IMG/VR virus record: IMGVR_UViG_3300022937_000093
Span: 1-31,087 of that record
Reading direction: 5' to 3' (one strand)
Source of the DNA: a virus
Taxonomy: Duplodnaviria > Caudoviricetes
Length of the DNA stretch: 31,087 nt
Shown here: one piece after another, positions 1 to 31,087 of the stretch
How the letters are laid out: every line of letters begins with the position of its first letter
How positions within the stretch are numbered: the stretch's first letter is position 1
Made by a program: the position numbers and the translations under genes
Notes under the pieces: generated by a model
Databases searched by the model: none
What the model saw: the letters and a program-made list of their open reading frames with translations, nothing else
What the model was told of the DNA's origin: nothing

Positions 1-599
1 TTGACCAAGCAAAGGTCACTTTAGAGTCACAAGGTGAAGGAGAAAACAAGTCTCTTTATCTAAAGGGCATTTGTATTCAGGGTGGTGTCAAAAACGCTAA
101 CCAGCGTATATACCCTGTCTCTGAGATAGGCAACGCTGTATCGACCCTAAAGGATCAAATTGACGGAGGATACTCAGTTCTAGGTGAAGTTGATCACCCA
201 GATGATTTAAAAGTAAATTTGGACAGAGTTAGCCACATGATCACTGACATGTGGATGGACGGTCCTAACGGGTTTGGCAAAATGAAAATTTTGCCAACTC
301 CAATGGGTAACCTAGTTAAAACGATGCTGGAAAGCGGAGTTAAACTAGGTGTCTCATCAAGAGGAAGCGGAAATGTTAACGAGTCAAACGGCGAAGTTTC
401 AGAGTTTGAAATTATTACCGTGGATGTAGTGGCACAACCAAGTGCTCCTGGGGCATATCCTACACCAATCTATGAACACTTTATGAACACTAGAGGTGGA
501 TTAAGTGCGATTAGATCAGCAGGTGAGGTAGGACATGATCCGAAAGCACAAAAGTATCTACAAGAACAGATACTACGAGTCATAAAAGGCTTGCAGTAA
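1..599 (+). CDS. gp21: Prohead core protease, T4 gp21-like (5' truncated by window edge)
   Basis: The frame is open from base 3 (DQAKVTLE...LYLKGICIQGGVKNANQRIYP...LGEVDHP...NLDRVSH...GVKLGVSSRGSG...DVVAQPSAPGA). N.N.R.Y, GE.DHP, GVSSRG.G and D.V..PS are gp21 motifs. The ORF-track start at 219 is internal. Confidence 0.93.
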   Translation, partial: DQAKVTLESQGEGENKSLYLKGICIQGGVKNANQRIYPVSEIGNAVSTLKDQIDGGYSVLGEVDHPDDLKVNLDRVSHMITDMWMDGPNGFGKMKILPTPMGNLVKTMLESGVKLGVSSRGSGNVNESNGEVSEFEIITVDVVAQPSAPGAYPTPIYEHFMNTRGGLSAIRSAGEVGHDPKAQKYLQEQILRVIKGLQ

Positions 600-616
600 C
601 AAAAAGGAGAAGCACG

Positions 617-1702
617 ATGAGTGACGTTTTTAATAAACTTTTTGAAACTGGGATTATTAGCGAAGAGGTCAAAGACCAAATCACTAATGCCTGGGAATCA
701 AAAGTAAAAGAGCACCGTGATAGTGTTACTGCTGAACTACGTGAAGAATTTGCTAAACGCTACGAACATGATAAATCAAGCATGGTTGAAGCGATTGACG
801 CAATGGTCTCCGAGCGTTTGGAATCAGAAATTAAAGAACTTTCTGAAGATAAAAAAGCACTTGCTGAAGCAAGAGTTGAATATAAGAAGAAAGTTGCTGA
901 ACATTCTGAGAAACTGCAAGAGTTTGTACTCGGTCAGTTATCCAAAGAAATTTCAGAGTTGAATGAAGACCGTAAAAAAGTTTCAGAAAACTTTGGAAAA
1001 CTCGAAGACTTTGTTGTTAAATCTTTAGCAAAAGAAATCACAGAGTTTGCAGAAGATAAAAAGGATCTAGCAGAAACCAAGGTTAAACTTGTAAAAGAAG
1101 CAAAATCCAAACTTGATGAAGTGAAACAACGCTTTATTGAGAAATCTGCAAAAGTGGTAGAGTCTGCTGTTAATTCTAAATTAACTTCAGAAATCAAACA
1201 ACTCAAAGAAGACATTAGTGCTTCAAGAGAAAACCACTTTGGTAGAAAACTATTCGAAGCGTTTGCTAATGAATATCAATCATCTTACTTAAACGAAAAA
1301 TCAGAAACTGCGAAGTTGATGAGAGTTATCGCTGAGAAAGATGCATCATTAGAAGAGGCTAAGAAAACCATCACAGAGAAGGACACTTTAGTTGAGTCTA
1401 AGGAAGCAGAAATTGCTAAAGCCAAAGACGAAGCAGAGAGAGTTGCAGTGATGAATGAGTTGTTAAACCCACTAGGTAAAGACAAGCGAGAAATCATGTC
1501 AGAACTATTGGAAAGTGTGCAAACAGGTAAGTTGCATACTGCGTTTGAAAAGTATCTACCTGCGGTAATGGAAGATAAAAAACCATCAACTGCAACCAAA
1601 AAGGCAATCATGGAAGGCACAGAAGTAACAGGCGACAAAGAAATCAAGGTAGAAGAAAATTCAAACTTAATTGAACTCCGCAGATTAGCGGGATTAAACT
1701 AA
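617..1702 (+). CDS. gp22: Prohead core scaffolding protein, T4 gp22-like
   Basis: 361 aa Glu/Lys-rich coiled coil lying between the protease and the capsid gene; AAGGAG RBS upstream. Confidence 0.8.
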   Translation: MSDVFNKLFETGIISEEVKDQITNAWESKVKEHRDSVTAELREEFAKRYEHDKSSMVEAIDAMVSERLESEIKELSEDKKALAEARVEYKKKVAEHSEKLQEFVLGQLSKEISELNEDRKKVSENFGKLEDFVVKSLAKEITEFAEDKKDLAETKVKLVKEAKSKLDEVKQRFIEKSAKVVESAVNSKLTSEIKQLKEDISASRENHFGRKLFEAFANEYQSSYLNEKSETAKLMRVIAEKDASLEEAKKTITEKDTLVESKEAEIAKAKDEAERVAVMNELLNPLGKDKREIMSELLESVQTGKLHTAFEKYLPAVMEDKKPSTATKKAIMEGTEVTGDKEIKVEENSNLIELRRLAGLN

Positions 1703-1718
1703 AAAGGAGAGACAAAAA

Positions 1719-2891
1719 ATGTCAGACATACTAAAAGAAAACTGGCAGGAGACCAAAGTAGCACTTCTTGAAGGCTTAGAAGGTCACAAGAAGAGCGTAA
1801 TGGATGTCACTCTCGAGAACACTCGCAAGTATCTCGCTGAGGCGGCAACTTCTGGCGCAACTAGTGCTGGGAACGTAGCAACTCTTAACAGAGTTATCCT
1901 TCCGGTAATTAGACGTGTAATGCCAACTACAATCGCAAATGAGATTGTTGGCGTTCAACCAATGACTGGACCTGTATCACAGATCCATACATTAAGAGTA
2001 CGTTATGCTGAAACTTTTGATGACGTAACTGCTGGCGATGAAGCATTATCACCATTCCAAATTGGCTTAGGCTATTCAGGTGGTGGTTCTACTGATAAAG
2101 CAGATGCAACTGCAACACTTGAAGGTGCGGCAGGTAAAAAGTTAAGCATTCAAATCTTAAAACAAGCAGTAGAAGCGAAAACTCGTAAACTATCTGCTCG
2201 TTGGACATTTGAGGCGGCTCAAGATGCACAAGCACAACAAGGCATTGATATCGAAGCGGAAATCATGGCGGCTTTAGCACAAGAAATTACTGCTGAAATC
2301 GACCAAGAGATCCTTGCTTCATTAAGATCACTTGCTTCAGTTGAACAAACTTACGACCAAGCGGCAGTATCTGGTACTGCTACATTCGTTGGTGACGAAC
2401 ATGCGGCTTTAGCAGTTCAAATCAACAGAGTAGCAAACTTGATCGCTCAGCGTACACGTAGAGGTGCAGGTAACTTTGCAGTGGTTTCAAACCAAGCATT
2501 GACTATCCTACAATCTGCTACAACTTCTGCATTCGCAAGAACTACAGAAGGTACGTTTGAAGGCCCAACAAACACTAAATTCGTTGGTACATTAAACAAC
2601 GCAATGAGAGTGTATGTTGATGCTTACTTGGCTGATTCAGGTGCTGATGACTCTCAAGTACTTGTTGGTTACAAAGGCTCATCAGAAGCAGATGCGGCGG
2701 CATTCTATTGCCCATACATTCCGCTAATGTCTTCAGGTGTTGTTCTTGATCCAGCAACTTTCGAACCAGTTGTGTCATTCATGACACGTTATGGTTATGT
2801 TGAGTTGTCAAACACAGCATCATCACTTGGTAACGCTGGTGACTACTTAGGAAAAGTGTCAATCACTTCTTCTAACGTATCATTCTCGTAA
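1719..2891 (+). CDS. gp23: Major capsid protein, T4 gp23-like
   Basis: Motifs LPVIRRVMP, GVQPMTGP, EAKTRKLSARWTFEAAQD, EITAEIDQEI, GYKG...DAAAFYCPYIPL and FMTRYG; AAGGAG RBS; followed by a strong terminator. Confidence 0.96.
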   Translation: MSDILKENWQETKVALLEGLEGHKKSVMDVTLENTRKYLAEAATSGATSAGNVATLNRVILPVIRRVMPTTIANEIVGVQPMTGPVSQIHTLRVRYAETFDDVTAGDEALSPFQIGLGYSGGGSTDKADATATLEGAAGKKLSIQILKQAVEAKTRKLSARWTFEAAQDAQAQQGIDIEAEIMAALAQEITAEIDQEILASLRSLASVEQTYDQAAVSGTATFVGDEHAALAVQINRVANLIAQRTRRGAGNFAVVSNQALTILQSATTSAFARTTEGTFEGPTNTKFVGTLNNAMRVYVDAYLADSGADDSQVLVGYKGSSEADAAAFYCPYIPLMSSGVVLDPATFEPVVSFMTRYGYVELSNTASSLGNAGDYLGKVSITSSNVSFS

Positions 2892-2911
2892 TCCAAGGGT
2901 AGCGTGATTAG

Positions 2912-2942
2912 AATAGGGCGGCTTAGGTCGCCCTATTTTTTT
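2912..2942 (+). terminator. Rho-independent terminator after the capsid gene
   Basis: AATAGGGCGGC-TTAG-GTCGCCCTATT stem followed by a T run. Confidence 0.9.
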
Positions 2943-2994
2943 GTCCAAAACATCATAAATTCTGCTCTATTTCTAATACCACAAAAGATCTTTC

Positions 2995-3002
2995 TATAAA
3001 TA
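2995..3002 (+). promoter_or_regulatory. T4-type late promoter TATAAATA upstream of the ncRNA/tRNA unit
   Basis: Exact gp55-type consensus, intergenic, just after a terminator. Confidence 0.75.
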
Positions 3003-3007
3003 TTATT

Positions 3008-3238
3008 GTAAAGTCAAAGTCAATGCTGATTGGCGGTGAACTTTGGGACGCCCCTGGTGACAGCACACGCTGGTGACAGATGGTAAGTACGAAGGTGACG
3101 TGGATTAGTACACTCAACTCTCACATTAACCTTGATTTCACAAAACCAATTGTTTAAGGATATGGTTAATGTTAACCCAAAAACTCGGTAGTCTCGGAAT
3201 CTATAAAGTTAACGCTCAGCCATTTTCCTTTAAATCAA
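3008..3238 (+). ncRNA. Candidate structured RNA / tRNA 5' leader
   Basis: No credible CDS. Helices: 3015-3020/3040-3045, imperfect 3092-3104/3119-3133, 3130-3138/3232-3240 (perfect 9 bp) and 3156-3176/3208-3230. The loop of the last helix is complementary to the downstream anticodon arm. Confidence 0.55.
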
Positions 3239-3316
3239 GGGGGAGTGGCAGAGTGGCTCAATGCAATAGTTTCCGAGGCTATCCAACCGCGGGTTCGAAT
3301 CCCGTCTCCTCCACCA
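3239..3316 (+). tRNA. Atypical tRNA, anticodon CCG (nominally Arg, reads CGG), with Ala-type acceptor stem
   Basis: Cloverleaf: acceptor GGGGGAG/CTCCTCC, A73, encoded CCA; D arm GCAG-AGTGGCTCA-ATGC; anticodon arm ATAGT-TTCCGAG-GCTAT (CCG at 3273-3275); 6-nt variable region; T arm GCGGG-TTCGAAT-CCCGT. Confidence 0.88.
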
Positions 3317-3340
3317 ACTTTCTTTTATTAAATAGTAATA

Positions 3341-3616
3341 ATGAAAGAATTAGAAACATCGTTGGACTGGAAAGACATTGAACACGAACTTAGAGAACTG
3401 ATTAAATCTGCACCTGAGTTTAAATTTGATGTTATAAAATTTTGTACTTCTATTGGAGGAGAAGTAAGAAAACTAAGTGATATTGAAATAGATCTTAGAA
3501 GACAGCCTCGTGATAGCATATTACTAAAACACAAAGAACAATGCAAAAAGATTAACCAAGCAATAAAAGACTTTTCTTCAACACATCTCCTACACTTGTT
3601 TTCTAGAACAGACTAA
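3341..3616 (+). CDS. Hypothetical protein (91 aa, helical)
   Basis: Fills the gap after the tRNA with phage-typical codons; weak RBS; no motif recognised. Confidence 0.7.
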   Translation: MKELETSLDWKDIEHELRELIKSAPEFKFDVIKFCTSIGGEVRKLSDIEIDLRRQPRDSILLKHKEQCKKINQAIKDFSSTHLLHLFSRTD

Positions 3617-3619
3617 ATA
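3612..3619 (+). promoter_or_regulatory. Late promoter variant ACTAAATA
   Basis: TAAATA core at a gene boundary; the same variant recurs at 4168 and 6039. Confidence 0.55.
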
Positions 3620-3623
3620 ATAG

Positions 3624-3692
3624 TGTCAATTTAGGAGCCTACCTTAGAGTAGGACTTATGCGGATATCCACCGCGTAGACCCTAGAACGGCA
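3624..3692 (+). promoter_or_regulatory. Structured 5' UTR (three-way junction)
   Basis: TTTAGG(3630-35)/CCTAGA(3681-86) closes hairpins CCTAC/GTAGG (3638-3653) and TATGCGG/CCGCGTA (3657-3677). Confidence 0.5.
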
Positions 3693-3717
3693 ATATATAA
3701 AACAAAAGGAGAATATA

Positions 3718-4122
3718 ATGGGAAGACCAGTAAACAAAAGATACTTCGGATTACTAGATGACGGTACTAACCTTACGGTAAACGTACAGGTTGGTTCTAA
3801 CTCTGAATCAGAAGAAGGGTATATTATCAGACAAAGAAGTGAATCTAAATTTTTAGTTAACGATACTAAAACAGGAACAAAAACGAAAGTTGGCGGATCT
3901 GGAACTGGTAACGTATCTGTTTGTACACTTGTGGATAAAGCGGCAGGATCATTAGCGGCTGACGAAATGTCACTACAAGGTACACTAGCAGGAACTGATG
4001 GAAATCAAGTTAGAGTTGCAAAACTATATAATAGAACCTGCAGAGACTTTAATAATGTTAGATACAAATGGGAAGTTCAAAACGACTCATCCGAATCTAT
4101 CATGCTTTTAACTGCAATCTAA
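3718..4122 (+). CDS. Hypothetical virion protein (134 aa, MGRPVNKRYFG...)
   Basis: Strong AAGGAG RBS, with its own promoter and terminator, in a late-gene context. Confidence 0.8.
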   Translation: MGRPVNKRYFGLLDDGTNLTVNVQVGSNSESEEGYIIRQRSESKFLVNDTKTGTKTKVGGSGTGNVSVCTLVDKAAGSLAADEMSLQGTLAGTDGNQVRVAKLYNRTCRDFNNVRYKWEVQNDSSESIMLLTAI

Positions 4123-4135
4123 TTGCTATATCAGG

Positions 4136-4166
4136 AAAGGGCAAATTCGCTTTGCCCTTTTCTTTT
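4136..4166 (+). terminator. Rho-independent terminator
   Basis: AAAGGGCAAA-TTCGC-TTTGCCCTTT followed by TCTTTT. Confidence 0.85.
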
Positions 4167-4167
4167 G

Positions 4168-4175
4168 ACTAAATA
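4168..4175 (+). promoter_or_regulatory. Late promoter variant ACTAAATA
   Basis: Lies immediately after the terminator and upstream of the 4203 gene. Confidence 0.6.
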
Positions 4176-4202
4176 ATGCTATAAAGTAAGGATCCTACTA
4201 AC

Positions 4203-5159
4203 ATGGCTGTAGACGTTTTAAAAGTAACTGGTGATTATAAATTAATTACTGCATCAAATGGTACAATTACCCTAGATACGGGTAATGAACAGGGTACCGT
4301 ACGTATTACTGGTGACCTAATTGTTGAAGGTGTGTCTACCACGGTTAATACCGCCAACCTTGATATTGAAGATAATATTATTACACTTAACAAAGGCGAA
4401 ACCGGAATCGAAACAATTACGTTAGGCCAGTCAGGTCTTTCAATTTCTAGAGGTGTTAAGCCTGACGGAGTTACCGTTGCAGATGCCGCAACACTTTTAT
4501 GGGACGATACGTTAACATACACTAAACCAAATGGTGGTGCAGGCGATGGTATTTTTACTTTTAAAATAGGTTCAGAAATAGCCGCAATAAGAACAAACCA
4601 TATCAGCACAACAGGAGAAGATTTAGTATTACTAGGATCAAATGCTCCAAATGCAAAATTAAGTGTTAGAGGTACAGCAAATTACGAATCAGGATTAACA
4701 GACGACGATATTCCAAATGTTGCGTATGTTAACAATATTTTCTCAACTATTAATATTCCAGAAATTAGAACAGATAATACTTATGTAAACACAGAAGACC
4801 TAAATGATGGAGATCCTGAATCAAGAATTACAGGTTATGTTGATAATGTTCAAAGGCTTAAAATTACCTTAAGAGAAATGAACCTAGGCGATATTACACT
4901 AGACGGTACAACAATTCGTTCTACAAATAGTAACGAAGAATTAATTTTACAAGCAAGTGGTACAGGTAATGTTGTTATAGATGAAGTATTGAGCCTTGCT
5001 AGTCCTGTAAGTAGTGCTCCTGCAGGTGATACGGACCGACTAAAAATTTACGCACAGCCAGAAGGACTAGGTGGAACTGGCCTATTTTTTGTAAATAATA
5101 CTACAAGAGATGAGATAACTAGTAAAAACAGATCATTGCTTATGAGCATGATATTTTAG
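4203..5159 (+). CDS. Putative virion structural/fibre protein (318 aa)
   Basis: Beta-rich and Gly/Thr-rich. ITGDLIVEGVSTTV...IEDNIITLN and TIRSTNSNEELILQASGTGNV motifs; the latter is shared with the 6144 protein. Confidence 0.75.
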   Translation: MAVDVLKVTGDYKLITASNGTITLDTGNEQGTVRITGDLIVEGVSTTVNTANLDIEDNIITLNKGETGIETITLGQSGLSISRGVKPDGVTVADAATLLWDDTLTYTKPNGGAGDGIFTFKIGSEIAAIRTNHISTTGEDLVLLGSNAPNAKLSVRGTANYESGLTDDDIPNVAYVNNIFSTINIPEIRTDNTYVNTEDLNDGDPESRITGYVDNVQRLKITLREMNLGDITLDGTTIRSTNSNEELILQASGTGNVVIDEVLSLASPVSSAPAGDTDRLKIYAQPEGLGGTGLFFVNNTTRDEITSKNRSLLMSMIF

Positions 5160-5168
5160 GAAAAAAGA

Positions 5169-5513
5169 ATGGCAATTACTAACGATTTTATTGATGCAGG
5201 ATACACAACTTTGTACACATCTTCGGGTACAAATGCTGTAACAACTATGATTTTTTGTAACTATGCTGATGTTGATAATATACCAGGCGACACTAGTTTA
5301 ACAGATGCAGATACGTTTTTAGATCTTCATGTTGTTAAAAATGGACAAAGTGCGGCAGATTATAATAAAATTTTGCACAGATTATCAATTCCAGCAGGAG
5401 AAACATTTATCATGGATACAGAAAAATTTGTATTAGATAATGGTGACAAAATTATTGCACAAACAACATCACCTGCAACGGTTTCAGTTACAATTTCAAC
5501 TATTGAGGTGTAA
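5169..5513 (+). CDS. Small beta-sandwich virion protein (family of 9825 and 23609)
   Basis: Pattern LYT...TTMIFCN...IPAGETF...KFVLDNGDKI resembles the other two small proteins. Confidence 0.75.
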   Translation: MAITNDFIDAGYTTLYTSSGTNAVTTMIFCNYADVDNIPGDTSLTDADTFLDLHVVKNGQSAADYNKILHRLSIPAGETFIMDTEKFVLDNGDKIIAQTTSPATVSVTISTIEV

Positions 5514-5516
5514 CAA

Positions 5517-6005
5517 ATGAGATTTGTAAAACAAGCATTTTTAAAAAACAAGTTTATTGTTGATAGATCATTGTTTGTTGACATTAACGGCTCTGTGCAA
5601 TTTGCAGGCGCAATCCAAGGAATTCAAATTGGAGGCGGAAATACTTCACAAAGATCTCCAGCACCAGCCAACGGAACTATTAGATATAACACACAATTAG
5701 GTGAACTAGAAGTTTACGTAGGTAATAGTTGGGAACTCTTAAGAACTAACAGACCAGGAACTATATCAGTACAAAACTTAGGAACAGGTGATGCGTCAGC
5801 AACTGAGTTTGGTCCTTTAGATCCTGCACCTGTAGCGGCAGAAAACATTATTACATTAGTTGAAAACGTTATTCAAATCCCTGGTGTAAACTATACACTA
5901 GTAGACAATAGTGGAGACAAATATGTTAAGTTTGATTCTCCTGTACCTTTTGGCAAGGATGTAACCGTAATGCATGGATACGACGGTAGCATTCTAGGCG
6001 CATAA
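5517..6005 (+). CDS. Putative baseplate/fibre-associated protein (162 aa)
   Basis: GNTSQR.P...GTIRYNT...EVY...W motif (also in the 6144 protein) plus V.Q.PG.NY...F..P.P motif. Confidence 0.72.
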   Translation: MRFVKQAFLKNKFIVDRSLFVDINGSVQFAGAIQGIQIGGGNTSQRSPAPANGTIRYNTQLGELEVYVGNSWELLRTNRPGTISVQNLGTGDASATEFGPLDPAPVAAENIITLVENVIQIPGVNYTLVDNSGDKYVKFDSPVPFGKDVTVMHGYDGSILGA

Positions 6006-6038
6006 TTAATACCTACTCACACGCTTTTTCCAATTTAG

Positions 6039-6046
6039 ACTAAATA
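6039..6046 (+). promoter_or_regulatory. Late promoter variant ACTAAATA
   Basis: Intergenic, upstream of a GC-rich structured leader. Confidence 0.55.
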
Positions 6047-6143
6047 CTATTAATCGCAAGAGTTCTTGCGAGGACATACCGTGGTCAACCCGCGATGTAA
6101 GGTGGTTGGAGGCACAGGATGCCCGTTTATAAGGAGAAACACA

Positions 6144-9100
6144 ATGGCCGTGGGTCGTATTTCGGGTCCGTTGTTAAAGGCAAATCTTATCCGTAATGGT
6201 GTAGATTTAGCGTTTGAAACAGACTTACTATATTTGGATGTTAACAATGGTCGCATTGGTATCAAAAAAACCAATCCTTCTTATGAACTAGATATAAACG
6301 GCACGGTGCAAACCACAGACTGGATAGCAACAAATTCAGCAACAACAGGTAATTTAACATTCCAAGGTAACACAATCAGCAGTACACTAGGTACTATTGA
6401 ACTAACACCTTCTGGAAGTGATCCTGTAATTTATCACTCAAAAATTCAGGTAGACTCATTAGAATTCAATGACAATTATATTAGAACATTAGATTCTAAT
6501 GCGCCTATCGAATTGCGTCCAAATGGTACAGGTACTATTGAATTAGTAGGTAACACAAACGTTACAGGAAACCTATACGCAACAGGAAATATCACAGCAG
6601 GCGGAAATATTAGTTTAGGTGATCAACCAACTGATACTATTGCTATTAATGCAGATGTAATTTCAAATATTATTCCTGATGAAGATGACAAATATACACT
6701 AGGTACTCCGACACAACGTTGGAAAACAATTAACACAAGAAATATCAATGTTAGTGGTTTACAACTAAGTGATAACACAATTGAAACACTTGATTCTAAC
6801 CAAGATTTAACCATCCGTGCAAACGGTACTGGTAAAGTTAGAATTGAAAACTTGTTACTAACCGAAGAAGGAAACACATATTTTGTTACCACAAACGGCG
6901 ATGATACAGAAGAAGGAACTAGCATTGATAGTGCTTTTGCTACAATCAAATACGCATTAAGCCAAGCAACATCGGGCGATATTATCAAAGTTGCGGCAGG
7001 AACATACGAAGAAGTATTTCCATTGGTAGTACCTGCGGGTGTTACGATTAACGGATCAGGTATTAGATCAACCGTTGTTAAAGGAACGTCAGCAACACAG
7101 AACAAAGATTGTTTCCATTTAGATAGTGCAACAACCATTCAACACTTATCAATCAAGGACATGAAGTACGATGCATTGAACGATACGGGTTATGCATTTG
7201 CGTTCAATCCTGCGGGCATTTCGGTTGCATTACAATCTCCATACATTATTAATTGTACGGTTTTAAGTAGAGGCACAACAACAAGTGCAAGTGATCCATA
7301 TGGATTTGACAGCGGAGATGCTGGTAGAGGTGCTAAGATTGACGGAAGTTTAGTTACAGCAAGTTCACTAGAAGCGGCAATGCTGTTTAATGATACAACA
7401 TTCTTTATTCCAAACCAAACAGCAATTTACATGACAAATGGTGCTAGAATAGAATGGCTAAACTGCTTTATCTATTTTGCAGACAAAGGAATTTATGCTG
7501 TTAGTGGTAGCACTGGTAGGGGCGGCGATGGTAAAACAAAAGTTGACCTAACAAACTATACTGGAACATTTAACAATGGTGACACGGTAACATTAACGTC
7601 AGAAGACGGATCAACCGTGCTAGGTTCTGGAGTTATTGAATCGTCAGAAACCGTTAACGGAAATTTAAGATTAATATTTGATGGCAAGGTTACAGGATTT
7701 GTTCCTAACCCTAATAGAGATGACAAAACAATTAATCTATCAGGTGATGCACAATTAAGTACAACACAGAAAAAATATGGAACAGCAAGTTTATACTTGG
7801 ATGGAACAGGTGATTATGCTACCGTTGCTAGTACAAACGATTTTGGTTTTGGTACAGGAAACTTTACCGTTGAAGGTTATTTTAGATTTGATGATGTAAC
7901 AGGAACAAAATATCTATTTGATTTAAGAAGTGCATCAGGAACAACAGCACCTAGTGTTTATGCAGATGGAGCAAACGTTAAGGTTGCGGTTGCTGGTAGT
8001 GACGTAATTACAGGTACAGCAACATTAACAACAAACACCTGGTATCATATTGCAATAGCAAAATCCGACGATGGAACAAAATTATTCATTAATGGATCAC
8101 AGGACGGTTCAACATACTCTGATACAAACAACTACGGTACAGCAAGACCTTTAGCAATTGGTACTGATTATAATAACGCAAACGTTTTTGCAGGTTATGT
8201 TGATGAAGTAAGGGTAACAAAAGGATTACCAAGATACCTTGCTAACTTTACAGCATTAACTTCAGCATTTGTTGGAGACTTAACAACGGTATTCCTAACA
8301 CACTTTGATGGACAAAACTCAAGCACAACCGTAACGGAAGATGTAGAAATAAAATTAGATATTAGTTCATCAGGTGGTGGTACAGCAACAGGAATTTCAA
8401 ATGTTGACCTTAAAGAGTTTGGCGCTGAATTAAGATCAATAGGATCAGCAAACGTTTACGGTAACCAAGGTGTTATTGCAGACGGAGAAGGTGTTGTTTT
8501 AAGACTTATCAATCATAACTTTGGTTACATGGGTGTTGGTAAGAGAACGGACAACGATGTTTCTGCTGTAATACAAGCAAACGAAATTACAGAATCAAAC
8601 GGTGGTAAAGTATTATTCAGTTCGATTGACCAAAGCGGTGACTTTAGGGTTGGTAACGCATTTACCGTTGATCAAGAAACAGGTAACGTAACATTTGAAG
8701 CACAAAGTTTTGATATTACATCACTATCAGGTTTAACATTTACAGACGGTGGTAACACAACTATTGTTGATCCTAATAGGGTTGAAACAGGAAATATTAG
8801 ACTTAGTGGTAATCAAATTATCACAACCAGCGGCGACCTAACAATTAATCCAGATTCAACAAGCAAAGTTAATGTTGAAGGAAATTTAAATGTTACTGGA
8901 TCATTGTTAAAAATACAAGACACAGATCAAGATACAAAAATTACGGTTGAATCAGACTTTAATCAAGACGAAGATACTATTAATTTTTATGTACAAAATT
9001 CAATTGAAGCATTTATAAACACAGATGGTTTAACAACTTCTCAGTTTCAGTCAGACGAAGTTAGACTTGTTAACAACTCTGTTCAAACATATCAGAATAA

Positions 9101-9821
9101 CAACAACTTGGAAATTTTTGCACACGGTGATGGATATGTAGATTTTGCTGATACAGATACCGTTAGATTACCAAGAGGTTCAAACGCACAGCGTCCAGGA
9201 ACTCCTGTAAACGGTATGTTAAGATATAACACACAATCCAACACATTTGAAGGGTATGCTTCAGGTTTCTGGAACGTTATTGGTGGTAGTATTGGTGTAC
9301 CAATTGACCAAGATCAAAACACATATATTACAGCAGAGTTGACAACGGGTGCAAACGACGACACATTTAGATTTTATAACGGTGCTGTATTAACAGCAGA
9401 TCTAAATCAAACACGTTTTAACACTGATCAAATTAACGTAAACACCATTAGCACAGAGGGTGCAAACGCAGATTTAACAATATCTCCAAACGGTACAGGT
9501 AAAATTGTAATAGGAGATGTTGAATGGGATCAAGGATCAAACACAATTACACAAACAGACGCCGGCGGCACGCTAAATATTGGTATAACCGGAGAAGGTT
9601 ATGTTGACTTTACAGGTACCTATGGTGTTAAATTTCCGGTAGGTACAAACAGCAACAGACCAGCAACGGCGGCAGTTGGACAAACACGATATAATACCGA
9701 ACAAGGTAGAATGGAAGTGTGGGATGGTGCTGTTTGGGCATCGGTGGTTGGTCAACAAGGTGGTATTACTTTTGCCGAAGCAGAAGAACTTTCGTACTTG
9801 TACGCAATTATAATGGGATAA
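6144..9821 (+). CDS. Large tail/baseplate fibre-like protein (1225 aa) with pectin-lyase-like and LamG/ConA-like domains
   Basis: ATG 6144 follows AAGGAGA, so the track start at 6066 is unlikely. I.T..SN.DL.I..NGTG repeats; YFVTTNGDD...G.S...AFATIKYAL beta-helix start; LamG-like KYGTASLYLDG...FTVEGYF...WYHIAI...GYVDEVRVTKG; SIDQSGDFRVG motif. Confidence 0.8.
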   Translation: MAVGRISGPLLKANLIRNGVDLAFETDLLYLDVNNGRIGIKKTNPSYELDINGTVQTTDWIATNSATTGNLTFQGNTISSTLGTIELTPSGSDPVIYHSKIQVDSLEFNDNYIRTLDSNAPIELRPNGTGTIELVGNTNVTGNLYATGNITAGGNISLGDQPTDTIAINADVISNIIPDEDDKYTLGTPTQRWKTINTRNINVSGLQLSDNTIETLDSNQDLTIRANGTGKVRIENLLLTEEGNTYFVTTNGDDTEEGTSIDSAFATIKYALSQATSGDIIKVAAGTYEEVFPLVVPAGVTINGSGIRSTVVKGTSATQNKDCFHLDSATTIQHLSIKDMKYDALNDTGYAFAFNPAGISVALQSPYIINCTVLSRGTTTSASDPYGFDSGDAGRGAKIDGSLVTASSLEAAMLFNDTTFFIPNQTAIYMTNGARIEWLNCFIYFADKGIYAVSGSTGRGGDGKTKVDLTNYTGTFNNGDTVTLTSEDGSTVLGSGVIESSETVNGNLRLIFDGKVTGFVPNPNRDDKTINLSGDAQLSTTQKKYGTASLYLDGTGDYATVASTNDFGFGTGNFTVEGYFRFDDVTGTKYLFDLRSASGTTAPSVYADGANVKVAVAGSDVITGTATLTTNTWYHIAIAKSDDGTKLFINGSQDGSTYSDTNNYGTARPLAIGTDYNNANVFAGYVDEVRVTKGLPRYLANFTALTSAFVGDLTTVFLTHFDGQNSSTTVTEDVEIKLDISSSGGGTATGISNVDLKEFGAELRSIGSANVYGNQGVIADGEGVVLRLINHNFGYMGVGKRTDNDVSAVIQANEITESNGGKVLFSSIDQSGDFRVGNAFTVDQETGNVTFEAQSFDITSLSGLTFTDGGNTTIVDPNRVETGNIRLSGNQIITTSGDLTINPDSTSKVNVEGNLNVTGSLLKIQDTDQDTKITVESDFNQDEDTINFYVQNSIEAFINTDGLTTSQFQSDEVRLVNNSVQTYQNNNNLEIFAHGDGYVDFADTDTVRLPRGSNAQRPGTPVNGMLRYNTQSNTFEGYASGFWNVIGGSIGVPIDQDQNTYITAELTTGANDDTFRFYNGAVLTADLNQTRFNTDQINVNTISTEGANADLTISPNGTGKIVIGDVEWDQGSNTITQTDAGGTLNIGITGEGYVDFTGTYGVKFPVGTNSNRPATAAVGQTRYNTEQGRMEVWDGAVWASVVGQQGGITFAEAEELSYLYAIIMG

Positions 9822-9824
9822 AAA

Positions 9825-10154
9825 ATGGCAGTTATTTTTAAAAATAAAATAGTTAAAGATGTTGGAATTACACCGATTGATGCTATCACGGTCCCAGCAA
9901 ACAGAACGGTTACAATTATTGGTATAGCAATGACAAATATTATGGATTCGCCTGTATTAGGAAGTGTATTAATAAAAGATGATACAAGTGTTACAGGAAA
10001 TTATATTAAAGATGCACCTATCGCACCAAACTCGAGTATGCGACCAATTGCGGCTGGTGAAAAATTAACGTTACAAGAAAATTATACATTGCAGGTTAAA
10101 TCAAGTTATCCTGATTCGTTAGATGCAATTATAAGTTATGTTGAACAGGTATAA
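9825..10154 (+). CDS. Small beta-sandwich virion protein
   Basis: TVPANRTVTIIGI...APIAP...GEKLTL pattern; same family as 5169 and 23609. Confidence 0.75.
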   Translation: MAVIFKNKIVKDVGITPIDAITVPANRTVTIIGIAMTNIMDSPVLGSVLIKDDTSVTGNYIKDAPIAPNSSMRPIAAGEKLTLQENYTLQVKSSYPDSLDAIISYVEQV

Positions 10155-10164
10155 GGAGTAGACT

Positions 10165-10515
10165 ATGGCAAATTATATTGGACAAGACGCAGAAGGATTT
10201 TTCAATGGAATGGGAGAAAGATACTTTTACGGTCTTCGCAAACAAGAAGACGGAAGTATATATTTGGCCGTGGTAGATCAAATGAATCCAGATGATCAAA
10301 TTACTATTAACGTACCAGGCGAAGTAGCAGAAAACTATGACGGTTTTGACTTTGGCCAAGACTTTTTTGAAGGTAGAGATGTTAATCATGAAAAAGTTTT
10401 TGCAAACTTAAAGTATGAACAATATCGTTGGGACTATCAAAAAATTAATTATTATATCAATGATGATGGAATTTTAGTTGCAAGATTAAATCAACCATAT
10501 GATTATGGAGCATAA
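10165..10515 (+). CDS. Hypothetical virion protein (116 aa)
   Basis: AAGGAG RBS; tightly packed in the operon. Confidence 0.75.
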   Translation: MANYIGQDAEGFFNGMGERYFYGLRKQEDGSIYLAVVDQMNPDDQITINVPGEVAENYDGFDFGQDFFEGRDVNHEKVFANLKYEQYRWDYQKINYYINDDGILVARLNQPYDYGA

Positions 10516-10523
10516 GGTAAAAC

Positions 10524-13500
10524 ATGGCACAATTTAAACTAGAAAGATTTACTTATAGTTACGCAGGTGATTGGGAACCTAATAAAGCGTATAAACTCGA
10601 TGATATTGTTACGGTAAACGGTAACGTTTATTTCTGTAACAAAGCACACACATCGCAAACAGATTTTTATTTAGATTTCTTATACGAATTTACATATCCG
10701 GCTCCATATACTGCGGCAAACGACATTGATGCTGAATTTGACTTTAGTATAGATGTAGGCGGCGAAAACACTACCGTCGACGGAAGCGGTTTAGACTTTA
10801 CGGTGACTAGAAGTGGAAATAGATATTCTGTAGCGATTGTTGAAGGTGGAAGAAATTATGTAACCAAAGAATATTTTAGAATTCCGGGTGATCAATTAGG
10901 TGGTGTTAGAGGTACTAATGATGCTATTGTTACAATCGATACAATTGATAATGTGGAAGACGGTGGAGTAATTACTCCTGGGGTAGTACAATCACTTTCG
11001 GTTACTGGTACTCCAGCATTAACAAAATGGGAAATACAAGCAGATGGTTTAAGTTGGCAAGGCGAATGGCAACCATCAACAGGTGTTCCAGGAACTGAGC
11101 CTGGTGATGCAGGTTATCCTTATGTTCCTAAAAAATATTATATTAATGATTTAGTTTTTAAATCAGGTAATGTTTATAAATGTGTACAAGGACACATTGC
11201 TTCAACCGATTCTACATACGGTTTAGAAAATAATATTCAATATTGGACACTACAGATCCAAGGTAACCATTGGAGAGGAGCATGGACAGGATTTACAGGA
11301 TATAATCCAGGAGATGTTGTTACATATAATGGTACCATATGGCGCTGTGTAACATCTCATCAATCAGACACTATTGGAGTTGGATTAGACGGCGATGCAG
11401 AAAAATGGCTTAAAGTTTCTGAATCAGATTATTGGAGAGATAGTTGGCAACCACTAACAAGATATAGAGATAGAGATATAGTTACCTATGGTGGTATTGT
11501 TTATCGTTGTATAAATCCTCATACTTCAGGTGATGCAACAGCAGGTCTTATAGGAGATGACGGTCAAGGAACATTCCAGGATTTAGGTAAATGGCAAGTT
11601 GTTGTTGACGGTATTAGATACACTGGTGATTGGCAACCAAGCACAAAATATTACAAAAATGATATAGTAAGATTCAGTCAAAATACTTACAAAGCAACAG
11701 ATTATTTTACATCAGATGTTGACTTTGATTCTGCAAACTGGGAAATTTATGTTCCAGGTATGGCGTATGAGGACTTATGGAATTTATCAACAGAATATCA
11801 ACCAGGTGACATAGTGCAATATGGTGGATACACATATTATTCTAAAACATTTAATGAAAACAGAATTCCACCCTCAAATAATGCTGATTGGGAAATACTA
11901 GGAGAATGGTATAATATCAAAGGACAATGGTCCGCAATACAGGATTATAAAGTAGGTGATGTTGTTTCTAATAATGGATATATGTATTGGTGTGTGTCTG
12001 ATAATACAGGAGATAGACCGGACAGCGGAAATAACGCACAAACATATAACATTGGTTTTAAAAATGGAACATATACATGGAACGGAGTTGCTACACCGGA
12101 TTTAACATTCTTAAGAGGAACAACGATTACGTTAAATCAATCTAGTCTTGAAAATAACGGTAACGCTATATATCCAGCAACAGAAGTTGACGGAGAACTA
12201 GGAGTAGGAGTAGAGGTAGAACAAGGTTATTCTGTAACATATATTCTAGATGGCGAAGTTGTACCTACAAAAGACATATATGCTTCAGGCTTCAACTCAG
12301 CATCTGATAGAAAAGTTATAATACAGATACAACCAGATGCACCAGGAAATCTTTATTTTGCAAGTTACAGCAACACAGGTGCTTCGGGCAATCAAACAAT
12401 TACAATAGCAGGTTCAAGCAACTGGGATGTACTAATGCCAGGCACGTTCTTCAAAGGTACTTGGAACGATTTTGAAGAGGATTCTTCTGTAACAGAATAT
12501 CAAATTGGAGACATTGCAACATGGGCAGGAACATCTTATAGATGTTTTAAAAGACATACAGCAAATATTCAATATAGCAGACCCGACGAAGATGTAAGAA
12601 AAAATAATCCAGAATATTGGACCGTTTACATTCAAGGTATTAGAACTAACGTACTAGCACAAAAAGGTGACATTAAAACTTACCAAGCAGATTCTGATAT
12701 TAGGGTTCCAATTGGCGATCCTTCTACCGTTCTTAAAGGATTAGATCAGATTAATGCCGATAGTTCAACAGGACCTGGTCCACAATGGCAGTTGTTTAAC
12801 GAAAGCGATAAAGTTTATTTTGTTAGTTTGGATGGTGTTGATTCACCTGAGAGAGGTAAAACAGAAACTAGTGCATTCAGAACTATTAAGTATGCTTGTG
12901 ATTTTATTCAAGCAAACCCAGGAGCAAGAGCGCCTGCTACAATTTTTGTAAGCACGGGAGAATTTAAGGAAGAATTACCTATTAAGGTACCTAATGATGT
13001 TGCTGTTGTTGGACATGAATTAAGATCGACTAGAGTTGTTCCTAAAGCAGGTTTTGAAGATACAGACATGTTCCATGTTAAAAATGGTTGTGGATTAAGA
13101 AATATGACCATGCAAGGACTTGTTGGAACACTTGGTTCTCCAAATGAGTTTGGAACTAGAAGACCAGTAGACGGTGGGCCAAGTTTTGTAAGTTTAGATC
13201 CAGGTAGTGGTCCTTCGGATAATTCGGTTTGGGTATATTCAAAATCAACCTATGTACAAAATGTAACAACAATTGGTGTTGGTTGTGTAGGTATGAAAGT
13301 TGATGGACAATTACATGGCGGTGGTAATAAATCTATCGTTGCAAACGACTTTACACAAGTTATCAGCGGCGGTATTGGTATGTGGATAACCAATGGTGGT
13401 TTATCAGAACTTGTATCAGTGTTTACATACTATTGTCATATTGGATATCTTGCAGAAGTTGGCGGGAAGATTCGTGCTACAAATGGTAACAATTCTTATG

Positions 13501-16500
13501 GAGATTATGGATCAGTTGCTGAAGGATTTGATTTATTAGAAACACCAATTACTTCTAAGTTTGATAACCGTTCAACAGAAGCAACGGTAACTGATGTTTT
13601 AACTGACCTAGATGATCAAATTTATTTGTTTGGTTACGGTCACGCTGGTCAGGAATATACTTCTGCAAAAGTTCAAAGTTTTTCAGGTACAGGTTTTGGA
13701 CTAAGCACAGAATATACAGAATTTAGAAACGGTGCATTATCAGAAGTTAGAATGATGGATCCTGGTGATTCGTCTACTCCAGGAGGAGCAGGATATAGTG
13801 TTGCAACAGGACAAGCATCAGCAGGTGATTCAACTGGACTAACTTTAGATGCAACAGATACGGTCGAAGATAGTACAGGTGTTTATGACGGAAAAAGAAT
13901 AATATTGACACAAGGTAAAGGTAAAGGACAATATGCAAAAGTGTTATCTTTTGACCCTTCAACAAAACGTTGTGAAATTGTTAGAGAAAGTGATGGATTG
14001 CCTGGATGGGATCATTGGATTCCTGGAACTCCAATAGTTACAGCACTTGACGAAACATCAAGTTACAGAATCGAACCAATGGTTGAATTCAACGAACCAC
14101 CTTATTCTCAAAGCCAAGGAACATTACCAACACCATTGGATTATAAAAGAATTAGATATGGTGGTGGAAAATTTGTTGCTATTGCACAAAGTGAATTTGG
14201 TAGAGGCAATACAAATCAATTTTTATACTCAACCGATGGAGTGAGTTGGACTACCGGAACATTTGATGGAAGTGCATTGTTTACTCCTAATGATTTTTGG
14301 AGTTGGAGTGATCTTGCATATAGTGGAAGTACATGGGTTGCTGTTGCTAAAGAAGGAATTGTTGCAACTTCAACCGATGGAGTGAGTTGGTCCTTAAAAG
14401 AAGTTTCAACAGACTCCACTGCTCCTGTAGAAAGATTTATTGAATTTGGTGCTAACCCTGTTACATCACAAAGTTACAAAGTAACGGTTTCTATACCCGG
14501 AGACAATCCGTTGTATCATTTCGATGGTGCTACAAATTCAGCACCTGATATAACATTAGTTGCTGGTAATACATATATCTTTAATCAAAATGATGCAAGT
14601 AATTTAAGTTGTCCGATTTATTTTGCAACAACACCATTAGGTCATCACAGCGGTGATACTCCTATTAGTGAAGGTATAAAATATTTCTTAGACAATGTTC
14701 AAGTTGCAAATTTAGAGGCGTATGTTTCAGGATTTGATGCGGCACAAACAAAAAGAGTTGAATGGACGGTTCCAACAAATCTTGTTGGAGTTAATGTTTA
14801 TTATGTTAATTACAATAGCACAGGATCGAATGTACAAACCGACAGCAGTTATGCACTAGTTACTATTGATAGTGAAAAAGAGTTTTGTGTTGTTGGTAGA
14901 TCAAACGCAGGATCATACGAATGGTGGCAATCAACCGACGAAGGCTCTACATGGACCGTATATGATTTACCAAGTAAAGAAAGTAATCCAACAGCAATGA
15001 CATTAACATATGGATCAGGAAAATTTGTTATTACAACAAAAGATTATGATTCAAGTGTGAATAGAATCTACATCAAAACACCAGGACAAAGAAGTTGGAG
15101 AGAAGAATTTATTGGCGGTGCAGATTTGAGTAATGTTGAATCTGCGGTATATGGTAATAACTTGTTTATAGCAACAGAAACAAATTCTAACAATGTGTTT
15201 ATAAATCCAAATGGTGGTGAAGGACAATGGTATCAACAATCAGGTGTTTTACCAACTACAGGTAATTGGAAACTAGGTTACGGCCAAGGTGTCTTTGTCG
15301 CATTTAAACCAAACTCAACAGAGTTTGCTTTTAGTGAAGACGGAATTCGTTGGAAAACTAAAACTCTTTCAACATCAGCAAAATGGGAAGATATTGGTTT
15401 TGGTGATCCAGACAATGACGGAAAATTTATTTTAATAGGTAGCGGTACTCCTTTACAAGGTGCAGGAGAACAAAAATTTGTTACTATTAAAGCAGGCAGA
15501 AAACCATTAGGAAGAGTAAACATTAATAATAACAGAGTTAGCAGTATTTCAATTTATGATCCAGGTAGTAATTATGTAGAATCTTTACCTGATTTAGTTA
15601 CAAATTATAACGTAACGGTAGCAAGAAATACCGCAGATGATGCAGATGTTTTTTATATAAACGGATCTGAAACACCGGCATTGTCTTTTGTTGAAGGTAA
15701 ACGATATGTATTTGATCAAAGTGATTCTTCGAACGTTAACGGAGAAGATGTTTATCCATTAGTATTTGCAACAGATTCAGGATTAAATTCTATTATCGAG
15801 GTTAATGTAATTTACAGACTTGGTGGTGTTAATAAAACAAGACAAGAGTATGTAAGTGGATTTGCAAGTGCATCTGAAAGAACGGTTGAAATAGAAATTC
15901 AATTTAATGCAGAAGCAACTTATTATTACGGTTCAAGTGAACTTGCTGGTATGGGAAATAGTATTAGTGTTTCTTCTTCAGAACAACTGGCTATAACAAT
16001 TACTGATCCGTTAGCAACAAACGAACCTACAATGCTACTAAGATTAGCCAATGGAGTATTACCACAACCATCATTTATTAATAGAGGTACTAGTTTTAGA
16101 TCTGCAACAGCAACAATTACCGGAAATGGATTTGCTGACAAATATCAAGTAGGAAAAGAGATTGTTGTTAAAGAATTAAGTAGAGAACCTGGACCAGGTG
16201 ATAACTTGGCTATTAGTGGAATAACACAAAGAGATTATTTGGTAACAAAAGTAACCAATGTACAAGGTGTTGCACCAAACCTAACAGCAACAATTCAAGT
16301 AAGTCCTCCGATAGGAGTTGATGAGTCACCTGAACACGAAACAGAAATGACCATTAGACAGAAATATAGCCAGGTGCGTCTAACATTCCATGACTTCTTA
16401 GACATCGGTACTGGTAATAAAAATTCAACTAGATATCCTGTGCGTTATCTAGAAGGATTCCTAAGCGGTAGTGATAATTCACCTAGACAATTTAATGAAA

Positions 16501-17039
16501 CAGACTTTAGTAACGGTGGTAGGGTTTTCTATTCATCAACTGACCAAGATGGTAACTTTAGGGTCGGCGAGTTGTTTGAAGTTGAACAAGCATCGGGTAT
16601 TGTAACTATTAATGCTGATCAATTTGAACTTGACGGATTAACTGAACTTTCATTAGGAGGTGTTACGCTCGGCGGAACAGGTGCTGTTATTAGAGAATTT
16701 AGTATCGATCCATTGTTTACAGCAAATAGTGATGAAATTGTTCCTACACAAAAAGCAATATCGGCATACGTTAAATCACGTATTACGGGCGGTGGATCTA
16801 GCGTTAACGTTAACAAAGCAACAGCGGGTGTTGTTGTAATTGGCGGAACAAGCGGACAATCATTAGAAACAAGTGATTTAACACCTATACAAATTAAAAC
16901 TAAAATGTCATTCCAAGGAGGTGTTGGAGGAAGCATGGCGGCAATGGCGTTCTTTGCTTTTGGAACAGATATTCCTATGGGCGATGACATGGGTGGAACA
17001 GACGAACTTGGAGGGGATGCAGGTGGACATGGCTTCTAA
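10524..17039 (+). CDS. Giant multidomain tail-fibre/adhesin-like protein (2171 aa)
   Basis: N-terminal W.....Y..GD.V.Y.G..Y.C repeats (CBM5/12-like); beta-helix region (ELRST, GLRN, SLDPG, YVQNVTT, ANDFTQ); Asp-box S.DG..W propeller repeats; C-terminal STDQDGNFRVG domain. Paralogue of 17072. Confidence 0.82.
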   Translation: MAQFKLERFTYSYAGDWEPNKAYKLDDIVTVNGNVYFCNKAHTSQTDFYLDFLYEFTYPAPYTAANDIDAEFDFSIDVGGENTTVDGSGLDFTVTRSGNRYSVAIVEGGRNYVTKEYFRIPGDQLGGVRGTNDAIVTIDTIDNVEDGGVITPGVVQSLSVTGTPALTKWEIQADGLSWQGEWQPSTGVPGTEPGDAGYPYVPKKYYINDLVFKSGNVYKCVQGHIASTDSTYGLENNIQYWTLQIQGNHWRGAWTGFTGYNPGDVVTYNGTIWRCVTSHQSDTIGVGLDGDAEKWLKVSESDYWRDSWQPLTRYRDRDIVTYGGIVYRCINPHTSGDATAGLIGDDGQGTFQDLGKWQVVVDGIRYTGDWQPSTKYYKNDIVRFSQNTYKATDYFTSDVDFDSANWEIYVPGMAYEDLWNLSTEYQPGDIVQYGGYTYYSKTFNENRIPPSNNADWEILGEWYNIKGQWSAIQDYKVGDVVSNNGYMYWCVSDNTGDRPDSGNNAQTYNIGFKNGTYTWNGVATPDLTFLRGTTITLNQSSLENNGNAIYPATEVDGELGVGVEVEQGYSVTYILDGEVVPTKDIYASGFNSASDRKVIIQIQPDAPGNLYFASYSNTGASGNQTITIAGSSNWDVLMPGTFFKGTWNDFEEDSSVTEYQIGDIATWAGTSYRCFKRHTANIQYSRPDEDVRKNNPEYWTVYIQGIRTNVLAQKGDIKTYQADSDIRVPIGDPSTVLKGLDQINADSSTGPGPQWQLFNESDKVYFVSLDGVDSPERGKTETSAFRTIKYACDFIQANPGARAPATIFVSTGEFKEELPIKVPNDVAVVGHELRSTRVVPKAGFEDTDMFHVKNGCGLRNMTMQGLVGTLGSPNEFGTRRPVDGGPSFVSLDPGSGPSDNSVWVYSKSTYVQNVTTIGVGCVGMKVDGQLHGGGNKSIVANDFTQVISGGIGMWITNGGLSELVSVFTYYCHIGYLAEVGGKIRATNGNNSYGDYGSVAEGFDLLETPITSKFDNRSTEATVTDVLTDLDDQIYLFGYGHAGQEYTSAKVQSFSGTGFGLSTEYTEFRNGALSEVRMMDPGDSSTPGGAGYSVATGQASAGDSTGLTLDATDTVEDSTGVYDGKRIILTQGKGKGQYAKVLSFDPSTKRCEIVRESDGLPGWDHWIPGTPIVTALDETSSYRIEPMVEFNEPPYSQSQGTLPTPLDYKRIRYGGGKFVAIAQSEFGRGNTNQFLYSTDGVSWTTGTFDGSALFTPNDFWSWSDLAYSGSTWVAVAKEGIVATSTDGVSWSLKEVSTDSTAPVERFIEFGANPVTSQSYKVTVSIPGDNPLYHFDGATNSAPDITLVAGNTYIFNQNDASNLSCPIYFATTPLGHHSGDTPISEGIKYFLDNVQVANLEAYVSGFDAAQTKRVEWTVPTNLVGVNVYYVNYNSTGSNVQTDSSYALVTIDSEKEFCVVGRSNAGSYEWWQSTDEGSTWTVYDLPSKESNPTAMTLTYGSGKFVITTKDYDSSVNRIYIKTPGQRSWREEFIGGADLSNVESAVYGNNLFIATETNSNNVFINPNGGEGQWYQQSGVLPTTGNWKLGYGQGVFVAFKPNSTEFAFSEDGIRWKTKTLSTSAKWEDIGFGDPDNDGKFILIGSGTPLQGAGEQKFVTIKAGRKPLGRVNINNNRVSSISIYDPGSNYVESLPDLVTNYNVTVARNTADDADVFYINGSETPALSFVEGKRYVFDQSDSSNVNGEDVYPLVFATDSGLNSIIEVNVIYRLGGVNKTRQEYVSGFASASERTVEIEIQFNAEATYYYGSSELAGMGNSISVSSSEQLAITITDPLATNEPTMLLRLANGVLPQPSFINRGTSFRSATATITGNGFADKYQVGKEIVVKELSREPGPGDNLAISGITQRDYLVTKVTNVQGVAPNLTATIQVSPPIGVDESPEHETEMTIRQKYSQVRLTFHDFLDIGTGNKNSTRYPVRYLEGFLSGSDNSPRQFNETDFSNGGRVFYSSTDQDGNFRVGELFEVEQASGIVTINADQFELDGLTELSLGGVTLGGTGAVIREFSIDPLFTANSDEIVPTQKAISAYVKSRITGGGSSVNVNKATAGVVVIGGTSGQSLETSDLTPIQIKTKMSFQGGVGGSMAAMAFFAFGTDIPMGDDMGGTDELGGDAGGHGF

Positions 17040-17042
17040 ATA

Positions 17043-17050
17043 CATAAATA
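17043..17050 (+). promoter_or_regulatory. Late promoter variant CATAAATA
   Basis: In the 32-nt gap between the two giant genes. Confidence 0.5.
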
Positions 17051-17071
17051 ACATTAGAATTGGAGTAATCA

Positions 17072-20000
17072 ATGGCTGAATTTTTACTTGGTAGAATTAA
17101 ATTTGTATGGAAAGGTGACTGGGCCTCTAGCACCGCATACGTTAAAGACGATGTTATAAGATACGGCGGTAAAGTATATATTTGTACGGCACCACACACA
17201 TCAGACACTAGTGATTTTTACCTAGATAGTGACAACTGGAATATTTTTACAGATGGATCAACATGGAAAGATGACTGGACTACTAGCACATACTACAAAC
17301 TAGGTGATATTGTCAAGTATGGTGGTTATTTGTATATTGCAAATAATGCTCATACATCAGCAGATACCGTCACAAAAGGTTTAGAGTTTAACCAAGCAGA
17401 TTGGGACATTTACTCAGAGTTTTTAGAATACAGAAATGATTGGGCAGTAAACACAAGATATCGTGTAAACGATATTGTAAAATATGGTGGAACCGTTTAT
17501 GTTTGTATTGACGATCACACTTCGTCAGCAACAGCCGAAACTGATATTGATGGTTTAGAAAGTGATAACAACGGAAAGGTTCTTACATTTGATTCTGTTT
17601 CAGCCGCAGATGCAAGTAGAGCCGCCGGCACTTATAGTGTAACAACTACAACAAATAATAATGGTTCAGGCGTTACAGCAAATGTTACCGTTGATGGTAT
17701 TGGTGGAGTTGCAATTACATTAACAGCAAACGGTCAAGGGTATGCTGTTGGAGATATTATTACAATCGCCGACGCTGACCTTGGAGCAGGCGGTGCACCG
17801 GATGTAACATTTACCGTTGTATCAGTTGCAGATAGATGGAATATTTTTTCCGAAGGGTTTGATTGGAAAAATGAATGGACTGCCGCAACTAGATATAAAA
17901 GAAATGATCTAGTTAGATATGGTGGACAATTATATGTTTGTAGATTAGGACATAAATCAGGAACTCTTTCTGATGGACTAGAAGCAGATCAATCTAAATG
18001 GGAATATTTTCATAAAGGTGTTGTATACAGAAGTGCTTGGGCATCAGGAACAAGATATCGTGTAAACGATTTAGTACAATACGGTGCAAACATTTATATT
18101 TGTACAACACATCACACAGCAACAAATTTTATTTCAGATGAATCTAATTGGGAAAACTTTGTTCCAGGTTTAGAATTTGAAGATAGTTGGAACATTGGAA
18201 CAACATATCAACCTGGAGATTTGGTTACTTATGGTGGTTATTCTTATATTGCAAAAACAAACAATGTAGGTAAAGCACCATACTCAAATGCAAACGATTG
18301 GGGATTATATCTAAAAGGATTAAACTTTAGAGGTGACTGGGGAGATGATTCTTCAGCACAAGATTATCTAGTTGGTGATGTGGTAAGAGTAGGTGGATAC
18401 ACTTATATGTGTATTCAGGATCATCAAAATCAAAGTCCACCAAATGCAACATACTGGGTAAGATTAAATCAAGGTATTGAATGGAACGGTGACTGGTCTA
18501 ACATTACACAATACGATTTAGGTGATGTTGTTTACTTTGGTGTTAACTCTTATCTTTGTGTACAAGCACACCAATCAGATCAAGCGATTGCACAAAATAG
18601 ACCAGATCAGGATACACAAGGGGATTACTGGGCAATACTAGCCGGAGGTAATGAACAAAGTGCATTAACAACAGACGGCGACTTAGTTTATTATTCAGGA
18701 TCAGGACCTACAAGATTACCAATTGGTGAAACAGGCCAAGTGTTATCTGTTGGAACTGCTGGATTACCTGCATGGCAATATTGGGGCAGAACAGATCATG
18801 TTTACTATGTTGGTCCTAACGGTAATGACGGAGATTATCCAGGATACGGTTCAACATTAGATAGACCTTTTAAAACTATTAGACGTGCATGTGAAGCAAT
18901 TGAAAAAGGATCTTTAAATCCTAATGCTGTTGATGCACTTAAAAAGAATAGACAATTCATTCAACGTGAGGTTGTTGAATGGGTTGATTATCAAATAGCA
19001 AACGTTATTTCTCCATTCACTGGAGCATTTACATACGACCAAGCATTGTGTTACAGAGATATGGGACACTTGGTTGATGCTGTTGTCTACGATTTATCAC
19101 ATGGTGGTAACGAAAAAACAAGATCAGTTGCTTATAACTATTTTGATAAAGACGGTGCAAGTTATGTTAATGGACAGGTTAGTGAAACGGTTGCGGCAAT
19201 TAACTATGCAATTACGGTAATGGATGCTGTTATTTCAAATGTAGATCCAGCAACAAATTATCAGACAGAAAACGGCTACACACCTGCTATTGTACAAATA
19301 AAACCTAACAATACAGAAGAAGCAAATGCACAAGCAATAATTACTAGTTTAGTTGCTATTGTTACCGATGCTATTACAGCAGGCGGCGTTTCAAATATTC
19401 CTGCAGAAGAAGCAGTACAAAAAACTATTTTTGTTAAAACAGGAACATATTACGAAATACTTCCTATTGTTGTTCCTAAGTTAACAGCAGTTGTTGGTGA
19501 TGAATTACGTAGTACGGTTGTTCAACCAAGCACATCGGCACAATATACACAAAGATCGGATATCGATTATAGTGTTGCGGCCATTACAAGAATTAAAAGT
19601 TTAATTAGTGATATTGCACAAGGTAATGGTGTTACTAAAACAGGTACAAATACTCAAACACAGATTACAGCAGGTCCGGCTGGTACAGCAACTGAAGGTA
19701 CAGAATTAGAAAGTAAATTGCAACATTTAATTGATTATATTAATTACTATGCTGGCAATGACACACAAGATTCAACAGCACCAGTTATGACAAATGGCCA
19801 GCAGTCATTAACAATTACAGACATTACAAAAGCATCTACTGCCGTAGTAACAACTTCGGTAGCACACGGATTATACGATAGACAACAAGTTCATATTAAA
19901 AACGTAAACGGTATGACCGAAGTCAATAACAGAGTTTTCTGGGTTGACAAAATTAATGCAACAACGTTTGCACTTTATGAAGATTTTTATCTAACAATTC

Positions 20001-23000
20001 CTCATAATAGCACAAGTCATAATGCTTACTCAAGCGGCGGCAATGCTTACTATAATGGCGATAGAGAATCGCAAGATCAAAATGTTCATAATGCTATTAG
20101 ACAACTTTATCTTAACAGAGAATTTTTAGCAGAAGAAGCAACGGCATATATTACTGCTACATATCCGTCTTATACATATTCAGTTGATAGTTGCAGACGT
20201 GATGTTAGAGAATATGTTGACTCACTTATCTGGGATTTGACTTACGGCGGAACATATAGAACAACAATGAACGGCCGTTGGTATGTTAATGCTGTCGAAG
20301 GTTCATTAACAGAAGATATGTTCTATCTAAGAGATGGTACTGGTTTAAGAAATTGTACCGTTAAAGGATTAACAGGAACATTAGGTACAACAAATGCTTA
20401 CGGAACAAAACGTCCAACAGCAGGTGCGTTTGTATCACTTGATCCAGGTTGGGGTCAAGCAGATAATAGAACTTGGATTGGTACACGTTCACCTTATGTA
20501 CAAAACGTAACAACATTTGGTACTGCGTGTGTTGGATTAAAAGTTGACGGTTCATTACACGATAGTGGTAACGATTCAATTGTTGCCAACGACTTTACAC
20601 AAATTTTAAGTGATGGTATTGGTGCATGGATTACAAACTTAGGTAGAGCAGAACTTGTTTCTGTGTTCTCATACTATGGACACATTGGATACCTAGCAGA
20701 GAACGGCGGTAAGATTCGTGCTACTAATGGTAACTCATCTTATGGTACATTTGGTACCGTAGCAGAAGGTGTTGACGCAACTGAAAAACCAATTACGGCT
20801 GTTGTTAATAACCAATTTAGAAACGCAGTTGTTGGCGAAGTACTTACAGATCAAAATCAAATTTTAACAATGTTCTATGACAATGCTGGTGTTAATTATG
20901 AATCAGCAACATTCACTATCGGCGGCGACGGTGCTAGTGCAAGTGTTATAGGAGACGAAATTAGAGACCAAGGTTTGTTTAATGTTAGAATGTTAAACAC
21001 TGATGTTAATGCAGATGGCACAGGAGACTTTGGTGGTGCAGATTACGGATTTGCTAACAACACAGCACAATTTGGTAATGAAACATCAATTAGAATTTCA
21101 AACACAGATACTGCAAATAGCGGTGACTACGATGGAATGAGAATTGTAATTACAAGTGGTTTAGGTGTTGGACAATATGCTTACATTGGATCATTTAATG
21201 CAGGTAACAAAGATGCTACCGTATTTAAAGAGTCAGATGACGAGCCAGGATGGGATCATTTTGTTCCTGGAACACCTATTGCGACATTACTTGACGGAAC
21301 AACAAAATATATTATTGAACCAAGAGTAACTATTAATGAACCACCGTTCTCAAGTACATCACAAACTTATGGAACAGCAATTCAAAGTTCTCAGAATTCA
21401 ATTGCTTTCGGTAATGACAGATTTATTATTGTAGGTTCCAATACAACAACGACATTATATTCAACAGACGGTGCTACATGGGCGGCCGGCGGTAATCTAC
21501 CAACAACACAACAATGGGGCGGATTAACACACGGTGGCGGTGATGATAGTACAGAAGAATGGATTTGTGTTGGTTATAATTCAACAGCAGGAGCATATTC
21601 AACAGACGACGGTGCTACTTGGAATTCAAGCACATTACCTGCAACAGCAAATTGGATTGATACAGCATTTGGTAATTTAAGATATGTTGCTATTGCTGAA
21701 GGTAGCACATCGGCGGCATATTCCGATGACGGAATTAGTTGGTCATCAACTACACTACCAAGCACACAAAATTGGAAAAAAGTTATTTACGGAAAACAAT
21801 TCCTAGCAATTAGTGATAATGCTAACTATGCTACATCGATCGACGGTTCAACATGGAACTCAAGAGCGTTACCAACATTTACTGATACTGATACAAAAGT
21901 AAAAGATGTTGCTTACGGTAACGGACGTTATCTTGTAATTGGTGATAAAGGAACTGAAGCATTTTATTCAACAGACGGTATTAACTGGACTTCAACAATA
22001 ATTGACACAACTGCTGATTCATCAATTGGTGGTGGTGATGGATTAATTGCATATGGTTCTGGTATATTCCTTTGGACAGCAAGTAAAAACGGTCAAGTTA
22101 AAACTATTGATGAAACAAGTTTCTCAGGTGCTGATGCATTAAGACCTGCTAATACATACACGGATGTAACACAAGATTCAACTACAGGCTCTGGAACAGG
22201 AGCAACATTTGACATTACGGTTGACGGAACAGGTACGGTAACAAGTGTAGTTCCAGTATTATTAGGTCAAGGTTATGCGGCCGGTGATACAATTACTATT
22301 GCAGATGCTAGCCTAGGCGGTGGTGGCGGAGCCAACTTTACTTTTGATATTCAAACTATTCATGATAGTTCACAAACATCAATCTCAAGAGATGGTATTG
22401 TTTGGAAAGCAAAAACAAATGGAAAAACAGATGCAGTTTATTCGTCACTAGCATATGGTAGACCTTATGTTTCAGGAAGTTCTGCACATAGACCAACATG
22501 GTTTGCTATACAAAGTGGTTCAAATACTGGTTCTATTATTAGAGCAGGTGCTCAAGCATTTGTTAGAGCAAGAGTTGCTACAGGTAAAATTGCAGGTATG
22601 AGAATTTGGGAACCTGGTTCAGGTTATTCAAGTCCTCCAACAATTACAATTACAGATCCTAGCAACACTATTGAGGCTCCTGTACAATTAAGAATTGGTG
22701 ACGGTGTATTAGGTAATCCAACTATTTCTAACGGTGGTACTGGCTACGAAACAGCACAGGCAACGGTTGCCGGCAGTGGTACAGCAGACGAGTTTCAACC
22801 AGGTGCTAACATCTTTATTAAAGATGTATCAGAAATTCCTAAAGCAGGATCTAACGTAGAATTTAGTAACTTGCCAGGATCATATTTCAAACTGGTTACG
22901 GTGCGTGAATTGACAGGGCCAGATGCAAAAGGAAACTATGCATGTAAACTTCAAGTTTCGCCGGACATTCCTGTTGATACTGCACCTCCACATTTAGATC

Positions 23001-23590
23001 CAATTTCAATGCGTATCCGTTACTCACAGGTTCGTTTAACAGGACACGATTTCTTGGATATTGGTACAGGTAACTTTATTACTACCAATTATCCAAACAT
23101 ACCATTACAAGATCCAGATCCAGCAAAAGAAACGGTCGTTGGTGGCGGAGGTAGAGTATTCTTTACTTCGACCGACCAAGATGGTAACTTTAGAGTAGGT
23201 GATTTGTTCTCAGTAGAACAAAGTACTGGTGTTGCAACACTAGATGCTGATGCATTTAATATTGCAGGACTAAACGAACTTTCATTAGGTTCAGTAGAAC
23301 TTGGTGGAACTGGTGCTGTCATTACAGAGTTCAGTACTGACGGTACTTTTGCGGCAGATTCGGACAGCGTTGTCCCAACACAAAGAGCAATTAGAACATT
23401 TATTAATGCTCAAATTGGTGGCGGTAATTCCGAATTGAACGTAAATATCTTAACAGCAGGTGTTATTGAAATCAAAGAAGATCAGATCGATACAACAACT
23501 GGTGTGCAGATTAACGTTAAACAAAAAATGAACTTCACAGGTGGAATTGATGGCGATGCTGTTGCATTACAAAGATTCCTATTAAGTTAA
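17072..23590 (+). CDS. Giant multidomain tail-fibre/adhesin-like protein (2172 aa)
   Basis: Same scaffold as 10524 (CBM-like repeats, beta-helix, Asp-boxes, YSQVRLT.HDFLDIGTGN, STDQDGNFRVG) with different inserted domains. Confidence 0.82.
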   Translation: MAEFLLGRIKFVWKGDWASSTAYVKDDVIRYGGKVYICTAPHTSDTSDFYLDSDNWNIFTDGSTWKDDWTTSTYYKLGDIVKYGGYLYIANNAHTSADTVTKGLEFNQADWDIYSEFLEYRNDWAVNTRYRVNDIVKYGGTVYVCIDDHTSSATAETDIDGLESDNNGKVLTFDSVSAADASRAAGTYSVTTTTNNNGSGVTANVTVDGIGGVAITLTANGQGYAVGDIITIADADLGAGGAPDVTFTVVSVADRWNIFSEGFDWKNEWTAATRYKRNDLVRYGGQLYVCRLGHKSGTLSDGLEADQSKWEYFHKGVVYRSAWASGTRYRVNDLVQYGANIYICTTHHTATNFISDESNWENFVPGLEFEDSWNIGTTYQPGDLVTYGGYSYIAKTNNVGKAPYSNANDWGLYLKGLNFRGDWGDDSSAQDYLVGDVVRVGGYTYMCIQDHQNQSPPNATYWVRLNQGIEWNGDWSNITQYDLGDVVYFGVNSYLCVQAHQSDQAIAQNRPDQDTQGDYWAILAGGNEQSALTTDGDLVYYSGSGPTRLPIGETGQVLSVGTAGLPAWQYWGRTDHVYYVGPNGNDGDYPGYGSTLDRPFKTIRRACEAIEKGSLNPNAVDALKKNRQFIQREVVEWVDYQIANVISPFTGAFTYDQALCYRDMGHLVDAVVYDLSHGGNEKTRSVAYNYFDKDGASYVNGQVSETVAAINYAITVMDAVISNVDPATNYQTENGYTPAIVQIKPNNTEEANAQAIITSLVAIVTDAITAGGVSNIPAEEAVQKTIFVKTGTYYEILPIVVPKLTAVVGDELRSTVVQPSTSAQYTQRSDIDYSVAAITRIKSLISDIAQGNGVTKTGTNTQTQITAGPAGTATEGTELESKLQHLIDYINYYAGNDTQDSTAPVMTNGQQSLTITDITKASTAVVTTSVAHGLYDRQQVHIKNVNGMTEVNNRVFWVDKINATTFALYEDFYLTIPHNSTSHNAYSSGGNAYYNGDRESQDQNVHNAIRQLYLNREFLAEEATAYITATYPSYTYSVDSCRRDVREYVDSLIWDLTYGGTYRTTMNGRWYVNAVEGSLTEDMFYLRDGTGLRNCTVKGLTGTLGTTNAYGTKRPTAGAFVSLDPGWGQADNRTWIGTRSPYVQNVTTFGTACVGLKVDGSLHDSGNDSIVANDFTQILSDGIGAWITNLGRAELVSVFSYYGHIGYLAENGGKIRATNGNSSYGTFGTVAEGVDATEKPITAVVNNQFRNAVVGEVLTDQNQILTMFYDNAGVNYESATFTIGGDGASASVIGDEIRDQGLFNVRMLNTDVNADGTGDFGGADYGFANNTAQFGNETSIRISNTDTANSGDYDGMRIVITSGLGVGQYAYIGSFNAGNKDATVFKESDDEPGWDHFVPGTPIATLLDGTTKYIIEPRVTINEPPFSSTSQTYGTAIQSSQNSIAFGNDRFIIVGSNTTTTLYSTDGATWAAGGNLPTTQQWGGLTHGGGDDSTEEWICVGYNSTAGAYSTDDGATWNSSTLPATANWIDTAFGNLRYVAIAEGSTSAAYSDDGISWSSTTLPSTQNWKKVIYGKQFLAISDNANYATSIDGSTWNSRALPTFTDTDTKVKDVAYGNGRYLVIGDKGTEAFYSTDGINWTSTIIDTTADSSIGGGDGLIAYGSGIFLWTASKNGQVKTIDETSFSGADALRPANTYTDVTQDSTTGSGTGATFDITVDGTGTVTSVVPVLLGQGYAAGDTITIADASLGGGGGANFTFDIQTIHDSSQTSISRDGIVWKAKTNGKTDAVYSSLAYGRPYVSGSSAHRPTWFAIQSGSNTGSIIRAGAQAFVRARVATGKIAGMRIWEPGSGYSSPPTITITDPSNTIEAPVQLRIGDGVLGNPTISNGGTGYETAQATVAGSGTADEFQPGANIFIKDVSEIPKAGSNVEFSNLPGSYFKLVTVRELTGPDAKGNYACKLQVSPDIPVDTAPPHLDPISMRIRYSQVRLTGHDFLDIGTGNFITTNYPNIPLQDPDPAKETVVGGGGRVFFTSTDQDGNFRVGDLFSVEQSTGVATLDADAFNIAGLNELSLGSVELGGTGAVITEFSTDGTFAADSDSVVPTQRAIRTFINAQIGGGNSELNVNILTAGVIEIKEDQIDTTTGVQINVKQKMNFTGGIDGDAVALQRFLLS

Positions 23591-23608
23591 ACAAAGGAGA
23601 AATAAAGC

Positions 23609-23926
23609 ATGGCTACAGGAAGACTAGGAGCAATAAACCTTACAGCAGGAGCAAACACTACTGCATATACGGTTCCTGCTAGTACTTACTCGGTTGTAAC
23701 GGTATCGTTCTGTAACAGATCTAACCAAGCGGCGGCTCTAAGACTTGCTGTTGCGGCGGCGGATACGCCAACTGGCGCAGAGTGGATAGAGTACGATACA
23801 GAAATACAAGCCAAGGGAGTATTGGAGAGAACAGGATTAGTGCTTGATGCAGGTAAGAAAGTAGTTGCTTATTCCAGTGCAGATAATACATCTGTCGTGG
23901 TTATGGGCATCGAAACTCCTGCTTAA
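23609..23926 (+). CDS. Small beta-sandwich virion protein
   Basis: AAGGAG RBS; YTVPA...VSFCNR...LERTGLVLDAG pattern. Confidence 0.78.
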   Translation: MATGRLGAINLTAGANTTAYTVPASTYSVVTVSFCNRSNQAAALRLAVAAADTPTGAEWIEYDTEIQAKGVLERTGLVLDAGKKVVAYSSADNTSVVVMGIETPA

Positions 23927-23927
23927 T

Positions 23928-23935
23928 GCTAAATA
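23928..23935 (+). promoter_or_regulatory. Late promoter variant GCTAAATA
   Basis: TAAATA core immediately after a stop codon. Confidence 0.45.
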
Positions 23936-23962
23936 CAAGTAGAATAAAGGGAAGCATACAAA

Positions 23963-24295
23963 ATGGGAAGATATATTACAACAACTGGAACTAGTGGTGC
24001 AGTAATTACTGAACAAAGTTCTGCTTATAATGCTAAAGTTAATGATAGAGTTTTAGCAGATACAAGTAGTGCGGGGTTCACGGTTACATTGCCAGCGAAC
24101 GCTGACCTAATTAAAGGTGACACAATTCAGATTATTGATGTTACAGGTAGTTTTGGAACTAATAATCTTACAATAGGTAGAAATGGATCAAAAATTCAAA
24201 ATCTTTCAGAAGATTTGATTTTGAACATCAACAACTCTGCTGTAACGATTATGTATTCTGGTGCTACATATGGTTGGATTCTACTAGCAACATAA
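23963..24295 (+). CDS. Stand-alone fibre/baseplate connector-type domain protein (110 aa)
   Basis: DTSS..FTVTLPA...GD.I.IID..G.F..NNLTI.RNG..I......L......V...Y.....GW motif, typical of T4-like fibre/baseplate proteins. Confidence 0.7.
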   Translation: MGRYITTTGTSGAVITEQSSAYNAKVNDRVLADTSSAGFTVTLPANADLIKGDTIQIIDVTGSFGTNNLTIGRNGSKIQNLSEDLILNINNSAVTIMYSGATYGWILLAT

Positions 24296-24355
24296 TACTA
24301 AATTAGTATTACATTGTTAAGAATAGAAATTCAATTATTAAGGAGACAGAGTTAA

Positions 24356-25234
24356 ATGGCAGACTTAAAAAGTTTATTAGACAAAGCAACGGCAGAGGAC
24401 TTTGATGCGAATGATCCATCAATGCCTCGTAACAAATATTATTCTTGTCAGGTAACATTTGCTACAATTTGCGGAGTCTCTCATAACAGAGATCAGTGTA
24501 AACACGAATTTTGCTGGACACCTGAACCCGACGTTACTAAAATGAAAATTCAAATGTGGGGCGGCGGCGGAGGCGGCGGCGGAGTCTGTTGTTGTTCATG
24601 GGGTTTCTCTGGAGGCGCAGGTGCTTACGTAGAACTTCAAAATATCGACGTTACTAATTGTAAAACAGAATACCGGATTTGTATTGGACCACCTTCATGT
24701 TGTTCACCTGTTCAATCATGTGGATACAGAGGTTGTAAATCATACATTACTAACGGATACCTAAGAAAATGCGACGGCACAACTTGTGCTGGTAACTTCT
24801 GTGCAGAGGGCGGTATTTCAGGTTGTTCTTTCTGCTTTATGTTTAACTGCTTTAACTGCGGAATTTATATGGATCCAAGATACAGCACAACATGTGCTTG
24901 TTATTTTGACGGTGACCTAGGTTATCCGGGAAGAGTAGGCGGTATCGCTACATTTTGTTCTAACAACAATGCTTGTTGGTACAAACACTATACAATGATT
25001 CCTGCGATGCTTGAAACTTGTAAAGAAAGATGGGAATTAACAAGATTCTGTGCCCAAAATATGCCAGGTGGCTGGGACGGATGTAAAATGGGACAAGGAT
25101 ACCTTATGGGCGGCGGTGGATCGCATCAAAGAGTACCAGGCGTAGGTGGAATTTCAGGTTCTGCTGTCGGTGGAAACTGCTATTGCGGTGGTCCAGGCGG
25201 CCCTGGTTTAGTAAGAGTATCAATGTTTACGTAA
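24356..25234 (+). CDS. Cys-rich, Gly-rich putative fibre-tip/adhesin protein 1
   Basis: AAGGAG RBS; WGGGGGGGGVCCC...GG.GAY and C-terminal PG.GG...G.VRV; 29 Cys in 292 aa. Confidence 0.8.
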   Translation: MADLKSLLDKATAEDFDANDPSMPRNKYYSCQVTFATICGVSHNRDQCKHEFCWTPEPDVTKMKIQMWGGGGGGGGVCCCSWGFSGGAGAYVELQNIDVTNCKTEYRICIGPPSCCSPVQSCGYRGCKSYITNGYLRKCDGTTCAGNFCAEGGISGCSFCFMFNCFNCGIYMDPRYSTTCACYFDGDLGYPGRVGGIATFCSNNNACWYKHYTMIPAMLETCKERWELTRFCAQNMPGGWDGCKMGQGYLMGGGGSHQRVPGVGGISGSAVGGNCYCGGPGGPGLVRVSMFT

Positions 25235-25251
25235 AGGAGAATGAAGGTAAC

Positions 25252-26100
25252 ATGGCAAATTTAAGATCACTTATAGGTTCAGTTAGCGTTAACGACATAT
25301 CGCCTTTACAAGATAAATGTACATTATATTTTCTTCCGCATTGTCAATGTTATTGTAACTCAGACTACGGCGGAAACTGCTACCTATACTGGTGCGTTCC
25401 AGCAGGTACAACAAAAATGAAAATGGAAGTATGGGGCGGCGGTGGATCCGGCGCTGGTGCTTGTTGTTGTATGGGTGGTACACCGGGTGGATCAGGTGCA
25501 TGGGCATACAAATGTTTAGATTCAGCAACAGATTTTGCGGCAGGTAACACATATGATTTATATCCAGGCCCATCAACTTGCTGTGCTTCATGCTGTTGTG
25601 GAATTATTGGATGTAAAGGTTATATTTCAGGTCCAGGGTTAACTAACTTTTGTGCTGACGGCGGTAATGCAGGTCAGACTTGTTGTTTTATTCACTGGGG
25701 TTGGTCAGACTGCGTAGGTAATAGATGCGGTTATTATTATACAAATAGAATGTGTTGTATTTGTTGCAGATGCCATTATGGTTCGGATGGAGGTTCTCCA
25801 GGAAGACCTAGTGCTATTTGGGCACAATGTACTTGTGGATCGTGCTGGTGGAAATTATTATATCACTATCCAGGCGGTATTAACAATACCACAGGTGGAT
25901 TCACAACAACACAAACAATGGGTAATGCTTGTAACCATGAATGGTCACGTTGTGTACGGGGTAACCTAGGTTGGGCAACAGGACAATCAGGTCATTTACC
26001 TGGTGTCGGTGGTCCGAGTGCAACATCATGCGGTGGCGGATGTTGTTATGGATTTCCCGGCGCGGCAGGAATGGTAAGAATTACTTATGATCAAAGTTAG
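25252..26100 (+). CDS. Cys-rich, Gly-rich putative fibre-tip/adhesin protein 2
   Basis: The likely start ATG 25252 (MANLRSL) matches the paralogue N-termini; WCVPAG...EVWGGGGSGAGACCC; 34 Cys in 282 aa. Confidence 0.8.
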   Translation: MANLRSLIGSVSVNDISPLQDKCTLYFLPHCQCYCNSDYGGNCYLYWCVPAGTTKMKMEVWGGGGSGAGACCCMGGTPGGSGAWAYKCLDSATDFAAGNTYDLYPGPSTCCASCCCGIIGCKGYISGPGLTNFCADGGNAGQTCCFIHWGWSDCVGNRCGYYYTNRMCCICCRCHYGSDGGSPGRPSAIWAQCTCGSCWWKLLYHYPGGINNTTGGFTTTQTMGNACNHEWSRCVRGNLGWATGQSGHLPGVGGPSATSCGGGCCYGFPGAAGMVRITYDQS

Positions 26101-26114
26101 GGGTAAATATTGAT

Positions 26115-26960
26115 ATGGCACAACTAAGTTCATACGTTTCGGAATTAAGATTACCAGCAGGATCATCAACAACAGATCTTCCAGCGGGTTGTCAGTTTGT
26201 ATATTCATCAAGTTGTTGGAGTTGTCCATCATTTGGTAACTATCAACAATATTGTTGTTTTGCATTTATTGTACCGAGCGATGCGGCAAGAGCAACGTTT
26301 GAGGCTTGGGGATCAGGCGGCGGTGGCGGTGTGTCTTGTTGCTGTATGGGCGGATCACCGGGCGGATCAGGTGCTTATTCAAGAAAAACAATTCCAGTAT
26401 CAACAGGTTGGTGCTATGACCTATGTTTAGGTGAAGGCGCATGTTGTAATAATGGACGGAACGGATTTAGAGGATGTCGTTCTTCTGTAAAAGGATGTAA
26501 TATTAGTATTTGTGGTTCTGGCGGTAAGCCAGGATGTTCATACTGCTTCCCAGGTTGCGGATGTTACGTAACAGGATACTGCTGTTGTCGTGCTTGGAAC
26601 TGCGGTTGCTGTATTAACGATAGTCCAGCAGAAGCATCCGGCGGAGATTTTAACGTATGCGGTGTTCGTGGATGGATGCAACATAGAGCATGTGGCGGCC
26701 ATTGCTGTCACAAACAACACATTCCATATCCAGGTGGATTGGTTAACAAATGCGGTGGTACCGTTGCTGTACAAAATGGTGGTAGAGGTTTTGAGACTTA
26801 CGAAAATTGTGCGGCTATGAACAATGTGGGATGGAATAGACTTTCTCCACAATATGTACCAGGTATGGGTGGCCCAACTTATTGGAGATGGTCAGGTGGA
26901 TGTCATTGTGGATCGTATGGTGCTCCAGGACTAATTAGAATTACTTGGTATGATAACTAA
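26115..26960 (+). CDS. Cys-rich, Gly-rich putative fibre-tip/adhesin protein 3
   Basis: VPS...FEAWGSGGGGGVSCCCMGG.PGGSGAY...GLIRITW; 33 Cys in 281 aa. Confidence 0.8.
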   Translation: MAQLSSYVSELRLPAGSSTTDLPAGCQFVYSSSCWSCPSFGNYQQYCCFAFIVPSDAARATFEAWGSGGGGGVSCCCMGGSPGGSGAYSRKTIPVSTGWCYDLCLGEGACCNNGRNGFRGCRSSVKGCNISICGSGGKPGCSYCFPGCGCYVTGYCCCRAWNCGCCINDSPAEASGGDFNVCGVRGWMQHRACGGHCCHKQHIPYPGGLVNKCGGTVAVQNGGRGFETYENCAAMNNVGWNRLSPQYVPGMGGPTYWRWSGGCHCGSYGAPGLIRITWYDN

Positions 26961-26984
26961 TTAATGGTATAATAGAGGAATAAA

Positions 26985-27731
26985 ATGGCAATAACACATA
27001 TTACACACGAGTTTGAATACGATTTACCAGACAAGTATCTGTATCAAACTAATGAGTTAGGACTTAAAGCATCTTGGATTTACAACGGTCCTGCTAGACT
27101 ATGGGTACAAGTTAACAAAGAAACAGGTCTTCTAGTCGCGGCAAACGATTGTATTCCTGATGATGGAACTCCTGAAACAGCATTACAAGCAAAATATCAA
27201 GCAGGATTAGATCATGTTGCTGTTTTAGTTAATGCTAAAGAGCATCCTATTATTGCTAGTATTATGTGGATGGAAATTGACCAAGCAGATTTTCCACAAG
27301 TAGAATTTACAAGAGAAGATGTTGATCCAACAGATACAACGGTTTATTACTCACGTGCCGCAACACCAACTTTAGACCATACATATGAAATTAATGAAGT
27401 AATGTATAACGAAGAAGCCAATGAATGGGTTTATCCTTTACCTTGGAAAAAACCACACATGAATTGGGATATGCTTGAAGCCGGTAGATTAAATCTTATT
27501 GCTGATGGTAAACAAATTATAGAAAGTTTAGAAAACGATCCAGATGCAACTGAAGGTCAGTGGACCACACTTATTGCAGAAATGAAAGACTTTGTTACAG
27601 AACTTGAAGCAATACCTACTAAATTTCCTAGAGACACTTGGGATCCATGGATGGTTCCATTCCCGGAAGATCCTAGAACAAATGCAGAGGATGTGCAAGT
27701 TGCAGAAGTAACCGTTGAGGGGAGCGAATAA
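26985..27731 (+). CDS. Acidic protein, possible tail-fibre assembly chaperone (paralogue A)
   Basis: Follows the fibre-tip genes; C-terminal L..IP.KFP...W..PFPEDP resembles phage tail assembly chaperone ends; paralogue of 27731. Confidence 0.6.
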   Translation: MAITHITHEFEYDLPDKYLYQTNELGLKASWIYNGPARLWVQVNKETGLLVAANDCIPDDGTPETALQAKYQAGLDHVAVLVNAKEHPIIASIMWMEIDQADFPQVEFTREDVDPTDTTVYYSRAATPTLDHTYEINEVMYNEEANEWVYPLPWKKPHMNWDMLEAGRLNLIADGKQIIESLENDPDATEGQWTTLIAEMKDFVTELEAIPTKFPRDTWDPWMVPFPEDPRTNAEDVQVAEVTVEGSE

Positions 27732-28504
27732 TGAGCATTACACCATCGTACCTATCTGAAGTAGAAATTGTATTTGAATATGCTATTCCTGACAAGTATC
27801 TACATCAAACAAACGAACTAGGCAAAACAGCAACATTCACATACAAAGGTCCAGAAAAACTTTGGGTATTTGTTGAAGCAGACACAGGAAAATTAGTTGT
27901 TGGAATGGACGCTAGAGCACACAATCCAGAAGATGAAAAAGAAGAAGCAGAAATGCACAAATTTGCCGGATTGAGCCACAAAGCAATTTTAGTAGATGCA
28001 AATGAACAGCCATTACTAGCAACGTTAGTATGGATGGACAACGAACCACATGAAAATTATCCGTGCAAAGCATGGAGAGATCCTGATACTAATGAAGTAT
28101 TATATTGGGAAACAGATCCGTTAATTCCAGACGATGCATATGATCAAGAAAACATCCATTATGATCTAAACAAAAACGAATGGAAAAAGCCTTTTCCTTG
28201 GGAAAAACCAGGAATGACAGAAGAAGAATGGGAAGAGTCAAGAAAGGCTACTGCATGGCACGTTTCTGAAGAATTACGCAAAGATGAAGACTTAAATAAT
28301 CCAGCAAATGCCGCAATACGTCAAAAAGTTGTTGATCATTTGAATGAACTTGAAAATTTAAGAACTAAATTTCCAAAACCAGAATGGGATCATTGGATGA
28401 TTCCGTTTCCTAAGCATCCTAGAGGTGATATATTCTCTGGAAATAAATTCGAAGCAGACGAAGCAATTGATCCTGATAGATCAAAAGTAGACGTTAACGA
28501 ATAG
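27731..28504 (+). CDS. Acidic protein, possible tail-fibre assembly chaperone (paralogue B)
   Basis: TAATG stop/start overlap; shares FEY..PDKYL.QTNELG...Y.GP..LWV and KFP...WD.WM.PFP..PR with 26985. Confidence 0.6.
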   Translation: MSITPSYLSEVEIVFEYAIPDKYLHQTNELGKTATFTYKGPEKLWVFVEADTGKLVVGMDARAHNPEDEKEEAEMHKFAGLSHKAILVDANEQPLLATLVWMDNEPHENYPCKAWRDPDTNEVLYWETDPLIPDDAYDQENIHYDLNKNEWKKPFPWEKPGMTEEEWEESRKATAWHVSEELRKDEDLNNPANAAIRQKVVDHLNELENLRTKFPKPEWDHWMIPFPKHPRGDIFSGNKFEADEAIDPDRSKVDVNE

Positions 28505-28540
28505 TCAAAACCACTTTTATTCCTCTGGTAAAAACTACCC

Positions 28541-28548
28541 TATAAATA
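28541..28548 (+). promoter_or_regulatory. T4-type late promoter TATAAATA
   Basis: Exact consensus upstream of the glycosyltransferase gene. Confidence 0.7.
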
Positions 28549-28585
28549 TTCTTGCATAAAGCAATAATATACTTAGAGGAACAAC

Positions 28586-29764
28586 ATGAGCAAAACTAGA
28601 TCTACAGCCTTTTTTATCAACGGAGGAGCAGGCCGCGTAATAGCCAGTATTCCTGCGTTAGAACTATTTAGAAAAGAAAACCCCGACGATGATTTTATCA
28701 TTGTTTGTGAAGGGGGAACCGAGTTTTATAAAGGTCATCTAGACCTAGATAAACGTGCATACGATGTATGGCACAAAAATTTATTCCAAGAAAAAATTAA
28801 AGATAGAAATTGTATAAGTCCTGAACCTTATAGAATTTGGGATTATTACAATCAAAAAGCAAGTTTAGCACAAGCATTTGATATTCAAATTAACAATCTA
28901 AGTGAACCAAGAGAATTGCCTAAGCCTACTTTAAAATTAAGTAGAGAAGAAGTACTAAACGGTGAAATTACCCTTAATGAAGTAAAACAAATTACTGGCA
29001 AAGATAAAGTTATTGTTATTCAACCATTCGGAAGAGGAATTAGTTATCGTGATGGTGTGTTTAATGATAGTACTTCAAGAAGTATTGAATATGAAGATCT
29101 AGTTTCTATTATTAAAAAATTACACGATAAAGATCATGCTGTTATGATTATGGCCGAAATGCAAATTGATTTTAGTACACACGACATTAAAGTTCCGATC
29201 CCTACACCAACCGGAATTACATTACGTCAATGGGCGGGATTAATTAGAGGTTGTGATTATTTTATTGGGTGTGATAGTGTTGGACAACATATTGCAGATT
29301 CAGTAGGTACTGCGGCTACGGTAATTACGGGATCAACAGATCCGATTAATATTTCTCATCCTGAAAATAAAAAGTTTACAATTATTGACATGGGATCAAC
29401 TGACAGAGAATATGCTCCTATTAGAATTACTCCAGATGAGATGTGTGATAGACTTAATGACGGATTAATGAAAATGGAAACTTCTGATATTGATAAAGTT
29501 ATCAAAAGTGTTCAATTAGGTTTAAAAAATTACGGAAAAGAATCAGCAATTAAAGTAAAAGCAAAATTAAAAGATGAAGGACAACAACCACAAGGTGAAG
29601 TTTGTCCAGTACACGGTGTAGTACATGATCATGGACACGTACATCAAATGCAAACACCAATGCCAGCAACACCACAAGGCGGAACAATGCCAGGCGGAAC
29701 TGCAATGAGTTCGCAATTTGGCGTTGTACCTCCATATATGCAACAAAAAGAAACTAAGGAGTAA
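28586..29764 (+). CDS. Glycosyltransferase, GT9 (heptosyltransferase)-like GT-B fold
   Basis: N-terminal GGAGRVIASIPAL, IVIQPFG and LRQWAGLIRGCDYFIGCDSVGQHIA match the GT9 L....ALI...D.FIG.DSG..H.A motif; GAGG RBS. Confidence 0.78.
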   Translation: MSKTRSTAFFINGGAGRVIASIPALELFRKENPDDDFIIVCEGGTEFYKGHLDLDKRAYDVWHKNLFQEKIKDRNCISPEPYRIWDYYNQKASLAQAFDIQINNLSEPRELPKPTLKLSREEVLNGEITLNEVKQITGKDKVIVIQPFGRGISYRDGVFNDSTSRSIEYEDLVSIIKKLHDKDHAVMIMAEMQIDFSTHDIKVPIPTPTGITLRQWAGLIRGCDYFIGCDSVGQHIADSVGTAATVITGSTDPINISHPENKKFTIIDMGSTDREYAPIRITPDEMCDRLNDGLMKMETSDIDKVIKSVQLGLKNYGKESAIKVKAKLKDEGQQPQGEVCPVHGVVHDHGHVHQMQTPMPATPQGGTMPGGTAMSSQFGVVPPYMQQKETKE

Positions 29765-29769
29765 AATAT

Positions 29770-31087
29770 ATGAGTGAAAAGAAACCAGTTTGGATTGCAG
29801 GTATTGCTAGAGGACATAATTCAGGTGTTTGTTTACTCAAAGATGGCAAGGTAGTTTTCTCTGTAGAAGAAGAAAGACTATCAAGGCAGAAGTACGACGG
29901 CGGACCGTTTGCGTCAATGATTAAAATTTTAGATTATACAGATAAAATTGATTATTTGGTTGTTGCACATACTCAAAGTTTACAAGAAACTGCTCCAAGA
30001 GTTGATTATACCGGTGACGATGTTTATACAGGCATGGCACGTAAATTAGGATTAATTAGTAGAAAAGATAATCCATACGGACATAGTCAAGTAATTGATA
30101 TGAGTTTTGTACATCACAAGTTACATGCCGCCGCGGCATTTTATCGTTCTGGTTTTGAAAAGGCTGTTGCTGTAATTGTTGACGGTGCAGGAACATTTAT
30201 CCCTTTACAATTTGGCGGTGAACATATTACTGGATGGGAAACAGAAACTATTTTTACATGTGACTATCCTGGAACTTTTAAAACAATTTACAAACACATT
30301 GGAGTACAAAAACCAAGCGTTCATGTAAGCAATCCTACTTTTGATAGTAGTATGTATAACGAAGATGGTACACATCATTGTGTTATTACCGACGGTGCTG
30401 GTATTACTAAAGTTTATGAAGCGGTAACAGAATACTGCGGATTTAGTTCTATTGAAGCAGGCAAGACTATGGGACTATTTCCATATGGTAAAGAGAATTT
30501 AGATATTCCACCGTTATTTAGATACGGCGAAGCGAAGCATCCTACTGCAAATAGAAATTTAATTATTCCTAATTATCCTAATGGTGCTATTGTTAACGCA
30601 CTTGCATATGACTTCCTTGAAACAAATGTAGAAGAAAGCAAATATACGGTAACAAATGATGGCGGACCTGACAGAACTAGATTACAAAATAGAAGAGATC
30701 TAGCGTATGCTTGTCAAATTCAAACACAAAACCAAGTTGCTGACCTAATTAGAAAAGCAGTACAAATGTCAGGTGAAAAAAATGTAGTAGTTAGTGGCGG
30801 CTATGGTTTAAATTGCGTTGCTAATTATCATTATCTTGAAGAACTAAAGGATGAAGGTATTAATTTATATGTAGAACCTATTTCTAATGATGCAGGCACA
30901 GCAATGGGTGCGGCAATGATGATTTCTAGAAGTATTAGTCAAGACATGACTATCGATCATAGTTTAAAACATTCATTATATCTAGGACCAAAACATGAAT
31001 ATACTGATGCGTCAATTCAAGAGCATGTTGATAGGTATAATGGAACAATTGAAGATGCTGACTATAACAAGGTAGCAGACTTAATTG
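29770..31087 (+). CDS. Carbamoyltransferase, NodU/CmcH/TobZ family (3' truncated; absent from the ORF track)
   Basis: MSEKKPVWIAGIARGHNSGVCLLKDGKVVFSVEEERLSRQKYDG...HHKLHAAAAFYRSGF...IVDGAG...EAGKTMGL.PYG...SGGYGLNCVAN...PISNDAGTAMGAA...YLGP; AAGGAG RBS; open to the window end. Confidence 0.92.
   Translation, partial: MSEKKPVWIAGIARGHNSGVCLLKDGKVVFSVEEERLSRQKYDGGPFASMIKILDYTDKIDYLVVAHTQSLQETAPRVDYTGDDVYTGMARKLGLISRKDNPYGHSQVIDMSFVHHKLHAAAAFYRSGFEKAVAVIVDGAGTFIPLQFGGEHITGWETETIFTCDYPGTFKTIYKHIGVQKPSVHVSNPTFDSSMYNEDGTHHCVITDGAGITKVYEAVTEYCGFSSIEAGKTMGLFPYGKENLDIPPLFRYGEAKHPTANRNLIIPNYPNGAIVNALAYDFLETNVEESKYTVTNDGGPDRTRLQNRRDLAYACQIQTQNQVADLIRKAVQMSGEKNVVVSGGYGLNCVANYHYLEELKDEGINLYVEPISNDAGTAMGAAMMISRSISQDMTIDHSLKHSLYLGPKHEYTDASIQEHVDRYNGTIEDADYNKVADLI

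Follow-up and report, generated by a model that had tools for sequence, protein, structure and literature searches.

Several described RNAs resemble parts of the locus analysed here. T-box riboswitches control protein genes by recognising 3-4 bases of a trans-acting tRNA and contain a loop-E-like motif, and hok/sok is a cis-antisense switch. A second set consists of natural tRNAs that mistranslate. The allo-tRNAs have Ser or Ala identity (G3·U70) together with non-cognate anticodons, and some of them sit near toxin-antitoxin systems; missense suppression of this kind is toxic in Escherichia coli, which was killed by missense tRNAs of Ser identity (PMC5389517). The tRNA-ProX of Streptomyces and Kitasatospora joins the body of one amino acid's tRNA to the anticodon of another and mistranslates (PMC10404621), and the CGG-reassignment tRNAs of low-GC bacteria are CCG tRNAs without A20 (PMC8629427). 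A20 is the main determinant for ArgRS, and Ala and Ser identity are anticodon-independent, the alanine rule being G3·U70 with G1-C72, G2-C71 and A73 (PMC9976931).

A preliminary description of the window, the whole stretch of 31,087 nucleotides of phage DNA that was analysed, had drawn attention to a tRNA gene whose leader contains an antisense copy of the tRNA's own anticodon arm. Our analysis indicates that the cassette formed by promoter motif, leader and tRNA is a conserved, apparently undescribed RNA element that is larger than this first account suggested. Judged by sequence, this conserved RNA gene of ~320 bases ending in a tRNA is shared by several large aquatic phages. The explanation that accounts best for the data, and to which we attach about an even chance, is that the element is a default-off missense tRNA for the codon CGG.

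Architecture and genomic setting

The window corresponds to the region of late structural genes in a jumbo phage related to T4 and contains genes for a prohead protease, the Gp23 capsid protein (1719-2891) and baseplate and tail proteins. At 64-69% identity, the nearest annotated capsid proteins belong to Proteobacteria phages with genomes of 285-470 kb. ARAGORN identified a single tRNA in the window, and the RNA element extends from a late-promoter motif through a structured core to the encoded CCA of this tRNA (Table 1). We take the promoter motif to be of the T4 late type; no such motif was seen upstream of the core in lineages D and E. The hairpin and T-run that form the upstream boundary were not among the calls of a terminator scan.

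Table 1. Coordinates of the cassette and its boundaries in the window
Feature	Position	Strand	Remarks
Hairpin + T-run	2912..2942	+	3' of the major capsid gene; upstream boundary, likely terminator; also in cassette-free relatives
Late-promoter motif TATAAATA	2995..3002	+	Probable RNA start; found in lineages W, B and C
Conserved core (long stem, two symmetric GUGA/GUGA internal loops, loop-E-like AGUA)	3018..3114	+	
P1 5' arm	3130..3138	+	Partner 3232-3240, spanning the leader-tRNA junction and tRNA G1-G2
P2 5' arm	3156..3176	+	Alternative partner of antisense strand 3208-3230; equivalent stems in B, C and E
Antisense strand against tRNA 5' half	3187..3231	+	3188-3204 opposite the anticodon arm; 3205-3231 opposite the D arm and acceptor 5' strand
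tRNA, anticodon CCG (3273-3275)	3239..3316	+	G3·U70 (3241/3310), A73 (3313), no A20, encoded CCA
Second TAAATA motif	3329..3334	+	Precedes the next gene; downstream cassette boundary

Two protein-coding candidates were rejected. The 91-aa ORF after the tRNA was considered as a partner protein and is also present in cassette-free relatives, and a conserved leader peptide was dismissed on reading the aligned leaders, in which start codons and frames differ among lineages. A 70-aa ORF at 3169-3381 gave no Pfam or PHROG match. Further downstream, an Rfam freshwater-2 motif (3637-3720; 57.8 bits, above the gathering score) precedes a 134-aa ORF.

Distribution of the cassette

Pattern scans recovered homologs in five phage lineages, designated W (the window, L086/L102 and L091), B (L082/L101 and L087/L105), C (L090/L106, L128, L146 and L183), D (L205) and E (L480). 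Most matches of these scans were unrelated to the family, which accounted, for example, for 5/14 in one scan and 6/27 in another. Identity is about 87% for B and about 71% for C, and the antisense is kept in W, B, C and E. The capsid genes of W and B are 94% identical, which marks these two as close relatives, so the number of independent lineages is about four, three of them with the antisense.

The cassette lies after the capsid gene in W and B, in a tRNA cluster in D, and in C beside a tRNA-Arg with the unusual anticodon GCG, which is located downstream (L487 2987-3063). In E it directly follows a phage-encoded permuted tmRNA of alphaproteobacterial type (L485 10797-11152), which gives a hint at the host group. 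In one W sequence (L102, lineage W2), the run of G where leader and tRNA meet is longer by one G.

The cassette is accessory. The nearest capsid-gene relatives do not carry it at this site, and the core model matched 0/80 records of capsid-gene relatives, almost all of which are fragments. In addition, a contig from an RNA run (X14 record 3, window 2948/3279) represents a B-like relative that has lost the promoter, the leader and the 5' half of the tRNA and retains the 3' half, with a short microhomology at the junction, which indicates that the cassette is dispensable. A survey of 181 relaxed-pattern loci (62 from bacterial and archaeal genomes) contained no further core, 93 metagenome loci yielded no further lineage, and annotated phages and plasmids gave no leader match; one of the scans in this search for homologs covered 38/64 parts. 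Some phage tRNAs called as Ser(CGA) by ARAGORN (L460, L464, L465, L470 and L477) have irregular-looking anticodon arms and no leader core.

Identity elements of the tRNA

In all five lineages, the tRNA has the anticodon CCG and lacks A20. Position 20 is C in W, B and E and U in C and D, and an ordinary tRNA-Arg(CCG) with A20 adjoins the D cassette. Of the elements of a canonical tRNA-Arg(CCG), C35, G36 and A/G73 are present and A20 is absent. The tRNA of the window carries the complete alanine-identity set (G1-C72, G2-C71, G3·U70 and A73; 3239-3241 and 3310-3313). W and B combine this set with a Ser-type D arm and a six-base variable region, the long variable arm having been lost. C and E feature the Ser-type combination of a long variable arm and G73, and the best annotated matches of the E tRNA are phage tRNA-Ser genes. 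The best matches of the D tRNA are tRNA-Gln genes (78%), and it fits the glutamine-type rule of PMC8629427 (no A20, U1-A72, A37, A73).

CCG is retained on two unrelated tRNA bodies with, as read from these elements, three identities (Ala, Ser and Gln). The loss of the Ser-type long arm in W and B, along with the gain of G3·U70 and A73, suggests that this apparent Ser-to-Ala switch reflects selection for continued charging by an anticodon-blind synthetase. A tmRNA would combine an alanine-type acceptor with a tag reading frame and have no anticodon arm. The gene is not a tmRNA by Rfam, as its score of 33.4 bits lies below 47 and derives from the acceptor and T arm only; the anticodon arm is complete and ARAGORN calls a tRNA. 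Annotation tools call it a plain tRNA-Arg and would therefore miss the element.

Complementarity between leader and tRNA

Two structures claimed for the leader in the preliminary description were borne out. The stem of 3156-3176 with 3208-3230 folds as proposed (z -2.1), and 3188-3204 pairs with the anticodon arm (3266-3282) at 16/17 positions; two of the pairs are G·U, and one position is U·U. This anticodon-arm duplex has a predicted energy of -22.0 kcal/mol, compared with -9.5 ± 2.2 kcal/mol for shuffled leaders, and 1/500 dinucleotide shuffles was as good. The antisense proved to be longer than originally claimed, as 3187-3231 pairs with 3237-3283 (z -5.8) and covers the acceptor 5' strand, the D arm and the anticodon arm, so that the leader engages 36 bases of the tRNA. 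When 21 distinct tRNA-plus-leader pairs were compared, the five antisense-bearing family members scored z -5.8 to -8.0, while the other 16 were no better than -2.1. The leader is also the best duplex partner of the anticodon arm across the window, which comprises 31 kb of what is probably a far larger genome. The idea that the anticodon arm acts in antisense on the leaders of phage genes was rejected: within the window and four related records, its exact 7-base complement is confined to the cassette.

Finer details of the original model fared less well. The leader segment had been proposed to form a mini-hairpin with a 7-nt loop, but the closing pair would be U·U, so the hairpin has a 9-nt loop and an energy of only -0.6 kcal/mol, and it does not form in lineage C. 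The kissing-loop geometry built on this marginal hairpin is weak. A second CTCGG (3184-3188) is present in the window as reported, but it is private to lineage W (1/6 leaders checked).

The anticodon loop is invariant across all antisense-bearing homologs, which leaves no variation for the loop-loop covariation proposed earlier. An alignment test of the 17-pair duplex showed no covariation beyond shuffles (368/500), and an asymmetry of G·U versus A·C changes was not significant (8/51 versus 2/37, p = 0.18). In per-sequence folds, the antisense tracks changes in the tRNA: the pair at position 39 is G·U in W and B, G-C in C and A-U in E, and acceptor positions 3-5 vary among W, C and E yet remain paired to the antisense. 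Between W and B, 78/78 positions of the tRNA, 115/120 of the core and 16/17 of the anticodon antisense (3188-3204) are identical, and the adjacent spacers show 6/17 and 5/11 identities, the latter just upstream of the antisense.

A predicted lock on the tRNA

Folding predictions suggest that the antisense strand has two mutually exclusive partners, the P2 arm, which would leave the tRNA free, or the tRNA itself, which would lock it. The energies of the locked and cloverleaf-forced folds are -64.6 and -42.1 kcal/mol in W, -67.3 and -44.1 in B, -73.2 and -51.7 in C, and -79.0 and -58.7 in E. The locked fold is thus favoured by about 20-23 kcal/mol in these four lineages (~22 in the window) in a model that omits tertiary structure and modifications. 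It is predicted to be the minimum after 15 tRNA bases in W and E and after 38 in C.

Lineage D differs from this pattern. It has no antisense (301/500 shuffles were as good), its lock amounts to 5 kcal/mol, and a 12-pair helix of a sequence unrelated to the other lineages is predicted over tRNA bases 1-4. A helix at or over the leader-tRNA junction is therefore predicted in all five lineages, and the absence of the antisense from D indicates that the Ser-derived branch added the anticodon mask. Within the earlier interpretation, the proposal of an anti-tRNA that acts as an off-switch for a mistranslating tRNA is supported by the folding energies, by conservation in W, B, C and E and by the non-arginine identity elements in all five lineages.

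Both predicted folds cover or destroy the prospective RNase P cut site at the leader-tRNA junction. The analysis revealed no unlocking route, so the tRNA may never be released.

The conserved core

The core contains what we take to be two GUGA/GUGA internal loops (3036-3039 with 3095-3098, and 3057-3060 with 3073-3076) and a loop-E-like AGUA (3086-3089). This order of motifs is present in 6/6 sequences from the five lineages. In these six sequences, 102/102 cells are paired and 2/17 pairs feature a two-sided change. The pairing score was reached by 7/500 shuffles, a control that ignores relatedness, and core folding energies did not differ significantly from shuffles (z -1.2 to +1.0). Rfam provided no match for the leader, the core included, at E <= 1.

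Codon usage and RNA evidence

CGG accounts for 3/323 Arg codons in the ATG-started ORFs of the window. There is no special avoidance of CGG, since capsid-gene relatives lacking the cassette use the codon just as rarely (37/5048 versus 6/802); its rarity permits a missense role and does not prove it. All three in-gene CGG codons fall at unconserved columns of a three-paralog alignment. The paralogs in question, three tandem Cys/Gly-rich genes at 24356-26960 (phrog_4205), account for every in-frame CGG among the main ORFs of the window.

Contigs from some of eight RNA runs map to the leader and tRNA at a depth of 2-5; DNA carry-over is possible, and they are no evidence of expression or processing. 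One of these contigs (X4 record 22) spans the leader and the tRNA, likewise at low depth and possibly derived from DNA.

Discussion

For a default-off missense tRNA, the following sequence of events can be envisaged. Late transcription would start at 2995, as the promoter motif suggests, and the leader would, in the predicted fold, pair back onto the tRNA's 5' half, which would lock the tRNA by default. A trigger, probably acting through the conserved core, would then unlock the tRNA, which on the identity rules should be charged with alanine by AlaRS and decode CGG. Alanine at CGG could damage proteins of a CGG-using host or rival phage, at low cost to a phage that hardly uses this codon. The toxicity of missense tRNAs in E. 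coli gives a reason for a lock (PMC5389517). The normal tRNA-Arg(CCG) beside the D cassette would dilute mistranslation, which argues against pure poisoning.

A wider version of this idea, which we consider less likely than not, would make the element a new, riboswitch-like class of phage RNA with a tRNA as its output, in which a conserved sensor domain governs a three-strand switch and thereby the unlocking of a CGG missense tRNA. In this view, the leader would have been reused on unrelated bodies (Ser to Ala, Gln), and the whole would be an all-RNA toxin-antitoxin unit that corrupts host reading of one codon on demand.

Alternatively, the lock could hide a protected reserve of tRNA from host anticodon nucleases, a possibility already raised in the preliminary description. 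Once released, such a tRNA would allow ribosomes to continue past CGG codons while the host's tRNA-Arg is cut or uncharged, and any amino acid would be acceptable. The complete burial of the anticodon arm in the lock is consistent with this role, as are the Arg tRNAs next to the cassette (GCG in C, TCT and CCG in D) and the proposal that phage tRNAs counter tRNA-depleting defences (PMC10264068). We nevertheless consider it unlikely, given that the phage's need for AGA and CGT decoding is far above that for CGG and that lineage D has no mask.

Should release of the tRNA never take place, the entire RNA might be a tRNA mimic or decoy, or its tRNA part only a processing and stability handle for the core. 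This is a doubtful reading, as it leaves CCG on two unrelated bodies and the Ser-to-Ala switch unexplained. It does accommodate the covered leader-tRNA junction in both predicted folds and the observation that some allo-tRNAs appear translationally inactive (PMC5389517). The contig that bridges leader and tRNA also points in this direction, subject to its low depth and possible origin from DNA.

A T-box-like sensor is improbable. Here, the core would bind a CCG tRNA through an invariant CGG and through UGGU motifs, the latter complementary to the 3' NCCA, and thereby control whether the tRNA downstream is released. In all five lineages, a CGG stands ahead of the first GUGA loop, RNAalifold pairs GGUG at this loop with the 3' end of the tRNA, and the loop-E-like motif has its counterpart in T-boxes. 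The bases in question are predicted as stem pairs that close the GUGA loops, however, which is a simpler cause of CGG/UGG invariance; the invariant anticodon allows no covariation, and three homolog loci had no Rfam T-box match at E <= 5.

It is quite improbable that the cassette is a neutral inverted duplication or a small mobile element carrying a copy of its tRNA target, despite its patchy distribution, its absence from the capsid-gene relatives' records and its differing contexts, as pairing segments are kept while spacers diverge, the core has compensatory pairs, four cassette ends show no terminal repeats or target duplication by eye, and the mismatched identity would go unexplained. The suggestion that the leader acts as a sponge to capture host tRNA-Arg(CCG), which would make use of the CGG that it shows in a loop, is highly improbable because cofolding with a single canonical tRNA-Arg(CCG), from L205, gained 0 to -0.5 kcal/mol in W, B, C and E versus -20 to -24 kcal/mol with the element's own tRNA, in a model blind to loop-loop contacts.

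Should the switch of a default-off missense tRNA work as predicted, it would make codon-specific mistranslation conditional by means of RNA alone, and phage tRNA genes would have gained a new use. Natural mistranslating tRNAs are already known, and the missense tRNA alone would add a member to this known kind; the newness lies in the architecture. No mistranslating tRNA with a conserved, structured, sequestering leader was found in literature listings that covered few subscription papers. The allo-tRNAs are alike in their non-cognate anticodons and Ser/Ala identity, but have 8/4 or 9/3 acceptor/T stems, as opposed to the 7-bp acceptor and 5-bp T stem of the window tRNA, and the words CCG and leader are absent from the main text of that report (PMC5389517). 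Their long variable arm is shared only by C and E, and not by W and B. The tRNA-ProX likewise pairs one amino acid's body with another's anticodon, but is chromosomal, has proline identity and typically lies beside a dedicated synthetase gene, whereas the phage element has no shared partner gene; the abstract describing tRNA-ProX does not mention an antisense leader (PMC10404621). The CGG-reassignment tRNAs match the element in lacking A20, but recode a whole genome to one amino acid (PMC8629427), while the identity of the phage element varies by lineage and D also has a true tRNA-Arg(CCG). The leader itself is comparable to T-boxes and hok/sok, with complementarity of a leader RNA to an anticodon and exclusive three-strand folds. 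Unlike T-boxes, the phage element pairs about 36 bases in cis, and the product that it would control is the tRNA itself.

Follow-up and report, generated by a model that had tools for sequence, protein, structure and literature searches.

A phage tRNA that joins an arginine anticodon to an alanine-type acceptor stem: a candidate for missense decoding of a rarely used codon

The usual explanations for tRNA genes carried by phages are that they supplement the decoding of certain codons or stand in for host tRNAs that defence has destroyed, and both roles presume that the genetic code is kept. Here, we consider a gene that raises another question: what does a phage gain from a tRNA whose anticodon, CCG, names arginine and whose acceptor stem carries the marks of alanine? 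The gene lies in a stretch of 31,087 nucleotides (IMG/VR record IMGVR_UViG_3300022937_000093), hereafter the window, which belongs to a large T4-like phage and covers part of its region of head and tail genes. The DNA runs containing the stretch come from salt-marsh and marine samples, and the best cultured matches of its gp23-type capsid protein (64-69%) belong to phages of 284-469 kb. An initial annotation, made from the sequence alone, proposed that the tRNA inserts alanine at CGG, either as sense-codon recoding or as deliberate mistranslation. Features that bear on these proposals are collected in Table 1. Elsewhere, the window holds an Rfam freshwater-2 RNA motif (3637-3720, plus strand; 57.8 bits, cut-off 49.9) directly 5' of the ORF at 3718, a tandem pair of tail-fibre-like paralogues (10524-17039, 2171 aa; 17072-23590, 2172 aa), and a carbamoyltransferase gene at 29770 that runs past the window end.

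Table 1. Window features around the tRNA gene, and the three CGG codons of the window
Feature	Position	Strand	Basis or remark
Major capsid protein gene (gp23-type), outside the cassette	1719..2891	+	PHROG 138, E 3e-97
Hairpin followed by a T run, 3' of gp23, terminator-like by eye	2912..2942	+	Sequence; invariant in the sister lineage
Optional cassette, ~390 bp (promoter box, RNA element, tRNA), between the gp23 hairpin and a 91-aa ORF	2944..3340	+	Left edge 2944-2951
TATAAATA box	2995..3002	+	Invariant in the sister lineage
Conserved non-coding RNA-like element	3018..3125 (variable part to ~3225)	+	116/123 against the sister lineage over 3003-3125
tRNA gene, anticodon CCG	3239..3316 (anticodon 3273-3275)	+	Sequence, ARAGORN, Rfam match of the identical sister copy
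Second TAAATA box, 5' of the 91-aa ORF, right cassette edge	3329..3334	+	Same box and ORF at the empty site
CGG codon 1 of 3, phrog_4205 paralogue 1, residue 107	24674..24676	+	13 orthologues: Arg (AGA) 9, Gln 4
CGG codon 2 of 3, paralogue 2, residue 236 from the ATG at 25252	25957..25959	+	Closest orthologue Arg (AGA); Pro 8, gap 4 of 13
CGG codon 3 of 3, paralogue 3, residue 115	26457..26459	+	Arg (AGA) in 14/14 orthologues

The gene is the single tRNA that ARAGORN calls in the window. Its anatomy is as the initial annotation described it: the CCG anticodon, pairs G1-C72, G2-C71, a G3:U70 wobble (3241 and 3310) and G4-C69 at the top of the acceptor stem, A73, an encoded CCA, C20 in the D loop, and an intact T arm, the last with a G49:U65 wobble. 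The D stem has 3 bp and a G13.A22 pair, the variable region is 6 nt long, and the core residues U8, A14, G15:C48, G18G19, A21, and U33 are present. A canonical 7-bp acceptor stem adjoins a 5-bp T stem, and the 7-nt anticodon loop of the cloverleaf bears C35 and G36, as in a bacterial tRNA-Arg(CCG). The A37 singled out as unusual for CCG tRNAs turns out to be ordinary, occurring in 54 of 99 viral CCG tRNAs and in 48 of the 92 of those with A20. The gene is repeated without change on a sister contig (G009), where it matches Rfam RF00005 with 52.7 bits (cut-off 29), and contigs of three of four marine DNA runs span the whole gene with 0 substitutions. The minimum-energy fold of the single sequence recovers only the acceptor and T arms (z = -0.34). 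A tmRNA or permuted tmRNA was considered and rejected: the D and anticodon arms are complete, the mRNA domain is absent, and ARAGORN calls no tmRNA. Against the tmRNA model the gene scores 33.4 bits, under the cut-off of 47, and the acceptor and T arm are the matching parts.

Where does such a molecule come from? Among 409 tRNAs of the fetched loci, compared at 62 positions outside the loops, the closest body is a phage tRNA-Ser(UGA) (48/62), followed by a tRNA-Tyr (44); the best match with an Arg anticodon reaches 42 and the best tRNA-Ala 40. For the D arm and the 6-nt variable region, the nearest match is tRNA-Cys(GCA) of large phages. Judged by sequence, the Ala-like part extends no further than A73 and the first four acceptor pairs; D arm and variable region are of Ser/Cys/Tyr type. 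Since the nearest body is Ser-type, the window tRNA is not a tRNA-Ala with an altered anticodon, and descent from a tRNA-Ala isoacceptor was rejected because neither an NGC anticodon nor an Ala-type core is present. The molecule likewise lacks the long arm and G73 of tRNA-Ser, the U73 and anticodon of tRNA-Cys, and the A20 of tRNA-Arg. Pattern and similarity searches of cultured phages returned no exact or near relatives, only T-arm matches.

Published identity sets allow a prediction of how this tRNA is charged. The bacterial alanine set comprises A73, G2-C71, G3.U70, and G4-C69, with G20 as a minor determinant, and bacterial arginine identity relies mainly on A20, with C35 and U/G36, and on C3-G70 as a minor element (PMC9976931). 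The window tRNA has all four main alanine elements and lacks the minor G20; it lacks both the main arginine determinant A20, having C20 instead, and the minor C3-G70, having G3:U70. Alanine rather than arginine charging follows from these sets (PMC9976931). Moreover, natural G3:U70 tRNAs of non-Ala build mainly insert alanine in E. coli (PMC5389517). A20 is kept in the other Arg tRNAs printed for five carrier clusters (G001, G003, G008, G015, and cyanophage S-CAM7) and in all three Arg tRNAs of the gp23 relative G013, which suggests that the ArgRS of these hosts likely needs A20. We therefore regard the window tRNA as probably charged with alanine. It has a dual identity, in that its identity set and its anticodon name different amino acids while the meaning of the codon, as shown below, is unchanged.

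The gene sits in a cassette that the phage group can do without. In contigs of runs X8, X12, X14, and X19, position 2943 or 2950 is joined directly to 3341, and in gp23 relatives the hairpin is followed by a TAAATA box and the ORF, with the cassette missing. A terminator scan did not call the hairpin at the cassette's left. The TATAAATA box, which we take to be the T4-type late promoter consensus, has two matches in the window, both intergenic; the chance expectation is 4, so there is no excess. Of 14 TAAATA hexamers on the plus strand, 8 lie in intergenic DNA, which makes up 3.6% of the window. The TATAAATA box likely drives the RNA element and the tRNA. RNA-library contigs cover 3248-3398 and 3024-3213 at a depth of 2-4, far under that of gp23 and with no silent control for comparison.

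Pattern scans found the tRNA in four viral and five metagenome loci, which represent two lineages 89% alike over 6 kb; one locus (L087) is the window itself and another (L088) is a chimeric-looking assembly, and neither was taken as independent. The L088 contig jumps from within gp23 to 3067 at a common short repeat, likely a misassembly. Between the two lineages, the tRNA is identical at 78/78 positions, the RNA core at the tabulated 116/123, the spacer that separates these two at 87/113 (77%), and the next ORF at 225/276. The identical block around the tRNA measures 131-141 nt, and one locus (L090) looks recombinant there; thus, recent exchange may add to selection in keeping the tRNA identical. 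The expectation that the tRNA would be co-conserved downstream of gp23 holds in one sister lineage and fails broadly, as no tRNA of any kind occurs at that place in 80 relative loci, 65 of which extend at least 450 nt downstream.

Upstream of the tRNA lies the RNA-like element, which contains four GGUGA repeats, two of them within short CUG-GUGA-CAG hairpins. An Rfam search at E up to 5 gave no family match, cultured phages gave no match, and a scan for the double-hairpin pattern returned the same lineages and one match inside a coding region. Its fold is no better than that of shuffles, and two-sided covariation is absent in the 3-4 sequences available. One distant homologue (G014:497-610; BLAST E 1e-7) lies directly 5' of a CCG tRNA that also lacks A20, carrying U20, and that has U1-A72 instead of G3:U70; a canonical A20 Arg(CCG) tRNA follows (L374:497-863). 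The side-by-side placement of non-A20 and canonical CCG tRNAs suggests two jobs. A similar CCG tRNA with U1-A72 and C20 occurs at L376:2089-2164, and such U1-A72 tRNAs (L374, L376) possibly represent a second misreading identity, perhaps Gln-like. Two other readings of the element were set aside. A short ORF at 3023 was left uncounted because its start codon, by eye, is not kept in G014. Pairing of the element's conserved CGG and UGGU words with the tRNA anticodon and 3' end was rejected because the words are too short; there is also no T-box model match.

Does the phage itself use CGG differently? Across 22 ORFs, CGG accounts for 3 of 9,988 codons. All three face Arg (AGA) in the closest orthologues, and Ala faces them in none of 13-14 orthologues; the proposal of sense-codon recoding therefore fails. 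Against the relative G010, the agreement with Arg sites is 2/3. The three codons stand one apiece in three adjacent Cys/Gly-rich phrog_4205 paralogues, a clustering with a post hoc chance of ~7e-4, and the relatives' copies have CGG at 0 of 22,489 codons. This location at Arg sites in three paralogues is as expected if the tRNA helps to read CGG as arginine. The placement as a whole is equally compatible with recent gain of the cassette, with a tRNA that reads CGG as arginine, and with a codon gate. In the sister lineage, CGG is absent from 4,978 codons. Relatives without the tRNA are equally CGG-poor (per 1000 codons, 0.3-0.44 in carriers versus 0.40 in relatives, and 0.97 versus 1.00 and 0.87), and the idea that carriers avoid CGG more than their relatives do was accordingly dropped.

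The design is not peculiar to the window. A sample of CCG tRNAs from 12/64 of IMG/VR yielded 120 loci, of which 13 were dropped as truncated or lacking a cloverleaf and 107 passed the cloverleaf filter, giving 99 distinct sequences. A20 is present in 92 of these and G3:U70 in 7. A20 is missing from 5/7 CCG tRNAs with G3:U70 and from 2/92 others (Fisher p = 6e-6, a value that overstates independence because the five form only two families). An anticodon-blind scan of IMG/VR for the acceptor (anticodon not ending in C) produced 70 loci and 59 distinct sequences, 39 with clean cloverleaves: 20 lack a clean anticodon arm, 11 are true Ala tRNAs out of register, and 28 are clean non-Ala tRNAs. Fifteen of the 28 have Arg anticodons, and A20 is found in none of the 14 that read CCG (8), UCU (5), or CCU (1). 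Those 14 belong to 8 of 21 families, three of them CCG families with separate bodies. This repeated pairing of G3:U70 with A20 loss on Arg anticodons backs alanine charging.

The same acceptor also turned up on other tRNAs. Phage tRNAs with a CUA (amber) anticodon carry it (L104, L109, L125, L160), and phage Tyr(GUA) and UAA-anticodon tRNAs (L105, L152, L156, L163, L112, L131) have G3:U70 and A73. Among 185,579 species genomes, the acceptor pattern occurs in 24 loci, about ten without a proper anticodon loop; bacterial tRNA-like genes in Skermanella, actinobacteria, and others have an Ala-type acceptor with a short loop replacing the anticodon loop (L184, L186-L188, L198-L202, L205, L207).

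The largest CCG family derives from a cyanophage tRNA-Ala(UGC). In its anticodon stem, three of five pairs show two-sided change, and CCG and G3:U70 stay constant; the set comprises seven related sequences including the parent Ala tRNA, which makes this a modest test. For each of the 12 carriers counted, the anticodon is directed at the Arg codon that the phage uses least (10 carriers) or second least (2 carriers), the reverse of codon compensation. CCG carriers have a GC content of 0.32-0.46, and UCU/CCU carriers of 0.49-0.56. Non-carriers share the Arg-codon rarity, so the anticodon follows codon bias and does not create it. One carrier of a CCG tRNA with G3:U70 and U20 (G015, 94.5 kb) has no CGG in ~27,000 codons.

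A cultured example is provided by cyanophage S-CAM7. Two of three isolates examined (KU686213 and MT586120) encode a CCG tRNA, annotated as tRNA-Arg, with G1-C72, G2-C71, G3:U70, G4-C69, A73, and C20, and CGG is the rarest Arg codon of the phage. This tRNA matches that of the window in CCG, acceptor, A73, and C20, and in being optional among isolates. It differs in deriving from the phage's own tRNA-Ala(UGC), in lying within a tRNA cluster, and in having no upstream RNA motif that we could find, and thus has a separate origin. All 53 aligned CGG codons are also present in the tRNA-less isolate, so S-CAM7 is likewise not recoded. Between host and cyanophage, CGG use differs greatly: it amounts to 2.3-2.5% of codons in a pair of marine Synechococcus strains (PMC11726456) and to 0.1% in S-CAM7. 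A further tRNA of MT586120, Arg(UCU) (L330:1304-1377), has a 3' anticodon-arm side shorter than that of KU686212 and is annotated as Pyl(cta).

If such tRNAs misread CGG, the codon might be expected to keep away from sites at which arginine is conserved. In S-CAM7, homologues have Arg opposite CGG at just 3/15 sites, whereas the remaining Arg codons of this phage face Arg at 59-61% of sites (p = 0.002-0.003). The carriers G001 and G002 give 0/7 and 0/2, and the other Arg codons of S-CAM7, G001, and G002 face Arg at 61-84% of sites. For non-carriers, the counts are 15/23 and 18/27 in S-SKS1, which has no CCG tRNA within the 200 kb read, 0/2 in Sf-CH11, and 1/1 and 2/2 in others. Pooled, and with the window included, CGG falls at Arg sites in 5/27 cases in carriers versus 21/32 in non-carriers (p = 5e-4; 0.009 without G001), a comparison of few sites from three related cyanophage-like carrier genomes. 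The window taken alone lacks this avoidance, its three CGG codons being at Arg sites. The UCU/CCU carriers and G003, G008, and G015 offer too few aligned sites and give no signal. CGG seldom faces Ala (1/15 in S-CAM7, 1/7 in G001, 0/3 in the window), and the seven sites of G001 face Met, Pro, Ala, Tyr, or Lys. The avoidance of conserved Arg sites in the other carriers is an indirect sign that CGG may be misread there, and it backs alanine charging.

What, then, is the tRNA for? We consider deliberate mistranslation the most likely role, as the initial annotation suggested in its second proposal, with a benefit that we infer. Specifically, the tRNA would be transcribed late, together with the upstream non-coding RNA, from the optional cassette. 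The host AlaRS would load it with alanine, and the resulting Ala-tRNA would compete with the host decoder and place alanine at a share of CGG codons. The code of the phage would be unchanged, with CGG still arginine in phage genes and very rare there. The pay-off would be lopsided mistranslation that harms host proteins more than phage proteins. Taken whole, this account of a late-made, AlaRS-charged missense tRNA, causing partial Arg-to-Ala replacement at CGG mainly in host proteins, stands in our judgment about evenly between right and wrong. Because alanine marks recur on several unrelated phage tRNA bodies, alanine is likely slipped in at a codon that the phage hardly uses. That damage to the host is the selected benefit is more doubtful. 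This step is weakened if the host of the window phage is AT-rich, as CGG would then be rare there too; the GC-rich UCU carriers weaken it again, since their hosts likely make little use of AGA. In its widest form, the notion is that phages have repeatedly evolved a one-gene saboteur of a sense codon, in which an Ala-identity tRNA is set against the least-used Arg codon, host proteins, possibly those of defence, are mistranslated, and virion proteins are largely spared; the version in the window phage would share its cassette with a new non-coding RNA, one that regulates misacylated CCG tRNAs or goes along with them. We offer this generalization tentatively.

An alternative is that the molecule is an alanine acceptor not meant to decode at all: a decoy for tRNA-targeting defence enzymes or SmpB, or a private donor of alanine, with a rare-codon anticodon chosen as the least harmful. 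The partial resemblance of the acceptor and T arm to the tmRNA model suits this reading, as do the roughly ten genome look-alikes with a short loop in place of the anticodon loop, and a rule of aiming at the rarest codon fits the avoidance of harm equally well. In the complete genomes G005 and G007, moreover, such a tRNA is the sole Rfam tRNA. (In G007, the solitary G3:U70 UCU tRNA at 53959-54030 is followed just downstream, by eye, by both ends of a permuted tmRNA-like gene; L343.) Against this reading, the 7-nt anticodon loop has U33 and a purine at 37, and a loop of the same sequence occurs in a viral Arg tRNA that has A20 (L265). CCG stays constant while the anticodon stem covaries, the anticodons gather on arginine together with A20 loss rather than at random, and CGG keeps off conserved Arg sites in other carriers. 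As for a private donor, FemAB, Acetyltransf_6, and LPG-synthase domains are absent from all four complete carriers tested and from the relative G010, and a Pfam scan of nine window proteins, within the 31 kb, found no Fem/MprF-like transferase. We judge this alternative unlikely.

Another alternative is a working tRNA that is charged wholly or mostly with arginine and supplements a host poor in CGG decoders, G3:U70 being tolerated. C35, G36, and A73 suit ArgRS, arginylation independent of A20 is known in yeast and some protists (PMC9976931), and the window's three CGGs stand at Arg sites of late genes where relatives have AGA. Set against these points are the retention of A20 in 92/99 viral CCG tRNAs and in the Arg tRNAs of G013, the adjoining non-A20 and canonical CCG tRNAs of G014, the lack of CGG among 4,978 codons of the sister lineage, and the scant demand that 3 codons per 10,000 create. 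A supplement is thus quite improbable in our view. The gene could also be a neutral, decayed passenger of a mobile cassette, unexpressed or uncharged. The cassette is missing from most relatives and known from two lineages only, a single change, A3-to-G, separates the G3:U70 pair from a Ser-type acceptor, the fold is weak, and perfect identity may stem from recent transfer. Against decay, every core residue is intact, and several changes from a Ser/Cys-type body agree in direction (no long arm, A73, G3:U70). The 78/78 identity stands beside a spacer at 77%, the upstream RNA is again linked to a non-A20 CCG tRNA in a distant phage, and the design recurs, all of which make a relic a poor explanation. 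Reassignment of CGG to alanine in the phage's own genes is the least credible reading by far: the anatomy resembles a putative Ala-tRNA(CCG) of the Clostridia genus RGIG3102 (10.64898/2026.04.02.715157) and CGG in G001 is never opposite Arg, but the window's CGGs (in 31 kb of a much larger genome) are opposite Arg and never Ala, the cassette is optional, and 53/53 CGG codons are common to S-CAM7 isolates whether or not they carry the tRNA.

If missense decoding is correct, these recurring genes would give phage tRNAs a third role, the purposeful breaking of a sense codon. It would also mean that Arg codons, the codons most often reassigned in prokaryotes (10.64898/2026.04.02.715157), can pass through an ambiguous stage borne by mobile DNA. 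A direct test of the claim is possible, since S-CAM7 is available in culture both with such a tRNA and without it. The genes are annotated as ordinary tRNA-Arg, and annotation by anticodon thus hides the design. A literature search whose coverage excludes most subscription journals brought up no earlier description of an Ala-identity phage tRNA with an Arg anticodon.

Several known systems share parts of the design. Closest in anatomy is the putative Ala-tRNA(CCG) of RGIG3102, tied to a tentative genome-wide reassignment of CGG from Arg to Ala; as the main text describes it, this tRNA also has CCG, G3:U70, and G1-C72 and lacks A20, and that main text makes no mention of phage (10.64898/2026.04.02.715157). 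It is cellular and linked to reassignment, whereas the window tRNA is phage-borne and optional, and CGG still means arginine. In Streptomyces, tRNA-ProX with ProRSx likewise combines a mismatch between acceptor identity and anticodon with missense decoding, without recoding and with an unproven role (PMC11415595; PMC10404621). That system has Pro identity, Ala/Asn/Thr anticodons, A33/A34, and a dedicated synthetase (PMC11415595); the window tRNA has Ala identity, an Arg anticodon, and U33, and no synthetase is seen in the 31 kb. The G3:U70 allo-tRNAs of Mukai et al. (PMC5389517; related work, PMC7609411) bear non-Ala anticodons, including those for Arg codons, insert alanine in E. coli, and are linked to mobile DNA. 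Their acceptor branch is 8/4 or 9/3 (PMC5389517), unlike the canonical 7/5 branch and short variable region of the window tRNA, which is therefore not an allo-tRNA. Finally, the Ala-tRNA(CCU) of Sphaeropleales mitochondria places G3:U70 and A73 on varied bodies and reads a rare Arg codon, as the phage design does (PMC6551751). There, the tRNA is organellar, the codon is AGG rather than CGG, and the reassignment from Arg to Ala is complete (PMC6551751).

Follow-up and report, generated by a model that had tools for sequence, protein, structure and literature searches.

A rare arginine codon in three Cys-rich phage genes and a predicted antisense-locked tRNA(CCG) with an alanine-type acceptor: a possible sense-codon gate

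In Streptomyces, bldA/UUA control is described as the use of a very rare sense codon, served by one dedicated tRNA of limited availability, in a chosen set of genes (PMC10732093). In phages, suppressor tRNAs have been proposed to license late structural genes via recoded stop codons (10.1101/2021.08.26.457843). Two further lines of work concern the tRNAs themselves. Dual-identity tRNAs, which join the identity of one amino acid to the anticodon of another, are reported as tRNA-ProX (PMC11415595) and as the G3·U70 allo-tRNAs, for which G3·U70 is described as sufficient for AlaRS (PMC5389517). In bacteria, CGG is reported to have been reassigned to Trp or Gln in AT-rich settings in which the codon is near-unused and the tRNA(CCG) lacks A20 (PMC8629427). 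Furthermore, the polyglycine-sandwich tip adhesins of the gp38 type and of Pam3 (PDB 7ypx) are described as carrying Gly-rich motifs and variable loops (PMC12032242).

The locus analyzed here, in a stretch of phage DNA of 31,087 nucleotides (the window), resembles bldA/UUA in that a rare sense codon occurs in chosen genes and a single dedicated tRNA has predicted limited availability, but differs from it in that the tRNA is phage-encoded, is predicted to be non-cognate, with Ala for an Arg codon, and to be under the control of an antisense leader in cis, the targets are putative virion tip genes and the codon position moves. UUA sensing has reportedly been seen in a Streptomyces phage. As in phage stop-codon recoding, a phage tRNA is proposed as the licence for late structural genes; in contrast, the codon is a sense codon, occurs once per gene in only three genes within the sequenced DNA, and no stop is reassigned: under table 11 every gene has an open frame that ends in TAA or TAG. 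Ala identity elements are combined with an Arg anticodon, as in dual-identity tRNAs, whereas the 7/5 branch is canonical, rather than 8/4 or 9/3 as in allo-tRNAs, the variable arm is short (6 nt), the anticodon is CCG, the tRNA lies in a phage cassette with defined target genes and a predicted antisense lock, and no dedicated synthetase was seen in a scan of 22 genes from about 10% of the genome. The AT-rich setting, the near absence of CGG and a tRNA(CCG) without A20 recall the bacterial CGG reassignments, although this tRNA is of the Ala type and phage-borne; since CGG occupies positions that were ancestrally Arg, no established reassignment is present here.

The three genes concerned are tandem paralogues located in the tail module.

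24356..25234, + strand: Cys-rich paralogue 1 (292 aa, 29 Cys; phrog_4205)
25252..26100, + strand: Cys-rich paralogue 2 (282 aa; Pfam Gly_rich_2 barely at the cut-off, 24.4 versus 24.3 bits)
26115..26960, + strand: Cys-rich paralogue 3 (281 aa, 33 Cys)

The Cys-rich proteins contain invariant Gly motifs. An AlphaFold model of paralogue 3 (pLDDT 66, pTM 0.69) matched the Pam3 fibre in Foldseek (E 2.4e-5), and the Bxb1 tail tip was also matched. From this fold model, which is of gene 3 only, the three products are predicted polyglycine fibre-tip adhesins with a probable role in host binding. They share with gp38 and Pam3 the Gly-rich motifs and variable loops, a comparable size, the tail-module location and the fold match, but differ in a Cys content of about 11% and in being three tandem paralogues; the TM-score is only 0.45 and the virion location is predicted. 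Modelling runs of a heterotrimer of the three paralogues scored 0.55, 0.00 and 0.00, which gives no verdict either way.

A sequence-only reading of this DNA had proposed that CGG occurs in frame only at 24674-24676, 25957-25959 and 26457-26459, once in each Cys-rich gene and at sites that are not homologous among the paralogues, and had estimated about 32 Arg codons in these genes. A codon count over the + strand genes bore out each of these points, the number of Arg codons being exactly 32. The 330 Arg codons of the 21 curated + strand genes comprise 248 AGA, 56 CGT, nine CGC, eight AGG, six CGA and three CGG. When the cut last gene of the window is included, CGG accounts for 3/346 Arg codons, with 3/32 in the Cys-rich genes and 0/314 elsewhere (Fisher p = 7.2e-4; p = 8.0e-4 within the CGN box alone), and the chance probability of one CGG in each Cys-rich gene is 1.7e-4. 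CGG ranks first of the 59 codons tested, with a Bonferroni-corrected value of ~0.04 for this window alone, and no other rare codon in this test has the one-per-gene pattern. The caveat that these genes are GC-richer fails, because the third-position G in four-fold boxes is 25/394 (0.063) in the Cys-rich genes and 274/4046 (0.068) elsewhere; the enrichment thus persists after GC correction, and GC content was rejected as the cause of the pattern. These counts cover ~31 kb per species, about 10% of each genome. An assembly artefact was likewise rejected, since independent contigs over sites 1 and 3 show no differences and contigs L108 and L110 retain all three sites. A mechanical open-reading-frame call that begins gene 2 at TTG 25183 contains two extra CGG codons; the gene truly starts at ATG 25252, in agreement with all orthologues. 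Shadow open reading frames in the other frames also contain CGG.

The same arrangement is found in a sister phage with an 85% identical genome and an identical tRNA(CCG); both cassette-bearing species are related marsh phages. The sister contig with the Cys-rich genes is joined to its tRNA contig through a 1,735-bp overlap of 99.9% identity. CGG makes up 3/350 of its Arg codons, again one per Cys-rich gene and 0/316 outside them, but in two of the three genes it sits at an Arg codon other than that in the window. The single CGG is codon 107 of paralogue 1 in both species; in paralogue 2 it is codon 236 in the window, where the sister has CGT and instead carries CGG at codon 113, and in paralogue 3 it is codon 115 in the window, where the sister has AGA and carries CGG at codon 122. 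Both moved sites are confirmed by a second contig (L114).

Relatives without the cassette have no CGG in 49 distinct Cys-rich genes (0/537 Arg codons), and those that keep Arg at the three window sites encode it as AGA. The cassette with its tRNA, which follows gp23, is absent from 67/67 gp23 loci of relatives with enough flank; four cassette-free records do carry the Cys-rich trio. The co-occurrence of tRNA and codon that the sequence-only reading had suggested checking across relatives thus stands: the sole other tRNA-bearing species again has one CGG per Cys-rich gene, with shifted positions. However, one clade and probably a single cassette gain are involved, so this is not independent replication. 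Over all Arg codons, close relatives have 0/453, 0/466, 0/1312, 1/876, 1/682 and 3/718 CGG, whereas two others (G002 and G045) have 11 and ten scattered CGG codons, some in replication genes, which implies that CGG is readable in some hosts at least or via a tRNA in unassembled parts. By capsid, the nearest isolates are jumbo phages of Proteobacteria (64-69% identical). A scan for the codon-site pattern gave a single, unrelated match, and gene 1 as a search query found no relatives.

At the five distinct sites of the two species, no orthologue has Ala (0/5), contrary to what an established reassignment of CGG to Ala would predict, and the suggestion that one gene yields Arg and Ala variant tips is unsupported in this respect. 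The alignment of the C-V-R site of paralogue 2 with C-A-A in paralogue 3, on which that suggestion drew, is real but weak, the residue in orthologues being R, K, P or F. Codon 115 of paralogue 3 is Arg in 12/12 orthologues; among distant homologues, 2/12 have Ala. In longer contigs of the clade, such as those that encode P0021, P0038 and P0052 (the longest one listed spans 123,785 bp), paralogue 1 carries Gln at codon 107 and paralogue 3 carries Ile at codon 122. Variable alignment columns hold four of the five CGG sites as against 12/29 (p = 0.16, not significant). The sites share no common sequence context and no conserved alternative frame, as is expected if codon position is irrelevant, although four of the five fall within codons 107-122, a clustering by which position may matter. 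Frameshifting or bypass was rejected on the lack of common context and because alternative frames stop within 0-29 codons, as was decoding as Cys or Sec, since the sites align with Arg rather than Cys and position 73 of the tRNA is A.

The gained cassette consists of the following features.

2995..3002, + strand: late promoter TATAAATA, at the start of the cassette and invariant in both species
3015..3115, + strand: conserved non-coding module in which an 11-nt unit containing GGTGAC occurs three times
3123..3172, + strand: predicted switch segment with two alternative pairings
3186..3233, + strand: antisense leader with predicted pairing to nucleotides 1-45 of the tRNA, anticodon included
3239..3316, + strand: tRNA with anticodon CCG (ARAGORN), the body of which resembles the tRNA-Cys of the family

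The promoter TATAAATA fits the T4-type late consensus, and its TAAATA core also precedes other late genes of the window. The identical sister copy of the tRNA scores 52.7 bits against the Rfam tRNA model. The acceptor of the tRNA is alanine-type, with G1-C72, G2-C71, G3·U70 and A73, of which G1-C72, G2-C71 and A73 are minor alanine identity elements. G3·U70 is described as an alanine identity mark (PMC11415595). From these marks, the tRNA is predicted to be loaded with alanine by the host AlaRS. CCG in a 7-nt anticodon loop and A73 agree with a tRNA-Arg(CCG), but the D loop has C20 instead of the A20 given as a tRNA-Arg criterion (PMC8629427); A20 is present in 9/9 control Arg(TCT/TCG) tRNAs of other phages and in 0/7 CCG tRNAs of those same genomes. 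ARAGORN labels this class of Ala-acceptor tRNA(CCG) as tRNA-Arg. The sequence is identical in L095-L098, across the 85% identical genomes, and a third variant retains CCG and G3·U70 with U31·G39 changed to U-A. It is identical to the tRNA-Cys of G041 at 49/78 positions with equal length, and by this resemblance probably derives from tRNA-Cys. A tmRNA fragment was rejected: the match is confined to the acceptor and T arm and reaches 33.4 bits, below the gathering score of 47, a stretch of 40 nt stands in place of 328 nt in the model, and a full anticodon arm is present. Low-threshold ARAGORN tag calls, 158 in the window, are noise.

The leader is predicted to fold this tRNA shut. The lock has a minimum free energy of -55.9 kcal/mol versus -24.4 kcal/mol for the forced cloverleaf (-54.1 versus -22.6 in the sister), comprises 36 and 34 pairs in the two species and is equalled by 0/1000 shuffles; its stability is retained beyond random divergence (9/600 and 0/600), and its z of -6.2 compares with -3.2 for the best of 53 control tRNAs. 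The anti-anticodon element is 3188-3204, with a CGG at 3195-3197. Upstream, 3123-3131 may pair with 3164-3172 and so cover the ATG at 3169 that follows an AGGA, or 3130-3138 may pair with 3232-3240, where the lock hairpin has its loop, and both inverted repeats occur in both species. The reading frame around 3169 is not conserved between them, and a nine-codon leader frame ending in CGG-TAG (3162-3191) was rejected because it is lost in the sister. The module at 3015..3115 differs at three positions in about 100 nt between the species while its flanks have diverged, and is a candidate sensor or protein-binding RNA. It has no Rfam match and folds no better than shuffles (z 0.09); no homologue was found in 99 other sources (1.85 Mb), scans returning only the same four contigs, and no T-box or other known riboswitch family was found at E <= 1 in 2860-3760. 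Three RNA runs had no matching contig over the cassette, which is no proof of absence. The antisense leader and the conserved RNA upstream are additions to the sequence-only reading.

The reading preferred here, held at somewhat under an even chance, is a position-independent rare-codon gate for the three tip genes, opened by a riboregulated phage tRNA that likely inserts Ala. Its observed basis is that each Cys-rich gene has one CGG in both species although the positions move, that cassette and codons occur together and are both missing from relatives, that the acceptor of the tRNA is alanine-type and that the leader is complementary to the tRNA; as with bldA, the rare codon is confined to a functional gene set within 31 kb per species. 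CGG would be poorly read in late infection, the host decoder being scarce or destroyed, and a single CGG anywhere in frame would stall the ribosome by analogy with UUA in Streptomyces. In genomes that lack tRNA-UCG, CGG is listed among the few codons with just one dedicated tRNA to read them (PMC8629427). The late tRNA transcript would be shut by default until a signal acted via the upstream RNA or ribosome loading at 3169, and the released tRNA, charged by the host AlaRS, would license proteins with Ala at a tolerant Arg site, so that virions would receive this tip set conditionally. Given a tRNA that is predicted to be locked and one CGG per gene, the three proteins are likely to be made efficiently only after unlocking. 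The earlier proposal that the tRNA and these genes form a system therefore keeps its link, and its gating version fits better than its Arg/Ala version, which lacks homologue support, because CGG moves among Arg sites while its count stays at one. Against the gate, Ala insertion would make each codon move change two residues, and an Arg-type tRNA would serve equally well, which leaves the Ala identity unexplained. Also against it, the other carriers of an Ala-acceptor tRNA(CCG) lack the gene cluster, and the lock is not general among them: of 24 other such tRNAs, L311 (z -4.5, with its anticodon free) and L178 (z -2.8) are the only ones with a tendency towards it. A broader form is more doubtful, although conceivable: a riboswitchable code in which an upstream sensor RNA frees the antisense-locked Ala tRNA, which captures CGG and decides whether, or in which form, the three tips are made, the locus being one regulated member of an unrecognized convergent class of phage tRNA-Ala(CCG).

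Conditional recoding, in which the host reads CGG as Arg and the unlocked tRNA gives Ala, for two adhesin forms per gene, is unlikely. It would account for the Ala identity marks; the counterpart codons are all Arg bar one, so that with Arg as the default reading a moved CGG is silent; CGG is readable in G002 and G045; and the codon 107-122 cluster lies around the loop between Gly motifs, such loops being described as determining host recognition in gp38 (PMC12032242). However, the site is not conserved across the sister species, the five columns are structurally unlike, orthologues show no Arg/Ala polymorphism at these sites, and codon 113 of paralogue 2 tolerates Ser and Gln, so Ala would probably have little effect there.

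It is quite improbable that the tRNA is mainly a mistranslation weapon, aimed at host, defence or competitor genes that contain CGG and kept locked on account of its toxicity, with the tip CGGs as a coupled brake or read-out. G3·U70 allo-tRNAs are reported to insert Ala in Escherichia coli, and induced Ser-type ones to be lethal (PMC5389517). Ala-acceptor tRNA(CCG) recurs in 20 distinct viral sequences on differing bodies, and there are 15 distinct with CCG versus seven for four other C34 anticodons combined. These phages use few CGG codons, which align with Arg less often (2/9 versus 57% for other Arg codons, p = 0.045) and with Ala in 1/9. Yet the depletion is modest and is also found in tRNA-free relatives, the alignment comparison has n = 9, and the regain of exactly one CGG per tip gene after loss is unexplained. 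A PHROG search of 30 other tRNA(CCG) records gave no match and its controls were silent too, and is uninformative.

A slow codon that tunes the level or co-translational folding of disulfide-rich proteins independently of the tRNA, the cassette being a separate gain, has little chance of being right. The two features occur together in one clade only, the sites cluster near codon 110, which might reflect a folding pause, and the tie between the tRNA and these mRNAs is putative; but 49 orthologous genes fold without CGG, the anticodon of the gained tRNA exactly fits the one gained codon, and the pattern is unique to CGG among rare codons. Neutral drift of a few CGGs made tolerable by the tRNA, which small counts and a codon chosen post hoc (corrected p about 0.04, window alone) might suggest, is largely refuted and extremely improbable, as about 90% of new CGGs would fall elsewhere, whereas 5/5 distinct sites lie within the three genes, each of which has a single CGG in either species, against 0/314 and 0/316 at other Arg codons.

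It has long been asked why phages carry tRNAs, and codon-based late control has mostly been proposed for stop codons that are recoded. The gate proposed here offers a compact and testable sense-codon case, with one tRNA, one codon, three genes and codon-position turnover. The literature searched yielded no natural tRNA that is kept inactive by an antisense leader of its own; if true, the lock would offer a ready-made design for decoding that can be switched. As a class, the recurrent Ala-acceptor tRNA(CCG)s may serve phages more generally, as a device for mistranslation or stall rescue.

In the window, a linear virus record that carries the prohead protease, scaffold, gp23 (major capsid protein) and tail genes of a T4-like jumbo phage (capsid of the nearest isolates 64-69% identical), CGG accounts for 3 of 330 Arg codons in 21 genes, one in each of three Cys-rich genes (24674-24676, 25957-25959 and 26457-26459), as the sequence-only reading had claimed. 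The features concerned are the following.

24356..25234 (+), Cys-rich gene 1
25252..26100 (+), Cys-rich gene 2
26115..26960 (+), Cys-rich gene 3
3239..3316 (+), tRNA(CCG)

With the cut last gene included, the split is 3/32 Arg codons in the Cys genes versus 0/314 elsewhere (p = 7.2e-4, or about 0.04 once corrected for 59 codons). GC content had been a caveat and does not explain the pattern, because G makes up 0.063 of third positions within the Cys genes and 0.068 elsewhere. CGG sites 1 and 3 are matched with zero differences by contigs of other runs; the runs that cover the region of the Cys genes carry the labels salt marsh, estuary or aquatic metagenome. The completeness estimates of relatives imply a genome of ~330-360 kb, of which the window region is about a tenth. 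Elsewhere in the window, two tandem fibre-like paralogues that contain CBM_5_12 repeats (10524-23590; 2,171 and 2,172 aa) use CGG in 0/148 Arg codons, a freshwater-2 RNA (Rfam RF02980, 57.8 bits) lies at 3637-3720 upstream of a 134-aa gene, and the Cys trio is followed at 26985-31087 by two phrog_9740 paralogues, a phrog_8954 gene and a carbamoyltransferase, an order that close relatives share.

On sequence comparison, the strongest evidence in the case is a conserved count with a moving position. In a sister phage, 85% identical to the window, CGG occurs at 3/350 Arg codons over 31.2 kb (20 called ORFs). The expected co-occurrence was borne out, in that this sister has the identical tRNA and likewise one CGG per Cys gene; its tRNA is tied to its Cys genes because record G007 overlaps locus L111 by 1,735 bp at 99.9%. 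The sister's loci L095 and L097 have the shared tRNA within DNA 88% identical to the window. The CGG of gene 1 is at codon 107 in both species, and those of genes 2 and 3 are at codons 236 and 115 in the window versus 113 and 122 in the sister, where both moved sites are confirmed in L114 (98.6% identical to L111). Opposite the moved CGGs, the other species has CGT, AGA, CGT and one Ser codon. The upstream records contain no CGG in 3,156 (G009) and 2,978 (G008) codons. Since the count is kept while the position moves, selection appears, in two species of one clade, to act on the presence of a CGG rather than on a given residue. Codons 107-122 of about 285 hold four of the five CGG sites (window 24674 and 26457; L111 10337 and 11227); the exception is window gene 2, in which codons between 6 and 157 include none for Arg.

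Among relatives without the tRNA, CGG occurs at 0/537 Arg codons in 49 distinct Cys genes (loci L001-L014, L113 and L115-L130), which include many near-identical strains and are not 49 independent tests. Orthologues retaining Arg at the three window CGG sites always use AGA, two changes from CGG. Neither cassette nor tRNA follows gp23 in the 67 of 84 gp23 loci with at least 500 nt downstream of the gene. In four records with gp23 and the Cys trio the gp23 terminator leads directly into the next gene; these are 12-50% complete, and the tRNA could sit elsewhere in those genomes. Six relatives hardly use CGG, with CGG/Arg counts of 0/453, 0/466, 0/1312, 1/876, 1/682 and 3/718, and CGG is scattered in G002 (11/2054) and G045 (10/1260), including one 890-aa gene that we take to encode DNA polymerase. 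A 25-tRNA array in a family member that is 92% complete (G041:C1:194408-203999) includes tRNAs for Arg(TCG) and Thr(AGT) plus an Ile(TAT) call and lacks a tRNA(CCG).

The window tRNA combines anticodon CCG with G1-C72, G2-C71, G3·U70, A73 and C20. The Arg criterion in PMC8629427 is A20 plus A/G73, and G3·U70 is described as sufficient for AlaRS in PMC11415595. The tRNA is likely to be a remodelled tRNA-Cys, because its body matches the tRNA-Cys of G041 in length and at 49/78 positions. CCG and G3·U70 are retained in a third variant, which differs by three changes. The acceptor stem and T arm at 3239-3316 are close to the tmRNA consensus, which could reflect either convergence towards being recognized by AlaRS or an origin by recombination. 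A pattern search for this acceptor with CCG, which required G3·U70 and did not require the absence of A20, hit 187 loci; the ARAGORN calls there amount to 25 distinct tRNAs of this kind, of which 20 (the window's included) are in viral records. A20 is present in 0/7 Ala-acceptor tRNA(CCG)s versus 9/9 Arg(TCT/TCG) tRNAs from those genomes. The recurrent class, labelled tRNA-Arg by ARAGORN, has an Ala-type acceptor, no A20 and several different bodies.

Loci with Ala-acceptor tRNA(CCG)
~601-675, viral: L148, L150, L154, L160-L163, L165, L167, L168, L177, L178
~601-675, viral: L186-L188, L190, L192, L194, L197, L207, L208, L212, L213
~601-675, genome collection: L241, L243, L258, L274, L293, L307, L311

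Nine C34 anticodons were scanned as a control (49/64 parts scanned; 119 loci, of which 75 had a tRNA call that matched), with 15 distinct sequences for CCG, 3 for CCA, 2 for CTA and one each for CCT and CAT, and none in those parts for CTG, CTT, CAA or CAG; the other calls were odd loops and true Ala tRNAs matched off register. In nine phage records with such a tRNA(CCG), CGG is rare and scattered. At their 9 alignable CGG sites the residue opposite is R in 2, K in 4, N in 2 and A in 1, so CGG is not fully reassigned there. A Thr/Pro repeat protein (G022:C1:173724-176927) holds 4/18 of the CGG codons of genome G022, with AGA, CGT and CGA also used at that repeat position. A shared structured-looking motif sits ~70 nt ahead of the tRNA(CCG) in five loci (L160, L167, L194, L197 and L213); no Rfam family matched it at the gathering threshold. 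Viral loci L387, L402, L437, L413, L446 and L480 carry Ala-acceptor tRNAs whose anticodon is that of a stop codon (CTA or TCA); these are candidate Ala-inserting suppressors.

The gained cassette (~300 bp) comprises, in order, a late-promoter consensus at 2995, a module of 100 nt at which the two species show 3 differences and which gave no match in Rfam, a leader and the tRNA. The leader (3186-3233) is antisense to tRNA nucleotides 1-45, and the predicted fold of both reaches -55.9 kcal/mol versus -24.4 with the cloverleaf forced (-54.1 versus -22.6 in the sister), with the anticodon paired at probability 1.0. Pairing as good was found in 0/1,000 shuffled leaders. Despite 9 substitutions and 6 gap columns between them, the leaders of the two species keep 36 and 34 pairs, which equal random divergence does in 9/600 and 0/600 trials. 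The z-score of this lock is -6.2 (best among 53 control tRNAs, -3.2), approached, partly, by 2/24 other Ala-acceptor tRNA(CCG)s. In both species, segment 3123-3138 has two alternative pairings, one that covers the ATG at 3169 and its ribosome-binding site, and one into the loop of the lock hairpin; lock and switch segment are predicted structures throughout.

Each of the Cys genes has a match to phrog_4205; the Gly_rich_2 cut-off is reached by gene 2. For gene 3, the structural model (pLDDT 66, pTM 0.69) matches the Pam3 fibre (E 2.4e-5, TM 0.45), the Bxb1 tail tip and also glycine-rich viral proteins, and the products are predicted to be polyglycine-sandwich tips. In gp38, loops between Gly motifs recognize the host (PMC12032242). 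Variable columns hold 4/5 CGG sites versus 12/29 other Arg columns (p = 0.16); Ala was found at the CGG columns in none of the orthologues or cluster members compared, and distant homologues have it at codons 115 (2/12) and 122 (1/12) of gene 3.

The favoured reading, held at just short of an even chance, is that CGG forms a rare-codon gate on the three tip genes. It is favoured because a single, position-free codon is what stall-based control would require; because CGG is the Arg codon most readily left to a single tRNA (PMC8629427); and because a lock would be sensible only where tRNA supply is meant to be conditional. Counting against the gate, some relatives can read CGG; Ala identity is unnecessary for gating; and Ala at codon 115 of gene 3, which is Arg in 12/12 orthologues, may reduce function. 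Production of variant tips is unlikely. A mistranslation weapon with feedback is distinctly doubtful, an independent slow codon is improbable, and drift is very improbable; the remaining probability was assigned to mechanisms beyond these five.

The proposed gate would work like bldA/UUA control (PMC10732093) and like the late-gene control proposed for phage suppressor tRNAs (10.1101/2021.08.26.457843), and tRNA-ProX (PMC11415595) and the G3·U70 allo-tRNAs (PMC5389517) would resemble this tRNA in dual identity; none of these systems matched on all defining features. Literature searches, mostly at the level of listings and in a collection with few subscription papers, turned up neither a phage tRNA(CCG) of Ala type nor a gate on a sense codon worked by the phage's tRNA, nor a tRNA locked by an antisense; such sequences may be among those in the supplementary tRNA tables of PMC5389517 or PMC8629427. 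The pattern of CGG and tRNA is real, it recurs in the sister species, and it is stranger than first described.
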